Of a stretch of 64,000 nucleotides of DNA, positions 1 through 64,000 are shown in pieces. The DNA comes from an uncultured Gammaproteobacteria bacterium (GTDB lineage Bacteria; Patescibacteriota; Microgenomatia; UBA8517): NCBI GenBank assembly GCA_964587425.1, contig CAZPLB010000002.1, forward strand, positions 102,053 through 166,052, given 5' to 3'. The position numbers and the translations under genes are program-made. Within the stretch, counting starts at the first letter, position 1. Each line of letters starts with the position of its first letter. The notes below the pieces were generated by a model. It was not told where the DNA came from. It saw nothing but the letters and a program-made list of their open reading frames with translations, and ran no database searches.

Positions 1-13
1 ATATGACCAATGC

Positions 14-430
14 ATGATGGCAATTCATCGGCAGGGTGAAGTTTTAGGATCATATCCAAGTGGAAGCTATGACATGTTTATCGAACTTCGAACAGGCATG
101 CTGATAGGAGCACAGACTTCCCAAAGTACAACTGTAATTACCCCATTCGAAACAATTCAAATCGGCGGAGACTCACATTGGGGGCTAGCAACAGATAGGG
201 AGGTATTTCTAAAATTAGCATATCAAGATGAAAGAAGAAGGTTTAACCCTACTAACCTAATCAAATGGATGACAGAAGGAGCCAAGGATCCATACCATAA
301 CGAACCTGAAGCGGTTGTCAAAGCACTAAAACAAAAAGAGCAGGACAAATTAAATCTTGACAAAATGATGTCAGATTTACCAATAGATCAGGTTATAACT
401 ACATTACGGGAACAAGGTTTCGAAATATAA
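14..430 (+). CDS. hypothetical protein, possibly 5'-partial because the frame stays open back to the window start
   Basis: 138-aa ORF with no stop in frame between position 2 and the ATG at 14. I recognised no motif. Confidence 0.35.
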   Translation: MMAIHRQGEVLGSYPSGSYDMFIELRTGMLIGAQTSQSTTVITPFETIQIGGDSHWGLATDREVFLKLAYQDERRRFNPTNLIKWMTEGAKDPYHNEPEAVVKALKQKEQDKLNLDKMMSDLPIDQVITTLREQGFEI

Positions 431-472
431 CTTCACTGCATTTTAAAGAAAACAAGGGAAAAACTGATATAA

Positions 473-832
473 CTATTGCTCTTCTTTTTTTTTAAAAGTT
501 CCTAAAACGAAATCAGCTTTTGTCCCAGCCATTCCTTTTCCTGTTAAACCTGGTACTTTTGCATCTCTCACTTCACCAATTGTTTTATAATTTTTACGAA
601 GTTCTCCAAATGCAGTACTTACAAATCGCTGTTCTTTAATATCCAAACCTTTATAAAACTTGAACCACTCATCCGGTACTCCCTCAACAAAATTAACGCC
701 TTTTCCACAAGCCTGCCATAGGTTACTGGTGAGTAAAGTATCGTCAAGAGAACTGCCAACTGCATTTGCCTGTGATGCAAGTATCTCTTCTTTACGCCGC
801 TTTATTTCGTGTTCACTTGAAGAATCAGCCAT
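473..832 (-). CDS. hypothetical protein
   Basis: 119-aa ORF immediately downstream of 835..1479 with a 2-nt gap, so probably co-transcribed with glyQS. No motif recognised. Confidence 0.35.
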   Translation of the reverse strand: MADSSSEHEIKRRKEEILASQANAVGSSLDDTLLTSNLWQACGKGVNFVEGVPDEWFKFYKGLDIKEQRFVSTAFGELRKNYKTIGEVRDAKVPGLTGKGMAGTKADFVLGTFKKKEEQ

Positions 833-834
833 AC

Positions 835-1479
835 CTACTTTCCGGAATGAGCCAAGCCATCTGAAGCAAATATAGAGTAGCCATTTGAAGTAACCACAGC
901 GCTTCCTGCTTCTGGCTCACCAAATGTCTGCATTGTTACAAACCAAACTCCAGTTGCGGACTTTTCAAGTGTGTATTTAAATTTCCCATCAACTGAAGTT
1001 AAAGCGGTTGTTCCAGTCTGGAAATGCCAATCAGTAGACAGTTTCCCCAAAAGTTTTCCCTTCCCATCTCTAAACCTCAAAGTTAGTGTTCCAGTTTCAA
1101 CTCCAACATCATATCTAAACTTCCCAGAGGACTCGCTACCCAAGAGTAGATCACGATCTATAGAAGTCTGTCCATTTAGTGGGATTGTTCCAGGCACTCC
1201 CTGTGTCTGTCCGCTTGCCACTTTATAAATAAGCTCATAATCCATAGAAGAAACTCCTTTTACTTTATCTATGTTTGTAATTTTCAATTTTAACCAATGT
1301 CCATCAGACTTAGGAAGAAGTTCTGCTGTTGGTCTCTGATCAGCTGGAAGCTCAGCAACAGGACCATCTTCAACTTGAGTAGTATCAGTGTTTTGATTCC
1401 TGCGTATCATTAAAACTACACCAACAAAAACAAGGATTCCAACCCCAAGAAGAATAAATGGCAAGTATTTTTTATTCAT
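835..1479 (-). CDS. membrane-anchored extracytoplasmic hypothetical protein
   Basis: N-terminal hydrophobic segment (LPFILLGVGILVFVGVVLMI) followed by a Thr/Gly-rich soluble domain. It starts 2 nt after the glyQS stop. Confidence 0.45.
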   Translation of the reverse strand: MNKKYLPFILLGVGILVFVGVVLMIRRNQNTDTTQVEDGPVAELPADQRPTAELLPKSDGHWLKLKITNIDKVKGVSSMDYELIYKVASGQTQGVPGTIPLNGQTSIDRDLLLGSESSGKFRYDVGVETGTLTLRFRDGKGKLLGKLSTDWHFQTGTTALTSVDGKFKYTLEKSATGVWFVTMQTFGEPEAGSAVVTSNGYSIFASDGLAHSGK

Positions 1480-1480
1480 A

Positions 1481-2785
1481 TTACTTCAATTTAGTTTGAA
1501 GAAAGTTCTCCAACTTGTCAATGGACACTCTCTCTTGTTTTGCAGTATCACGATCTCGAACAGTAACCATATCATCTTTCAAACTGTCAAAGTCAACTGT
1601 TATGCAATATGGTGTTCCAATTTCATCCTGTGCAAAATATCTTTTACCAATGTTTCCTCTGGAATCATAATTAACCATAAATTTCTGTCTCAAGTTTTCG
1701 TAAATTTCATGTGCTTTTTTAGTAAGTTCTTCCTTATTTGCCAAAAGTGGAAAAATTGCAGCTTTATATGCCGCAAGTCTTGGATCCAGTTTCAGATAAA
1801 TCCTCTCCCCATCTTCTTTGTATGAATCAATAAGCAAAAATAAAATTGATCTATCAACCCCTGCAGAGGTTTCAATATCCCATGGTATATATTCCTCATT
1901 TGTAATTGGATCACGGTATTTCATGTTTTTTCCTGAATATTCTCCGTGCCGCCTCAGATCCCAATCTCCCCTGTGGTGTATTCCCATAAACTCACTCCAC
2001 CCCCAAGGAGCCTTGTATTCAATATCTGTTGCCATCTTTGCATAGTGCGCCCTTTCGTCATCTTCATGATCTCGGAACCTTAAATTTTCTTTATCCATCC
2101 CTAGTCCCAAATACCATTTCATTCTCTCTTCCTTCCAATATTCAAACCATTTCTTTCCTTCTTTCTCTTCAGGCTTTATGTAAAACTGCACTTCCATTTG
2201 TTCAAATTCACGGCTCCTGAAAGTAAAGTTTCCCGGAGTTATTTCATTTCGAAATGCCTTACCAACCTGTGCTATTCCAAAAGGAATTTTTACTCGGCTT
2301 GAGTCAACTACGTTTTTAAAGTTCACATGAACTCCATTTGTAATTTCTCCACGAAGAAATATTTCAGATTCTTTTCCTTCAATTATTCCCAAATATGCCT
2401 TCACCAGAAGATTAAATTTCTGGGGTTCAGTCCACTCAACTTTTTTACCCTTGTGAGTTTTTTCGTGCGCTTCAATCTCATCGGGCTTGTCAGAACGATA
2501 CCTTTGGTGACAAATCTTGCATTCAACCAGTGGATCAGTAAATGCTTCCACATGTCCTGATGCCTCCCAAGCTCTGGGGTTCATCATAATTGCAGCGTCA
2601 ACTCCAACTACATCATCACGAAGTTGTACCATTTCCTTCCACCACAAATCCTTCAAGTTTTTCTTGATTAAACTTCCAACTGGACCATAATCCCAAGTTC
2701 CGGCAAGTCCTCCATATATTTCACTTCCTGGAAATATAATTCCGCGTCTTTTACAAAGTGCTACTATTTTTTCCAAAGAAACCAT
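1481..2785 (-). CDS. glyQS: glycine--tRNA ligase (dimeric class II GlyRS)
   Basis: N-terminus KRRGIIFPGSEIYGGLAGTWDYGPVG and class II motif 2 GKAFRNEITPGNFTFRSREFEQME are diagnostic for alpha2-type GlyRS. The 434-aa length fits. Confidence 0.9.
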   Translation of the reverse strand: MVSLEKIVALCKRRGIIFPGSEIYGGLAGTWDYGPVGSLIKKNLKDLWWKEMVQLRDDVVGVDAAIMMNPRAWEASGHVEAFTDPLVECKICHQRYRSDKPDEIEAHEKTHKGKKVEWTEPQKFNLLVKAYLGIIEGKESEIFLRGEITNGVHVNFKNVVDSSRVKIPFGIAQVGKAFRNEITPGNFTFRSREFEQMEVQFYIKPEEKEGKKWFEYWKEERMKWYLGLGMDKENLRFRDHEDDERAHYAKMATDIEYKAPWGWSEFMGIHHRGDWDLRRHGEYSGKNMKYRDPITNEEYIPWDIETSAGVDRSILFLLIDSYKEDGERIYLKLDPRLAAYKAAIFPLLANKEELTKKAHEIYENLRQKFMVNYDSRGNIGKRYFAQDEIGTPYCITVDFDSLKDDMVTVRDRDTAKQERVSIDKLENFLQTKLK

Positions 2786-2835
2786 GTCTAATTATACCTG
2801 AAGTTCATTTAAAGTATATATTTGGGAAATCAAAC

Positions 2836-3678
2836 TCATAAAATATAAATATCTTGTCCATATTCACTTACCCCAACCTTCTCACCCTTTCCTTCAAGAA
2901 TTGATTCAAGCCCTCGGCATGCAAAACATCCTTCTTTTGGACATTTCAAATGATTAATCTTGCGTCCTAAACTTATCCTCTTGGCAACCTCATATACTTT
3001 TTCATATGAATCCTTTAAATCTGGCAATTCCATTTCCTTGAGTCCAGTATCATTGTCCAAGTACCAGTAACTCACTTTTTCAACATTTCGCTTTTGCAAA
3101 TTTTTTGCAAGCAAATAATAGATGGGTAATTGAAGGCTCTCGCCATCCTCTTCATGTTTTCCAGTTTTAAAATCAATAATATGAACTCCATCTGTTTCAT
3201 CGAGGTACTCCACCCAATCAATTTTCCCGCACAAAATTATATTGTCTTCCTCACTCAGCCAATAGTAAGGTAATCCGCTTTCACTTTTTATTTTTATAGC
3301 CTTACTTGAAAGTGGTCCGGGATTATCCATAATTTTCTTTAACATTTTTCTGCCCCTTTCCTTGAATTCTTCCTCCTCTGTTTTCGATCTAAATCCTCCC
3401 TTTTTACCACTTACCTTTTCCCAAGCAGTATCATATTTTTGAAGTACAGTATCATCAAACCTTTCTTCAACGGGCAAAATGGATAGTGATTCAATAATTT
3501 CATGTACTATCATCCCTAATGTTAGGGAAGGTGAGACAATAGTCATCTTGTGTCCTGTCTTTGGATCTTTGTATACATTTCGAAGGTAGTAAAGTCTAGG
3601 GCACTTCAAAAAATCAGCAATTGAAGAATGGGAAACCCAAGTAGCTTTGAATTTGTCTTTTGTAGAACTATCCTGCAT
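2836..3678 (-). CDS. PD-(D/E)XK nuclease, Cas4/RecB-like, with a 4-Cys cluster
   Basis: One N-terminal Cys (FLKCPRLYY) plus a C-terminal CPKEGCFAC cluster. Core D..D/E.K element GKIDWVEYLDETDGVHIIDFKTGK. This is the Cas4/AddB-nuclease-domain architecture, and no cas genes or repeats lie nearby. Confidence 0.6.
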   Translation of the reverse strand: MQDSSTKDKFKATWVSHSSIADFLKCPRLYYLRNVYKDPKTGHKMTIVSPSLTLGMIVHEIIESLSILPVEERFDDTVLQKYDTAWEKVSGKKGGFRSKTEEEEFKERGRKMLKKIMDNPGPLSSKAIKIKSESGLPYYWLSEEDNIILCGKIDWVEYLDETDGVHIIDFKTGKHEEDGESLQLPIYYLLAKNLQKRNVEKVSYWYLDNDTGLKEMELPDLKDSYEKVYEVAKRISLGRKINHLKCPKEGCFACRGLESILEGKGEKVGVSEYGQDIYIL

Positions 3679-4207
3679 TTAGGATCATTATAGCGTAATT
3701 TAGAAGCATGGCAAAACTAACCCAAACAAGATATGGAATCAAAACATATGAAGCCCTCTTATCAACCCATGTAAACTTAACAATCATAATTATAATGGTT
3801 AGCCACAGAAGTACGATTTCATACAAAGCTATGCGCAAATCGTGAAGCCCAAAGAAAAGAAGTGTCCAGAGAAAATTAAGTATTAGATTTAATGTAAAAC
3901 AAATGAGTGCAAACCAACTATGCTTCTTGGCTGTCCAAGTAATGTAAAGCGATACTGCTATTAAAAAGTAGAGAAGTATCCAAATAGATCCAAAAACCCA
4001 ATTAGGAGGAGTAAAACTTGGTTTAATTAAGCTCAAATACCAATTATCAATAAAAGATCTTGCAACTACCACTCCTCCTGCAAGTCCAGTCCCTAATACC
4101 AAACCAAAACTAATGACTAGTTTCAAAAATTTATTGTTGTGCTGTATACCAATCTTCTTCCTTTTTGCCATTAATTCATTATATGTACAAATCTCTACGG
4201 CTTGCAA
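3668..4207 (-). CDS. tspO: TspO/MBR family tryptophan-rich sensory protein
   Basis: 179 aa with 5 predicted TM helices. Motif LIKPSFTPPNWVFGSIWILLYFLIAVSLY matches the TspO signature (KPsw.PP.wvFgpvWtiLY). Confidence 0.6.
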   Translation of the reverse strand: MQAVEICTYNELMAKRKKIGIQHNNKFLKLVISFGLVLGTGLAGGVVVARSFIDNWYLSLIKPSFTPPNWVFGSIWILLYFLIAVSLYITWTAKKHSWFALICFTLNLILNFLWTLLFFGLHDLRIALYEIVLLWLTIIIMIVKFTWVDKRASYVLIPYLVWVSFAMLLNYAIMILNAG

Positions 4208-4710
4208 TTAGGCCAAAAGTTTCGGCCTCGTGTTGCAAGTAAATACGCTGCAGTCTGTACAGATGCCTTTGCATCAAACCTCAAATTAATGTTTATGTCC
4301 TCCCCCATTACTTTTCTGGTATTTTGCCAAGTAACAGGTTCAAACTGATAAAGACCTATGTATGGACCATTTTTGGCATTTGGATTAAATCCACTTTCAC
4401 AAATTGCAATATGGCGAAGTACATTTGGATCAGTTGCATATTGTCCTGCAAAACTTTCAATAAACCCATTAATTTCCTGAGATGTAACAGGAATTGGAGT
4501 TGGAAGAGGTTTGGGAGTAATTGTTGGCAAAGGTATCGGTGCAGGAGTTGGTGTTAAAGAAGGAAGGGGTGTAGCTGTAATTGCAGGCATGGGACTAACC
4601 TCAATTTTTTCAGCCAAGACAACAGGGTTTGGTTTACTGGCCGAATGTAAAATCCCAAGTATCGCAGGAATTAAAGTAGCAGCTATACCTAAAAAGAAAA
4701 ATTTCCTCAA
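4195..4710 (-). CDS. secreted Rpf-like transglycosylase-domain protein with a Pro/Thr-rich linker
   Basis: Signal/TM N-terminus, then a PTPAPIPLPTITPKPLPTPIP low-complexity linker. C-terminal IAICESGFNPNAKNGPYIGLYQFEPVTW resembles the Rpf/transglycosylase-like domain (CESGGNW...GLxQF..tW). Confidence 0.5.
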   Translation of the reverse strand: MRKFFFLGIAATLIPAILGILHSASKPNPVVLAEKIEVSPMPAITATPLPSLTPTPAPIPLPTITPKPLPTPIPVTSQEINGFIESFAGQYATDPNVLRHIAICESGFNPNAKNGPYIGLYQFEPVTWQNTRKVMGEDININLRFDAKASVQTAAYLLATRGRNFWPNCKP

Positions 4711-4711
4711 G

Positions 4712-4909
4712 TTAAGAAACTTTTGCAGCCTCTAGTTCATCTTCCATCTCGTCAACCGGAGTCGCACTCAAATGTTCGCCATCGGTACAGCTGCATTCGG
4801 CCAGTGGTTTTCCGTTTCTTGGACAATCCTCAGTCATACAAACTCCAGGAGTGTCAGAAACTCCTTTGCATTCCAAACAAACATAGTGGGTTTTCTGTAT
4901 TTGTTCCAT
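4712..4909 (-). CDS. small Cys-rich, zinc-ribbon-like protein
   Basis: 65 aa with 7 Cys (CLEC, CMTEDC, ECSC) and an acidic C-tail. Start and stop are tightly coupled to both neighbours (4710/4712 and 4909/4911). Confidence 0.35.
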   Translation of the reverse strand: MEQIQKTHYVCLECKGVSDTPGVCMTEDCPRNGKPLAECSCTDGEHLSATPVDEMEDELEAAKVS

Positions 4910-4910
4910 A

Positions 4911-5309
4911 CTATTCAGATGTTACTCCATCAAACTCTTCAGAATCAAGACTAGCATCTTCTTTAGTTTTATGTATCGTTTTATCCTTATGGTGGGGAGG
5001 CGAGTAAATTGTGTAAAGTTTCAATGATTCAGTATCTGAAGTATTAATAACATTGTGCTGTGCTCCAGCTGGTACAACCACAACATCGCCGCTACGAACA
5101 GGATATTCATTTACATCAACTATCACCTTTCCATTTCCAACTTCAAACCTAAAAAACTGATCATTGTCATTGTGTGTCTCCATTCCAATTTCTTCAAGTG
5201 TTTTTAAAGACATAAGAACTAACTGTGAGTGTTTCGCTGTATAAACTACCTGTCTGAAGTCAGAATTTCCACTAACCAATTCCTCTATATTTGCCTTGAA
5301 ACCCTTCAT
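4911..5309 (-). CDS. cupin domain protein
   Basis: VVVVPAGAQHNVINTSDTESLKLYTIYSPP is a typical cupin_2 beta-barrel motif. 132 aa. Confidence 0.55.
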   Translation of the reverse strand: MKGFKANIEELVSGNSDFRQVVYTAKHSQLVLMSLKTLEEIGMETHNDNDQFFRFEVGNGKVIVDVNEYPVRSGDVVVVPAGAQHNVINTSDTESLKLYTIYSPPHHKDKTIHKTKEDASLDSEEFDGVTSE

Positions 5310-5345
5310 AATTACAATTGATTATGTACCTCCATAAATATCTAG

Positions 5346-6017
5346 TCAAGGTTTTGCATATAAATCCACTCCAAAAGCATTTGATATTCTATCAAACACT
5401 TTCCCTTTATCATCTTTGATATTCTTATCAAAAATAAAAGGGTTTTTATTTTCATCAAATCTATAAATTACAAAAGGGCTACCTTTTGCCTCAGTTCCAG
5501 AAATACACAAGAAACCACCAGGCTTAATTATATTAGATATATTCACCATAATACTTTCAGTCTGTTTATCCCCGAGAGTATTCTGTTGGATAGATTGATA
5601 TAGATTATTCATCAAAAAGACTGCTTCGAAAGTATTTTTTGCAAATGGAGGCCGATATCCATCACCTGCAAAAATTACTGGATCCTTGCCGCCAGTCTGA
5701 TATTGTCGCTCGTCACCTCCTGTAACATCTCCCAATACTCGAGCCACTCTCTCAGCAATACTTCTTTCTTTACTATCAATTAGCATCTGTCTATTTACTT
5801 CTATAGAATAAACTTGGACATTAGATCCGAATATATTTGCTAAATCTTTTGTAGTCTCTCCAGTAGATGACCCCACTTCAAGAATATTCCCATGGGTTAT
5901 TATTTTTCTTAATTTCTCGATATTGCGTCCGAAAGTCTGTTCAACTCTACCAGCCCAAGTCAAAAATTCAGTATGATATCCCTTAGTCTTATCAAACGAA
6001 TATTTTTTATCAGCCAT
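5346..6017 (-). CDS. class I SAM-dependent methyltransferase
   Basis: Glycine-rich motif I ILEVGSSTGETT followed by an acidic motif-II-like stretch. 223 aa. Confidence 0.5.
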   Translation of the reverse strand: MADKKYSFDKTKGYHTEFLTWAGRVEQTFGRNIEKLRKIITHGNILEVGSSTGETTKDLANIFGSNVQVYSIEVNRQMLIDSKERSIAERVARVLGDVTGGDERQYQTGGKDPVIFAGDGYRPPFAKNTFEAVFLMNNLYQSIQQNTLGDKQTESIMVNISNIIKPGGFLCISGTEAKGSPFVIYRFDENKNPFIFDKNIKDDKGKVFDRISNAFGVDLYAKP

Positions 6018-6031
6018 ACTTATCTAAGTTA

Positions 6032-7108
6032 CTATTCCAGTTTCAAACTATCAAGTTCAGGAAGTGACTTCCCAACTACTCCTTGAAAATCTCCATACAA
6101 TCCGTGCGTGTGATCAATCACTTTCCGTATCTCCTTCTCCTGTCTTGCCCACTTGGTATTAAAGTATCTTTTTTCTTTTTCTATATCATCCTGTAACCCT
6201 GAAAATATATCTATAATCCCTTCCACCCTGTTGCGAAATTCTGTACCAGTTATATATTGGTAAAGAATTGTCATTTTTTCATCTTTACCTTCACTTGATT
6301 TTCTTTCATGGTATAAACTGACTAAATTAAAACGCAAACTCCATGCAAGCGGTAAGAAATTCTTCAAGTTACAAATCCACACACCATCTCGGTATGTAAA
6401 ACTATCAATTCCATCAGGCATATGGACGCTCACCAAGACAAGGAGATCAGCTTTTGCCTGTCTTCCATCTTCTTTGAGTTTTGCAATCCATCCATCGGTC
6501 CACTTTGCATTCTTACTTTCCCAAAGAATAACTCCAGTTGACCTCCCCAATTTATCAACAACGATCTGAGTAAGATCAGCTCCACGAACACCTTTCTTAA
6601 CCTCACTAATCTTATCCATTGGAAATTCAGTCTTTAATTTTGTTTCAAGTTCAAGTTCAAGAGACTCACCCTGTGTTTGCTGCGATCCCTGTTGCATCTT
6701 AGTCTTCAAAATTTCAACCTGGGAAAGCGCATCAGCAAGTTTTTTATCCTTCTCCAAATCTTTCAGTTGATGTTCCTCGAGAGCTTTCTTTCTGGTCTCA
6801 ACTTTAATTTTTTCTTCTTCATCAAGAAGCTTCTTCTTCATCTCAATTTCACGCTCCTCATCCTTCTCACGAAGTTTTCGCACCTCCCCCAATAGTTCAT
6901 CAATTTGATCAGTTAATTTCTTACTTCTCTCACGTTCTGCCTCTAAATCCTTACCAGCCTTTTTAGAAAGTTCAATTTTCAAGTTTTCAATTTCCTCTTT
7001 ATGCTTCTCACCTAAATCAGCCGCAACCTTCTCTTGAAGTTCATGAGCAAAAGCCTCAGTCAGTTCAAAATCTTTACTACAATGTGGACACTTAATAGTA
7101 TTTTTCAT
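6032..7108 (-). CDS. DUF2130-like protein: N-terminal zinc ribbon, long coiled coil, C-terminal PD-(D/E)XK-like domain
   Basis: N-terminus IKCPHCSKDFEL. About 150 aa of E/K-rich heptad-like sequence. C-terminus GADLTQIVVD...GVILWESKNAK gives a D...ExK arrangement. It starts 4 nt inside the preceding gene, so it is co-operonic with 7105..7842. Confidence 0.5.
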   Translation of the reverse strand: MKNTIKCPHCSKDFELTEAFAHELQEKVAADLGEKHKEEIENLKIELSKKAGKDLEAERERSKKLTDQIDELLGEVRKLREKDEEREIEMKKKLLDEEEKIKVETRKKALEEHQLKDLEKDKKLADALSQVEILKTKMQQGSQQTQGESLELELETKLKTEFPMDKISEVKKGVRGADLTQIVVDKLGRSTGVILWESKNAKWTDGWIAKLKEDGRQAKADLLVLVSVHMPDGIDSFTYRDGVWICNLKNFLPLAWSLRFNLVSLYHERKSSEGKDEKMTILYQYITGTEFRNRVEGIIDIFSGLQDDIEKEKRYFNTKWARQEKEIRKVIDHTHGLYGDFQGVVGKSLPELDSLKLE

Positions 7109-7842
7109 ACGAGTAAAACTTCTTCTAAATTTTTTAAATCCTTATTTCTAACCTGGATAAGTTTTAAGTCATATTTTTGGTATAACTTAATTTTCTCATC
7201 TTTGCGAATCAAATACTTGTCGTCATTCATCCCCCAATACTCTATATATATTCCAGCTTTTGAACTCGAACTTGGTATATAAAAATCGCAAATAACTACT
7301 TCATTTATTGGCACTTGTTGTTCATATACATGGACTATTTTGTGATCAAAAAGCCAATCATCAATCAAAACTTCAGCATAACTTCTCACAAAATGCCCAT
7401 CTTTAGTTTTATTCTGTGGTGGGTTTGATTTTAGGTATTTCTGATCTGCCGAAGAAAGCCTTTCCTTAGATTTAAACTTTGAAATTAGTTTATCAAACTG
7501 TATAGAGTTTACTTTTGCTTTCGGGAAACCCCTTTTACCATCAAAAAATATGATTCCATCAATTTCCGGTTTCGACAGTGGCCTATACTTTTCTTCCCTT
7601 TTTACTCTAACTTGCCATGGATAAGCACCACCCCAAGCATCCGGTTTTATATCCTTTGCCGAATGCGATATCGCTTCAAAGACACCATGCAAAATTCCAT
7701 CACTGTAATCATATAAAAACAATATATCTCCAGTACTCACATCTTTTACTTGAGAAGTATATCTCTCAGTTCCACCAAATATATTATCTCGTAGACACTC
7801 TTTCTTTGTATATCTTGAACACAAGAATATATATACCGACAT
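7105..7842 (-). CDS. PUA-like (EVE/DCD-type) reader domain fused to a Vsr/DUF559-type endonuclease
   Basis: N-terminal IFLCSRYTKKECLRDNIFGG ... ILFLYDYSDGILHGVFEAIS ... AWGGAYPWQVRVK matches the DCD/EVE (PUA-fold) pattern. C-terminal SYAEVLIDDWLFDHKIVHVYEQQVPINEVVICDFYIPSSSSKAGIYIEYWG...LIQVRNKDL matches the DUF559/Vsr-like restriction-endonuclease-fold signature. Confidence 0.55.
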   Translation of the reverse strand: MSVYIFLCSRYTKKECLRDNIFGGTERYTSQVKDVSTGDILFLYDYSDGILHGVFEAISHSAKDIKPDAWGGAYPWQVRVKREEKYRPLSKPEIDGIIFFDGKRGFPKAKVNSIQFDKLISKFKSKERLSSADQKYLKSNPPQNKTKDGHFVRSYAEVLIDDWLFDHKIVHVYEQQVPINEVVICDFYIPSSSSKAGIYIEYWGMNDDKYLIRKDEKIKLYQKYDLKLIQVRNKDLKNLEEVLLV

Positions 7843-7848
7843 AGCCGT

Positions 7849-8535
7849 TCATTTTACCACTTCAGTTAATCTTTTCTTAGCCACCTCACAATATTTTTCA
7901 TTAATCTCTACCCCAACTCCTTCTCTCTCCAACATCTTGCATACCACCAAAGTTGTTCCACTCCCCATAAAAGGATCAAGAATGAGATCTTCCTCAGTAC
8001 TAAACATCTGTATTAGTCTTCTTGGTATTTCAACAGGGAAAGCTGCAGGGTGCCCTAGTTTCTTTTGACTCTCTCCACTAAACTGCCAAATATTATTCAC
8101 CCATTCTCTGAATTCTGCCTTTACTGGCTTCCACTCACCTTTGTATAAAACAATAATAACTTCAACTGCTTTTGAAAAAGCCATTGAATATTTATTTCGA
8201 ACACTCTGTTTATTCCAAATTATTGTACCTTTGTATCTGAAACCTGCCCTTTTAGCTAACAATGTAATATCAGCGTACAAACTTCTCTTTTCACCCTTTC
8301 CTGTATCAATGGGTACATTAATACAAATCCTTCCATTATCTTTGAGTAATTCAAAACATTTAATAAGCCAGTTCCTACTAAATTCCAAATAATCTTTGTA
8401 ACTTTCATTATCTTTATACACTCCATAATCAATTCCCAAATTGTATGGAGGTGAAGTTATAATTAGATCAACTGAAGAATTTTCAAGTTCTACTTTCAAA
8501 AAATCTTCATTATATATCCTCATATTTTGGGGCAT
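7849..8535 (-). CDS. beta-class amino-DNA methyltransferase (N4-cytosine or N6-adenine), SPPY motif
   Basis: VDLIITSPPYN (motif IV) is followed late by LILDPFMGSGTTLVVC (motif I, FxGxG), which is the beta-class order. I chose the start at MPQNMRIYNEDF (8535) rather than the longer ORF start at 8589. Confidence 0.75.
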   Translation of the reverse strand: MPQNMRIYNEDFLKVELENSSVDLIITSPPYNLGIDYGVYKDNESYKDYLEFSRNWLIKCFELLKDNGRICINVPIDTGKGEKRSLYADITLLAKRAGFRYKGTIIWNKQSVRNKYSMAFSKAVEVIIVLYKGEWKPVKAEFREWVNNIWQFSGESQKKLGHPAAFPVEIPRRLIQMFSTEEDLILDPFMGSGTTLVVCKMLEREGVGVEINEKYCEVAKKRLTEVVK

Positions 8536-8563
8536 TTTACCATTAATCGTGATAAAATAGCGT

Positions 8564-9337
8564 ATGAAAAAGAAACTTGCAGTATTCACGATTATCCCTC
8601 TTCTGATCCTTGGTTTTCTAATTTACAAAAACCAAAAAACTAGCGCCACAAGAACTCTTGGCCAAGAAAATGTTACCAGTGAAATGGAGACCACACCAAA
8701 TGCAGTCTCTTTTACACTAAGCGACCAAGAAATATCAGTCTCCCTTTGGAAGGCAAATCCATGGAATCTAAAGTTAATTCCAAACTTCATCAAAAAACAA
8801 GGATCAAAAGAATTTGGGATAACAAGTTCCTGTAAATATCTTGCAAACGCAGGGTTTTACTCCAAAGAAAACAATCCTATTGGCCTTTTCATAACAAATG
8901 GGGAAACTATTGGTAAATGGCAGGAAAATAATCTCCTCGATGGAATACTCACCGTAAACGAATTGATGACACCAAGAATTACAAGAGTAGTTCCAAGAGA
9001 CTCATTAAATATTGCAGTTCAAACTGGACCGATAATAAAAGAAAATGGTTCATTCATTACTCTTAAAATAATGAATGACAGTTTAGACAGACGATCTGTA
9101 GCAGGTATTACTGGAGAAAATGAATTATATTTTCTGAGTTTTTATGAACCCAATTCAAATTACTCAGGTCCCTTACTTGCAGATCTTCCAACTGCGCTAA
9201 AAACGTTTGAGGAAAAAACTGGAATAGTGTTTGCAGATGCAATTAATCTTGATGGCGGTTCTGCATCAGTTTTCAAAAACAATAATACAAGCTTGGAAGA
9301 GATTACCCCTGTCGGAGCATTCTTTTGCCAACTCTAA
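8564..9337 (+). CDS. phosphodiester glycosidase family protein (NAGPA-like, DUF2233-type), membrane-anchored
   Basis: N-terminal TM. Motifs NAGFYSKENNPIGLFITNGE, ITGENELYFLSF and ADAINLDGGSASV match the family (NLDGGGS). Confidence 0.55.
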   Translation: MKKKLAVFTIIPLLILGFLIYKNQKTSATRTLGQENVTSEMETTPNAVSFTLSDQEISVSLWKANPWNLKLIPNFIKKQGSKEFGITSSCKYLANAGFYSKENNPIGLFITNGETIGKWQENNLLDGILTVNELMTPRITRVVPRDSLNIAVQTGPIIKENGSFITLKIMNDSLDRRSVAGITGENELYFLSFYEPNSNYSGPLLADLPTALKTFEEKTGIVFADAINLDGGSASVFKNNNTSLEEITPVGAFFCQL

Positions 9338-9851
9338 CGCTAGCTACATCCCGCTCTATAACTCCCTCTAAAACTGCATCAGGATTATCCATAACTTTGT
9401 CATGGGGCCAAAAGCCAACACTAACTAAAACATTTTTTACAAAACTTAGTCTTAATTCTTTGAAACCCTCACCATTCTTTAATCCCTCCAGTGCATCTTC
9501 CATGATTTCAAATAATTCCACATGTTTTTCTCCATCCCTTGTTACTCTCCCTAGTACTTCACAAAAATAATATGCCAAACTTACTTTCTTGAGATCTTTT
9601 CTTACTGCATCATATGAATCAATAACATGAACCTCAGTCAAAATATCAAGACTCTCCCCCTTCACAGCAGAAAACTTAATGTGATTAAAAATTTCTATTC
9701 CACCACGCTTCCGGCTAGTTACCTTCCTTACTCCCTTTGCCATATAGCTAATCTTCCCATGATCTTTCGTAAAAAGAATGAGTATTCGGTCAGCCTCACC
9801 ATATTTTTTGCGGGCTAAAATAAAACCCTCTGAAGAATACGTTTTGTGCAC
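9303..9851 (-). CDS. recO: DNA repair protein RecO (short form)
   Basis: N-terminal OB-fold signature SEGFILARKKYGEADRILILFTKDHGKISYMAKGVRK. 182 aa, typical of a reduced genome. Confidence 0.8.
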   Translation of the reverse strand: MHKTYSSEGFILARKKYGEADRILILFTKDHGKISYMAKGVRKVTSRKRGGIEIFNHIKFSAVKGESLDILTEVHVIDSYDAVRKDLKKVSLAYYFCEVLGRVTRDGEKHVELFEIMEDALEGLKNGEGFKELRLSFVKNVLVSVGFWPHDKVMDNPDAVLEGVIERDVASVRVGKRMLRQG

Positions 9852-9873
9852 AAAGTCATTCTAACACTCTGAT

Positions 9874-11898
9874 TTAAATCTTGAACTTAAATTCCTGATC
9901 AGTTTTGAGAATCAAATCCTGTGTTTGACGTCCAACATTAACAGTAGATGTAATTGAATCTATACCGGGCTGCTTTTGAACTAAGACTTTGTACTCACCC
10001 TTCACATTAAATGGCAATTTATACTTCAGTGTAATTTTTTGTACCCCTTGTGGACGAAGCGTGTATGCCCCTGCAAAAACTGTCTTACCCAGGTCCTCAT
10101 ATGGATCAACCTTTGCATCAAGTCCATCTACTGAAATAAGAGTGCTTCCCTTTGGAACATAAATTCTTACCCAAGAAGGAAGAAGTGAATTAAGCCAGCC
10201 ATCATATCCTTGTGAGTTTTTGTAGGTTATGGTTACTGTCTTTGTTACACTTCCGTCCCTGCCAATACTCACGTCCTGGACTATTTCATTTGTCACATAT
10301 AAATTAGACTTCCTTCCTCCCAAATTAGCATCAGAAACAAGTAGATAGTCTCCTGAATATTCTTTTACTCGTCCTGCAATATTAAATGACTCAACTCCAG
10401 CTTGTGCTTTGGGATCAAGCATGTAAAAAAGTATGTGCTTCTGAGTCAAAGAATCCCACGCAGCCTGAAATAGCGCCGGTATTTTTTCTTTTGGCTGTCC
10501 CATTGCGTTTCTCAAAACTGAGTTCATCAAAGGTCCCACTATCGCTTTTCTGTTGTAATAATTTGCAGGTGCAAAAATAATCTTGGTTGGATCATTTTGA
10601 TCCCACACAACTGATCCCTCAACATCAGCAAAGCTCTCAAGTTCAAATATAACCTTTGGACAATTGCACTCTGGTGTAATTGTGGTGTTAAAGTTTCCAT
10701 ACCCTGGCACTCCAACATTGCCAATGACAGCAAGCACATTAACAAGAGTTTGGGTATCAACTGCAATTATTCCATCTATCTTTCCAATTCCAGCTTTCTG
10801 TGCCTCTTTCACAAAAGTATCCATGGCAACTTTGAAATCAGAATCAAAGTTCATATCGCGAAGCCTTAAATTTCGGTTCAATAAATATGGTCCTTTAAGA
10901 TATTTAATAATTGGGTCAGGGGCTGGAATAGTTGGTTTGTATGCTTTATCAAGGTTATATATATCATTTGATGAAACCGCAGAAACTTTACCTTTGCTAA
11001 CTGTCATAACTGAGTACCCAGTAATAAACCCTCCAGTCGGTCTCAACTCTTTGTCATTTTGAAAGATAACCAAGTAAGTTCTGGGGCTATCAATTCCCAT
11101 TAAGTATGGTGCCTCTTGAAGAAGTGGTTTACTCTCAGAAACCAATTGTGTTGCCTCGTTAACTAGCGCCAGTCCTTGCCTCAATGGCTCACGAACTTTC
11201 TTGCCCCCAATACTCTCTGGATATCTATTTGCGTCAATTTTATTAAATTCAGCACTTGCCAATTTTGCTTTCTCTGCAATCTGATCAACTTTTGGAAGAA
11301 CGTCCTTTATGGTACTAACCAAAAATTGAATTCTGTCATTCGCACTCTCCTCACCGCTTTGTGCCTTCTTTGAAGCGTCCCCAGTAAAACCAATAATATC
11401 AGCATATGGAGCAGCGGTATCAATTGCAATTTGGGCTGCATCAATTCCATAAATGCCTCCCTGAATTGCAGCCTCGCCATCCCTGTAGTAATTGCCAAAA
11501 ACCGGAACAACCTTTGTCCACACAAGCAATTTATATGAACCCTGAAACGATCCCAAATCTCCATCTAGCTTCGAAAGCGAAGATTTAATATCATTAATGT
11601 TTTGTTTGGCAACAGCTGCCTTTACTCCATCAGCATCAGCTTTCAACACCTTTGCTTTGCCATAAATGGCAAATCCTGGAATACCAATCAAAAGTACCAA
11701 GGCTACAACAATCAAAACTAGTACTCCAGCCACCCCCAAAAGTATCTTCTTCATCTTTTTTCTCCTCTCGCTTGGAACCTTTGGCTCAAGATCATGGCTT
11801 GGAGTATTCTCTTCACCAAGAGGCTCGGTAAGAGAAGAATCATTCATTTTAATTTCAGGAATTTCAAATCCATTTGCCTCAAGATTGTTTTCATCCAT
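9874..11898 (-). CDS. DUF4012 domain-containing membrane-anchored extracytoplasmic protein
   Basis: Acidic N-terminus, one TM (ILLGVAGVLVLIVVALVLLIGI), then the DUF4012 signature SPRTYLVIFQNDKELRPTGGFITGYSVMTV. Confidence 0.6.
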   Translation of the reverse strand: MDENNLEANGFEIPEIKMNDSSLTEPLGEENTPSHDLEPKVPSERRKKMKKILLGVAGVLVLIVVALVLLIGIPGFAIYGKAKVLKADADGVKAAVAKQNINDIKSSLSKLDGDLGSFQGSYKLLVWTKVVPVFGNYYRDGEAAIQGGIYGIDAAQIAIDTAAPYADIIGFTGDASKKAQSGEESANDRIQFLVSTIKDVLPKVDQIAEKAKLASAEFNKIDANRYPESIGGKKVREPLRQGLALVNEATQLVSESKPLLQEAPYLMGIDSPRTYLVIFQNDKELRPTGGFITGYSVMTVSKGKVSAVSSNDIYNLDKAYKPTIPAPDPIIKYLKGPYLLNRNLRLRDMNFDSDFKVAMDTFVKEAQKAGIGKIDGIIAVDTQTLVNVLAVIGNVGVPGYGNFNTTITPECNCPKVIFELESFADVEGSVVWDQNDPTKIIFAPANYYNRKAIVGPLMNSVLRNAMGQPKEKIPALFQAAWDSLTQKHILFYMLDPKAQAGVESFNIAGRVKEYSGDYLLVSDANLGGRKSNLYVTNEIVQDVSIGRDGSVTKTVTITYKNSQGYDGWLNSLLPSWVRIYVPKGSTLISVDGLDAKVDPYEDLGKTVFAGAYTLRPQGVQKITLKYKLPFNVKGEYKVLVQKQPGIDSITSTVNVGRQTQDLILKTDQEFKFKI

Positions 11899-11951
11899 AT
11901 GCCTTAATAATACACTACATTTGGCTTATTGGCCAAATGATGTAAAACATT

Positions 11952-12602
11952 TTAGCTAGCTCCTTTTCCAGAAATCATTGCCCAGGGGCTCTTCAAAAGA
12001 ATAATGATATCAAACCAAATTGATTTACGTCTCGCATAATATGCATCCATTTCGATACGTTTATCAAAATTAACTTCACTTCTTCCCGTGGTTTGCCAAT
12101 AGCCAGTGATACCAGGCTTCACGGTCTGCATCTCCGCAACATACTTTTCTGTGCCAGGAAATTTTTGCTGTTGCTCAATGAGCTCATCGGGTAGATATGG
12201 TCTTGGACCAATAACACTCATTTCTCCTCGAAGCACATTAATAAGTTGGGGTATTTCATCTATTGAATGTCTGCGAATAAATTTTCCAACAGGAGTAATT
12301 CTTGGATCATTTGTAGGTTTATAGTTCCCAGAGCTATGCTTTTCGTCATATGCAATTCGATATTTTGGATGAGTTTTCTCCAACACATCAGCATTAACAA
12401 TCATTGATCTAAATTTATAAAGTCTAAAAATTTTTCCATTTTTTCCCATCCTTCTCATATGTGAATTACTCTTCTCAACAAAAATAGGTCCTTCAGAAGT
12501 CAATTTTATAATTATTGAGGTAATTAAAATAACAGGCGAGAAAACAACGAGAAGAACCAAAGACAAAAAAATATCTAAAGTTCTTTTGAAAAAATTATAC
12601 AT
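11952..12602 (-). CDS. polyprenyl-phosphate glycosyl-1-phosphate transferase (bacterial sugar transferase; priming PGT, WbaP/WcaJ C-terminal-domain type)
   Basis: FKRTLDIFLSLVLLVV...IKLTSEGPIFVEKSNSHMRRMGKNGKIFRLYKFRSM...VIGPRPYLPDE is the canonical small-PGT signature. Confidence 0.85.
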   Translation of the reverse strand: MYNFFKRTLDIFLSLVLLVVFSPVILITSIIIKLTSEGPIFVEKSNSHMRRMGKNGKIFRLYKFRSMIVNADVLEKTHPKYRIAYDEKHSSGNYKPTNDPRITPVGKFIRRHSIDEIPQLINVLRGEMSVIGPRPYLPDELIEQQQKFPGTEKYVAEMQTVKPGITGYWQTTGRSEVNFDKRIEMDAYYARRKSIWFDIIILLKSPWAMISGKGAS

Positions 12603-12610
12603 ATTAAAAG

Positions 12611-13693
12611 CTACTCCACATACTCTGGTTTTTCTTTTTCCAATTTTCCAAATAATTCTTTCACCTGTGCTGTTTTATTAAGATCGCAAACCAGGAGTCC
12701 ATTAGCAGTATCAATAACAGCTACATTATTTAGTCCAATTATCGATATCATTTTTTTACCCGGCCCTATAACTAAGTTTCCTTTAGATTCAATAAAATTA
12801 ACCTCAGCTCCCTCAGTCACGTCAGGTTTTGCTTCAGTTGCAAAAGCCTCGTAAAAAAGCTGCCATGTTCCAGCGTCCCTCCATCCAAAATCAAGGGGAA
12901 TTGTAACCCTTTCTCTACTTGGAATCTTTTCATAAAGGCCATAGTCAATAGAAATCTTCTCGAATTTATGGTATTCCCTAAAGAGTTCTGTCTCCCACAT
13001 AGGGGTATTGAGTTTATTCATAATTTTCATCAAACCTTTGTAAACTTCGGGTGCATATTTCTCGTAATAGGAAAGTAATATATCAGACCTCCAACAATCA
13101 TATCCAGTATGTATCAGGTAATTTCCTGATTTGAATAATTTCTTTGCAGTTGCCAAATCTGGTTTCTCAACATGCTTTTCAATCTCAAATATTTCATGTC
13201 CTGAAACTTCATCTACGGATGCCCCCATCTTCACCCATCCATTGTGAATACTTGGATAACTTGGCATTTGATCAATAGAAATAGGCTTGCCAGTTTCCTC
13301 TGTGTATTTTCCAGCTAACTTGGCGACCTTTAAAAATAACTCTTCTTTATCAATTATGTGGTCAGCCCATGAGAAAAATATTGCCTCTCCTGGGTATCTG
13401 GCATTAATAATTGCCGTGGCAAGACCAATCGCCCCCAAATTATCCTTGCGTTCAGGTTCCGCTATTAAATTCTTCTTTGGAATTTCAGGAGCTTGCTTCC
13501 TTACAAACTCAAGATATCTATCCTCTGTTGAGATAAAAATATCTTCAGGCTTAAATGCTTTTTTAAATCTATGAACAGTAAGCTCGAAAAATGACTTTCC
13601 ACCAATGAGTGGAAAAAACTGCTTTGGAAAACTCTTTCTTGAAGCAGGCCACATCCGTGTCCCGAACCCTCCGCAAAAAATGACAATCTTCAT
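12611..13693 (-). CDS. mannose-1-phosphate guanylyltransferase (sugar-phosphate nucleotidyltransferase)
   Basis: N-terminal KIVIFCGGFGTRMWPASRKSFPKQF corresponds to the GGxGTRLWPLSR motif of ManC/CpsB-type GDP-mannose pyrophosphorylases. 360 aa with no PMI domain. Confidence 0.75.
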   Translation of the reverse strand: MKIVIFCGGFGTRMWPASRKSFPKQFFPLIGGKSFFELTVHRFKKAFKPEDIFISTEDRYLEFVRKQAPEIPKKNLIAEPERKDNLGAIGLATAIINARYPGEAIFFSWADHIIDKEELFLKVAKLAGKYTEETGKPISIDQMPSYPSIHNGWVKMGASVDEVSGHEIFEIEKHVEKPDLATAKKLFKSGNYLIHTGYDCWRSDILLSYYEKYAPEVYKGLMKIMNKLNTPMWETELFREYHKFEKISIDYGLYEKIPSRERVTIPLDFGWRDAGTWQLFYEAFATEAKPDVTEGAEVNFIESKGNLVIGPGKKMISIIGLNNVAVIDTANGLLVCDLNKTAQVKELFGKLEKEKPEYVE

Positions 13694-14754
13694 ATTAGTT
13701 TTTCAAACTCCTTTTTGAATTTCTCCTTTGAAAACCTTTTTGCATTTTTCGTAATTTTGTCTTTACTCAATTTCGATTTTTTAAATCTTTCAATTGCACT
13801 AATTAAACTACTCACTTCAGAATCTTCAAAAAAGATTCCAGTAACACCCTCAATAACTGTATCAAGTGCCCCGCCCTTCTTAAAGGCGATAACAGGTGTA
13901 CCTGTGCTCTGCGCTTCAACTGCTACTAAACCAAAATCCTCTTCCTGTGGAAAGAGAAGTGCGCTTGCACCTTTATAGTATGTGAAAAGCTGGTTGTCTG
14001 TCAATTTGCCCAAGAATTTTACATTCTTCTTTGCCATTCTCTTAAGTCTTCCCTCCTCCCTCCCCACTCCAACAATGTAAAGAGGAAGCCCTAGTTCATT
14101 AAATGCTTCAATTGCCAAATCAACTTTCTTGTAGTTAACTAATCTACTTACTATCAAAAAATAATCCCCACTATTTTTTTTCACTTTTGTATTAAATTTC
14201 AAATCGTCAACAGGTGGAAAAATAATCTCAGATTCCCTTCCATAATATTTTTTAATCCTCCCTTGAACTACGGTTGATATCCCAACTAAAATGTCAGGTC
14301 GCGCTGCTGCAGCCAAATCCCATTTCCTGAGGTACGATATTGCTGGTTTTGAAATTTTTTTTAAATTTCCGTTTCCCAGATACTCATCATAGTGACTCCA
14401 GAGATACCTTGTTGGAGTCAAACAATATGAAATATGTTTTGTGTGACCCTTTGTAATTATTCCCTTAGCCGCCTCACTTGTGACTGAAATTACTAAATCA
14501 TAACCATCAAAGTTAAAACTCTCAAATGCAAGTGGCATCAAAAGAGGAAGATACTCATGGTTTCGCCTTGCACGAGGAACTTTTTGCAAAAATGAAGTTA
14601 TAATCTTTGGAAACACCTTTGCCCAAGGTGCACCTTTCTCGTCATATACAGATGTATAAAGAGGAGCATCTGGAAACATTTCATGTAGTGTAAGTAGAAC
14701 TCTTTCAGCTCCTCCCCATTTATTTACCCTATCGTATACAATCGCAACCTTCAT
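13690..14754 (-). CDS. GT4 (GT-B) glycosyltransferase
   Basis: C-terminal EEDFGLVAVEAQSTGTPVIA (EX7E). Start chosen at MKVAIVYDRV; the ORF extends back to 14802. Confidence 0.8.
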   Translation of the reverse strand: MKVAIVYDRVNKWGGAERVLLTLHEMFPDAPLYTSVYDEKGAPWAKVFPKIITSFLQKVPRARRNHEYLPLLMPLAFESFNFDGYDLVISVTSEAAKGIITKGHTKHISYCLTPTRYLWSHYDEYLGNGNLKKISKPAISYLRKWDLAAAARPDILVGISTVVQGRIKKYYGRESEIIFPPVDDLKFNTKVKKNSGDYFLIVSRLVNYKKVDLAIEAFNELGLPLYIVGVGREEGRLKRMAKKNVKFLGKLTDNQLFTYYKGASALLFPQEEDFGLVAVEAQSTGTPVIAFKKGGALDTVIEGVTGIFFEDSEVSSLISAIERFKKSKLSKDKITKNAKRFSKEKFKKEFEKLI

Positions 14755-14938
14755 ATATTTGGTAGTATATAATAAATAATATGGATGACTACGAAGACTC
14801 AAAAGTAAAATCTCAAGCTGAACTCAGAGTTGAACTTTTACTCCAAAAAAAGATAACTAGAGAGCAATATGGCTATTGGCTAAGAGCAGAAACTCAAGAC
14901 TCAGAAGACTGTCTACTCAAGAAAAACACTTTACCATA

Positions 14939-16013
14939 TCACCTCTGTGGCTCACCCGAAAGAAGATAAACTTCCAAGGTCTCTCTTGCCATTTTCTCCC
15001 ATGAATATTTTTTTACAAATCTTTTTCCTTCATCAATAATTCCTTTTCTTTCCTCATCTTTCATCTCCATAACTTTTCTCATTGCTTTTTCAATAGATTC
15101 AACACTAGTTGGATCAAAGTAAAAAACTTTATCCTCATACACTTCCTTGAAAACTGGAATATTTGAAGCAAGTACAACCGTTCCAGCCTTCATCGCCTCA
15201 AGCCCTGGTAGTCCAAACCCTTCAGAAAGTGATGGGTAAAGAAAACCTAGAGAATTTTTATATAATTCATCCAACTCCTCATCACCCACATATCCTAGTA
15301 ACTTCACATAATCATCTGCTCCGTGTTTCTTGATAGTTTTTTCCAAGCGCTTTGTAAAAACATTTCTTGAAGAAACAATCAAAAACTTAACCTCCTGCTT
15401 CGAAGTTTTCGTAAGCATCACAATTGCTTTTATGGTTCTCTCCAAGTTCTTGTGTGGGTATGCATTCCCCACATATAGAAAATAATTAGACTCCCTCATA
15501 TGTTACCTCCACCTTAACAGGATCGATCTTGAAATAATCAACAACTTCAGCTTTTACTGTCTCGCTTGGAACAATAATCTTCAAGGATGAATGTATGGCA
15601 TGCTTGAAAACTTTTTTGTATGCAAACCGCTTCACATGGTAAAAAGGTAGTGGAAGAGTTGTGGCCTCCCTCCCTTTTTGCTTGTGCATCAATATATCGT
15701 GAATGGTAACCACAAACCTCCCATTAAATAAAAGCGGAACATTGAAGTGCAAGAAATGTGTGATATCAGGCTCATACTTATGAATTATCTTTGGCAGTCT
15801 TATTTGTTCAGTCAAACTATAATGTTTGAAGTCAGCTAGTATTTTCTCCCAATTGTCTGGGAAGGTTAATTCATCAAAGTATTTCTTGCGAAGTAAAATT
15901 AGATATTCATTTTTAGTATCAATTTTGGCCAATTGATTTATTAGATTCATTGAATATCTTCCAAGACCTGCATGCTCCAGTCCATAAAAACGCCCGTCTA
16001 TAAGTATTCTCAT
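14939..16013 (-). pseudogene. GT4 glycosyltransferase split by a frameshift into two ORFs (15486..16013 N-terminal half, 14939..15499 C-terminal half)
   Basis: The upstream ORF carries the GT4 N-domain (MRILIDGRFYG..). The downstream ORF begins exactly at the conserved FLYVGNAYPHKNL and carries EGFGLPGLEAMKAGTVVLAS. The two overlap by 14 nt in different frames and total about 360 aa, a normal GT4 length. Confidence 0.5.
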
Positions 16014-16882
16014 ATAGGAACAACAACTCGCACCAATCTCAAAAACTTAATGCCGTAAATCCCTACAATTACTGCCATATTAAGTATTAGCGGATAACGG
16101 TTCCAAAGTCTATTCTTGTAAAAAATTTCCATCGAATTCACTCCTGCCATTACAAAACGCATTGTCCTTCTGCCCTTTTTACTGGCCTTTTTAATATGAA
16201 GTATTGAAACCTTTGGATAGTAAATAATCTTAGCACCAGTTTCCTTTATCTTCCAACACAAATCAATATCCTCTCCATCAAGAAAATATTCCTCACTAAA
16301 CCACCCCACCTCATCAAGAAGTTTCCTGCGAGTTAGAAAGTATGCCCCCTGTATTACATCAACTTCTTGTATCATGTCTGAGCTTTCATATTGATGCCAA
16401 TATCTTGCAAAAATTCTGGATGTCGGAAAAATTCTATCGAGTCCGCTAAAGTGAGTAAAGGAAACCCATGGAGTTGGAAAACTGCGTCTAGCATCTTTAT
16501 CTAAATTCCCATTTGGCAAAATAGTCTTGCAAGTTACCGCTCCAACATCGCTGTTTTCATCCAAGTATTTAAGAGTCTCATTAATTGTGTCTTTGTAAAC
16601 CTCAGTATCGCTATTCAAAAATAAAACATATTCGCCCTTCGTAAACTTTCTTGCAGAGTTATTCCCCCCTGCAAATCCCAAATTCTCTTTATTTACTACA
16701 ACCCTTACCTTAGATTTCCTGCTACCCAGTAAACTACTGGTAATGCGCTCACTCTCACTAGTACTGTTTTCAACCAAAACTATTTCGTAAGTAATACCTT
16801 TTGCATGGGCAATTACAGAATCAATACATCTGAGGGTCAAGTCTTTAGTGTTGTAATTTAAAATAATTACAGTTAATTTCAT
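16010..16882 (-). CDS. GT2 (GT-A) glycosyltransferase
   Basis: MKLTVIILNYNTKDLTLRCIDSV, then FLNSDTEV (DXD). Confidence 0.8.
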   Translation of the reverse strand: MKLTVIILNYNTKDLTLRCIDSVIAHAKGITYEIVLVENSTSESERITSSLLGSRKSKVRVVVNKENLGFAGGNNSARKFTKGEYVLFLNSDTEVYKDTINETLKYLDENSDVGAVTCKTILPNGNLDKDARRSFPTPWVSFTHFSGLDRIFPTSRIFARYWHQYESSDMIQEVDVIQGAYFLTRRKLLDEVGWFSEEYFLDGEDIDLCWKIKETGAKIIYYPKVSILHIKKASKKGRRTMRFVMAGVNSMEIFYKNRLWNRYPLILNMAVIVGIYGIKFLRLVRVVVPI

Positions 16883-16883
16883 G

Positions 16884-18080
16884 TCAATTATTAGTTACTT
16901 CTTTGTATATAGGATCATGCAGCTTAACAATTTCTCTCCAATCAAAATTCTCCCTCACAAATTTTTGTCCCGCCTTTCCAATTCTATCTCTTAATTTAAA
17001 ATCTTTTAAAACCCGCAGTGTCTCGGTGGCCAATCCTTCAGAAGTATCGCTAATTAATACTTCCTTTCCATTTTCCAAATTTAGTCCTGCAACTCCAAGA
17101 CTCGTTGAGACAACAGGAAGCCCAGCAGCCATTGCTTCAAGTACCTTAAGTCTTGTCCCACCAGACCCTTTAATGGGTGCAACCATCACGCTCGCCCCAA
17201 GATAGGCATCTCTTGCATCAACTATCGATTCTGTTATCTCAATATCGTTCCTCTCCTTAGAAAGTTTAACTATAGATTCCGGTATTAGTCTCCCTGCTAT
17301 CCAAAGTTTCACACCCATCATTTGTTTTCGAATCTTTGGCCACACCTCGTCAATTAAAACCTCGACTGCCTCGCGGTTCTGAAGCCACTCAAAGTTGGTC
17401 ACCCCATACATTACTCGAGGCGGAACTTTTCTGGCCACTTTCTTGGCAACGTAATATGCTGTATCAACTCCATTTGGAATAACATCAACTTTAACACCTG
17501 TCAATTTCCCAAGCATGAATTCGCGGTCGGCGTCCGACACTGCAACCAACCTATTTGTTTTCTTCCAGTAGTAAAGTTCCCAAAAACGAAGCTTCAAAAT
17601 ATCAATGTAGTAAATCGGTCTCAATAGAAAAGGAACTTTAGTATCTACATAATGTTTATAAACCATATATTCAATAGTCTGTTCAACCAATATTGATGGT
17701 ACATTTGTTTTAGGAATATGGGGCATAACATAAAATGCCTCAGCATGGATTAAATCATACTTCTCACTCTCAAGTTCTTCCTTGATTGCTGCTTTTTCAG
17801 CAAATGAATAATTCCTGATAACTAGAAGTGGATACCAGCCAAATGCAGTTAAGAGTAAATTTCTTAAGGTCCAAGGAGATTTAGGTCTCATGAAGACTCT
17901 CACCTTTTTACAATATTTTTCAAGCTCCGGAACAAATCTCTTTTCTTTTTCATCTTTAATTAATGAAAACAAAGTAATCTCATGAGTTTTACTCATGTAT
18001 TTAATAAGATTGTACCATCTAGTCTGCCCACCAGAGGTTGACGTATTGGGAAGGAAAGGAACAAGCATTAATATCTTCAT
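16884..18080 (-). CDS. GT4 glycosyltransferase
   Basis: KGSGGTRLKVLEAMAAGLPVVST C-terminal GT4 motif. 398 aa. Confidence 0.8.
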   Translation of the reverse strand: MKILMLVPFLPNTSTSGGQTRWYNLIKYMSKTHEITLFSLIKDEKEKRFVPELEKYCKKVRVFMRPKSPWTLRNLLLTAFGWYPLLVIRNYSFAEKAAIKEELESEKYDLIHAEAFYVMPHIPKTNVPSILVEQTIEYMVYKHYVDTKVPFLLRPIYYIDILKLRFWELYYWKKTNRLVAVSDADREFMLGKLTGVKVDVIPNGVDTAYYVAKKVARKVPPRVMYGVTNFEWLQNREAVEVLIDEVWPKIRKQMMGVKLWIAGRLIPESIVKLSKERNDIEITESIVDARDAYLGASVMVAPIKGSGGTRLKVLEAMAAGLPVVSTSLGVAGLNLENGKEVLISDTSEGLATETLRVLKDFKLRDRIGKAGQKFVRENFDWREIVKLHDPIYKEVTNN

Positions 18081-18117
18081 CTAGCTAAAGTATATCAAAT
18101 ACACTACAATCGGAACC

Positions 18118-18618
18118 ATGACAAATTGTGAAATTTGTAAAAACTCCAGAAAATGCCTTTTTGATGGGATGCCTCTTGATTACCTCTTTCAAAATCTAGA
18201 TCAAACCAATGGAGCAAAATGTGTTGAAGCAGGAAAGATAATATCAAATAGTCTACATATCCAAATTACTCAAGATACTTTAAACGGATATAGCCAAAAT
18301 GAGACCACTGAAATAGTAAATAAAGTATCGATACCTCTTGAAGAATATTTAGACTTACCGAATTTTTTTAATAAATTGAGGATGCCAAATAAACTTCAAC
18401 CTATTTTCAAGGAGATTGTGAAAGTAATAGACAAAAACGAGGAATATCCATTAGACATGCCCATGGGTGATGAGATATATACAATCCTATTCGAAAGCAA
18501 TGTCGATAGTAAACAGAAAATAAAAATTTTGAGAGCAATTGTTGTGGGAGTTGCACTTTGGACAGTAAATACTAGGGGAAAAGACAGAAAATCTATAGAA
18601 CCTCTAAGTTACGAATGA
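18118..18618 (+). CDS. hypothetical protein
   Basis: 166-aa ORF on the strand opposite the surrounding cluster. No recognisable motif. Confidence 0.3.
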   Translation: MTNCEICKNSRKCLFDGMPLDYLFQNLDQTNGAKCVEAGKIISNSLHIQITQDTLNGYSQNETTEIVNKVSIPLEEYLDLPNFFNKLRMPNKLQPIFKEIVKVIDKNEEYPLDMPMGDEIYTILFESNVDSKQKIKILRAIVVGVALWTVNTRGKDRKSIEPLSYE

Positions 18619-18666
18619 TCAACGACCACAAACCTTTTTTCCTGAACCATTCGCTACCAAACTTGG

Positions 18667-19710
18667 CTAGACATTAGCTATAGCTTTCAACAAAACGTCA
18701 GGTTTAATTGGCACACCATCAGGAACAATATTTAATCTCTCACTCATACCAAGCCAATTTGCCATACCGTTTACAGTCCTAACATAGTTAAGTGTGTTCA
18801 TTAGTGCGCTCCTCTCCCAACCACTTATGGGCCACATTCCTGTAACTTTATAAATTATCGATCTCGCCTCTTTCAACCTACTTCCGGACCTACAAATAGA
18901 AGGATGTAGTGCATCTATCAACTTATAAGTCCATTCTCCAAAACTGTCTTTAACAAAGACAACATTATCCTCTCCAACCAAATCTAATGTCTCCCCTGTA
19001 GTGTTAGTGTATTGAATTGCACGACTCAAAAAATCGCAAACAACATCCTTAAATCTGGGTTGGTTTTTGACAACTCCAAAAACTTTCTCCATCCTAGGGT
19101 ATACCTTTGCGAAATCAAAAATTGAAACTGTTCCAACATGTTTAACGTTTGACACTGCCTCAGTTGTCAATCTATGGTACGCATCTCTAACTTCTGGTAT
19201 ATGAATATCTGCATATCTCTCAGCATATCCCGAGGCCATAGATATTTTATCTGGGTTAAAAACTTCATGAGCTTTCTCTTGAATAGAGACCATACTCCAA
19301 ACATGTCCCAAAGAAAACTCTCTTACACAAGAAGGAGGGTTTTTTCCTTTTCTATATCTATCATATAACTCGCAAATTATTCGTTGATTAACAGGGATTT
19401 TTAGGTAGCAGCTCTGTTCACTCAATGTGTGTTCACTCCTAAAAAACTCCCTCAATTTTCCGAATCTTCTACTCTGCAGAGTAATTCTTTCTTTGGCATT
19501 ATCTCTATCTAATTGACCACATCCGTCTGAGCCTTGTTCTATATTTGTAAGCAATATATTAGCATCTACCTTAACCACCAGATCTGGATAAGAAGGTAAT
19601 TCGTAAACCAAATTCTGTCCACCTCTACCCAAAAACTGCGGCCCATACTTAGCAATTCTCCTGTGGGAGATGTCCGACACATCAAATTGTGAACTAAGAG
19701 TTTCAACCAT
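18667..19710 (-). CDS. atypical protein-kinase-like fold protein (possible glycan/small-molecule kinase)
   Basis: Gly-rich loop plus Lys: GRGGQNLVYELPSYPDLVVKV. Catalytic/metal-binding segment LDLVGEDNVVFVKDSFGEWTYKLIDALHP (D..N ... ID, the RIO/WaaP-like arrangement). Start chosen at MVETL; the ORF continues to 19812. Confidence 0.4.
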   Translation of the reverse strand: MVETLSSQFDVSDISHRRIAKYGPQFLGRGGQNLVYELPSYPDLVVKVDANILLTNIEQGSDGCGQLDRDNAKERITLQSRRFGKLREFFRSEHTLSEQSCYLKIPVNQRIICELYDRYRKGKNPPSCVREFSLGHVWSMVSIQEKAHEVFNPDKISMASGYAERYADIHIPEVRDAYHRLTTEAVSNVKHVGTVSIFDFAKVYPRMEKVFGVVKNQPRFKDVVCDFLSRAIQYTNTTGETLDLVGEDNVVFVKDSFGEWTYKLIDALHPSICRSGSRLKEARSIIYKVTGMWPISGWERSALMNTLNYVRTVNGMANWLGMSERLNIVPDGVPIKPDVLLKAIANV

Positions 19711-19786
19711 AAATTGTACGAAAAAGTACCAGATTCTAACACAAAAATGAATAAAACACTTAAAGAGGTTACACACAACCCAACTA

Positions 19787-21274
19787 TTACTTGATCTGTT
19801 GATGTAGGTCAATAATCACAAAAGTTCCATTTTTCTCCAAAGCTTTATATTTATTTAGCAGCTGATTAGTATCATTATCATAATTAACAGAAACATAATA
19901 GTCGGCTCCAGTTTTAATTAGTTCATCAAAACTGCGGTCAACAACGGGCCAGCCAAACCTATGAGTTTGATATAAAAATGTTGTATCTCCATTGTAGGGA
20001 GCAATAACTATTGCATCTTTCGGCAAAATTTCATCGGCTTTCATTCCCGCAGCCACAATCTCATAATGATTAACTTGATAGTTTCCCTTGACCTGGTACC
20101 ACCCCATTCCAAGCATCATAACTATACTAAAGATTAAAAATCCTTTCATGAGTAGTTTATTAAGCTCACTAGAATTCCAAATTCCAACTACCCCGCTTGC
20201 CAAAACTAGTGAGACAGCTGGAATAATTAATGTTTGGTAATAGTCATGTCTCACGTTTCCTGTAGCAAGAATACTCACATACAAAAACATTCCAAGGAGA
20301 GTTAAAACTATCGGCCAGTTTTTCTTTCTTAATATTCCAAACACAAATGGAAATAACCCCCACACACCTAAGATGAGATATCCAAGTCTTTCTCCAAATA
20401 TCCACCTCCAAAAAGCAGGCCTAAACCTAATACCATCATCATTGAAAAGCCAATTGAAAGCAGGAATTCCAATTGGAAATTTGTTCTCCCAAATTCTCCA
20501 CAAGAAAAATGGCATGAGTGCCAAATCAATCGCGAGTAGTAGATCCAATTTTTTGAAAATCTTTTTGTACCCAAACTTTTTTAAATATAGATATATATAA
20601 ATAGGTATGTAAAACAAAATAAATGGCTTCAAAAGCATTCCAAGTGCAAATAGGACAGCTGACAAAAAAAGCCCTGTTCTGGACTCTTTGTCTATGTATA
20701 CAATAAAAAACCAAATGGAAGAAATAATAAAAAAAACAGCCATTGGTTCAGGCAAAATTACACGGGTAAAGTAAATATTAAATGGAATAAAAGAATAAAA
20801 AAAAGCAGCCGACAATCCTCCCCATTTATTTATGAGCCGTTTTCCGATTAAATATAAAAAGAATGAAGTTCCGATACTGCATATAATAGAAATAAGCCTT
20901 CCCCACACTTCAAGACTAAATCTTGGCACAAGTTTGTATGCCCAAACATTAAGTAAATTAAAAATTGGAAACTCAACAAATCTCATCCCTTCAGGGTTAT
21001 AATTCCCAGTTTGGGTTGGAGAAAGATCATAATATTGCGGATGAAGTAAATCTATTCCTTTGTCAAGATAAATTCTACTAACTGATGCAGTATCTGCTTG
21101 TCTCCATGCGTGCCAATCACCAAGCGGGTTGTTAATTTTATATAGCCTCACTCCAAACGCACCAGCCAAAATTAAAAGAAGAACAAAATATTCAAACCAC
21201 ATTTTATTTGCTATTTTTCCTGCGATTCTAAATAAATTGGTTATTTTAGTTTTCAACTGTTTTATCTTTTTCAT
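19787..21274 (-). CDS. GT-C fold membrane glycosyltransferase (ArnT/PMT, GT39/83-like)
   Basis: At least 10 predicted TM helices. First-loop motif LGDWHAWRQADTASVSRIY resembles the ArnT/PMT acidic loop. 495 aa. Confidence 0.55.
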   Translation of the reverse strand: MKKIKQLKTKITNLFRIAGKIANKMWFEYFVLLLILAGAFGVRLYKINNPLGDWHAWRQADTASVSRIYLDKGIDLLHPQYYDLSPTQTGNYNPEGMRFVEFPIFNLLNVWAYKLVPRFSLEVWGRLISIICSIGTSFFLYLIGKRLINKWGGLSAAFFYSFIPFNIYFTRVILPEPMAVFFIISSIWFFIVYIDKESRTGLFLSAVLFALGMLLKPFILFYIPIYIYLYLKKFGYKKIFKKLDLLLAIDLALMPFFLWRIWENKFPIGIPAFNWLFNDDGIRFRPAFWRWIFGERLGYLILGVWGLFPFVFGILRKKNWPIVLTLLGMFLYVSILATGNVRHDYYQTLIIPAVSLVLASGVVGIWNSSELNKLLMKGFLIFSIVMMLGMGWYQVKGNYQVNHYEIVAAGMKADEILPKDAIVIAPYNGDTTFLYQTHRFGWPVVDRSFDELIKTGADYYVSVNYDNDTNQLLNKYKALEKNGTFVIIDLHQQIK

Positions 21275-22650
21275 AATTCATTTTTCAAGCTCTGCTTATC
21301 CACAATTAGTGCCACTCCAAATCCAATCATCAGCCAAAAGATAATAGCAAATTTAGACGCTTCAAATATATCGATAAAAAGTGCATTCATCAGTAGTCCA
21401 GGTATCGCACCAATCAATCCTGCCAAATATGCAGTCCTGAAATCAATTTCCTTTGGAAAAGGAAGCTGGCTTAGAAACTTCTTAATCACGCGGTAAAAAA
21501 CAAAGACAATTGAGATAACACCCAGTATTCCAGTTTCACCAAGTGCTCGAAGGTAATCACTATCTGTAGCAAGAGTTATAGATGAATACCCCGTCCCTAA
21601 AAGTGGATTTTTCATGAAAGCACGAATAGCTCGAGGCCACTCAACATTTGTGCGAATTGAAGTTGATAAATCTTGAAGAGGAACAGGCATTGAAGGCTGT
21701 GTCTCCTCTGCAAATGCAGTCTTAATCAAAGTCATTTTTTTCAAAAGCACATCTAAGATGTTTACATATCTATTCAGTAAGTTGCTTGTCAAAAGAATAA
21801 AAAGAAAAGTGGTAACCACAATAAGTGGAATGAATTTATATTTCCTTATCAGAAAAAGTGTTAGAGAAACACTCACTATATATGAAACTGCAGATATCCT
21901 TGAGGCTGCGTTAACCAAGAGCCAAAAGGACATAATCAGGATGGAAAGGATTATTCCACGAACCAACTTTTCATTTCCCTTTATAAATTTCTCCAAAAAT
22001 TCTCTTTTCATGAATAGTAATGCAGCAAAAATTGGAGAAGTTAATATTATGTATGTGGCAAGGTCATAGTGTCCTGCAAATGTTGAGGCTAAGTGTCCTC
22101 CTTGAACATATCGAAGCGCAATACCTTTTGAATACTCCTCGTTTTGAGTAGTAATAACAGGCCAAGTCAGATATTTTTGCCCTAAACCGAAAATAGTAAC
22201 AACAAGTATGACTATCCCAACACACTTCATGTAAAATTCTAAATCCTTTTGATTCTTTAATGATGTTAAAGCTATGAAAAAGCACATTAGATACTCAACC
22301 CGTCTCCCCCACTGAAGTATTGCAACATTTGGAAGAACTGTATGGGTCAAAAATATTGCGGAGAGTGTTGAAACAAGGCTCACTGCAAGAAAAAGTACGA
22401 CAGCGCGAACTACATTGTTTGCCCAGAAGCTCTTCAAATTGGGGATTACCTTCACAAACCAAAGAAGTGTAACGGCAAGAATTAAAAAGTCTTCCAAACG
22501 AATGGAAACATAAATACCAGGAACACGAAGAAATGGAAACTTAGGGTAAATTGGAACTGCAAGGATAATAGCAGCTATTCCAACTTTCAATGCTGTATCT
22601 AAATCAAACCTTTTCTTCAAATTCTTAAGCCTCTGTAAATGCTTTAGCAT
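21271..22650 (-). CDS. O-antigen ligase/polymerase-like (Wzy_C-type) membrane protein
   Basis: Polytopic. Motif DSDYLRALGETGILGVISIV resembles the Wzy_C signature (hNxyL..l.E.G..G). Confidence 0.45.
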   Translation of the reverse strand: MLKHLQRLKNLKKRFDLDTALKVGIAAIILAVPIYPKFPFLRVPGIYVSIRLEDFLILAVTLLWFVKVIPNLKSFWANNVVRAVVLFLAVSLVSTLSAIFLTHTVLPNVAILQWGRRVEYLMCFFIALTSLKNQKDLEFYMKCVGIVILVVTIFGLGQKYLTWPVITTQNEEYSKGIALRYVQGGHLASTFAGHYDLATYIILTSPIFAALLFMKREFLEKFIKGNEKLVRGIILSILIMSFWLLVNAASRISAVSYIVSVSLTLFLIRKYKFIPLIVVTTFLFILLTSNLLNRYVNILDVLLKKMTLIKTAFAEETQPSMPVPLQDLSTSIRTNVEWPRAIRAFMKNPLLGTGYSSITLATDSDYLRALGETGILGVISIVFVFYRVIKKFLSQLPFPKEIDFRTAYLAGLIGAIPGLLMNALFIDIFEASKFAIIFWLMIGFGVALIVDKQSLKNEL

Positions 22651-23524
22651 AAATTTTAAATGACTCGCTTCCCTCCAGTATACCCAGGACCATCATCCTT
22701 CCTAAAGCACCAATTTTAAGGAGTAATCTAAGGATCGGAAACTGCCAAGCTGGATAGTGTTTTTTATAAAATGTCTTCACCCCTTTATATTCAGAAATAA
22801 TTGGAAACTCGCGAGTTGTGCTGCTTTTCCCTCCAAAATGGGTTATAGACCATTTTGGATTATAAATCACTTTCCACCCATGCTGTTTTGCCCTAAAACA
22901 AAAATCAGTATCTTCAGTATACATAAAGTACCCTTCATCTAGTCCCCCTACTTCATCAATAACTTTTGTCCTAATCATCATGAAGGCTCCCGTCACCCAA
23001 TCTAATTCCTTTTCCTTTTTGTAAAAATCATCATTTTTTGCAAAGCTTTTCTCTTTGCTTGGATGAAATGGCTTGATAATTTTGTCAACAAATAGAAGAT
23101 CTTGGATAGTCATCCATGAAAAAACTCGGGTGAGGGTTGGAAAGTAACCGCCGGTCCCCTGAACACTCCCGTCTTCATTTTTTAAAGTACACGTTGCAAC
23201 ACCAATCTTCTCATTCTCATCAAGCCAATTAACCATCTCTCCCAACACATTGTCTTGTATTAATGTATCTGAATTAAGAAGAAGTGTATATCTGCCCGTT
23301 GCAGTCTTAATTCCCTGATTATTAGCTTTTGAATACCCTACATTCTCTTTATTCCTCAGAATCTTCACTCCCTCACACTTCTGTATTTCATCCTTGGTAC
23401 TATTCTCAACCAAGATGACTTCATATTTTATGTTGCGGGTGAAGCTTTTAATCGAATCAATACAATTAAGAGTAAGCTCTTTTGTATTAAAGTTGACTAT
23501 TACAATGGACAGATCAGTTGACAT
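22625..23524 (-). CDS. GT2 glycosyltransferase
   Basis: LSIVIVNFNTKELTLNCIDSI, then LLNSDTLI. Confidence 0.8.
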   Translation of the reverse strand: MSTDLSIVIVNFNTKELTLNCIDSIKSFTRNIKYEVILVENSTKDEIQKCEGVKILRNKENVGYSKANNQGIKTATGRYTLLLNSDTLIQDNVLGEMVNWLDENEKIGVATCTLKNEDGSVQGTGGYFPTLTRVFSWMTIQDLLFVDKIIKPFHPSKEKSFAKNDDFYKKEKELDWVTGAFMMIRTKVIDEVGGLDEGYFMYTEDTDFCFRAKQHGWKVIYNPKWSITHFGGKSSTTREFPIISEYKGVKTFYKKHYPAWQFPILRLLLKIGALGRMMVLGILEGSESFKIYAKAFTEA

Positions 23525-24026
23525 ACTCCTTCACCATCCAAAACATCAAACCTAAGGTAATAATCCCAACCAAAACTCTCAAAATAATGCTTCCTGGAAC
23601 ATATTTTATAGTTATCTTCTCCTCATAATGAATTCCCTTATACCAAATATCATCTTTAGCAACTTGCGGTATAAATCCATTTATATATAGTGACTCACGA
23701 AATGGATGAACAAGTTCTTCAAGATAGTAACTCCTAGTCTGGTCGCGAATCAGGGTTTGTGCATCCTCAGGTGGGTAATTAAGTCTCAGAGTAAAATTTT
23801 TATATCTAAATTGATTTTGATAGTGTGCAATTATCTGTTCCCGAGTGTAGTTGGTAAAGTAAGCCCTCCTGAACGTAGATTCTATATCGGCATCCTCCAT
23901 TGACTGAACTGCTCCAGGTGGAGGTTCTGGAAATTTGGGGGAGGGAACCAGGAGATAAACGAAAAAACCAACAGAAAAAGCCAAAAGTCCTATATACAAC
24001 AGTCGTCTAATCAACTTTTCCATCAT
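23514..24026 (-). CDS. membrane protein, hypothetical
   Basis: TM segments at both termini. Stop/start overlap with the GT2 upstream. Confidence 0.4.
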   Translation of the reverse strand: MMEKLIRRLLYIGLLAFSVGFFVYLLVPSPKFPEPPPGAVQSMEDADIESTFRRAYFTNYTREQIIAHYQNQFRYKNFTLRLNYPPEDAQTLIRDQTRSYYLEELVHPFRESLYINGFIPQVAKDDIWYKGIHYEEKITIKYVPGSIILRVLVGIITLGLMFWMVKEYVN

Positions 24027-24047
24027 CTATGATATTATACTATCAAA

Positions 24048-24692
24048 ATGATAAAAGCAGTTATCTTTGATTACGACGACACACTGGTTCAAACAATGAA
24101 GTCAAAATGGGACGCAATACGCGAAACTGGCAAACGTTTCTATAATCTTGACATTACTAATGACCAAATCAAAAAATTCTGGGGTCAAGCATACCAAGAA
24201 ATGCTTTCAGGTTCACTAATGAATATCGATACGTTTGAAAATTTAAAAAAACACTACGAAGAAACCACAAAGGAATTCCCAATGGAAGCCTATCCAGACG
24301 CGCTTGAAACAATTAAAAAACTGCTTGGAGAGTATAAAGTTGGAATCGTCACTGCTAGTGGAAAAAATCTAGTAATTGATGATTTAACTATGTTGAAATT
24401 TCCTGTCAAAAAATTCTTCTACATTCAAACATCAGAAGATACTGGAGTCCATAAACCAGACCCAAAAGTTTTTGTACCAATTTTACAAAGACTTAAGGCC
24501 ATAAACATAGACCAAAATGATGTTATTTACATTGGAGACTCAACTCGAGATTGGTTAGCAGCAAGAGATGCTGGGATTAAATTTATTGGCATAGCTCACG
24601 GCGGAAGCAGCACAAGAGATGAATTTCAAAAAGAGAACTCTAAAATTCTTGATCACCTGTCAGAAATTCCAGAAGCACTAATTAGTTATTGA
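24048..24692 (+). CDS. HAD-superfamily hydrolase (phosphatase)
   Basis: Motif I VIFDYDDTLV. Motif IV IGDSTRDWLAARDAG. Confidence 0.75.
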   Translation: MIKAVIFDYDDTLVQTMKSKWDAIRETGKRFYNLDITNDQIKKFWGQAYQEMLSGSLMNIDTFENLKKHYEETTKEFPMEAYPDALETIKKLLGEYKVGIVTASGKNLVIDDLTMLKFPVKKFFYIQTSEDTGVHKPDPKVFVPILQRLKAINIDQNDVIYIGDSTRDWLAARDAGIKFIGIAHGGSSTRDEFQKENSKILDHLSEIPEALISY

Positions 24693-25240
24693 AAAAGTCT
24701 TGCCCTACCAAGTCTATAATGTAAATCTTTATTTTCCCTCTCAGAAATAAACTTTGCTGGAACCCCTCCAACAATTGCAAAGTCGTCAACATCCTTCGTA
24801 ACAACTGCCCCTGCTGCAACAACAGCCCCTTTGCCAATTTTAACTCCCGGCAAAATTATTGCTCTTGGTCCAATAAAAACATAATCTCCAATACTAACCG
24901 GTTCAACTCTCGCTTTAAATTCAGGACTTTCTAAATCATGTTCTGAGTTATAAATCATTACACTCGATGCCATATCAACATGGTCTCCAATAATTAGTTT
25001 TGCCCTACCATCAAAAAAAGCATGGTCTCCAATAATAGTATCTTTCCCAATTACCAAATTCTTCAAAGAAAAAAATCTCACCCCGGTATGAATACTTGTT
25101 CCACTCCCAATAGTAGCTCCAGCCAAACGCATTAAAAAGCGTCTGATGTGGTGAGATGGAATCTTCACCAAACAATAAAGAAAATAAAGACAGAAGTCTG
25201 CTAGATAATTGTATAGTCTATTAATAATTTTATTTATCAT
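24686..25240 (-). CDS. hexapeptide-repeat (LbH) acetyltransferase
   Basis: Repeated [LIV]GxxxxI hexapeptides: IGDHAFFDGRAKLIIGDHVDM, IGDYVFIGPRAIILPGVKIGKGAVVAAGAVV. Confidence 0.8.
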   Translation of the reverse strand: MINKIINRLYNYLADFCLYFLYCLVKIPSHHIRRFLMRLAGATIGSGTSIHTGVRFFSLKNLVIGKDTIIGDHAFFDGRAKLIIGDHVDMASSVMIYNSEHDLESPEFKARVEPVSIGDYVFIGPRAIILPGVKIGKGAVVAAGAVVTKDVDDFAIVGGVPAKFISERENKDLHYRLGRARLFQ

Positions 25241-25250
25241 AAAAAAATAA

Positions 25251-26456
25251 CTAGTTCTTCGTTGCCGCTTTTATCAAAGTCTCAAGTGTCTTTCTTCCCG
25301 TTTCATCCCAGTCAAATTTTCTTGATTGAACAAGTCCTTTGACTACCATTCTATTATATTCTTTCTTCTCCATTTTAAGAACTCTCTCTATGACCCCAGC
25401 TATTTCATCAGTATTATTTGGATCAATCAAAAATCCTGCATCCCCAACAACTTCAGGAATACTTCCGACGTTACTTGCAACAACTGGTATTCCCGTTGCC
25501 ATCGCCTCAAGTGCTGTTAATCCAAACCCTTCATAAAAAGAAGGAAGGGCAAATACCTTTGCACCTCCTAGTAAAAGCGCCTTTTCTGTCTCAGTTACAA
25601 AATCTGTGAAAATAACTTTCTCCGCAAGATTTAGTTCCTTTACTTTTTCAAAAATACTCTCATATAACCAACCTTTCTTTCCCACAACAACAAGGGAAAT
25701 TCCTGGAAACTCGTTCACAATTTGTTTCCATGCAGTCAGTAGCCCTTCCAAGTTCTTACTTGGCTTAAGTGTCCCTAAGAACAAAACATAGTCGTTTACT
25801 ATAGAGTATCGCTTTTTAACGCCCTCAATGAGACCTCTCTCCTTGGTAGTTGTCATCGCGTGGTACCTCTCCTTGTCATACCCAGGGTATGTAACCACAA
25901 CTTTACTTGGTTGAACACCATAATGTCGTACAATGTCTTGTTTCGTGCTCTCCGAAATGCAAATGATATACTTTGATACCTTCATAGACCAAGCAGTCCA
26001 GTATTTCAACTGCCAAAAGTCCCTTTTTGTAAATTGTGCCGAACTTTCGAGGTATCCTAGGTCCATAATCGAGCATACTGAAGGTATAGGAGAAAATAGT
26101 GGTAAGTAGTGGCTTGGAGTAAAGAAGACATCCGACCTCTTCTTGGTCATACTTGATCTGTAGAGGTACGGCATAAGCTTGGTAACTATCCAGAGTCCAC
26201 TCCCGCCAATGACTTCATACTTAAAATGCTCAGTGGGTTGAGGCATATCATCAATTGGTGTATTACGAAGATATACAGTCACACTTATGGGGTGATTATT
26301 GGTGTTCCAAGGTTGGACATCTAACTCGTTAGCCATTTCTTCACCATTAACAAGCCTCCAAATAGACCAAAGTAGCTCAAAGGCATACTGATTTACCCCA
26401 ACTCTGTTTTCAAGGTTTGCCTCATTGCCGTCAACACCTATTAAGATTTGCTTCAT
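25251..26456 (-). CDS. GT4 glycosyltransferase
   Basis: [20 protein letters not shown]. Confidence 0.8.
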
Positions 26457-27607
26457 ATATTCTGCACGCCTCCACTAACTTCCGCATTCGGAAAACGACC
26501 TTCACTATATACTTCCAAGGTTTTCTTTGCAGTCTCCTCCCAACTGTACTTTTTCACTTCAACAAATCCTTTCTTCTGCAAAGTTTTCTTGTGTTCCAAC
26601 AAATATTTTATCCCTTCTGCAATCGACAAAACATCATCTGGGTCAACGAGTGTTGCAGCACCTCCCGCCACTTCCTCCATGCTCGAGCGGTTTGATGTGA
26701 GGACTGGACACCCACAGGCAAATGCCTCAAGTATGGGAAGTCCAAACCCTTCATAAAGAGATGGGTAGAGAAGTCCTTCAGCCCCACTATAAAGTGCCGG
26801 TCTATCTGCATCTGGTACAAAACCAAGTAGACTAATCCCTCTTGTCTCCCCCAAAGTTACTTGTGGATTTCCAATCAAAACTAATTTTAATTCTCCTGTT
26901 CTAATTTTGGAAAAAGCCTCAACTATTCTCCTCGTATTTTTCCTTGCATTTATCCCAACTCCCAATAAATACTTACCTCGAATTCCATATTTTCTTTTGA
27001 CCCGCTCAATCTCCTCACTACTTTGCTCATTGAAAATTTCACTTGGCGCCTCGGGTATAACTCTGATCTTTGACTCATCAACACCAAACTTAATTAGATC
27101 CATCCGTGTTGCATTGGATGGAACAATAATGCGGTCAACTTCCTCTTTCACACGAGTCAGTTTAACTAGGTGAGTGTGCACTATTTTTCTAGGAGTTAAA
27201 TTTGGGAAAAGAATTGGAGCCAAATCATGAACTGTAGTAACTTTGAAAGCAGAGCTAGGTGGTTGACTCCAATCACTTGAGTGAAACACATCAACCTTTC
27301 CAATCAACTTTTCAATCGGCAGCAAATGAAGTCTGTTCCACATAAAATCAGAAAGAGTAGGTGGAATTAAAAATTGTTTTAATTGAAAACGGGGACCCAG
27401 TGCCAAACTAGAAATAACATTTTTTAAGTATTCTCCACGTCTCAAACTCCCGCCAAAAAGAACATATTCGTTTTCAGCATCAATTCTTGAAAGATTCCTT
27501 AAAAGCAGCTTTGTATACTCAGCTACCCCTGTTCCATATACTACCTGTGAGACATCAATTGCCACCCTCATAAGAGAATTGTAGCCTAGTTTGAGCCATA
27601 TCTCCAT
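26453..27607 (-). CDS. GT4 glycosyltransferase
   Basis: EGFGLPILEAFACGCPVLTS. Confidence 0.8.
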   Translation of the reverse strand: MEIWLKLGYNSLMRVAIDVSQVVYGTGVAEYTKLLLRNLSRIDAENEYVLFGGSLRRGEYLKNVISSLALGPRFQLKQFLIPPTLSDFMWNRLHLLPIEKLIGKVDVFHSSDWSQPPSSAFKVTTVHDLAPILFPNLTPRKIVHTHLVKLTRVKEEVDRIIVPSNATRMDLIKFGVDESKIRVIPEAPSEIFNEQSSEEIERVKRKYGIRGKYLLGVGINARKNTRRIVEAFSKIRTGELKLVLIGNPQVTLGETRGISLLGFVPDADRPALYSGAEGLLYPSLYEGFGLPILEAFACGCPVLTSNRSSMEEVAGGAATLVDPDDVLSIAEGIKYLLEHKKTLQKKGFVEVKKYSWEETAKKTLEVYSEGRFPNAEVSGGVQNI

Positions 27608-28944
27608 ACAACCACACCATTGAAATCAAGCTCCTGCTGCATTTTGTACCCTAAACCTTCAACTGTTTTTCTTGTTAAATCCGAAGGGTCTGAAATAGGT
27701 TGCGCGTAGCGAATAAGGAAAACCTCTTTTTCGCGTTTACCTAAATCATTGGGTTCAACAATTTTTGCATCAGGGTTGTAATATAAATATGCCTCTCTTT
27801 GAGATTCTGCAGGAAAGATAACTACATTGTGTCCGATAAATAAGGCAGCACTCCTCCAATCTTCCCTCCAGTAGTTTTTATTAAACAGGTAAATTCCACT
27901 AAAAAATAGGTTCAAGGCTACAACAATAACCAAAAGTGTAACTCTTACCCTTTTATTTTTTATGCTTTGTAAACCACTAGCCAAAATCAAATAGAGAGCG
28001 GGGAGTACAAATAAAAATCTGAAGTAGTTGAGTATTGGTATTTTGATGCTGATTAGTATCCCCAATCCTATTGGAACAATTAACCACATCCAAACAAGCT
28101 TCAGTTTCCCAACCTCTCTTCTAGATTTAAATATCAGATATCCAAAAAGAAGCGAAACCAGTGTAACTATTAATCCATATAGAAGCTTGTCATCAAACCC
28201 CACTCTTCCAATCATAAATTTAATTGGTATAAGTAAAATTTCCTTTAATGAAAAAATTCCCAAAGATTGTGCCCATAAAGAAATAGGTGAGACCATCAAT
28301 CCAGAATTAAACTGCCTCAAAAAGATTGGCAGCCACGCTGCTGCAAAAACACCCAATATAATGTGCGACCCAACTAACTTACTGAACCAAATTTTATCTT
28401 TTCTGTAAATAATTCCATAAATCCAGAAAACTGGCAAAATAAGTAATGCAACATAGTCGGTCATCCCAATGAGTGCAATTAAAACACCAAACACCAGCCA
28501 GTTCCCTACTCTATCGCTTTTCAAAATTTTCACGAATGAAAAGATTAGGCATGAAACTAAAAATGCAGTCATCGAATACATTCTGGCTTCTTGTGAGTAG
28601 TAAATATGAAGTCCAGAAGTGGCAAGCAGTAAACCAGCCACAATTCCAGCCTGCTTATCAATAATATTTCTGCCAATTAAATAGATAACATATATTGTAA
28701 GCACTCCAAAAATAATTGATGGCATTCTCCCTACAATCTCAGACGATCCAAAAATATCTACCCAAACCTTCATAAATAGATAGTAGAAAGGTGGATGAAA
28801 ATCACCTGGAGAAAACTTATTGATAATGTCACCAAAGGGAAAACTCCTGGCAACATTCATTGTTGTTGCCTCATCAATCCACAAAGATTGGTTCAAACTA
28901 ATAAATCTAAGCACTAAACCAAGTAGAAGAGTAAAAATAATCAT
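27586..28944 (-). CDS. GT-C fold membrane glycosyltransferase (ArnT/PMT-like, GT39/83)
   Basis: LNQSLWIDEATTMNVARSF first-loop DE motif. More than 10 TM helices. 452 aa. Confidence 0.7.
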   Translation of the reverse strand: MIIFTLLLGLVLRFISLNQSLWIDEATTMNVARSFPFGDIINKFSPGDFHPPFYYLFMKVWVDIFGSSEIVGRMPSIIFGVLTIYVIYLIGRNIIDKQAGIVAGLLLATSGLHIYYSQEARMYSMTAFLVSCLIFSFVKILKSDRVGNWLVFGVLIALIGMTDYVALLILPVFWIYGIIYRKDKIWFSKLVGSHIILGVFAAAWLPIFLRQFNSGLMVSPISLWAQSLGIFSLKEILLIPIKFMIGRVGFDDKLLYGLIVTLVSLLFGYLIFKSRREVGKLKLVWMWLIVPIGLGILISIKIPILNYFRFLFVLPALYLILASGLQSIKNKRVRVTLLVIVVALNLFFSGIYLFNKNYWREDWRSAALFIGHNVVIFPAESQREAYLYYNPDAKIVEPNDLGKREKEVFLIRYAQPISDPSDLTRKTVEGLGYKMQQELDFNGVVVWRYGSN

Positions 28945-29783
28945 TTAGATGTTTTTCCTGTAGCAATCATCTCAAATATCCCAATAAAAATACCAAAATC
29001 GTAAACCAGCTTAAAAAAAACAAATCTTAATTCAGAATTGTGAATACTTTTATATAAACCAATCAAAATAGAAACTGGAAGCGAACTTCTCAAAAGCGCA
29101 ACCAAAACCCCTATAATTCCCAATTTATAGCTTCTTTTTCCAACCCATCTGGCCTGAGCAAAAACCTCGCCCAAGGTTTCAGGATTTTTGTGGTAAAAAA
29201 TTGCGTCGGGTACCGCCACTGCTTCATAACCAAGTTTGTCGCTCAATGTCCAATCATCCGTATACCCAGCCTTTTCATCAAATCCACTTACCTTCTCAAA
29301 TTCAATTTTTAGAATTGCCCTGAAAACTTTTTGGTGATCTGGGTAATCATCTGGCAAACGCCTTTTAGTGAATAAATTATTATTGAAATTCCAACACTTT
29401 GCCCAGACATTATCCCAGTTGCTAACATACTCCTCCCTACTGAAGGTTCCTTTGGCTTTATCTTGTTCGATAGGCTCGATCAATTTCTGTAAGAATTTTG
29501 GGTCAAAAGTCATATCAGAGTCAACAAATATTAAAATCTTTCCTTTCGTATGTTTCACTCCCAAATTCCTTGCAGCCCCTGCTCCTTTATGTTTTTGAGT
29601 AAAAACTTTTAGCTTGTATTTTTCTTCAACTCCATTTAGTAGTGATAATGTCGTGTCAGTTGACCCATCATCAACTACAATAATTTCAAAATCTTTGAAA
29701 GTTTGTTCAGAAAGTGAATCAAGACACGAAAGAATATCTTTCTCCTCGTTGTATGTTGGTATAACTACAGAAACATTAACCAT
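28941..29783 (-). CDS. GT2 glycosyltransferase with C-terminal TM segments
   Basis: VSVVIPTYNEEKDILSCLDSL, IVVDDGSTD, FVDSDM. Hydrophobic C-terminus. Confidence 0.75.
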   Translation of the reverse strand: MVNVSVVIPTYNEEKDILSCLDSLSEQTFKDFEIIVVDDGSTDTTLSLLNGVEEKYKLKVFTQKHKGAGAARNLGVKHTKGKILIFVDSDMTFDPKFLQKLIEPIEQDKAKGTFSREEYVSNWDNVWAKCWNFNNNLFTKRRLPDDYPDHQKVFRAILKIEFEKVSGFDEKAGYTDDWTLSDKLGYEAVAVPDAIFYHKNPETLGEVFAQARWVGKRSYKLGIIGVLVALLRSSLPVSILIGLYKSIHNSELRFVFFKLVYDFGIFIGIFEMIATGKTSK

Positions 29784-30733
29784 TATTTATTATTCATTTC
29801 TTTAAACAAATCATCGTATTTTTTTGCAATTTCATCCCAATTAAACTTTTCTGCCTGTTTTCGTGGAATATTTCCCCATTTTTTCTCCAATGCTTTATTT
29901 AATGCTTCAGCATACTTTTCTGCATTAGTTGGATCAATATATAGTCCTGCGTCCCCAATAATCTCACGTCTTATTGGATCATCTGTTGCAACAACTGGAA
30001 GGCCAGATGCCATTGCTTCAACCATCACTATTCCAAAAGACTCATAAGGTACTGTTGGATAGGAAAAAATATCGCATGCTGGATAAACCTTCGGCATATC
30101 ATCATGGGATAAAGAAATAACTTTAAATCTTCCACTAAGAACTTCATCTCCCAATCTTTGTAATTCTGATTGCAAATTTCCTTTCCCAACCAAAAGCAGT
30201 GATGCTTTAGTTTCAGAAACAGCCTTTATAAGTAAGTCCAATCTCTTCTCAGCAACCATTGCAGCGACACATAAAACTATTGGCTTTGGCAAATCAATCT
30301 TAATTGGCCTAACCTTTGCATTAAATTTTTCCAAATCAACGCCGTTTGGAATATAGACAGACTTCACAGAAGGATTCACAGCTCTTGCCCATCTCAAAGC
30401 ATAACCTGATATAGGTACGAATACATTGGGGAAAGAATATAAATTAATCCTATCGTCCAAGCCTTTCCCAGATTGCCCAGAAACCACCATCTTTCCACCG
30501 TTCAACCAAGTAATAAGTCTCACCAAAATTACCTGAGAGCGTCCATTTGTTGGAATTACAAAATCATATTTCTTTTTAAATAGATTCCAATAATTAATAT
30601 TGGAGATCACGTCAACATCGTAATTACCAGAAAGCCGTTTGGAAATCTCAGCAACATATGTTTCTGCTCCCCTATTAACTTTATCCTGATATTTATTTAA
30701 AAAAGCAATCTTCATTTTCTTTTCCATTCCCAA
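29783..30733 (-). CDS. GT4 glycosyltransferase (short)
   Basis: ESFGIVMVEAMASGLPVVAT. 316 aa. Confidence 0.7.
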   Translation of the reverse strand: MGMEKKMKIAFLNKYQDKVNRGAETYVAEISKRLSGNYDVDVISNINYWNLFKKKYDFVIPTNGRSQVILVRLITWLNGGKMVVSGQSGKGLDDRINLYSFPNVFVPISGYALRWARAVNPSVKSVYIPNGVDLEKFNAKVRPIKIDLPKPIVLCVAAMVAEKRLDLLIKAVSETKASLLLVGKGNLQSELQRLGDEVLSGRFKVISLSHDDMPKVYPACDIFSYPTVPYESFGIVMVEAMASGLPVVATDDPIRREIIGDAGLYIDPTNAEKYAEALNKALEKKWGNIPRKQAEKFNWDEIAKKYDDLFKEMNNK

Positions 30734-32100
30734 ACTCCTTTCTCAACCTCCCCTTCTTTATTATAGTTTTTATTTATCCAATCTGTAATCTGTTTCGGTT
30801 GATACACTCCAAGGTCATACCAGTTGCCATTATCAGGAGTTCTCCAGTAAATATTGCTTGGTGGATTTTTCTCAAAACTATCAACAACTTTTTCCTGCAC
30901 GCCAGGAATTTCCAAATACCATCCAAAATTATCAAGCCAGGGTTTACTTGGCTGTCTATCGGCAAATGCATATAAATTGGAATTTAAACCAAGCAAATAA
31001 ATTGTTTCATCCTTATTTGTTCTGTTTCCAATCAACTCTCCCAATTTAACATCATCTTCACCCCAAAACCTAGCTTCACCAATTTTCAAAGTTCTAAAGT
31101 TAACCAAAAAGACGAAAGCCGGAATTAAACAAATAATATACAAAAATTTGGGGTTCAGATTTCTCAAAACATAAGAATACAAGACAATCAAAAAGACAAG
31201 TGCTGGTTGGAAGTGGAAAAATGAAAATCTAGGATAAACTCCAATCAAACCTGCTCCAAACATGAAAAGTAAAAAAACAAACAGTTTATCCTTAATTATT
31301 TTCCCGTTTCTTAAAATAAGATATAACAAAGGGGTAATCAAAATCGCAAGCAAAACAAATTCTCTTTTTGAAGGAATAATCTGTACATATCCAGGAAACT
31401 TTGTCCAAAAAGCTGAAGGATAAATAATTGCCCAATTTAAGAAATCTTGTAAGGAATTTTGTTTAACTAAAACAGGCAAAAGAGGTACCAAACAAATAGC
31501 TATCCCTACAAAAAAGTTAACAAAAACTTTTCGTCTTCGCTCAGAAATAAAGAGATAGAATATACTACAAGCTATATAAAATATAGCTGTCTGTTTTGTA
31601 AGTAAAGCAAGTCCAAGAGCAATGCCTGCATACAAATATTTTTTCTTCAGAAGAAGTAAAAATGTTGAAAGTAGGAAGGGTATCAAAAACAAATCTGGCC
31701 AAACCATATTTCCCTCCAGAATTGGCTGAAGTAAGGCATAGACAAGTACTGAAACAATCGGCAAATATTTGCTGTCAGTAATTTTCTTTACTATGAAAAA
31801 AATCAAAATATCGCTAATTAAAATAGATATCCATCCAAATAACTGTAAAACAATTAACTTGTAACCAAAAAACTTAAATAAGATTGCGAGTACTGTCACC
31901 AAAAGTGGCGGATATGCATGGATAGCATCTTTATATAGAACAAAACCGTTATTAATTAAATATGGGAAACTAACCATCTCAGGCCATGCAGTAAACTGCA
32001 ATCTAGAAATTACAGAAAAATGAAGAGCTAAAATTATAAATAATAGTAAATCAATATTTTTTCTCATTATCAATCTAATTAACATTAGTTGCCCATCCAA
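30712..32100 (-). CDS. polytopic membrane protein, putative GT-C glycosyltransferase (possibly PimE/GT87-like)
   Basis: More than 10 hydrophobic helices and no soluble domain. The true start may be the internal MRKNIDL. Confidence 0.4.
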   Translation of the reverse strand: MDGQLMLIRLIMRKNIDLLLFIILALHFSVISRLQFTAWPEMVSFPYLINNGFVLYKDAIHAYPPLLVTVLAILFKFFGYKLIVLQLFGWISILISDILIFFIVKKITDSKYLPIVSVLVYALLQPILEGNMVWPDLFLIPFLLSTFLLLLKKKYLYAGIALGLALLTKQTAIFYIACSIFYLFISERRRKVFVNFFVGIAICLVPLLPVLVKQNSLQDFLNWAIIYPSAFWTKFPGYVQIIPSKREFVLLAILITPLLYLILRNGKIIKDKLFVFLLFMFGAGLIGVYPRFSFFHFQPALVFLIVLYSYVLRNLNPKFLYIICLIPAFVFLVNFRTLKIGEARFWGEDDVKLGELIGNRTNKDETIYLLGLNSNLYAFADRQPSKPWLDNFGWYLEIPGVQEKVVDSFEKNPPSNIYWRTPDNGNWYDLGVYQPKQITDWINKNYNKEGEVEKGVWEWKRK

Positions 32101-32525
32101 TCTTTGCTGTAAGGCAAAAAATACATTGGGTAATATTCCTTAAACCACGATCTCCACTCGCCAAAGAATTTACCCCAAAATTCTCTAGCTACACCCATAT
32201 TTTCATCATCCAAAAGTTTCTCCCTAGATGCCTGACAAAGAGCAACATAAAACATAGCATGGCCGACATCAAGTTTTTGCGTAACTTGTTCGTCCATCGG
32301 TCGCTGTTTCAATTGGTCCGCAATTTTATCAAACACTAGCCATACCCTTTGATAGCACCAACTCCAACAAAACCCTTCAGAAATTATGTCACCCATATCA
32401 AGATAGTCAGGAGTTACCCCAAATTGTTCATATGAAAAGAAATTATACGACTGGATCTGAAGTGTCTCATCACGCATTTTGGATCTATCGTCTCTTTCTG
32501 ACATGTTCCTAAATTTTCTTTCCAA
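32085..32525 (-). CDS. hypothetical protein
   Basis: 146-aa soluble ORF coupled to the flanking genes. No motif recognised. Confidence 0.35.
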   Translation of the reverse strand: MERKFRNMSERDDRSKMRDETLQIQSYNFFSYEQFGVTPDYLDMGDIISEGFCWSWCYQRVWLVFDKIADQLKQRPMDEQVTQKLDVGHAMFYVALCQASREKLLDDENMGVAREFWGKFFGEWRSWFKEYYPMYFLPYSKDWMGN

Positions 32526-33219
32526 TCATAGTCATACTGTCTCCCATGTTGGAACTTGTTACAAAAATATCATATGGGATGTTAATTAAATTTGTAAAAA
32601 ATCTTTTCTTCATTCCAATAAATGATTGCCTTATCTCCAACAGTGGATCATAAAACTCAAAAATTCCAGACCTACTTTCAAAGTAAACAACATCAAACCC
32701 AGATTCCTTAAATAGTTTAGACAAACTGTCCTTTGTAAACTGCGATTTATGTTCAAGTGGTAGTCTATATGGCCATCTATCTCCCAATACTTTTGATCCC
32801 CACCCTCCAGCATTAGGAACATCAATTAATATGTAACCATCTTTCTTTAAAATTCTATTTGCCTTTTTCAAAACCCCAAGAGGGTCATCCATGTGTTCAA
32901 GAGTGTGATTGGCAACAACACAATCAAAATAAATAGATGGTAATTTAGCTCTTTCAAAATATGTATTCAATATTTTATGTCTCTTAGACTTTGCCAATTC
33001 AGCAGACTCGGATGGTTCCACTCCCCAAGTCTCCCAGTTATTCTCTCTGAATATATCTAGCATCACACCAGTCGAACACCCAATTTCCAGGACCCTTCCT
33101 TCCTTTGCAAATCTTTTCATCGTAAAAAAACGCTTCATGAAAATATTCCTGAAGTGATCCTCAAATTTTTTGTAGGTATCATCCCTGTGGTACTTTTCGT
33201 AATCCATATTAATATCCAA
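32509..33219 (-). CDS. class I SAM-dependent methyltransferase
   Basis: VLEIGCSTGVMLD motif I. LIDVPN post-II region. Confidence 0.7.
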   Translation of the reverse strand: MDINMDYEKYHRDDTYKKFEDHFRNIFMKRFFTMKRFAKEGRVLEIGCSTGVMLDIFRENNWETWGVEPSESAELAKSKRHKILNTYFERAKLPSIYFDCVVANHTLEHMDDPLGVLKKANRILKKDGYILIDVPNAGGWGSKVLGDRWPYRLPLEHKSQFTKDSLSKLFKESGFDVVYFESRSGIFEFYDPLLEIRQSFIGMKKRFFTNLINIPYDIFVTSSNMGDSMTMIGKKI

Positions 33220-34042
33220 CCTTCTTTGGTAAGTATCTTCTTTTCATTTTTCTCAGAGGTGTTTCAAAGAAAGACTGCAACCAAAAACCAGAGTCCATAT
33301 TCTCCCAAACATTTGGAACAATATTTGGCCTACTCCTGAAAAAAACTTCAGGATAATAATAATTAAGCGGGAAATTAATACCAATCTCATGTTTCAACTT
33401 ATGATTTCTTTTATATACTTCATCCAAACTTGTTGACCTATTTAAAAAACTGGCGTGAAGGTATGGAGCATCGTCCAGCAATTTTATCCTTGTTTTGTCC
33501 CTATCTTGTATTAGCACCCCTCTTTCATCTGCATATCCCCAAAGTCCATGAGGATTTATAGAATTAAGCCCTGGAATTTTTCTATTAACTGCCCGTAAGT
33601 TATAATGTCCAACTTTACCCGCCAGATTATAGTTACCAGCCCTTTCTTCCTGGTAATGATAAATGTCACCAACCAAATTGATGGTAGGCACAACAAGACA
33701 ATCATATCTATCGCCAAACTTCGATACAAAACGTCTTAACTTTGATATTGATCTATCCCACCAAATTTCATCTCCATCAACAGTTAAAAACCAATCACTT
33801 TTCGTTTCATCAAGCATCTCCTGACGAACCTTATCCTCCTCAAAAACATTTCCAGTTTTGATTCTTTTGAATTTAATTTTAGGATCATGAATTGATTCTA
33901 TTATTTGTATTGTCTTGTCAGTACTCCCCGTATCCCAAACAATATATTCATCTACATAATTAATAACAGACATTATGGAATACCAAATAAATCTGTCCTC
34001 ATTTTTAACTAATGTATGTGCTGTAATTTTCATATCTATCAT
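33209..34042 (-). CDS. GT2 glycosyltransferase
   Basis: ITAHTLVKNEDRFI...VWDTGSTDKT...TVDGDEIW. Confidence 0.7.
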   Translation of the reverse strand: MIDMKITAHTLVKNEDRFIWYSIMSVINYVDEYIVWDTGSTDKTIQIIESIHDPKIKFKRIKTGNVFEEDKVRQEMLDETKSDWFLTVDGDEIWWDRSISKLRRFVSKFGDRYDCLVVPTINLVGDIYHYQEERAGNYNLAGKVGHYNLRAVNRKIPGLNSINPHGLWGYADERGVLIQDRDKTRIKLLDDAPYLHASFLNRSTSLDEVYKRNHKLKHEIGINFPLNYYYPEVFFRSRPNIVPNVWENMDSGFWLQSFFETPLRKMKRRYLPKKVGY

Positions 34043-35304
34043 TTCTTAAACTTTTTGATAGTCCAGTAAAGAGGTATTAGAAGATTAGACACGTTCCCAA
34101 TAAGAACTATTATTGCAGCTCCTGTAATCCCAATTGTATTAATTAAGAAGTGTCCGCCAATTCCAATAATAAAAAGGTGAATGATACTTATGTAAAAAAA
34201 TAATTTTGGGTATGAAAAATAATAGATAACAGCAGTATGAACTGGTATGGAAATCAAAAAGATTGCTTGAGAAATAATTAAGATGACATATGGAGTAAAA
34301 CTTCCCAAGTATGAATCACCATAGAATTTATTGATTACAAAATATCCAATAGGTAGTCCAACTAAAATCCCAAGTATTGCAAGTACTGAAACAAATAACT
34401 GTACTTTCTTAAGGTATTTAATTGCTTGCGCATTTGTTTCAAAGCCCGCAAGCTTTGGAGCAACAACAGTTGCTATAGCTCCTACAATTTGTGCAACAAT
34501 ACTAGTAAGATTTAATGCCACTGAATAAATTCCAACATCTGACAAACTCATATATTTAGTTACAAGAAATGTATCAAGGCGTGAGGAAAATGCACCAATC
34601 AATGTAAACGTGGCAATCCACCTGTTATATTTAAAAAATTCACTATAAATACTACTTATGTTTTTCGCTCCAAGAAACTTTGGAAGAAACAAAAACGAGA
34701 ACAAAAATCCAACCAGTAAGGTAATTGTAAAAGCATCAAGACCGCTTACGACAGTAAGTGTTCCTGCCAAAAATAAAATATATGCTAAAACAAGTCTCCC
34801 GGCATTCGCGAATATATTAACTGCTCCCCACACAAAAAATCTCTGAATGGCTTGCAAACTGCTCATCGCAAATGAGAAAAGCATTGTTGCAGCTGCCCCA
34901 ATGAGAGCTAGCCTCAAGGGTATCAATAGCTCAGGCTTTGTCAGTACAGAATTGGCAACATACGGAACAGTAAACCATCCAACAAGAACCACAATTGTTG
35001 CCACAATCATCTTTGTAACAAGTCCTAGCTTCAGGAATTGAAGTGCCTTATCCTTTTCATCCCTAATATACCTCCCTACAAAATTAATTATTCCAGTATC
35101 TGTTCCAATGTTTGCAATATCTGCAATAAGTCCAACAAATACAATTGCGACAGAAAAAATACCAAATGAAGAAGTGTCTAAAAACCGAGCCATTAAAGTG
35201 TAGAACGCAAAACCCAAAAGCCCGTTAATTAGAGTTGCAAAACTAACATAACTACTTTGGTAAAAAGTTTTCGTCCTTGCGATACTAAGAATTTTTTCTT
35301 TCAT
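34039..35304 (-). CDS. oligosaccharide flippase (Wzx/MOP family polysaccharide biosynthesis protein)
   Basis: 421 aa with about 12 TM helices. The N-terminal organisation is typical of Wzx. Confidence 0.65.
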   Translation of the reverse strand: MKEKILSIARTKTFYQSSYVSFATLINGLLGFAFYTLMARFLDTSSFGIFSVAIVFVGLIADIANIGTDTGIINFVGRYIRDEKDKALQFLKLGLVTKMIVATIVVLVGWFTVPYVANSVLTKPELLIPLRLALIGAAATMLFSFAMSSLQAIQRFFVWGAVNIFANAGRLVLAYILFLAGTLTVVSGLDAFTITLLVGFLFSFLFLPKFLGAKNISSIYSEFFKYNRWIATFTLIGAFSSRLDTFLVTKYMSLSDVGIYSVALNLTSIVAQIVGAIATVVAPKLAGFETNAQAIKYLKKVQLFVSVLAILGILVGLPIGYFVINKFYGDSYLGSFTPYVILIISQAIFLISIPVHTAVIYYFSYPKLFFYISIIHLFIIGIGGHFLINTIGITGAAIIVLIGNVSNLLIPLYWTIKKFKK

Positions 35305-37792
35305 GTAAATAAATTAGGGTTGCAGTTATTGAAAAAACTGAAATTAAAGAAAAATAAATACCCCATCTAACATATTCTTGACCTTTAAAGGTAATCTCGG
35401 TACCTTGCCATTTTTCACCAACATAAAATCCATTTATCGCAGAATATATAGGTACTGAGTTGGAACTGCCTGAATTATATTTTAACTTCCATAACACATT
35501 ATAATTGTCATTAAAGATAACCCATCGATATCCATCTGGAGGAGTGAACTTGTACCTATCCAAACCGCTCTCAACCTCAACTTCTTTGTATATAGCCCCT
35601 TTCTTAAAATCATTCACACTCATTATTCCAAAGTGTTTTATAAATACATCTGCTCGACTTAAACTTGCATCAAATTCTTTTTTGGGAATTAATGCAATAG
35701 TGTTCAAAACCTCAAAACCGCTTTTATTCTCTACACTATATTCAAACCCGTCCTTTAAAGCAGTCGTCATCTTTTCGTCAACAATCTGCCACTTAAAAGA
35801 AGTATTTTTATGAGCCGCATCTAAACTTCGATACGCCAAAACATAGTCTCCCACTTCAGGAACACTAAATCTAAAAGTAATTTTCTCTCCAGCTTTAGTT
35901 GAAAAAGCGATTCCCTTTTGATAATCAAAGGCATTAAAGTTAATGCCTCGCACAAGTAATTCATATTTATATTTCAAATAATCTTTGGTGTTATAAACCG
36001 CCCATTGATTGGCTTTGCTTTCATTTGGTCCCAAAAAATATTTCTGAAGAAAGCTCATCCCTAGGTCAGTCTTATCTGTTCCGTTAAATACCAATGAGAC
36101 ACTTTTTGCATCCAATCCTTCGAGATCTTCTGAATTCAGTTTTCCATCCTCAAAATAAACGCTAGGGAAAAGCGACCCAGTGCTTGGACCAATAACCGCT
36201 GCTATTTTTTGAACTGCAAAAAATCTTGGGTAAGAATTATTAACTTTGTAGATTGGAAATTTAACCCCCCAATCGATCTTTTCAAGTTTATTATTCTTCT
36301 CAATTAAATCGACAGTTTTATCCCAATCTTTTTGTTCACTCTCGGTCTTTGAAAGCTCCCTTGGGTTGCCGGATACAATAAGATACTTAATTCCAAAAAC
36401 TCTAAACCAATCGACATAACTATCATCATTAAGATAATTAAATGGATTCTCGCCGGCATTTATATTTGAAAGTGGAGAAAGTTTGACTAAATCTTTCGCA
36501 TCAAGTGATTGCTGCTCCTCAGTATGATATGCAAATGGCGGTTTTTCACTAAACCATGCTATCCTGGAAAAATGGTCGTCCTGCCTCAATACGTTTGCAA
36601 TCCCATGAAAATCACCCAAATTAATGTCTCTGCCCAAAACTCCATTTAGTCTTCCAAAAAAACCTTGCCAAACCAAAAATAAAATATAAACAAAAAATAA
36701 AAATTTGATTGCAAACGAAAATCTAGCAAATCTGCGTGCAATTTCTTCAATTGCCACTCCTATCAAAATTCCACCAATTATAATAACTGGTATAAAAAAT
36801 TTAGTTGAATCTCGAAAAACCACACCCAAGGGAGTGTTAACTAAAAGGTGGTATGCCCCACCAAGAGGCGCTGACTCACCTTTAACCAAAAACGCAAAGA
36901 TTAAAAAAACAAAAGTAATCCAGACTGTCTTTTTGTACTTTTGCAAAAACAAAGGTAGAAATATTAAAATTGGTATTAATACAAAATAAAAATAAGGTGT
37001 TGCAACTTTCCCAAATTCATTACTTGGCCAATTGGGAGAAAAAATTAGAAGTGCATTCAAAAGTGATGTCAATTGCAAAGATGAAACACTACTATCTAAA
37101 GAACCCGCTGCAAAATGAAAACTGGGTATAATCCAATACGAAGAAAGTCCCATTAAGCAAAGTGACATGATAGCCAGTATGACTAATCTTCTTTTCTTGG
37201 CAATCTTTAAGACAAATGCTAAACCAATACAAATTACAGATATTCTAAAATCAACAATTGTCAAAACAAAAGTTGATATTAAAGCAATCAAAAAATTCTT
37301 GATTGTCAAATTATCAATTAATCTAACCAAGGTAAATAAAACCAATGGAAATAATCCATAGGCAAGAGCCACTCCAACCTGTCCTCCATCAACCACAAGT
37401 AAAAAATAAGTATTAACTAGGTATATTAAGGTTGCAAAAAATTGAACCGTCGTAGAATACTTTTCATACCGAACAAAAAGTACTGTCCCCAAAAATCCAA
37501 AAATTAAAGAGGGAAAGTAGAAAAAAACTCTGATAATTACATCATTATTTATATGCAAGAAAGTCCCAAGGGCTCCATAAATAACCATCAATGGGTAAAT
37601 CCACAAAAACAAATTTACGCTACCCAAAGTATTCCCTCTTGTAATCCAGGAAACAGGAAAACTCACCAACTCCCTTAGACCATCAGGGAAAAAATAAGGA
37701 GCATCTCCCCAAACCGCAGGTCCAGGCAAAAAAAGTTTTCTGAAAAGAAATATGACAGCAAGAACAATAAGGATAAAACTAACTTTTTTCAT
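35285..37792 (-). CDS. large GT-C-like membrane glycosyltransferase (AftD/DUF3367-like N-terminus) with a large extracytoplasmic C-terminal domain
   Basis: 835 aa. N-terminal WGDAPYFFPDGLREL...SW...LGSVNLFLWIYP pattern, 12 or more TM helices, then about 450 aa of soluble domain. Confidence 0.45.
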   Translation of the reverse strand: MKKVSFILIVLAVIFLFRKLFLPGPAVWGDAPYFFPDGLRELVSFPVSWITRGNTLGSVNLFLWIYPLMVIYGALGTFLHINNDVIIRVFFYFPSLIFGFLGTVLFVRYEKYSTTVQFFATLIYLVNTYFLLVVDGGQVGVALAYGLFPLVLFTLVRLIDNLTIKNFLIALISTFVLTIVDFRISVICIGLAFVLKIAKKRRLVILAIMSLCLMGLSSYWIIPSFHFAAGSLDSSVSSLQLTSLLNALLIFSPNWPSNEFGKVATPYFYFVLIPILIFLPLFLQKYKKTVWITFVFLIFAFLVKGESAPLGGAYHLLVNTPLGVVFRDSTKFFIPVIIIGGILIGVAIEEIARRFARFSFAIKFLFFVYILFLVWQGFFGRLNGVLGRDINLGDFHGIANVLRQDDHFSRIAWFSEKPPFAYHTEEQQSLDAKDLVKLSPLSNINAGENPFNYLNDDSYVDWFRVFGIKYLIVSGNPRELSKTESEQKDWDKTVDLIEKNNKLEKIDWGVKFPIYKVNNSYPRFFAVQKIAAVIGPSTGSLFPSVYFEDGKLNSEDLEGLDAKSVSLVFNGTDKTDLGMSFLQKYFLGPNESKANQWAVYNTKDYLKYKYELLVRGINFNAFDYQKGIAFSTKAGEKITFRFSVPEVGDYVLAYRSLDAAHKNTSFKWQIVDEKMTTALKDGFEYSVENKSGFEVLNTIALIPKKEFDASLSRADVFIKHFGIMSVNDFKKGAIYKEVEVESGLDRYKFTPPDGYRWVIFNDNYNVLWKLKYNSGSSNSVPIYSAINGFYVGEKWQGTEITFKGQEYVRWGIYFSLISVFSITATLIYLHERKNS

Positions 37793-37991
37793 TTATTATT
37801 AATTTAAACAGGGTAACAGCGACAAGAAAATAAAAAATCCAATTCCCAGCCCTAATTGCAAAACCCCAATGATTTGTTGCCAAAAGAAAGCCAGTTATCA
37901 GAAAACCAGTGAATGTTATACTAATAAAAATCTTATTGGTCATGAAATCAATTATACTAAAAATACTCCTCCCCATACTAATTGTAACCAC
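37779..37991 (-). other. small hydrophobic ORF overlapping the 5' end of 35285..37792 by 14 nt: either a separate small membrane protein or a frameshifted N-terminal extension
   Basis: 70-aa hydrophobic ORF in a different frame that overlaps the big gene's start. Confidence 0.2.
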
Positions 37992-39750
37992 AGTAATTTA
38001 TCTACCAATCTTCCAAAACCAAAATATCCTGGTAAATAGAGGGAATGATCTAACAGAATTCTTTTGGCCAATTGTCTATTATGTAAGAGAAAGTATCTTC
38101 AAGTATCATCAAATACCGCTCTGGAATAATCTCTTTTTCTCTGGCACTCCACTTTTGCCCGATCCCCAATCACCAATATTTTATTTACCAAACATACTTT
38201 TTTTACTTTTCAAAAATATAGATACAGGATTCATAGTTTCTATATTCCTACATATTTACTTTGCTGCAATAGGCTTCTACTTTCTTGCAAAAAAGGGGTA
38301 TAAATTTTCACAAAGAACTTCCGTCATCCTTGCATGTCTTTACATAGTTCAACCAAAACTTGCAGGTTATATTGAAGCAGGACATTTTGGACTTATCACT
38401 TCCTGGACTTGGCTTCCTCTAACCTATCTTTCAGCTATTTTACTTGCAAAAAAACCAAATATAAAAAGGGCTTTGTTTTTAGCCATTTCACTATCAGCTC
38501 TCTTCTATACTCACATACTAGTATTTGGAATAGCAACAATTTCAGTTATCATTTTACAGATCTTCTTAAGAAGTAAATTAAAGTTTTCCCTCCTCGCCTT
38601 CATATTCCTATTTCTTTTCATAACCCCAACATTATTTCCACAAATTGCATGGCAAAAAGATACAACAAGATCTCTATTGCTAATTAGTCCTGATGTATAT
38701 CCCAAATGGTTAGGGATAAAAGATTTCTTGAGATCAACACTATTTTTGAATTTGGAAACTGAAAAAACCATAGCCCTAGGTTTTTTCACCTCAATACTTG
38801 CAGTAATTGGCTTTTTCAAACTTAAGCCTAAGCACAGATTAGTCACTGCGATATTAATAGTCTCAATCATAATCATCTCAATGAACAACTCTTCTCCAAT
38901 TTATGAAATTTTAATAAAACAAAATTGGTACATCCTTCTTCGTGTTTCCACACGGTTCTGGTTCATGATAATCTTTATTGTCCTTTACCTTGCAGGCCTT
39001 GCTCTTGAAAAACTGAATAAAAAACTAATAATTAAACTTATAGCTACTCTTGCTTTTGTTGAGCTATTACTCTCTTCTTGGACTTTAATAAAAAAACCAA
39101 TAAAGCCAAACGAACTTCTCGCACCAAAAGAGGTGTACGAATTTTTAAGCAGTGATAAAGATCGTTTTCGAGTCTTTTGCTTAAATAGATGTCTCTCTCA
39201 AAAAGAGGCAGCCATATATAACTTGGAGTTAGCAGATGGATATGGAACTTTACAACAGAAAAACTACTATGACTACTCACAACAATTATCTCAAAACTAC
39301 TATCGAGATAGATACACACTCTCCATCCCTCCATTTGAAATTTTTCTATATGAAAAACTTCAACCTTATTCACCAGCCCTCGCTGCCTATAGAATAAAAT
39401 ATATAATTTCTGACCACAAACTCAAAGACAAAAATCTTATACCCGTAAAAACAATAGACACACTAATAATTTATAAAAATGAATTATTCAAAAATCCAAA
39501 CTATATAACATATACCCCAAATTTTATTAAGGTGAGAGTTACATCACAAAATTCGAATAAACTTATAATTCCAGAGGTATACAACAAAAATTGGGTTGCA
39601 TATCTTAATGGCATTACAAAAGTCGAAGTAAAAGAAACAGCGGAAAAAACCAGATATGTTGATATCAATGAAGATACAGAATTTGTAGACTTTAAATATG
39701 TACCTTGGAAGTTTCCAGAAGCGATTTTTTCATTTAACCAACTGTACTAA
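37909..39750 (+). CDS. YfhO-family membrane protein (GT-C-like)
   Basis: DLTEFFWPIVYYVRESIFKYHQIPLWNNLFFSGTPLLPDPQSPIFYLPNILFLLF matches the YfhO N-terminal signature. 613 aa. Confidence 0.5.
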   Translation: MNVILIKILLVMKSIILKILLPILIVTTVIYLPIFQNQNILVNRGNDLTEFFWPIVYYVRESIFKYHQIPLWNNLFFSGTPLLPDPQSPIFYLPNILFLLFKNIDTGFIVSIFLHIYFAAIGFYFLAKKGYKFSQRTSVILACLYIVQPKLAGYIEAGHFGLITSWTWLPLTYLSAILLAKKPNIKRALFLAISLSALFYTHILVFGIATISVIILQIFLRSKLKFSLLAFIFLFLFITPTLFPQIAWQKDTTRSLLLISPDVYPKWLGIKDFLRSTLFLNLETEKTIALGFFTSILAVIGFFKLKPKHRLVTAILIVSIIIISMNNSSPIYEILIKQNWYILLRVSTRFWFMIIFIVLYLAGLALEKLNKKLIIKLIATLAFVELLLSSWTLIKKPIKPNELLAPKEVYEFLSSDKDRFRVFCLNRCLSQKEAAIYNLELADGYGTLQQKNYYDYSQQLSQNYYRDRYTLSIPPFEIFLYEKLQPYSPALAAYRIKYIISDHKLKDKNLIPVKTIDTLIIYKNELFKNPNYITYTPNFIKVRVTSQNSNKLIIPEVYNKNWVAYLNGITKVEVKETAEKTRYVDINEDTEFVDFKYVPWKFPEAIFSFNQLY

Positions 39751-39830
39751 AACACCAGCAATTAAAAAAAACAATGAATAGTCAGCAAAAACGGGAGAAA
39801 AAATAGAAAAACTAAAAGTGATAAATGCAA

Positions 39831-42677
39831 TCAAGAAAAATATTTTCGCCATAATCTTACTCCTACTATAATACAGCTCCCTATTGAAAGAGCCGATATC
39901 ACAAGACCAGCAACATATATGTCTTGTGGTCTGTAATATACTGTCAACTTCTGGCTACCTCGCCCACCAGTAACATACCATCCATTCGCGTAGCCATTAG
40001 AAGAAAAGTGACCTTGAATCTTAAAAATATCGTCAGATACTAGCTGCCAATCTTTAGAAAAATTATCTAAAAAGACAAGGAAGTATCCCTCTCCACCCTT
40101 CTCAACTGTTACTTCGTATTTTACTGGGTTAATGCGCTTGTACTCTAAAGCAGGCACTTTTTCGATTTCCTTTGCTTCCTCGAAAATAAATACCCTTGAG
40201 TCAAAAATTTTAGTAATTCTCACATTTTTAAAATAACTGATGCTCGCCGGATCACTCTCCTTTGGTAGGGTAATCAATATATCGAGTTTTGAAGGAACAT
40301 CTATTGTGTTAACAACAAAACTCTGTGACTCAAAACCACCATTTTTCTTCAAATAGATATTTGAGTTTCCAATAAGATCAGAAGGAGTGTACTGAATCGC
40401 TTCAAAAAGCGGAGGGTTGCCGCTGCCATACTTGTAGTCAAAACTAATAACATAGTCTGAATATGGATCAAAAAAATGATCGCGCATTGAGAAAACTAAA
40501 GCATTTTTCCTTAATGTACTACTTTGGTAATTTAAATTATCACGGAGCAGCAAAGTCTTCACCGGAACACTTACGACAACTATGTGACGTCCTTCATTAA
40601 TCAAAACCTTTTTAAAGATAATTGATTCATCTGTATCTTCAATTGTTGTTTTTATCAACTTACCATCCAAAGTTACACTAATTTCTTCGTCCCCAAACCC
40701 ACCTTTCTCTATTGCTAAATTAAAAATTCCTCTATGTGGCATTTCAAAACTATATCTTTGTGAACTAGATTGAGCCAAACTCTCCTTTTTCGCCTCCAAA
40801 ATTACAGGAAGGTAAGGAGCTCCGTACGAAGCTCGAGCTTTTTCCACCTCCGAATCGTTACTATCTACAACTAAAGTATCTGCTTTTAAAAATTTAGATG
40901 CGCCAGCAAGTGAAACATTTCCAGATAAATTCATGTAAACTCTTTTTGGAATAAAAATCCTGCGTCCAGTCTGTGATAAATCCTTATTAACTATGAAACT
41001 CCATTGCCCAAAATTATTGATTTCAAATCTAGGGTCCTTCCCATCAAAAGTAACAATAGGCACGCTTGTGTCTGCATCGTTTTTAACAAATAACGTATCT
41101 GCCGAAAAGAAGGGTAGCATAGAAAAAGCTGAGTTAAAGTGTCCCTGCCTTAAACTTACGTAAAACTCCTTTAAGTAAGCATCAACAAAACTATTTGAGT
41201 CAACTAAATTTGGTCCAACGAGAGGCACATCGCTAAGTAGTCCAAGTATCGACTCAACTCCTCGATAACCCCATTTAAACTTTTCGATTTCATCATCTGG
41301 ATATGAGATTATCCTATTGTCACTAGCTTTATATCTTTTAGTTAGCCAAGCCTTTGCACTCCAAACATAAGGTGGAAACTTGATATAGAACCCGTCCTTT
41401 CTTGAAGGTCTAAATATTTTTCCGGTTACCAAAGGGTATGTATAAATCAAGTTACCAAAAACAAATAGAACAAATAAAAAAGACAGTAATTTCTTTGGTC
41501 TTACATACTTCAATAAACTATATTCTGAGAGAAGCAATATCAAACCAGCTATTGAAAGGGTTGCAAAAGGTGTAAATATATACCAGGGACTTCTAAAAAA
41601 AGAGAAAAAGGGAACGTGTTTAGCTAAAAAAGTATAGATAAATCCAGTCGGGGTATGAGTCCCAATCCCCAAAACTATTCCCAATACAAAAAGAGTGCCA
41701 AAAAAACGATATAAATTTTTTCTCTCCCTGTTTTGAATAGCAAGCGACAAAATGGCAAGAAGAGGTATTAGTACACTAAAAACAACGAAGGGCAAGTTCC
41801 ATAAATAATTAGCAGCATATGGCAAGTACTCCGGCTCTCGGGTTGAATCTGCAAATACATACCAATCCCAAGCGCCTTGCAATCTCATCACATTAAACGC
41901 ACTTGTCTTTTTAGATAAATCGTCAATCCAATTAACATACCCTATATCAGACAAACTATTAACAGGTTTACTGCCGAAAATTAAAAAGTTAACAGTCGGC
42001 AAAATCCAAAAGATATTTACTAAAAACATAATCAGAAGTAATATACTGCCACGCTTTATTGTTTTAGGATGAAAAAGAAGGTACAAAACAATAACTAATA
42101 TTATTGTAACAAAATATGCAGGATTTATTCCAGAACCTGAGATTAGAACAGAAATGAGGGTGCTAAAGAAAACAAACTTACCAATGGAAATCTTATTTAA
42201 ATTTACATTTATCAAGAGAGCAAGGACTGCTGGCAAACCAACTGCAACAGCAAGATTTGATACCTTTACGTTTTCCCATGTATTAAAAAGGTATGTATTA
42301 AAAACGTACAAAGAAACAAACGTCAATTGAGCTAGTTTATTTTTTGTCAAAACCCGAGCTAAGACAAAACTCGAGATAACTATGGCCGCAAACCAAAAAA
42401 CTAGACTAAAAATTTCTGTAAATTTCAGACCAAGACCGAGAGAAAAAGGTATTACCTGAATTAAATGGAAAAAAATACCTGCAGTAGATGATGAAAAATT
42501 GCTCCCTGCATTAAAAATATCTGTCCAAACGAAAAACCTCCTCAAAAACCACGTAATCGGAGATAATGGAAAATTAGTATCAACTCCATCTATTAAAACG
42601 GCACCTTTCCCTAAAAACCAGGCCAAAGGAGTAACGCACAAAATGAAAATTATTATATAGTTAAAACGTTTCTTCAT
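39831..42677 (-). CDS. large GT-C-like membrane glycosyltransferase (AftD/DUF3367-like)
   Basis: 948 aa. N-terminal GVDTNFPLSPITWFLRRFFVWTDIFNAGSNFSSSTAGIFF resembles the AftD-family start. Polytopic N-half and soluble C-half. Confidence 0.45.
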   Translation of the reverse strand: MKKRFNYIIIFILCVTPLAWFLGKGAVLIDGVDTNFPLSPITWFLRRFFVWTDIFNAGSNFSSSTAGIFFHLIQVIPFSLGLGLKFTEIFSLVFWFAAIVISSFVLARVLTKNKLAQLTFVSLYVFNTYLFNTWENVKVSNLAVAVGLPAVLALLINVNLNKISIGKFVFFSTLISVLISGSGINPAYFVTIILVIVLYLLFHPKTIKRGSILLLIMFLVNIFWILPTVNFLIFGSKPVNSLSDIGYVNWIDDLSKKTSAFNVMRLQGAWDWYVFADSTREPEYLPYAANYLWNLPFVVFSVLIPLLAILSLAIQNRERKNLYRFFGTLFVLGIVLGIGTHTPTGFIYTFLAKHVPFFSFFRSPWYIFTPFATLSIAGLILLLSEYSLLKYVRPKKLLSFLFVLFVFGNLIYTYPLVTGKIFRPSRKDGFYIKFPPYVWSAKAWLTKRYKASDNRIISYPDDEIEKFKWGYRGVESILGLLSDVPLVGPNLVDSNSFVDAYLKEFYVSLRQGHFNSAFSMLPFFSADTLFVKNDADTSVPIVTFDGKDPRFEINNFGQWSFIVNKDLSQTGRRIFIPKRVYMNLSGNVSLAGASKFLKADTLVVDSNDSEVEKARASYGAPYLPVILEAKKESLAQSSSQRYSFEMPHRGIFNLAIEKGGFGDEEISVTLDGKLIKTTIEDTDESIIFKKVLINEGRHIVVVSVPVKTLLLRDNLNYQSSTLRKNALVFSMRDHFFDPYSDYVISFDYKYGSGNPPLFEAIQYTPSDLIGNSNIYLKKNGGFESQSFVVNTIDVPSKLDILITLPKESDPASISYFKNVRITKIFDSRVFIFEEAKEIEKVPALEYKRINPVKYEVTVEKGGEGYFLVFLDNFSKDWQLVSDDIFKIQGHFSSNGYANGWYVTGGRGSQKLTVYYRPQDIYVAGLVISALSIGSCIIVGVRLWRKYFS

Positions 42678-44300
42678 CTATTTTTCCTCTAACTTCAAAC
42701 GAATCTCATCGCTAACATCTTTTATTGCAAACTTCTCTCCATCCCATCGGAATGCAATGACATCGCTTGCTGTAAAATAATGGTTTGAATAATCCGATTT
42801 CATTTTTTCAAAATCGTAATAATATCCAAAACCAAAATCATCAATCTTTCGATAACCTTCTTCTGTAATTTCCCATAGAAAGAAATCTTTATAAAAAGAA
42901 ACAGGAATCTTTTGTCTCTGTGAATAAGTAACCAATAACATATTTCCAACCCCTGATTGAAAAGGCAATATTTCAACCGGCAGATTCCAGTACTTCAGGT
43001 TACTATCTGTATATATCACTGTATTCTTACCCAGAGTAGGATAATTATCGACAACAAACCCCAAAATATTCTTCCTCAACTCCCCCAAATAAACTGCATC
43101 ATTAATTGTCTTCAAGAGGAAAAATGTGTGACCTATAATTAAAAAGGAGAAAATAACCGCAAACAATAGCCTCTTTTTAGTACTCATATACCAAAAAGAA
43201 ATTGCAATCGCAAACATAAAAGTTGTTGGGTATAAAAACCTTGAATCAAGATGGGTATAGAATTTTCTAACTAGAAGTGCCGGAATAGTAGAAAGAATTA
43301 TTCCCATAATTGCCAGCGCAAAATATTTAGATTTCTTGCTTTTTATATAAACCCAAATAGATGCCAAGAGTACTGATAAACCCAATGTAAAAGTCAATAA
43401 ATCATAAGCAATTATTTCCAAAAATTGCCACGGTTTGGCGAAATGAAATGAAAAATCTGGATGATTATTAGCAAATGATCTAGATAAACTAATTAAAAGA
43501 TCGTTTGGCAGAAGATCCTGGGCAAAAACTTTAACAGGGGCAGTCAAAAAATTATAGATAATAGTATGGACAAAACTATCTTTTGACACATTAATAGCTG
43601 AAGACATACCGACAACCGATGTCCCAGATGAAAAATCAGTCAACCTAAGTAATCCATACACTACAAAAACAAAGACTGCTAGAATAACCTCCTTTTTGGG
43701 AAAATTTTTAATTTTATTTGAATAAAAATAGAAAACAAAAAGAGGAATAAAAAAGATTATTGTCTCCTTAAAAAGTAGGCCGATTACAAAGCTTGTTAGG
43801 CTAACCACAAAAAATCTGAAACTTCTCTTTTCAAAGTAGTATGTTAAGAAAATAAAAGAAATAATTCCAAAAAAGAGAGACCATTGTGTTCCCTCAAACG
43901 TTCCAATCCAGGTGACAGCCTGATGATGGCTGCTATTAACAACAAAAAATAAAGCACCTAAAAAAGAGGCAAACCTATTTTTTGATAAACGATAAATCAA
44001 AAAATATACTGCAAGGCTATTAAATATATGACCCGCCATACTGGCCATAAAATATGGCGCTGTGGTTAACCCCCAATGCCTATAAATATTAAATTTAAAA
44101 AGAAGAGAAAGTGGAGTAAAGTGTGTTACTGACCCGCCTGAGAATACATTTCTCCAAAAATCATGAGAGGAAAGAGACAAAAGGTAATTATAAAAACTAA
44201 AGGTATGCCATTCATCCTGTTCAAAAAAACTTCCCGGCAATCTCCAATATAAGATTAAAACAACAACAACTAGTAAAAGTATTGGTATAATTTTTTTCAT
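42678..44300 (-). CDS. polytopic membrane protein, putative GT-C glycosyltransferase
   Basis: 540 aa. An acidic first loop (FFEQDEWH) follows TM1. Start is 1 nt after the stop of the upstream gene. Confidence 0.45.
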   Translation of the reverse strand: MKKIIPILLLVVVVLILYWRLPGSFFEQDEWHTFSFYNYLLSLSSHDFWRNVFSGGSVTHFTPLSLLFKFNIYRHWGLTTAPYFMASMAGHIFNSLAVYFLIYRLSKNRFASFLGALFFVVNSSHHQAVTWIGTFEGTQWSLFFGIISFIFLTYYFEKRSFRFFVVSLTSFVIGLLFKETIIFFIPLFVFYFYSNKIKNFPKKEVILAVFVFVVYGLLRLTDFSSGTSVVGMSSAINVSKDSFVHTIIYNFLTAPVKVFAQDLLPNDLLISLSRSFANNHPDFSFHFAKPWQFLEIIAYDLLTFTLGLSVLLASIWVYIKSKKSKYFALAIMGIILSTIPALLVRKFYTHLDSRFLYPTTFMFAIAISFWYMSTKKRLLFAVIFSFLIIGHTFFLLKTINDAVYLGELRKNILGFVVDNYPTLGKNTVIYTDSNLKYWNLPVEILPFQSGVGNMLLVTYSQRQKIPVSFYKDFFLWEITEEGYRKIDDFGFGYYYDFEKMKSDYSNHYFTASDVIAFRWDGEKFAIKDVSDEIRLKLEEK

Positions 44301-45001
44301 ATTTTTTGAGCTACTGCAATAATATACGAAGAGTGTTTTTTATCTATCAAGTTTAATAATTTAGAAATGGGGGTAGGTATTGGATAAAAACCAGTTCCAC
44401 GGCTTTCAATAACACGAAATCCATACGCTTTAAGCAGTCTCTCTAAAGAAAGCGCTGTCATAACATTTAGATGAGGGTTCATCGGAATTTTATCTTTGAA
44501 AAATTTTCCATTTGGTCTTGGGCTTATAGCATAAAACCTAGAAAGATACGGACCAGTGTATGGTTGGTTCCCCAAGAAAAGCGCCAATATATTGTGCCAT
44601 GCAGCCAAATTTTCCGTTGATATTATTATCTTTCCCTTTTTAACTAACACTCTCTTTGCTTCTGAGAAAAAGTTATCCAAATCAACTAAGTGTTCGACCA
44701 CCTCAGTCGCAGTAATTATATCTACCTGATTACTCCCCACCTTCCATTTCCCATTTAAATCAAATTGCAAAACTTTCAAACCATTTTTCTTAGCTAATTT
44801 TGCTCTCTGACCAACACTCTCTACTCCCAGAACCTTTTCTGTGCCTATTCTTTCTGCTCGAAGAACAGTTTTTTCTCCGCTATCGCACCCGCAATCTACA
44901 TATCTAAGATTCCCTCTTGGCAGAAAATCAAAAACAGCACTCTCTATCTCCTTCCCCGCAACATCCCCTAAAAATTTTATGTATCTTGGTAATAAACTCA
45001 T
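44297..45001 (-). CDS. class I SAM-dependent methyltransferase
   Basis: RYVDCGCDSGEKT, QVDIITATEVVEHL, KKGKIII. Confidence 0.65.
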   Translation of the reverse strand: MSLLPRYIKFLGDVAGKEIESAVFDFLPRGNLRYVDCGCDSGEKTVLRAERIGTEKVLGVESVGQRAKLAKKNGLKVLQFDLNGKWKVGSNQVDIITATEVVEHLVDLDNFFSEAKRVLVKKGKIIISTENLAAWHNILALFLGNQPYTGPYLSRFYAISPRPNGKFFKDKIPMNPHLNVMTALSLERLLKAYGFRVIESRGTGFYPIPTPISKLLNLIDKKHSSYIIAVAQKI

Positions 45002-45969
45002 TTTTCAATAATTCGTCTTATAAAAACAATTGTATATGTCCCAACCGACAAAAATGCCATCAAAGGGTGAAGTAGCCAGGCTTTTTCTCGGGTCTTACTA
45101 AAATTGTACACACCCTCAATTGCAGGACCAATAAAGGTCAAACAATAGAGATAAGAAAAAAGCATTCTCTGTTTCGACACTCCTTCAAGCCAAGTTTTAC
45201 GTTTTTCATCTTTTCTATTCAAAAACTTATTTCCAATCTTTAATCTTTTTCCAACAAAGTCCCAGATAGATTCAATATGATAGTGATATATTCCATAACC
45301 TTCTACTCTTGCAAATCTATTGTAGCCCTCTTGCAATATATAATAAGAAAAATTGGATTCCTCAAATTTTGGTTTATACATTCCAACTTTCTTAATTATT
45401 TTTTTGTTCCACAAAAAACCATTTGCTCCAAGCGGGTAAGCGCTTTTTCCAGGAATCGTATATTCGATATATCCATTCTTTTTTTTTCTTTTTAGACTTG
45501 CAGCTATGGCGCGAGAAAACGGATCAGCAATGTGTGCGAGCATGCTGTACTTATTGAAAATGTTATCGTTTTTAGATGGAAAATAGAAAGACTCAACTCC
45601 AAATAGTGTCGAATCACTAACCAAGGGCTTAACCATTTTAAGAAGCCAATCCTTTTTGATAATCTCATTATCTGAATCCATCAATACAACAATGTCTCCC
45701 TTTGACCTTTGTATTCCCAAAGATTTTCCACTTTCCTGATCTACAAATTTATTTTTAATTATTTTTGCACGATATTTTTTTGCAATCTTGAATGTGTCAT
45801 CTGTAGACCCTCCGTCGGGAAGGATTATTTCATATTTATTTTTCGGATACTGCTGGCGTCTTATGCTACCAAGACATAATTCCAAATACTTCTGGGCATT
45901 GAGTGTGGGAACAATAAAAGTTACAAAAGGTTGATTCTTAATTTTGCGCATAGGTTTAAGGTCATTCAA
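44998..45969 (-). CDS. GT2 glycosyltransferase
   Basis: FVTFIVPTLNAQKYLELCLGSI, LPDGGSTDDT, LMDSDNEI. Confidence 0.75.
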   Translation of the reverse strand: MNDLKPMRKIKNQPFVTFIVPTLNAQKYLELCLGSIRRQQYPKNKYEIILPDGGSTDDTFKIAKKYRAKIIKNKFVDQESGKSLGIQRSKGDIVVLMDSDNEIIKKDWLLKMVKPLVSDSTLFGVESFYFPSKNDNIFNKYSMLAHIADPFSRAIAASLKRKKKNGYIEYTIPGKSAYPLGANGFLWNKKIIKKVGMYKPKFEESNFSYYILQEGYNRFARVEGYGIYHYHIESIWDFVGKRLKIGNKFLNRKDEKRKTWLEGVSKQRMLFSYLYCLTFIGPAIEGVYNFSKTREKAWLLHPLMAFLSVGTYTIVFIRRIIEK

Positions 45970-46004
45970 ATTAACGGGTCAATTCTAACATTTATGACAT
46001 CAAC

Positions 46005-48407
46005 TTAATATATATTAATATTGCCGGGTATTTGAACCCCTTTCAGTTTTATCTTTGTAATATTAGTTCCACCTGCAGGGACTATAACTTTATAATTCCT
46101 GATAATGTTGTCATACACTAAATCAATTTTTGCGTCATTCTCAGTTTGCCATGCATCATGTTTATTACTCCACCAATAAACCTGTATTTTGCCAACTCTT
46201 CCAATACCATTAATAATGTTCATATACGAGTCGAGTCCGCCAACCTCCAGAAATGGCCAATTCAGAAATCGCTCTGCATCATTAATTTTAATTCCGGCGT
46301 AAATAGACTGAATAACCCACAGTTCACCAATAGTGGGAGAATCATTATTGAATGTTTTTTCAAAAGTTAGCCGCAAGAACTTTGTATTCATGCTGGGAAA
46401 AGAAATCTCTTGGACAACATCGCGATTAACCTTACTGCTAATTGTATAATTTTCAACTAATTTCCATTTCACTCCATCCTCTGAATTCTCAAGAAAAAAC
46501 TTTGTCGGTGTATGGTCTGGAAATCCATTAACCCATGCAATCCTGTTAACAACCTCTTTCTTTGCCATTTCTATTGTTATAGTCTCTGGTTTCTTAATCC
46601 AGAGAAGTCTATCTCCTTGCCATATTGTTTCTGGATCGCCGTCAATTAAATTACCAACAATTCTGTCCTGCCACTCGCTTCCTACACTGAATTTTGTTGT
46701 CTTTCTAAATGTGTCCTTTGCTTTTTTATATTCAAAAACCAAATTGTTAAGTACTATATTTCCACCAACTCGGCTAGCTATGGTTAGATAGTCATGAGAT
46801 AAAAGTGGGAAATCAGCTTTCGTAAATCTATATATTGTCGCAGAAAGTCTGAAATTAAATTCGACCGGAGAAACACTTACAACAGGATTCTTTAAGGGAA
46901 TCTCCAGTTCCGGTGCACTCCACACAGTACCTGAATTTTCGTGCGACATTTGTAGCCGAGAAGCCATTGGCGAAGAAACAAAAACATCAAGCTGTGAACC
47001 AGACTCTGTAAAAAGTTTTCTCGTATCCACAAGTTCTCCTTTCTTGTAAAAAAAAGTATAAAGATTACCATTTTTCCACTTATCATCTGACCTTGCCTCA
47101 ATTAAACATTTATAATCGCTGCACATCTTTATTTCATATCTATCAACACCATATCTCCATGCAATAGCCGTCTCCTCTGGCATCTGGGCAACCGAAAAAG
47201 CATCATCAAAATGACTTCTGGAATCCTCAGCCAAATCAAAATAAAAGATATCTCCCTTTTTAACATTTGGCACATCTTTCTTAAGCTGTTCATAAAAAGA
47301 GATCACTGGCTCACTTCTACTTTTAACTATCCTATTCAGATATAAAAATCCAAAAATCAAATTTCCAACACCCCAGAGGATTATTAGAACTTTCAATACT
47401 CGGTTTCTATATGTGCTAAACAGAAAACCAAATAGTAAAACAATAGGAAGAAATGAGTGAGCAAGATACCTATGATCTGTTGCATGAATAAAATCAGGGT
47501 TATATGCTGAATATGAAAAAATATTTACCAAAATCCATAAAAGCAGAAAAAATACCATCCGTCTTCTTATCAAAAACAACACTATGACAATTATTAAAAC
47601 CGCAGCAATAAGAAAATTTCCATTCATCTTTAACCAATCTGGAAAGAAAACATTGCCTGTACTAATTAAAAATCCTTTCATAGCACTAATATTTCCCTTA
47701 AGTATTTCCTTTACAAGAAAAAGTATTCCATTACTCCTTGGATCTGCCGGCAGAAGAAAGTGTTGGTAAAATAAAAGTAAAAATGGTAAAAGTCTTAGGA
47801 TAGAATATAAAATCTTTCTTGGCGAGAAAAGAAAAATGACCTCAAACAAGAATGGAACAAAAACTAAGTAAGCAGTTCGCGACATCACAAACTCAATAGA
47901 CAAAAAATAAAAGGCTAAAGCCAAAAAGTAGAATATTAATTTTTTCTTTTTGTAAAATTTCCAATAAAAATAAAAAAGAAACGAAGCCAAGATTATACTA
48001 ATACTTGTTGGAACACTATTATAGAGTCTTACAAATCCATCAGCAGCAATGTAGCCACAAGCAAAAAGAAACGAAGCAACTTTCGCAGCCCTGCTTCCTA
48101 TGACATAACTTGAAACTTTGTAAATAGATACTGTCGCTAAAAAATAAAAAAAGATTGCGTATGAAAAATAGGCAACTGTATTAAATTTGAAAAGAAGATA
48201 AATTGGGTAATAATAAAAAGCTATATATTTATAAATGTACTCTCCAAATAAGCCTCTACCCAAATACCCAGCCTGCTCTTGAATATGGGCAAGTTTGAAA
48301 AATAAAGCATTATCATCCTGCCACACATACATCTTTGTAAGCTGTCCATATGAAATTAATACTATTAAAAGTAAAAATATCCAATATCTTTTAAATATTG
48401 TCTTCAT
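46005..48407 (-). CDS. polytopic membrane protein (GT-C-like) with a C-terminal F5/8 type C (discoidin) carbohydrate-binding domain
   Basis: 800 aa. N-terminal about 430 aa are multi-TM. The C-terminus contains VGNLIDGDPETIWQGDRLLW and a jelly-roll-like segment typical of discoidin domains. Confidence 0.5.
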   Translation of the reverse strand: MKTIFKRYWIFLLLIVLISYGQLTKMYVWQDDNALFFKLAHIQEQAGYLGRGLFGEYIYKYIAFYYYPIYLLFKFNTVAYFSYAIFFYFLATVSIYKVSSYVIGSRAAKVASFLFACGYIAADGFVRLYNSVPTSISIILASFLFYFYWKFYKKKKLIFYFLALAFYFLSIEFVMSRTAYLVFVPFLFEVIFLFSPRKILYSILRLLPFLLLFYQHFLLPADPRSNGILFLVKEILKGNISAMKGFLISTGNVFFPDWLKMNGNFLIAAVLIIVIVLFLIRRRMVFFLLLWILVNIFSYSAYNPDFIHATDHRYLAHSFLPIVLLFGFLFSTYRNRVLKVLIILWGVGNLIFGFLYLNRIVKSRSEPVISFYEQLKKDVPNVKKGDIFYFDLAEDSRSHFDDAFSVAQMPEETAIAWRYGVDRYEIKMCSDYKCLIEARSDDKWKNGNLYTFFYKKGELVDTRKLFTESGSQLDVFVSSPMASRLQMSHENSGTVWSAPELEIPLKNPVVSVSPVEFNFRLSATIYRFTKADFPLLSHDYLTIASRVGGNIVLNNLVFEYKKAKDTFRKTTKFSVGSEWQDRIVGNLIDGDPETIWQGDRLLWIKKPETITIEMAKKEVVNRIAWVNGFPDHTPTKFFLENSEDGVKWKLVENYTISSKVNRDVVQEISFPSMNTKFLRLTFEKTFNNDSPTIGELWVIQSIYAGIKINDAERFLNWPFLEVGGLDSYMNIINGIGRVGKIQVYWWSNKHDAWQTENDAKIDLVYDNIIRNYKVIVPAGGTNITKIKLKGVQIPGNINIY

Positions 48408-50485
48408 AAATTGCCATGACTATGAGGAAAAAGATTATCATCCTCTATTTTCACTTTGTTCACTTTAAAGCCTTCCAAATCTTCTTTTACTTCAACCTTC
48501 TTTAAAAGAACATCTTCAATATATGGTGTTCCAGTGGGCAAGCTATAAACCTCAAAACCCATATCCATGTATTTTGCTCCAGCTGGAACTTTTCCTATTA
48601 AATTTGAATTTATCAGTTTATCGCTTTCAGTAAATCTCGAGGAAACTCTTACCCATGAATATTCACCTTGATTATATTTCTCCTTACTTTCGTAGAATCT
48701 AAGAACCAAATATCCATCTCTATAGTCTTTTTTAGCGCTATCAAGTCTTGCCTTATATGTAACCTCAAAACCTTGCCATTCGTGAACATCGAATAACTTC
48801 GATCTATCTCCTAAATTTAAAGAGTCAATTTGATATTTTTCCTCTTCCTTTGAAACTACATAATATGGAACTTTTGAAACGATAAAATCCTGATCTGGAG
48901 CAAGGGCATCGTTAAACACACTGTATAATCCAAAATCAGCAACCTCATACACAGAAAGAGCAGCAAACATATTTTTCATCAGTTTTGTTGGCTTTCCATC
49001 AAACCGAAGAAATTCCTTGTAGTTGCTTTGCATCCACCAATAATAATCGATTGTTGCCCAATCAAAACTCACTATGGCATATTTTGCATGTTTTTGCCTT
49101 AATTCATCCATAGAAAAATTGTTAACCAAATCATAGTCGACCCGAACCAAATTATCAGGAACTGGCACAGAAGAGTGAGCAGCAACAGTAGTTCCAACTG
49201 GAATATTTTGAATAATCCATTTTTCAACTACATCACGATTCCAAGGTTTTAAATACTCGCGGACAACCGTTGCAGAACGGGTAAAGTTCTCAAAAATTGC
49301 AAGGAAAATAATAACAAAACAAAAAACTTTAATTATTCTACTTTTGACTTTTAGGAGATAACTAAAAAAACCTCCTGCCAAAACTAATATGCTTGGAATA
49401 ATAGATACAAAATTCCTGGTATAAAACCCACCCTTTGTATAAAAGGTAAAAAAGAAAAAGAAACTAATAATTGGAAATAGCCAGAAAAAAGCTTTCTTGA
49501 AGTTTTTCTTTAGTAACACAGCTGTACTAATGACAAAAAGAAGTATTGTCCACACACCCAAACCAAAATTCACAAGGTACCAGTATGGGTAAAGAGTCAG
49601 TTCCCAACTCCCCACACCGTAAAGTTTTCCTGCATACGATATATCATCTATCATTTTTTCCAAATCAATTAATTGATACGGGTTCGTTATCAAAAAAACC
49701 AAAATAGCCAAAATAGGGATCAAGAAAATTTTTAAATCAAAAAGTGATTTTAAAAAATGAGTGGTCTTTCTCTTTTCAAAAGCAATATAAATGTGAACAA
49801 CTATAAAAGGTAAAAAGCCAAAAATCTGATATTTGGTTGCCAAACAAAGCCCAGCAGCAATACCTCCCAAAATATAATATGAAATTCTTCTTTTCTCATA
49901 TAGTTTCCATGCCATTAGTGATGAAAGAAGCAGAAAAAAAGCATTATATATATCTGGAAGTCCAAAATGGCTATTTAAAACCTGTCTATAGTTGACCGCA
50001 ATAAGGAGAGATGAAAGAATACCGCTCCACTTACCAAACATTTTAGCTGAAATGAAATATGAAACTATAACAACGCAAACACCAAAAAAAGCAGTTACAT
50101 ATCGTCCCCAAAAAAGAACATTTCGATCCTGAGATCCCAATATCTCCAACTGAAAAATCCTATTATATTCATCCTTTCCAAGTGGAAACTTGATAAATCC
50201 ATCAACAATCTTACCCAGATTATGGGCAAAAAAATTTAACCACCCCAACGGAATAAATAAAGTTTTATATATTACCAAATTAACAAGATGAGGCATTGAT
50301 GGATATTCATATCTTTGGAGCCTTATATTTCCATTTTTAATCATCAAAACTACAGTCGTATAAATATTCGCCTCATCACTATGAAATCTATGAAATCCAG
50401 GGTAGGTTCCGGCAAAACGAAGAGTACACGCCACAATAATAACTAAAACGAAACAAACCTTAACAAAACTTATTTTCCTAAGCAC
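48404..50485 (-). CDS. GT-C fold membrane glycosyltransferase (ArnT/PMT-like)
   Basis: RFHSDEANIYTTVV first-loop motif. 693 aa with many TM helices and a C-terminal soluble domain. Confidence 0.6.
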   Translation of the reverse strand: MLRKISFVKVCFVLVIIVACTLRFAGTYPGFHRFHSDEANIYTTVVLMIKNGNIRLQRYEYPSMPHLVNLVIYKTLFIPLGWLNFFAHNLGKIVDGFIKFPLGKDEYNRIFQLEILGSQDRNVLFWGRYVTAFFGVCVVIVSYFISAKMFGKWSGILSSLLIAVNYRQVLNSHFGLPDIYNAFFLLLSSLMAWKLYEKRRISYYILGGIAAGLCLATKYQIFGFLPFIVVHIYIAFEKRKTTHFLKSLFDLKIFLIPILAILVFLITNPYQLIDLEKMIDDISYAGKLYGVGSWELTLYPYWYLVNFGLGVWTILLFVISTAVLLKKNFKKAFFWLFPIISFFFFFTFYTKGGFYTRNFVSIIPSILVLAGGFFSYLLKVKSRIIKVFCFVIIFLAIFENFTRSATVVREYLKPWNRDVVEKWIIQNIPVGTTVAAHSSVPVPDNLVRVDYDLVNNFSMDELRQKHAKYAIVSFDWATIDYYWWMQSNYKEFLRFDGKPTKLMKNMFAALSVYEVADFGLYSVFNDALAPDQDFIVSKVPYYVVSKEEEKYQIDSLNLGDRSKLFDVHEWQGFEVTYKARLDSAKKDYRDGYLVLRFYESKEKYNQGEYSWVRVSSRFTESDKLINSNLIGKVPAGAKYMDMGFEVYSLPTGTPYIEDVLLKKVEVKEDLEGFKVNKVKIEDDNLFPHSHGNL

Positions 50486-50486
50486 A

Positions 50487-51224
50487 TTACTTTTTGTAAG
50501 CTTCCATTAGAATATCGGGGAATGGTCTACCAGAAAGTGGTTTCTTGAATTTAAGAGTAAATCCCTCATCCTCAAGTATCTTTTTCCATTCATTCTTGGG
50601 TCTATGAAAGAAATTAAAATTATACAGAGTTCCTTCAAAAAGAATGGGTACAAAAAAAGCATCAGTTATGTACCCCAAAATATATTTCAAAGTTAAACCT
50701 CTATCTATTTCAGCAATTACCAGTTTCCCATCTTTATTCAAAGCTTTCTTGGCATTTCTTATTAACTTCAGTTGCATATCAAATGAAAGGAGGTGATGGA
50801 GCATGTGGCTCATTAAAACAACATCAGCTTTTGGTATTTTGTAAGTGAGTGCATCCCCCTGACGGAATTTTACATTTTTTAATCCTCTATCTGCCTTAAC
50901 TGCTCTATCTTTTGAAATCTCAACACCAACAACTTTCCTCTTTTTTTCTTTAATTCCAATGTAATTTGAAAGTATCCCTTCCCCACAGCCCAATTCAACA
51001 ATCAAACCTTTCCTGGGAAGCATTTTTTCAATTTCATAAAATGGTCCATCCCAAAATCTTATTTCAGAAAACAAACCAACAAACCCATCTTCACGATACA
51101 AAGCTGAAGTTTCCTCGATAGCCTTACCTCTCGTTTTTGATTTAACAAAAGAGAAATTTTTAAAAATTCCCAAGAGGTATATTATTAATTTATTTACTAA
51201 TGTATGCATTGAAAGATTATACAA
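50487..51224 (-). CDS. class I SAM-dependent methyltransferase
   Basis: LIVELGCGEGILS, VVGVEIS, MSHMLHHL. Confidence 0.7.
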   Translation of the reverse strand: MYNLSMHTLVNKLIIYLLGIFKNFSFVKSKTRGKAIEETSALYREDGFVGLFSEIRFWDGPFYEIEKMLPRKGLIVELGCGEGILSNYIGIKEKKRKVVGVEISKDRAVKADRGLKNVKFRQGDALTYKIPKADVVLMSHMLHHLLSFDMQLKLIRNAKKALNKDGKLVIAEIDRGLTLKYILGYITDAFFVPILFEGTLYNFNFFHRPKNEWKKILEDEGFTLKFKKPLSGRPFPDILMEAYKK

Positions 51225-52491
51225 GACTAGCCACTTTTTCTCCTAATTGAACAGCATAGTTAGTTCCACGATCCCATGGGTACACTTGTTCAATATTGGC
51301 AATATACAATCCATCAATTGGAGTTTCAATCGGCAAAATTTTCTTTGAATATTTCTTTGTAATAATTGGTTGTGCAAAGGCAGCCTGAAATAAACGCTTC
51401 CTCTTAATATTTTTCTTCTGAAAATGGGGGGAGATTTTTCTGAGGTATGGAAAATATAAATCCAGCACTTCCTTTTCACTCATAGAAAAGAGTGGGTCAG
51501 ATCTTTCTAAATATTTACCAATATACAAAAGTGTTTCACCATTATAATTTCCTTTACTCATAAAGTTTGTGTGTTCAACTACGCACAAGAATGGGGCATT
51601 AATGTCATTAATATTAAGCCAGTACGTATTATCCACAAAAAATGGCTTCTTGAGTGAAAGTATCAAGTTAACGGCTCCAAGACCTCTTCTTTTTAGCATT
51701 TTATTGAAATAATTCTTTGGTAGATCTGGAAGTATGCCAGCGAGTAGATATGATGGAATGGTACATATAATTTTATCTATCTCAAATTTTCCACCACTTG
51801 TTTCAACTATTAGCTTTTCATTTTTCTTTTTAATCTTTGTAACATTACATTTAAAATATATCCTCCCACCATTTTTCAAAATCTGAGCGGAAATTTTTTT
51901 GGCGAGAGTCAAAAATCCTCCTTTGGGGTAAGCGAGCCTTGTCGTCCTTGTTTTAATTCTTGCCCAGAACCAAGATGCTGGAATGACTTTTGCATTCTTC
52001 CCAAACTTCTTTGTCAGTAAAGGCTTCCAAATTACATTCCATGATTCCTCACCCATTGTTTTGCGTACAAACTTGTGTGCTTCAATTTCCTCAAACATCT
52101 TAAGAAATGGAGACACCTTCAAAATAAAGATCACAAAGCCAGTCCTAAATCTAGACAAAAGAGAAATATGTTTAAATTTCAGAAGACTAATTGGTGAATC
52201 AATCTGAGAAATAACGTCTCCGTAAAAAGTTGATGTTTTAGGCCTTTCAACCACAATCTCATGTCCAACTTCTCGAGCAAGTTTCAAGATACTCTTATCT
52301 GTTAAAAACAAGTGGTGATAATGCTGCTCCAGAGTCCATTTCCATCCTTTTTCTTTAAATCCAGCAGCCAAACCACCAGGGTTTGTTCCAGACTCAAATA
52401 TAACTACATCAAATCCCTTTTTTGAAAGGTAGTATCCAGCAGCTAGGCCAGTAAAGCCTGCTCCAACTATTCCAATCTTAATTTTTTTCAT
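51217..52491 (-). CDS. FAD/NAD(P)-binding oxidoreductase (amine-oxidase / CrtI-like flavoprotein)
   Basis: N-terminal Rossmann fold KIGIVGAGFTGLAAGYYLSKKGFDVVIFESGTNPGGLA (GxGxxG...E...GG). 424 aa. Confidence 0.65.
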   Translation of the reverse strand: MKKIKIGIVGAGFTGLAAGYYLSKKGFDVVIFESGTNPGGLAAGFKEKGWKWTLEQHYHHLFLTDKSILKLAREVGHEIVVERPKTSTFYGDVISQIDSPISLLKFKHISLLSRFRTGFVIFILKVSPFLKMFEEIEAHKFVRKTMGEESWNVIWKPLLTKKFGKNAKVIPASWFWARIKTRTTRLAYPKGGFLTLAKKISAQILKNGGRIYFKCNVTKIKKKNEKLIVETSGGKFEIDKIICTIPSYLLAGILPDLPKNYFNKMLKRRGLGAVNLILSLKKPFFVDNTYWLNINDINAPFLCVVEHTNFMSKGNYNGETLLYIGKYLERSDPLFSMSEKEVLDLYFPYLRKISPHFQKKNIKRKRLFQAAFAQPIITKKYSKKILPIETPIDGLYIANIEQVYPWDRGTNYAVQLGEKVASLV

Positions 52492-52518
52492 ATATTCACC
52501 ATAAATAAAATAACAGAA

Positions 52519-53235
52519 TCATTTCTTTGCCCAAATTATAATCGATCCCGAAAACTCTTTGACGAAAGGAATCTTCTCAAGTAACCCTCCGGCAGTCTCA
52601 ACTGGCCTTATTAAAAAATTTGGGGTCGATGGATGCAGAAAGTCATAATTTACTACAACTACTTCCCGGAAGCCAATTTTGTGCAAAACTTTTTCCATTC
52701 TCCACCTTACAAGAGCTGTTTCATCATTGGAATACTCCATTCTTTTTCTTAAAAAGGGAATATTTAGTCCCAAAAAAATTGCGGGGTTCAAGAGGTTTGG
52801 TTCAGTAAAAAAAATTTGCCCGTCATCTTTGAGAACTCTATATGTTCCCTTTAAAGCTTTTTCATAATTAACATGATGCAAAATAGAAATACCGTAAACA
52901 ATGTCAAAAACATTATTCTTAAAAGAAAGTTTTTCGAAATCTTGAACCTTAAAAATAATATTGTTATTTTTTTTGAACTTTTTACGTCCTTCTGAAACCA
53001 ATTTTGGAGTGATATCTGTTGCAATAATTTTAGTTTTTAGTTTGGAAATTCTTTTTGTAAACTCACCATCCCCCGCACCAACTTCCAAAATCTTAAAACT
53101 TTCCTTGGGGCTGCACATCCTTTTGAAAACTTTATATTTATTGTCATATCTTTTTTGTCCAGCAGGAGAGTGCAAACCCCACCACACGTGTTCTAATTCT
53201 GAAAAATGTTGGACTTCACTTTTTAGTCTATTCAA
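52519..53235 (-). CDS. class I SAM-dependent methyltransferase
   Basis: ILEVGAGDGEFT, IATDIT, YGISILHHV. Confidence 0.7.
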   Translation of the reverse strand: MNRLKSEVQHFSELEHVWWGLHSPAGQKRYDNKYKVFKRMCSPKESFKILEVGAGDGEFTKRISKLKTKIIATDITPKLVSEGRKKFKKNNNIIFKVQDFEKLSFKNNVFDIVYGISILHHVNYEKALKGTYRVLKDDGQIFFTEPNLLNPAIFLGLNIPFLRKRMEYSNDETALVRWRMEKVLHKIGFREVVVVNYDFLHPSTPNFLIRPVETAGGLLEKIPFVKEFSGSIIIWAKK

Positions 53236-53259
53236 AACAAAAAAATTCTATAGTATAAT
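53231..53259 (+). promoter_or_regulatory. candidate sigma70-like promoter (TTCAAA - 17 nt - TATAAT) for the 53281 operon
   Basis: Read directly from the sequence: ttcaaa at 53231-53236 and tataat at 53254-53259, about 21 nt upstream of the ATG, in the 45-bp divergent intergenic region. Confidence 0.3.
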
Positions 53260-53280
53260 ACGGCGTTTATAAAGTCCCAA

Positions 53281-54504
53281 ATGATAAATTACTTTTCTAA
53301 AATTTACAAAAACGATTTAGAAAAGTTATTAACGCAAAACAAATCAAAAGGTTACAGAGTATTTAAATTAATAAACAAGCTGCCAAAAGGTAAATATAAT
53401 ATAGTATATTTACCAAACACACTCCACCACACCACAGACATTCAACACCTTGCAAGTCGTCTCAGAAAAGTCACAGGGAGTGAAACATCAATAATTATTG
53501 TCAGTTTTAATTTCCTGTGGAAACCTATTTTATCTCTTGCCACAAAACTCAGGCTTCGCCAAAAGGATATTCAGGAACCAAACTGGCTAACAAAAGAAGA
53601 TATTAAAAATATTTTTGAAATTGAGGGTTTCAGAGAAATAAAACACAGTAAGCGCTTCCTTTTCCCATTTGAAATACCCTTCATAACCAACCTCATAAAT
53701 AAATATCTCGCCAACCTGCCGTTAATAAATTTAGTTTGTCTAACCTCATACCAAATCTTTCGAATTCCCAAGAACCCAAAAAAATACTCAGTTTCAATCA
53801 TAATCCCTGCAAGAAACGAAGAGGGAAATATTAAAGGTGTACTTAAAAAAATTCCAAACATCGGAAAAAAGACAGAAATTATATTTGTAGAAAATAATTC
53901 AACAGACAACACCATCCAAGAAATAAACAATGAAATAAAAAATAATGGTAAGAATATGAAAGTCATACTAATCAGTAAAAAAACGAAGGGCAAAGCAGAA
54001 GCTGTAAGACTCGGGTTTAGGAAAGCCTCGGGAGACATATTAATGATCCTTGATGCAGATTTAACGGTTAGCCCAAGTGAGCTCCCCAAGTTTTACAACG
54101 TCTTGGCAAATGGAGTAGCAGATTTTGCAAACGGCAGTAGATTAATATACCCCATGGAGAAACAGGCCATGCGGACAGCAAACTATATCGGCAATAAAAT
54201 AGTAAGTCTGCTATTCACATTCATTTTGGAACAGAAAATAAAAGATACACTCTGCGGTACAAAAGTACTCTTTAAAAAAGATTACAAAGAAATCGAAAAA
54301 AATAGAAGCTACTTCGGAAACTTCGATCCATGGGGAGACTTTGACCTTCTTTTTGGTATATCAAGATTAAATCTCAAAATCGTCGACATTCCTGTAAGAT
54401 ATAAAGAACGAACCAAGGGTAAATCAAACATGCGGCTCATCAGACACGGTATAGCACTCATGAAAATGTTAATAATTGGTGCAAAAAAGCTTAAGTTTGT
54501 ATGA
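53281..54504 (+). CDS. GT2 polyprenol-phosphate glycosyltransferase (DPM1/GtrB-like catalytic domain) with an N-terminal ~165-aa extension
   Basis: C-terminal 240 aa: YSVSIIIPARNEEGNI, FVENNSTDNT, ILDADLTVSP, and a Dpm1-like acceptor loop. The N-terminal region resembles the C-terminal lobe of a class I methyltransferase without motif I. Confidence 0.65.
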   Translation: MINYFSKIYKNDLEKLLTQNKSKGYRVFKLINKLPKGKYNIVYLPNTLHHTTDIQHLASRLRKVTGSETSIIIVSFNFLWKPILSLATKLRLRQKDIQEPNWLTKEDIKNIFEIEGFREIKHSKRFLFPFEIPFITNLINKYLANLPLINLVCLTSYQIFRIPKNPKKYSVSIIIPARNEEGNIKGVLKKIPNIGKKTEIIFVENNSTDNTIQEINNEIKNNGKNMKVILISKKTKGKAEAVRLGFRKASGDILMILDADLTVSPSELPKFYNVLANGVADFANGSRLIYPMEKQAMRTANYIGNKIVSLLFTFILEQKIKDTLCGTKVLFKKDYKEIEKNRSYFGNFDPWGDFDLLFGISRLNLKIVDIPVRYKERTKGKSNMRLIRHGIALMKMLIIGAKKLKFV

Positions 54505-56009
54505 AAAGTTATTTAAAAAAAAATAAGATTCAGATACTAATTATTACCCTAGTCTTTTTAGTTATTTGGCATAAAATCCTTTATCAAATCCCAATCGGAG
54601 AGGGTTACTACTATTTCGATAGAATCCAAATTATCAAACTGCAAGAACTCCTGCCAGATAAGGCACTCGCCACCTACGACATGTTCCCAAGAATTCTATT
54701 TACTTTTCTACAACCATTATTTAGAGACAATATTCTGCTTTATATTATTTTGCAGTTTACTTTTATGTTTTTTGTTTATCAAATTCTCTACTTCACTCTG
54801 CTAAAGATAACTAAGGATAAACTCTTAAGCCTTGGCTCCACCATATTATTTATATCAAACTACATTGGGTCGTTTTCAATATTGGGTACCGGAGGCTATC
54901 AGCGATTTATACAAAGATTTCCAAATTTAATTTTAATCCTCCCTGCTTTCTATTTTCTCGATAGATATTTAAAAAGTGAGAGAAGGAAAGATTTCGTTAA
55001 ATCATATTTTCTCTTCGCATTGAGTCTAGTGCTTGCGCATCACGTTGTATTTTGGTCATGGATCTTCATCATCTTTCCGCCAATAAATTCATTTCTTAGA
55101 AAAGAAAGGCTAAGTAAATTAATTAAATCGTTAAAAATAAGTTCACTATTTCTAGCTACCACTTATATACTGACCGTCTTTGATACACTTTCTAAACCAG
55201 ACAAACACACCATCCTTCAATTTATTAAAAATACCGAGTCCCTTCCTCAAAAGATTTTCTACCAACTCCCTATTGTTTTCTTTCCACCAAAACTTCTTCA
55301 ATATTTTCTAGATCATAGTAAATCATTATTATTTCCAACTTTGTTAATAGTATTAGTACTTATCTTAATTTCCATAAAACTATATAGAAATGAAAAAAAA
55401 TTATTGGCTATCTTTATTACCTTAACTTCTTCACTTTTATTAGTATGTTTCCTAACTCTTTATGCATATGGTGGAGTTCCAAATCCGCTACAGGGTGTAG
55501 GTGAAGACAGAATATACTTCGTGCAAATCCTTTTCACAAGCATAATTACTGGAATTTTTATTAAAGCATTCTTTGGAAAAAATAAAATACTTTATTCAAT
55601 TGTATGGGTATGTCTCCTCGTCTTCACTCTCAACAACAATACACAATTGATATGGAAAGGCATGGAGAGAATTCAGTACAAAGTAGAATTAGAGAGGATA
55701 TATATAAACTATATAAAGGGCAAGAAGAACGAGTTTGGAGGCAAACCAATTCTAATAATTTCACAGCCTCTTGCAGAAACAAGCAATTTCATTAAGCGCT
55801 TCTATATGCCTCCAGAAACAACATACATAACATTCCATGAAAACTGGCAAAATGATTTAACAAAAATATACTTTCAAAACAAAGATGTTCACGTAATAGA
55901 TTTTAGCTACGAATTAAAAGAGGGTGTCGTTGACGCAAAAACAATACAGTTAAAAGACTTAACCGAGGATTTCAAAAATGGTAATAAAATTAATACATTT
56001 AAATACTAA
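54501..56009 (+). CDS. polytopic membrane protein, putative GT-C-like
   Basis: 502 aa with more than 10 hydrophobic helices. Stop/start overlap with both neighbours. Confidence 0.4.
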   Translation: MKSYLKKNKIQILIITLVFLVIWHKILYQIPIGEGYYYFDRIQIIKLQELLPDKALATYDMFPRILFTFLQPLFRDNILLYIILQFTFMFFVYQILYFTLLKITKDKLLSLGSTILFISNYIGSFSILGTGGYQRFIQRFPNLILILPAFYFLDRYLKSERRKDFVKSYFLFALSLVLAHHVVFWSWIFIIFPPINSFLRKERLSKLIKSLKISSLFLATTYILTVFDTLSKPDKHTILQFIKNTESLPQKIFYQLPIVFFPPKLLQYFLDHSKSLLFPTLLIVLVLILISIKLYRNEKKLLAIFITLTSSLLLVCFLTLYAYGGVPNPLQGVGEDRIYFVQILFTSIITGIFIKAFFGKNKILYSIVWVCLLVFTLNNNTQLIWKGMERIQYKVELERIYINYIKGKKNEFGGKPILIISQPLAETSNFIKRFYMPPETTYITFHENWQNDLTKIYFQNKDVHVIDFSYELKEGVVDAKTIQLKDLTEDFKNGNKINTFKY

Positions 56010-56734
56010 TGAACTCTTTAGACAAACCAAAAACGGTGTTAGTTCACAAAAAAACAATTCAAGAAAACCGACAATTAAATGATTTATATATTGGCTTCTA
56101 TTCAAATCTCAAACAAATTAAACTTCCGAATGGAAAAATAATCGAATTGGGTTCAGGCGGCGGGTTCATAAAAGATATAATCCCTAACATGATAACATCA
56201 GACACCGTAAAAGGTCCTGGAATAGATAAAGTTTTCTCTGCAGAAAAAATCCCGTACAAAAATAATTCAGTGGCGTGTTTTTTTATGTTAAATGTTCTGC
56301 ACCATATTAAAAAATCCGAATCGGCAATTTACGAAATGCAAAGATGTCTTAAAAAAAATGGCAGGATAGTGATGATCGAGCCATATATCTCTCCATGGTC
56401 AAAATTTATTTATAAAAACTTTCACCGCGAAAACCTTGACGAAAAAGGTGGGTGGACAATTCAAGGAAAAGGAAGACTTACGGATGCAAATATTGCCCTA
56501 CCTTGGATAATATTTATTAGAGATAGAAAACTTTTTAAAAAAAGATTTCTCAAGTTAAAAATTATGAGAGTAAAACCACACACCCCTTTCACATATATTC
56601 TCTCTGGCGGTCTCACCAAGCCTCCTTTAGTACCATATTTTATTTTCAATATACTAAACTCCTTTGAAAAAAAGATTCCATTCTTGAATACTAAACTAGG
56701 GTTATTTATGACAGTAGAAATTAAAAAAACGTGA
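56009..56734 (+). CDS. class I SAM-dependent methyltransferase
   Basis: IIELGSGGGFIKD, FMLNVLHHI, KKNGRIVMIEP. Confidence 0.65.
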   Translation: MNSLDKPKTVLVHKKTIQENRQLNDLYIGFYSNLKQIKLPNGKIIELGSGGGFIKDIIPNMITSDTVKGPGIDKVFSAEKIPYKNNSVACFFMLNVLHHIKKSESAIYEMQRCLKKNGRIVMIEPYISPWSKFIYKNFHRENLDEKGGWTIQGKGRLTDANIALPWIIFIRDRKLFKKRFLKLKIMRVKPHTPFTYILSGGLTKPPLVPYFIFNILNSFEKKIPFLNTKLGLFMTVEIKKT

Positions 56735-56750
56735 ACATCTTTAAAAACTT

Positions 56751-56779
56751 TTGCCTAAATGGCTGATAAATAATACAAT
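56751..56779 (+). promoter_or_regulatory. candidate promoter TTGCCT - 17 nt - TACAAT, about 7 nt before the ATG at 56786 (a possible leaderless transcript)
   Basis: Read directly: ttgcct at 56751-56756, tacaat at 56774-56779. Confidence 0.25.
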
Positions 56780-56785
56780 ACGCCC

Positions 56786-57715
56786 ATGCAATCAATTTCA
56801 ATTGTCATACCGGTTTTCAACGAGCAGTCAAATTTAAAACCTCTATACATCAGATTAGACTCTGTCGTCAAAAAAATTTCAAAATCCCACGAGATAATTT
56901 TCGTTAACGATGGATCAACAGATAAAAGTCTAGATACTCTAATACAATTAAGGAAAAAGGATAAAAGGATAAAAATAATTTCTTTCACCAGAAACTTCGG
57001 TCATATGCAGGCAATTGATGCAGGGTTACAGATGAGTTCTGGCAACAAAGTGGTTGTAATGGATGCAGATCTTCAAGACCCTCCAGAAATAATCGAGGCT
57101 ATGTGGAATAAATCAAAAACTGGATACAACATTGTATATGGAACAAAAAAGGGAAGAAAAGAAAGCATCGTCAAAAAATCCCTCTTCTCAATGTTCTATA
57201 AAATACTGAACAAGGTTTCAAAATTAAAAATGCCGGAAAACGCAGGTACGTTTTGTCTCCTAGATAGAAATGCAGTTGAAATAATATGCGCTCTTCCCGA
57301 AAGAAATAAATATTTCAGTGGTCTAAGAGTCTGGACCGGTCTCAAAAGTACTGGGGTCACCTACGAAAGAGCTAGCCGCTACAAAGGTCGTCCCAAACCC
57401 ATGTCAAAACTTCTTTCTTTAGGCTTTGACGGAATAATATCCTTCTCATACTTGCCGCTTAGAGTTGCAAGTATTATTGGATTTATTTTTGCTTCAATAT
57501 CTTTTCTTTTCATATTAATTGTCATCATTGCAAGGTTTGCTTTTGACAAAGGTATAATTGGTTGGGCATCAACAATGACCACAATTCTTTTCATAGGAGG
57601 AGTGCAGCTTATTACTCTTGGCATAATAGGCGAATATCTTGCTAGAATTTATGATGAAGTCAAAGCGCGCCCACAATATATAATATCGGAAAAAATAGGT
57701 TTTAATAAAAAATGA
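56786..57715 (+). CDS. polyprenol-phosphate sugar synthase (GtrB/ArnC/DPM1-like GT2 with two C-terminal TM helices)
   Basis: ISIVIPVFNEQSNL, FVNDGSTDKS, MDADLQDPPEII, and a C-terminal pair of TM helices (LGIIGEYLARIY). Confidence 0.8.
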   Translation: MQSISIVIPVFNEQSNLKPLYIRLDSVVKKISKSHEIIFVNDGSTDKSLDTLIQLRKKDKRIKIISFTRNFGHMQAIDAGLQMSSGNKVVVMDADLQDPPEIIEAMWNKSKTGYNIVYGTKKGRKESIVKKSLFSMFYKILNKVSKLKMPENAGTFCLLDRNAVEIICALPERNKYFSGLRVWTGLKSTGVTYERASRYKGRPKPMSKLLSLGFDGIISFSYLPLRVASIIGFIFASISFLFILIVIIARFAFDKGIIGWASTMTTILFIGGVQLITLGIIGEYLARIYDEVKARPQYIISEKIGFNKK

Positions 57716-58422
57716 TTATCTCCCACAAATATAAATACATATTCATCAAGCCAAAAAAAATAGCTGGCACAAGTATTGAAGTAGCCCTATCACAAAGTTT
57801 GGGAGAAAAAGATATAATGCCTCCTCTTACAAAATTCTCACCTTTTCATGACAAAGATAAATATACTTTAACCCCGCAAAATTATAAAGGATTCTATGAT
57901 CACCTTTCTCCAGATAAAATAAAGAAGAAAATTGGAAATAAAATATGGAAAGAGTATTTCAAATTTACTGTTGTCAGAAACCCATGGGATTTGGTTGTTT
58001 CAAGCTATTGGTGGGAAGTAAACAAAAAAGTATCCTTGAATGATTACTTGAGAGTAGTGAACGTTAGAGGACTAATCGATTATGCAAAAGATTTCAGAAA
58101 AATTAAAAAGCCGAAAAGTTTCTCAGACTTCGTAAGAAGTCTTCCAAAAGCATATATCAATACAAATTACTACTTCGAAACAAACGGAAAACCTCTTGCA
58201 GATTTTTATATTCGATATGAGAACATAGACAGTGATTACAAGAAAGTCTGTAAAAAACTAAAAATTCCATATGTAAAACTTTTGCACCTGAAATCCAAAA
58301 CTAGAAAAAACAAAAAACACTACTCATATTATTACAACAAAGAGACAAAAAAAATAGTTGCTGATATTTTCAAAAAAGAAATAAAGTACTTTAATTACCG
58401 ATATCTTTCTCGACCCTTTTGA
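57712..58422 (+). CDS. sulfotransferase family protein
   Basis: 5'-PSB-like YIFIKPKKIAGTSIEVAL (ifihipKtgGTS pattern) and 3'-PB-like FTVVRNPWDLVVSSYWW (RdPveRlvSay pattern). Its start codon overlaps the GtrB-like stop. Confidence 0.55.
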   Translation: MIISHKYKYIFIKPKKIAGTSIEVALSQSLGEKDIMPPLTKFSPFHDKDKYTLTPQNYKGFYDHLSPDKIKKKIGNKIWKEYFKFTVVRNPWDLVVSSYWWEVNKKVSLNDYLRVVNVRGLIDYAKDFRKIKKPKSFSDFVRSLPKAYINTNYYFETNGKPLADFYIRYENIDSDYKKVCKKLKIPYVKLLHLKSKTRKNKKHYSYYYNKETKKIVADIFKKEIKYFNYRYLSRPF

Positions 58423-59410
58423 AGTCTTTATAAAATTTACCCCAATCGACCGGAACCATTAATTCTTTGAACATTACTCCATCTGACACTACTCTAAGTT
58501 TTTGAATTTTAGATCTCTTTCTCAGAGTAGAAGGTAAATGAACTAAGTTCCACCATAACGCTCTAAAAATCATAGTGGCATTTTTAATACTTCCCTTTAA
58601 AAGAAATGCGAATGCAATTCCAAGTGAAATAATAATATGAATAGGTAAAACTACAATTAAATTCAATAGTCCAAAGCTTTTAAGAAGTGAACAAATTCTA
58701 TTTTTATAATAATGAAAATTAATATTTAATACATTAAGTCTCCTTATTGTGTATCCAACTTTATGGTAAATCTTTGCATTAGGAAAAAAAACAACCCGCT
58801 TACCCACAAGCCATACCTTCCAACAAAAATCGCTTTCTTCAAAATAAGAAACAAAATCATCATCGAATAAACCAACCTTATCCACAACATCTTTCCTAAT
58901 TAGAATGCAAGCCCCTTTGGCGCTAAATATATCTCTTTCATTTTCAAATTCCTTTGAATCCTTTTGTAGAAAACCCCAATGGTCTAAAAACCCAATTCGT
59001 GTCATGAATGAACCGGCGTTATCCATCAGTTCTGGCTTGTCCATAATTAAAATCTTCGGCTGAATTGCACCAATAGTATCGTCTTCCATCATTCTCTGAA
59101 CCATCTTACTTAAGAAACTAACTTCAACTTTTGTATCATTGTTAAGTAGAAGAACATACTTACCTTTAGAAACAGCAACTCCTTGATTATTTGCCTTTGC
59201 AAATCCCACATTCTCTTTATTCTTTATCGTCTTCACTTTTATTCCTCTGAAGCTTTCAAGTTTTTCAATCGAATCGTCAGTAGACCCATTATCAACAACA
59301 ACTAACTCCCAATTTCGATAGTCAATTTTAGACAAAGATTTAATGCAATCTTCAAAAACGCTGCCACCATTCCAATTTGCAATAATTATTGAAACCAATG
59401 GTTCTTTCAT
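58391..59410 (-). CDS. GT2 glycosyltransferase
   Basis: LVSIIIANWNGGSVFEDCIKSL, VVVDNGSTDDS, LLLNNDTKV. Confidence 0.75.
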   Translation of the reverse strand: MKEPLVSIIIANWNGGSVFEDCIKSLSKIDYRNWELVVVDNGSTDDSIEKLESFRGIKVKTIKNKENVGFAKANNQGVAVSKGKYVLLLNNDTKVEVSFLSKMVQRMMEDDTIGAIQPKILIMDKPELMDNAGSFMTRIGFLDHWGFLQKDSKEFENERDIFSAKGACILIRKDVVDKVGLFDDDFVSYFEESDFCWKVWLVGKRVVFFPNAKIYHKVGYTIRRLNVLNINFHYYKNRICSLLKSFGLLNLIVVLPIHIIISLGIAFAFLLKGSIKNATMIFRALWWNLVHLPSTLRKRSKIQKLRVVSDGVMFKELMVPVDWGKFYKDFKRVEKDIGN

Positions 59411-60255
59411 AGATATTTAAACATTTTAAAAAAGGTTTTAATAAATCTAACTAAACCAACAGCTTTCAAAAAACCAATCGCAGCTGCAGAGGTTTCAAGG
59501 AACCTGACAACTAAAAGTGTAACTCCCATAATAGGATTAAAAATAAACTGTTTCCAATTCCGGAAATACGCCATCCTCAAAATGAGGATCCCCTGCTTCG
59601 AAATTAAGTCTGGATGCTTCTGAGCATAACCTGCGCTCAAGTATGCATAATAATATTTCTTCTTTAACTGCTTTATTAGAGTTAACCCAGTTTCGTGATG
59701 CAAGATCCATGATTTAACTCTCCCAATCGTATATTTTGTACTCATCCTCTTTGGTAGATCATAGTCCTCCGTGCCAGTTAAATTGATATCGTATCCACCA
59801 AACTCCATGAATGCTAGTCTGTCAAAAAATCTAGCAACTTCTACCGTTGAATCTCCCACATACATACTTCTTTCAAATTTTCGAACTTCAGCCATGAAAC
59901 CCTTTCCAACAGTCCTTTCTGGAATAACTAAACCCATGTTGCTGTGAATGTTATTTACGCAGTCTTTGATAACACCTGGCGTCAACTCCATATCCGCGTC
60001 CAAAAACAAAAAATATTTACCTTTAGCCTCTTGTGCACCAAAATTTCTCTGAACACTTCGCTCTGCATGGCTTCGTAAGAAAACTTTATCAGTATGGTGC
60101 TTGGCTATGTCAACCGTCCTATCGCTTGACCCATCATCAACAACTATTGCTTCCCAATTCTCATAACTCTGTTCTTTTATAGAAACTAGAAGTCTCTCAA
60201 TATTTTCTTCCTCGTTAAAAACAGGGATTATTACTGAAACCAACGATTGTGACAT
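59407..60255 (-). CDS. GT2 glycosyltransferase
   Basis: LVSVIIPVFNEEENIERLL, VVDDGSSDRT, FLDADMEL. Confidence 0.75.
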   Translation of the reverse strand: MSQSLVSVIIPVFNEEENIERLLVSIKEQSYENWEAIVVDDGSSDRTVDIAKHHTDKVFLRSHAERSVQRNFGAQEAKGKYFLFLDADMELTPGVIKDCVNNIHSNMGLVIPERTVGKGFMAEVRKFERSMYVGDSTVEVARFFDRLAFMEFGGYDINLTGTEDYDLPKRMSTKYTIGRVKSWILHHETGLTLIKQLKKKYYYAYLSAGYAQKHPDLISKQGILILRMAYFRNWKQFIFNPIMGVTLLVVRFLETSAAAIGFLKAVGLVRFIKTFFKMFKYL

Positions 60256-60279
60256 TCAGCTTAAATTTTACACTATAGA

Positions 60280-61251
60280 TTGGGTAAGTGGTATAATCCA
60301 ATCGAAATGAAGAAACAGCAATTTATTTCATTCGTCATTCCAGCCAAAAATGAAGAAGAATCAGTTGCTCCTCTGTTCCAAGAAATCACGAAAAACATAA
60401 AAAATATAACAAACAAATTTGAAGTTATATTTGTTGACGATGGCTCGACAGATAATACCTTCCAAGAAATCACAAAACTCAGGAAAAAAAACAAAAAGGT
60501 AAAAGTATTAAAGTTGAGAGGTTGGCATGGAAAATCTATAGCTCTTAAGTCCGGATTTGAATATGCACGTGGAGAAATTATAATCACAATGGATGCAGAT
60601 CTCCAAGACAATCCCAAAGAAATAAAAAGATTTATAGATAAAATAAACGAAGGGTTTGACCTTGTCTCCGGTTGGAAGAAAAAAAGACACGATCCGATAG
60701 CCAAGACATTCCCATCAAAAATAGGCAATTGGACAACAAGACTACTAACAGGTGTAAAAATCCACGACCTTAATTGCGGTTTTAAAGCATATAGATCAGA
60801 AGTTGTTAAAAATCTCAATTTATACGGTGAACTTTACAAATACATCCCTGTACTAGTTGAGAAACAAAATTATAAAGTTACTGAAATTATAGTCGACCAC
60901 CGAAAAAGAAAATTTGGCTCATCAAAATTTGGCTGGGAAAGAAACATGAAAGGTTTTCTCGACATGTTAACAATTGTCCTCATAACCAAATATTTAAAAA
61001 GGCCTGGTCACTTCTTTGGAACTGCAGGTTTCATTTCATTTTTCGCTGGTTTTATAATTGGCCTATATATTGCATATCTAAGAATAACAACTGGGAGCAT
61101 TCAATATAGACACCCGCTTCTTTTTTTGGGAATACTCTTGATGACAATCGGAGTACAGCTTGTAACAACAGGCTTGCTAGCCGAGATGATCACCAGTTTT
61201 AACCAAAAGGGTCAGTCAAGCGCTTCACTCATCGAGAAGATATTAACATGA
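60280..61251 (+). CDS. polyprenol-phosphate sugar synthase (GtrB/ArnC-like GT2 plus C-terminal TM helices)
   Basis: ISFVIPAKNEEESV, FVDDGSTDNT, MDADLQDNPKEI, C-terminal TM pair. The likely true start is MKKQQF at 60307. Confidence 0.8.
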   Translation: MGKWYNPIEMKKQQFISFVIPAKNEEESVAPLFQEITKNIKNITNKFEVIFVDDGSTDNTFQEITKLRKKNKKVKVLKLRGWHGKSIALKSGFEYARGEIIITMDADLQDNPKEIKRFIDKINEGFDLVSGWKKKRHDPIAKTFPSKIGNWTTRLLTGVKIHDLNCGFKAYRSEVVKNLNLYGELYKYIPVLVEKQNYKVTEIIVDHRKRKFGSSKFGWERNMKGFLDMLTIVLITKYLKRPGHFFGTAGFISFFAGFIIGLYIAYLRITTGSIQYRHPLLFLGILLMTIGVQLVTTGLLAEMITSFNQKGQSSASLIEKILT

Positions 61252-62183
61252 CAAAAAAAACAATATCTGTTGTAATCCCCTGCCACAACGAAGAAAAAAA
61301 CATCCCGCACCTAATACCCGCGATAATTAAAAATTTGCCCAAAAAATATAACTACGAAATTATCCTTGTTGATGATGGTTCAAAGGATTCAACTTTCTTT
61401 CAAATTCAAAATATTGCCAAAAAAAATAAAAAAGTAAAAGGTATCGCACTCCACAGAAACTTTGGTCATCAGGCAGCATTGTTGGCAGGAGCTCAAATGA
61501 CCAAGGGCAACGCAGTAATAACGATGGATGCAGACTTCCAACACCCCCCTGAATTAATTCCTAAAATAACATCCCTCTGGGAAAAAGGTTACGATTTAGT
61601 TCAAATGCAAAAAAAAGAAGTGAAGTCAAAGAATATAATTAAACACTCAATTCGAAAATTAGGTTACTCCATCTGGGAAAAAGTAAGCGGTGGCGTATTA
61701 GTTCCAGGTGTATCAGACTTTAGATTAATGGATGCTAAAATCTGTGAATACTTAGTAGAATCTCAAGAAAGAGTAATCTTTTTAAGGGGTTTAACCAATT
61801 TGGCTGCAAGAAAGCCTATTACAATTCCATACCAAGTTGCAAAAAGAAAATTCGGCAAATCCTCCTATACATTTAATATGTTTGTAAACATGTTTATAAA
61901 TGGTTTCATTTCATTTAGCACTTTCCCTCTGAGAATTGCCGCGATAACCGGCTTCGCCATGATTTTAATATCTGGAACACTCCTCACATTGGATATAATA
62001 TTGGCAACGATTACCCACAAAAGAATAATTCAAGGGTTTACAACACTGGCATTTTTGATAATCATATTAAATGGGTTCCTTATTTTTTATATGGGAATTA
62101 TTGGAGAATATCTTGGTGTAATTTTCAAAGAGGTTAAAAAAAGACCGAAATTTTTAATTGAAAGAACAGTCAACATAAAATGA
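61248..62183 (+). CDS. polyprenol-phosphate sugar synthase (GtrB/ArnC-like GT2 plus C-terminal TM helices)
   Basis: ISVVIPCHNEEKNI, LVDDGSKDST, MDADFQHPPELI, C-terminal TM pair (IIGEYLGVIF). Confidence 0.8.
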   Translation: MTKKTISVVIPCHNEEKNIPHLIPAIIKNLPKKYNYEIILVDDGSKDSTFFQIQNIAKKNKKVKGIALHRNFGHQAALLAGAQMTKGNAVITMDADFQHPPELIPKITSLWEKGYDLVQMQKKEVKSKNIIKHSIRKLGYSIWEKVSGGVLVPGVSDFRLMDAKICEYLVESQERVIFLRGLTNLAARKPITIPYQVAKRKFGKSSYTFNMFVNMFINGFISFSTFPLRIAAITGFAMILISGTLLTLDIILATITHKRIIQGFTTLAFLIIILNGFLIFYMGIIGEYLGVIFKEVKKRPKFLIERTVNIK

Positions 62184-62995
62184 AATGTGTAGTTTGTAGA
62201 AAAGACAATTGGAGTAAAAAGTACAAAACACTCCTTAAATGTGGAGGCTGTGGTTTTGTCCGCGCAAATGATAAATTCTTTAAAATAGATCCAAAGAAAA
62301 TATATTCTAGACAATACTTCAATGGAGATGATTACTTTGATTATGAATCTGAAGAAAATGCACTCAAAGTAAACTTCAGAAATAGACTAAACAGGATACT
62401 AAAGTATAGAAAAAATGGCAAACTCCTTGAAATAGGGTGCGCTTATGGTTATTTTCTAGAGTTAGCAAGCAATAATTTTAAGACATATGGTATCGATCTA
62501 GATAAAGAAACCACCAGAATTGCCAAGAAGAATTCAAAATCAAAAATTTATACAGGTGATTTAATAAAAACAAATGTTGGTAAAAACTATGACATCATCT
62601 GCATGTTTGATGTCATTGAACATTTGAAATATCCTGATTTGTATTTCAAAAAAATATATAAAATCTTAAAACCAAACGGTGTCGTGGTGATAGAAACTGG
62701 TGATATTGGATCCACCTTGGCAAAAATTCAAAAAGAAAAATGGAGATTGATTAAACCTCCATTTCATCTGCAATATTTTGACAGAAAAACTCTCCACCAA
62801 TTTTTGTCTAAGAATAAACTCGAAGTCAAACTTTCAGAACATACAAGCTTTGAGAGAACATTAAGTCAAACTATCTACAGACTCCACCCATCTCCAGTAA
62901 CAAACAAAATCTCGGAATACATCCCTAAATTTTCCTTCTCTATAAATACAAACGATATATTATTTGTTATCGCTCAAAAAACGATATCTAACTAA
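62180..62995 (+). CDS. class I SAM-dependent methyltransferase with an N-terminal C4 zinc ribbon
   Basis: CVVCRKDNW...CGGCGF, then LLEIGCAYGYFLE, GIDLD, MFDVIEHL. Confidence 0.65.
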   Translation: MKCVVCRKDNWSKKYKTLLKCGGCGFVRANDKFFKIDPKKIYSRQYFNGDDYFDYESEENALKVNFRNRLNRILKYRKNGKLLEIGCAYGYFLELASNNFKTYGIDLDKETTRIAKKNSKSKIYTGDLIKTNVGKNYDIICMFDVIEHLKYPDLYFKKIYKILKPNGVVVIETGDIGSTLAKIQKEKWRLIKPPFHLQYFDRKTLHQFLSKNKLEVKLSEHTSFERTLSQTIYRLHPSPVTNKISEYIPKFSFSINTNDILFVIAQKTISN

Positions 62996-63976
62996 ATCGA
63001 GATGGACAGTAACTGGATAATCAAGGCATCCAACTCGAATAGTAGGCGTATCTAAACCCATTGAAGGAAGGTCAAAGGTGTAATCCCTCTCTAGGCCATC
63101 TGCATGCAATATGAAAGGTATCACTCCCTTTCCGTACGACTTCGAGCTCCATTCAACACAAGCTGTTACTCCACTTTTCAGCAATGCCAAAAGCGCACTC
63201 TTATCCGAATTTGTTTCAATGTGTTGCACTGGGGAAATCCGTACCTTCTGCACTAAATTGGGATCAATATCGCCAAAGCCTGCTGGGATTAAGTTTATGT
63301 CGCTAATCGACGGTCTATCTCCTCCAGTTTCAATTATTTTTATTTCAATCAGCTTCAACCGCCTTTTGGGAAATAATACTTTAATAACGCCGTCCTTAAA
63401 AGTACTCATCTCAGTATTCACATTAATTCCATCAAGCTTAACCTCAACTTTCTTCGGCTTTCGAACTTCACTCTGACCCTTTATTATTATTCCATCCAAC
63501 AAATTACTGGATTTAAAAGATAGGGTGATAACTGGCTTAACCCCTTCAAACCAGTCTCTTTCCCCAAGCCAATAGCTATCTTGAAACGACACATCTGTCA
63601 TACTCTTGGGATCTGTCCCCTCGCTCGAGCTTGTTGCCGCTATTGTAACCTCATTCCTTAAACCCTCTGAAATCCTAATAAAATCAAGGTAATGTGAAAT
63701 TCCAACATCCGCAGAAATACAATCAGTACATTTATCCAAAGGAGGAACAAAATCATGAACATCTGCCTTCAATCTCAATACCATAGTTGTAGGGATAGTA
63801 GGTATAAACCCAGTCATCACAAATTCATCCTTTTGAGACTTTAAATAAATCTTGTTACTTCTCGAAATATTCTTGGCCAATAAATCTCTCGACTCTTCTG
63901 TAGTATCAATCAATTTACTCCCATTCCAGTAGAATGCATACAGCCTATTGCTTGGCACGTTTCCATCTCTCCACAT
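62960..63976 (-). CDS. hypothetical protein with a discoidin-like segment; the frame stays open to the window end, so the true start may lie beyond 64000
   Basis: 338-aa ORF. SFQDSYWLGERDWFEGVKPVITLSF...DGIIIKG is reminiscent of an F5/8 type C domain. There is no stop between 63977 and 64000 in frame. Confidence 0.3.
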   Translation of the reverse strand: MWRDGNVPSNRLYAFYWNGSKLIDTTEESRDLLAKNISRSNKIYLKSQKDEFVMTGFIPTIPTTMVLRLKADVHDFVPPLDKCTDCISADVGISHYLDFIRISEGLRNEVTIAATSSSEGTDPKSMTDVSFQDSYWLGERDWFEGVKPVITLSFKSSNLLDGIIIKGQSEVRKPKKVEVKLDGINVNTEMSTFKDGVIKVLFPKRRLKLIEIKIIETGGDRPSISDINLIPAGFGDIDPNLVQKVRISPVQHIETNSDKSALLALLKSGVTACVEWSSKSYGKGVIPFILHADGLERDYTFDLPSMGLDTPTIRVGCLDYPVTVHLDLVRYRFLSDNK

Positions 63977-64000
63977 CCTTGTAAAAAGATCACTTTCTGT

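Follow-up and report, generated by a model that had tools for sequence, protein, structure and literature searches.

Sulfotransferases encoded in polysaccharide or glycolipid clusters have been described in bacteria, among them those of the CPS/O-antigen clusters of Vibrio sp. KMM 8419 and KpsS of Mesorhizobium loti (PMC11641403, PMC11625862). Like the enzyme proposed here, they are presumed to act in the cytoplasm, where a glycan or glycolipid intermediate is sulfated at the expense of PAPS (PMC11641403, PMC11625862). The published criterion for a sulfated-polysaccharide cluster requires PAPS genes within the cluster (PMC11641403). These bacterial cases, none of which comes from a CPR organism, have cysDN/cysC in the cluster or in the genome, whereas none were seen in the window (i.e. 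the whole 64-kb stretch of DNA that was analyzed). The sulfotransferase found in this window (ST) is likened to the KMM 8419 enzymes and KpsS, as well as to Sinorhizobium NodH and M. tuberculosis Stf0, by its glycosyltransferase setting. NodH belongs to PF13469, and the PSB of Stf0 is of the Arg type (PMC11625862).

A second set of related systems comprises the Gtr, Pgf, and Arn modules, which combine a polyprenol-phosphate-sugar synthase with a GT-C enzyme. The window shares with them the C-terminal TM pair of the synthase and the presence of GT-C enzymes in both operon and island; we know of no sulfotransferase in any known Gtr/Pgf/Arn module. Lechner, Wieland, and Sumper reportedly described in 1985 that the S-layer N-glycan of Halobacterium salinarum is sulfated while it is still dolichyl-phosphate-linked, before transfer. 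That pathway is archaeal and dolichol-based, and its resemblance to our proposal for ST is mechanistic only.

ST and its neighbors are arranged as follows (coordinates within the window, strand, feature, and basis of assignment):

53281..54504, + strand: GT2 of 407 aa, first gene of the + strand operon (Pfam)
54501..56009, + strand: predicted GT-C-fold membrane glycosyltransferase in the operon of ST (AF2/Foldseek; no Pfam match)
56009..56734, + strand: SAM-dependent methyltransferase in the operon of ST (Pfam)
56786..57715, + strand: GtrB/PgfS/ArnC-like polyprenol-phosphate sugar synthase, a GT2 with C-terminal TM helices (Pfam, NCBIfam)
57712..57715, + strand: 4-bp ATGA start/stop overlap of ST with the upstream GT2 (DNA reading)
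57712..58422, + strand: ST ORF, 236 aa, soluble, pI 9.9, PF03567-type
58391..59410, - strand: GT2 of 339 aa, convergent with ST, 3′ ends overlapping by 32 bp (Pfam)
59407..60255, - strand: GT2 of 282 aa, member of the conserved block (Pfam)
60280..61251, + strand: second GtrB/DPM1-like GT2, member of the conserved block (Pfam)
61248..62183, + strand: third GtrB-like GT2 (Pfam)

The genes around ST form an envelope-glycan island of about 50 kb. Besides Bac_transf, a Wzx-like flippase, and Wzy_C, the island contains many GT2 and GT4 genes, at least five GT-C genes, and three GtrB-like genes, so that ST lies among glycosyltransferase and export genes as described for sulfated-polysaccharide clusters (PMC11641403). 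The first-pass annotation had placed ST inside a lipid-linked-sugar module, and the two membrane-associated enzymes of the operon bear this out. The gene directly upstream matched the Pfam GT2 domain (2e-29) and has hydrophobic segments at residues ~225-250 and ~263-285. Its NCBIfam scores for PgfS (252 bits, cutoff 500) and ArnC (174 bits, cutoff 529) are far below the equivalog cutoffs, and it is therefore not an orthologue of either. For the ORF at 54501-56009, the AF2 model (pLDDT 78.6) predicts a multi-TM GT-C fold. The 12 best Foldseek matches of this model were STT3/PglB, DPY19, AftA, Pmt4, and GPI mannosyltransferase I, the ten best having probabilities of 0.98-1.00 and a TM of about 0.45; ArnT followed at rank 15.

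ST belongs to a widespread prokaryotic branch of the Sulfotransfer_2 (PF03567) family, with members in bacteria as well as archaea. The match of the ORF to the Pfam model extends over profile positions 4-251 of 252, with a score that barely exceeds the threshold (22.8 bits, cutoff 22). Among 46 relatives, 42 matched PF03567 (best 6e-18) and five also reached PF00685, and most of 140 homologues carried a precomputed PF03567 annotation. No NCBIfam model matched ST. The AF2 model of ST (pLDDT 91.6, pTM 0.89) shows the alpha/beta fold of sulfotransferases, built around a central parallel sheet. When it was compared with the PDB by Foldseek, the first 49 matches were all sulfotransferase-fold PAP/PAPS-binding proteins, headed by HS6ST in complex with PAP (probability 0.99). 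E-values of about 2e-3 and TM values of 0.45-0.52 indicate that the core of the fold matches while its periphery is divergent. Retinol dehydratase was the one protein among these 49 not named a sulfotransferase.

At the sequence level, profiles were needed to reach proteins of solved structure, since a single-sequence search of PDB sequences with ST yielded one spurious weak match only. With the family profile, 23 of the 24 best matches were sulfotransferases, the remaining one being a kinetochore protein (E 0.46). The match to SULT1C3 (E=2e-4) gave an alignment running from RNPxDxxVS to YEdl. PAPS-independent aryl-sulfotransferase (ASST), considered as another identity for ST, was rejected because it has another fold, belongs to another Pfam family, and gave no match. 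The assignment as such is an ordinary one and is already reflected in public annotation, where members of the subfamily bear the NCBI name "sulfotransferase family 2 domain-containing protein".

Conservation was evaluated in a set of 66 diverse relatives from many phyla (29-71% identity). The start codon of ST is right as annotated, as M1 is invariant in these homologues, every one of which begins with MIISHK. The ORF is full-length, with an ATG start and a TGA stop, and its product is w/o TM segment or signal peptide (maximum 19-residue hydropathy 0.61). Six residues were invariant, and four of them are the PAPS-contact residues K16, S21, R89, and S97. The corresponding elements are:

57748..57774, + strand: 5′-phosphosulfate-binding (5′-PSB) loop KPKKIAGTS, residues 13-21 (K13 to S21; from conservation)
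57901..57903, + strand: H64, candidate catalytic base, conserved in at least 90% of relatives
57976..58014, + strand: 3′-phosphate-binding (3′-PB) strand-turn-helix RNPWDLVVSSYWW, residues 89-101 (from conservation and the SULT1C3 alignment)

Within the 5′-PSB loop, A18 and G19 are conserved in at least 90% of the relatives in addition to the invariant K16 and S21; K16 corresponds to the conserved catalytic lysine of the 5′-PSB strand-loop-helix, a feature defined in PMC11625862. The 3′-PB element likewise combines the invariant R89 and S97 with N90, P91, W92, and D93, each at least 90% conserved, and aligns with SULT1C3 VARNPKDCLVSYY (RNPKDCLVS). It has the conserved serine of the PxxRxxS strand-turn-helix; the middle arginine of that motif is replaced by L94 in ST, at a position that varies across the subfamily. 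The same stretch fits exactly RxxxDxxxS, the PB consensus of PF00685-type enzymes (PMC11625862). The candidate base H64 sits 25 residues ahead of R89, an arrangement resembling that of SULTs (catalytic His before R130) and of the HS2ST histidine. A second histidine, H5, is also conserved in at least 90% of the relatives. The PAPS-binding motifs of ST are more than a chance resemblance, because the full-length Pfam match, the confident sulfotransferase fold, and the family-wide invariance of the motifs coincide. Both motifs had been noted in the first-pass annotation, together with the reservation that their residues might not be conserved in an alignment with bona fide sulfotransferases; in the alignment with SULT1C3 and across the 66 relatives, they are.

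Two groups of characterized enzymes can be compared with ST on this basis. The animal enzymes of PF03567 (HS2ST, HS6ST, and CHST8-14/HNK-1ST) are alike in the full-length HMM match, the K-x-x-G/S-T-S PSB loop, the serine of the PB helix, and a histidine between the PSB and PB motifs, and they include the top structural match. Unlike them, ST is a soluble protein of ~236 aa w/o type II membrane anchor or lumenal stem, carries L94 and the PF00685-type 3′-PB motif instead of PxxRxxS, and is only ~10-15% identical to solved PF03567 members. The cytosolic SULTs (PF00685), a group that includes SULT1C3 (2reo/2h8k) and SULT1E1 (1aqu), provided the best PDB sequence-profile matches. These enzymes are soluble, as is ST, and have the R/S pair for the 3′-phosphate at identical spacing; their acceptors are small phenols and steroids. 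The spacing of the K-x-x-G/S-T-S loop in ST, which we take to be that of HS2ST and HS6ST, is presumably PF03567-like and unlike the PKSGTT of SULTs.

Taken with its setting, ST is most likely a soluble, cytoplasmic, PAPS-dependent O-sulfotransferase that acts on a sugar within a polyprenol-linked intermediate of an envelope glycan, a reading that we consider fairly probable. While the analysis shows the family, the fold, the conserved cofactor residues, the soluble nature of the protein, and the conservation of the gene block described below, we infer the use of PAPS, the carbohydrate nature of the acceptor, and the lipid-linked stage. In such an enzyme, K16 and S21 of the P-loop-like 5′-PSB would hold the phosphosulfate, and R89 and S97 on the 3′-PB strand-turn-helix would hold the 3′-phosphate of PAPS. 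The base would be one of the conserved histidines (most likely H64), and the sugar hydroxyl that it deprotonates would attack the sulfur in line. Sulfate would thereby be placed onto the sugar of the polyprenol-linked intermediate at the cytoplasmic face of the membrane, and the sulfated intermediate, after flipping, would be passed on to a glycan or glycoprotein of the envelope.

The gene order around ST is conserved. In the tiny, Woesebacteria-like genome analyzed here, ST belongs to a five-gene block consisting of a GtrB-like gene, ST, two convergent GT2 genes, and a further GtrB-like gene, and this block is kept in five Woesebacteria-like lineages; their ST proteins are 67-71% identical and retain the motifs unchanged, and the flanks of the block differ. 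The 339-aa convergent GT2 stays beside ST in L001, L086, L090, and L091. Among GTDB species representatives of bacteria and archaea, at least 573 relatives of ST were detected (best match 46%). Their distribution across phyla is patchy, which is consistent with horizontal transfer. Outside the Woesebacteria-like clade, the homologues repeatedly have genes for GT4, GT2, sulfatase-like proteins, and additional sulfotransferases as neighbors, occasionally together with cysC/cysDN. Examples are (i) Anaerolineales L063, in which 530 bp separate the ST homologue from a stretch with cysD, a cysN-cysC fusion, and cysC; (ii) Ectobacillus L009, with a second Sulfotransfer_2 gene, TauE, GT4, and APS kinase; (iii) L088, with rmlABC, DegT, Sulfotransfer_1, GT2 genes, and PMT_2; and (iv) the Nanoarchaeota locus L089, in which two Sulfotransfer_1 genes and a GT2 gene accompany the homologue, giving three sulfotransferase genes in all. 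Sulfated glycans had been called rare in bacteria in the first-pass annotation; this was an overstatement, given the size of the subfamily and the cluster sulfotransferases already described (PMC11641403, PMC11625862).

In a narrower version of the proposal, the acceptor of ST would be the product of the upstream GtrB-like enzyme, a polyprenol-phosphate monosaccharide, and a GT-C enzyme would transfer the sulfated donor outside the membrane. A GtrB-like gene is indeed found directly upstream of ST in all five related lineages, ST would be located in the cytoplasm, where polyprenol-phosphate sugars are made, and a GT-C enzyme is predicted within the operon. However, conservation beside ST is just as good for the two convergent GT2 genes, the GT-C gene lies outside the conserved core and is absent in L091, and none of the ~80 relatives compared by tblastn outside the Woesebacteria-like clade had a GtrB-like neighbor within 4 kb. 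Nor is any GT-C enzyme known to us that works with a sulfated monosaccharide as its donor.

The junction between the two genes bears on the same question. As reported in the first-pass annotation, the ATG of ST (57712-57714) overlaps the TGA (57713-57715) of the upstream 309-aa GT2 (junction DNA ...AAAAAATGATT...), and this overlap had been read as translational coupling. An identical ATGA overlap occurred at 15 of the 48 same-strand junctions in the window, more often than any other junction type, and 30 of the 48 overlapped by some length. Since it is the default junction of the window, it was rejected as a sign of specific coupling; among the five related lineages, the 4-bp overlap is present in three, and the other two have a 5-bp gap. 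Promoter and terminator predictions in the region of 52.4-60.4 kb were uninformative, as counts matched those expected from shuffled sequence and the scan gave no terminator. Of the initial interpretation, a sulfotransferase with intact motifs in a lipid-linked-sugar module stood; the coupling as a functional signal and the polyprenol-phosphate monosaccharide as acceptor received no specific support, and the rarity argument went too far. We regard the sulfated monosaccharide donor as rather unlikely.

Still less likely is a PAPS-dependent sulfotransferase with a non-glycan acceptor (membrane lipid, small metabolite, or protein residue) for which the glycan neighborhood would be incidental. Homologues at 43-46% identity in Bacteroidales (L004) and on another contig (L087) lack a glycan context and lie among unrelated genes such as Tex, peptidase S9, and PEP synthase, and the PDB matches include PF03567/PF00685-type folds that sulfate steroids, phenols, and lipids besides sugars. 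Against this, the GT2-ST-GT2-GT2-GT2 block has been conserved in five lineages despite changed flanks, and distant relatives also repeatedly adjoin glycan genes. Both observations favor a carbohydrate acceptor for ST.

The remaining alternatives concern the supply of PAPS. In the window, no gene for APS kinase, ATP sulfurylase (Sat, CysD/CysN), CysQ, or sulfate permease was detected by Pfam in any ORF of 110 aa or longer, and neither tblastn with CysC and CysD nor regular expressions for Sat motifs gave a match. The tblastn queries were E. coli sequences; Pfam bore out the matches that they gave in L009 and L063. The absence of visible PAPS-synthesis genes from the window, stated in the first-pass annotation, was confirmed, and the window differs in this respect from sulfated-polysaccharide clusters with cysD/cysN or sat plus cysC (PMC11641403). 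In the literature, our search for sulfotransferases or PAPS synthesis in CPR/Patescibacteria found nothing relevant.

CPR bacteria have reduced genomes and reduced biosynthesis. Together with the missing genes and the patchy distribution of the family, this could suggest that no PAPS is available and that ST is inactive as such, being either a relic of horizontal transfer or a protein recruited for another ligand (nucleotide or phosphate); we consider this quite improbable, because every PAPS-contact residue is intact and evidently constrained in the five CPR lineages (67-71% identity), the ORF is full-length and its start conserved, and the absence of PAPS genes covers only 64 kb of the genome. 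There is an equally slim chance that a CPR episymbiont w/o a PAPS pathway of its own uses activated sulfate from its host or community to make a pre-sulfated polyprenol-phosphate monosaccharide as donor for GT-C enzymes, which would attach the sulfated sugar to proteins or glycans of the envelope. If true, this would constitute a new class of lipid-linked sugar donors and a new metabolic dependency of CPR/DPANN organisms.

If ST is active as the O-sulfotransferase proposed here, some CPR bacteria bear sulfate esters on their surface glycans. CPR cells live attached to other cells, and the chemistry of their envelopes is almost unknown; sulfated surface glycans would bear on host adhesion as well as on phage and immune recognition. 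An active enzyme would also raise the question of where a minimal genome obtains its PAPS. A literature search found no experiment on any member of the subfamily, and since it has at least 573 species-level occurrences and no characterized member, a single biochemical characterization would annotate many genes.

The sulfotransferase ORF (ST) is preceded on the same strand by a gene for a GtrB-like protein, i.e. one resembling polyprenol-phosphate sugar synthases of the GtrB/PgfS/ArnC type, and is followed by a convergent glycosyltransferase gene. The features of this region are:

54501-56009 (+), membrane protein of 502 aa, same operon as ST
56786-57715 (+), GT2 protein of 309 aa, GtrB-like, 5′ of ST
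57712-58422 (+), ST, 236 aa
58391-59410 (-), convergent GT2 gene, its 3′ end overlapping that of ST by 32 bp

The junction between the GtrB-like gene and ST reads AAAAAATGATT. As described in the first-pass annotation, the ATG of ST (57712) overlaps the preceding stop codon (TGA, 57713-57715) in an ATGA arrangement. The start codon can be regarded as secure, since MIISHK... begins from the same methionine in 66 of 66 homologues. The overlap, from which translational coupling had been read, is not in itself a meaningful signal because such overlaps are common in the window: 15 of its 48 same-strand junctions show a 4-bp overlap, and 30 show an overlap of any length.

The Pfam model Sulfotransfer_2 (PF03567) matched the entire ST (profile positions 4-251 of 252) with 22.8 bits at a cutoff of 22; NCBIfam models gave no match to ST. 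Taken alone, the PF03567 score is marginal, but family-level evidence rescues it. The majority of 140 homologues from a database search already carried PF03567, and some are named "sulfotransferase family 2 domain-containing protein" at NCBI. When 46 homologues were scanned one by one, 42 contained PF03567 (best 6e-18) and five additionally PF00685. An AlphaFold2 model of ST, built on the homologue alignment, was confident, with a mean pLDDT of 91.6 and a pTM of 0.89. When it was compared with the PDB by Foldseek, PAP- or PAPS-binding proteins of sulfotransferase fold took all of the first 49 ranks, including heparan sulfate 6-O-sulfotransferase with PAP, cytosolic SULTs, NDST, plant SOTs, and one protein not named a sulfotransferase (retinol dehydratase); probabilities reached 0.99, with modest E-values (~2e-3) and TM-scores of 0.45-0.52. 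Searching PDB sequences with a profile of 66 relatives returned sulfotransferases as 23 of the 24 best matches, the exception being a kinetochore protein (E = 0.46). SULT1C3 (E = 2e-4) aligned over a stretch bounded by the RNPxDxxVS motif and the YEd(l/m) strand.

The 66 relatives, 29-71% identical to ST, belong to Patescibacteria, Bacillales, Alphaproteobacteria, Planctomycetota, Verrucomicrobiota, cyanobacteria and archaea. Invariance is limited to six alignment columns (M1, I10, K16, S21, R89 and S97). Four of these (K16, S21, R89 and S97) are PAPS-holding positions by the family definition, namely the lysine of the 5′-phosphosulfate-binding loop (PSB) with its Ser/Thr and the arginine and serine of the 3′-phosphate-binding motif (PB; PMC11625862). 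Both motifs quoted in the first-pass annotation were found, KPKKIAGTS at residues 13-21 and RNPWDLVVSSYWW at residues 89-101, and the comparison it had proposed with bona fide sulfotransferases did not refute the idea: the PSB and PB residues are conserved among the 66 relatives, and the PB motif aligns with SULT1C3. The PB consensus is RxxxDxxxS for PF00685 and PxxRxxS for PF03567 (PMC11625862). ST agrees with the former (R89-x3-D93-x3-S97), and the middle arginine of the latter corresponds to L94, a position variable across the subfamily; the ST branch is thus somewhat intermediate between the two families. Unlike the characterised animal members of PF03567, ST is short, soluble and prokaryotic, with a PF00685-like PB motif. 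H64, 25 residues N-terminal of R89 and at least 90% conserved among the 66 relatives, is probably the catalytic base, which lies at roughly the same place in SULTs and HS2ST; a second conserved histidine, H5, is in the N-terminal strand. ST should be cytoplasmic, as hydrophobic segments are lacking (the highest 19-residue Kyte-Doolittle mean is 0.61) and its pI is 9.9. The PF03567 features found in ST comprise the HMM match, the PSB lysine, the PB serine and arginine, and the fold. Profile match, model fold and invariant motif residues agree on a sulfotransferase with PAPS-type motifs, as first proposed, and we consider it probable that ST is a PAPS-dependent sulfotransferase.

The window (G+C 35%; closest named relatives Candidatus Woesebacteria, ST 70% identical) probably derives from a Woesebacteria-like CPR MAG and contains an envelope-glycan island in one long stretch from ~12 kb to 64 kb. 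This island encodes a Bac_transf phosphoglycosyl transferase, a ManC-like nucleotidyltransferase, many GT4 and GT2 proteins, a Wzy_C protein, a Wzx-type flippase, ~8 SAM methyltransferases, four PMT_2/PMT GT-C enzymes and three GtrB/DPM1-like GT2 paralogues. The product of 56786-57715 combines a GT2 domain with C-terminal hydrophobic helices and is by architecture a putative polyprenol-phosphate sugar synthase; its NCBIfam scores (PgfS 252 bits, ArnC 174 bits) are both far under the equivalog cutoffs. For the 502-aa membrane protein, Pfam gave no match, and an AlphaFold2 model (pLDDT 78.6) resembled GT-C enzymes, with STT3/PglB, DPY19, AftA and Pmt4 among the top 12 and ArnT lower (probability 0.98-1.00 across the ten best structural matches). 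The protein could belong to a GT-C family that has so far escaped annotation; only eight homologues were detectable, with invariant acidic residues near the N-terminus (E34, D60 and D76). With a GtrB-like synthase adjoining ST and a GT-C-fold protein in the same operon, the placement of ST in a lipid-linked-sugar module stands.

Inside 50 kb there are three GtrB/DPM1-like paralogues (56786-57715, 60280-61251 and 61248-62183) and no fewer than five GT-C enzymes; so many genes for extracytoplasmic glycosylation are unusual in a small genome. Four large adjacent ORFs mid-island (35285-44300; 835, 613, 948 and 540 aa) had no Pfam match. A GT4 appears to be divided between two ORFs overlapping by 14 bp, 14939-15499 (-) and 15486-16013 (-), with Glyco_transf_4 in the N-terminal and Glycos_transf_1 in the C-terminal half, which points to a frameshift, pseudogene or assembly error. 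Elsewhere in this CPR-like genome, a TspO/MBR family protein (6e-41) is encoded at 3668-4207 (-). A 'Development and cell death' (DCD) domain protein (PF10539, 4e-25) is encoded directly 3′ of an N6/N4 DNA methyltransferase (PF01555, 2e-51), the pair occupying 7105-7842 and 7849-8589 (both -). The DCD domain is known mainly from plants; the pair could be a modified-base reader with its methylase.

Gene order says more than the overlap does. The order GtrB-like gene, ST, convergent GT2 gene (~340 aa) is maintained at four loci in other genomes (L001, L086, L090 and L091; STs 67-71% identical), and on sufficiently long contigs the block continues with a GT2 gene (~280 aa) and a second GtrB-like gene. 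The flanks vary among these loci and the window; in L091, an FAD oxidoreductase gene abuts the GtrB-like gene, and the window's GT-C and methyltransferase genes are absent. ST is thus stably associated with a five-gene block of glycosyltransferases. Over the five lineages, the GtrB-like/ST junction is a 4-bp overlap in three and a 5-bp gap in two. L001 (Woesebacteria GW2011_GWB1_45_5) also encodes, at 13999-17157, a protein of 1052 aa that contains a Formyl_trans_N domain and, over part of its length, shares 30% identity with the unannotated window ORF 62960-63976; it adjoins GtrB-like GT2, YdjC and PMT_2 genes, a set recalling the logic of the Arn (Ara4FN) pathway.

At least 573 ST relatives from many phyla were confirmed among GTDB species representatives. 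Recurrent neighbours at the loci of the best 80 were MsbA-like ABC exporters, GT4, GT2, other P-loop sulfotransferases and, in Udaeobacter, sulfatase-like genes. The latter, named from inspecting the sequence of a cluster representative, occur at L041 (7016-8437) and six other loci, mostly of Candidatus Udaeobacter (Verrucomicrobiota), which hints at paired sulfation/desulfation loci. Individual loci are instructive, with homologues lying (i) with rmlABC, DegT, Sulfotransfer_1, GT2 genes and PMT_2 (L088, 41% identical); (ii) with a second Sulfotransfer_2, TauE, GT4 and APS kinase (L009, Ectobacillus); and (iii) 530 bp from cysD, a cysN-cysC fusion and cysC, adjoined by ABC-transporter permease and ATPase genes (L063, Anaerolineales). 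In a Nanoarchaeota MAG (L089, GCA_048625195.1), the genes flanking the homologue are two of Sulfotransfer_1 type and a GT2, so that three sulfotransferase genes and a GT2 cluster at 7910-11704 in a DPANN archaeon; tblastn with CysC and CysD detected no PAPS genes there within 10 kb. Two loci had no glycan genes near the homologue.

As the first-pass annotation had noted, PAPS-synthesis genes are absent from the window: its 64 kb encode no APS kinase or ATP sulfurylase, nor CysQ or a sulfate transporter. As a rule of thumb, sulfated-polysaccharide clusters hold sulfotransferase genes and PAPS genes (PMC11641403); the window has the former and lacks the latter. An APS kinase lies within 10 kb of the homologue at 2 of the 80 loci (3 when a Sat motif is included) against ~0.4 by chance, a rough estimate, so enrichment is mild. 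A literature search on PAPS synthesis or sulfotransferases in CPR bacteria found nothing.

In the proposed mechanism, ST would act as a cytoplasmic PAPS-dependent O-sulfotransferase in which K16 and S21 hold the phosphosulfate, R89 and S97 the 3′-phosphate, and a conserved histidine, probably H64, activates the sugar hydroxyl. With ST being soluble and glycan completion taking place outside the membrane, the expected target of sulfation is a cytoplasmic-face intermediate. Either the GtrB-like enzyme would supply it as an Und-P-monosaccharide, or it would be an Und-PP-oligosaccharide lengthened by the neighbouring GT2s; after sulfation it would be exported or transferred by a GT-C enzyme. A precedent for sulfation at the lipid-linked stage is reportedly provided by the S-layer N-glycan pathway of Halobacterium. 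That the acceptor is specifically the Und-P-monosaccharide would suit the adjoining GtrB-like gene; the tie of ST to the convergent GT2 pair is equally strong, and at the loci of the best 80 of the at least 573 relatives no GtrB-like gene lies within 4 kb of the homologue. We regard this narrower reading as unlikely, and favour, with some reserve, the full statement of a PAPS-dependent sulfotransferase with a lipid-linked glycan acceptor.

Sulfotransferase genes within bacterial polysaccharide clusters are already known (PMC11641403, PMC11625862) and members of the subfamily already bear a generic NCBI name, so ST is not a new kind. If true, the interest of the finding would lie in sulfated envelope glycans of CPR/DPANN episymbionts and in the source of their PAPS.
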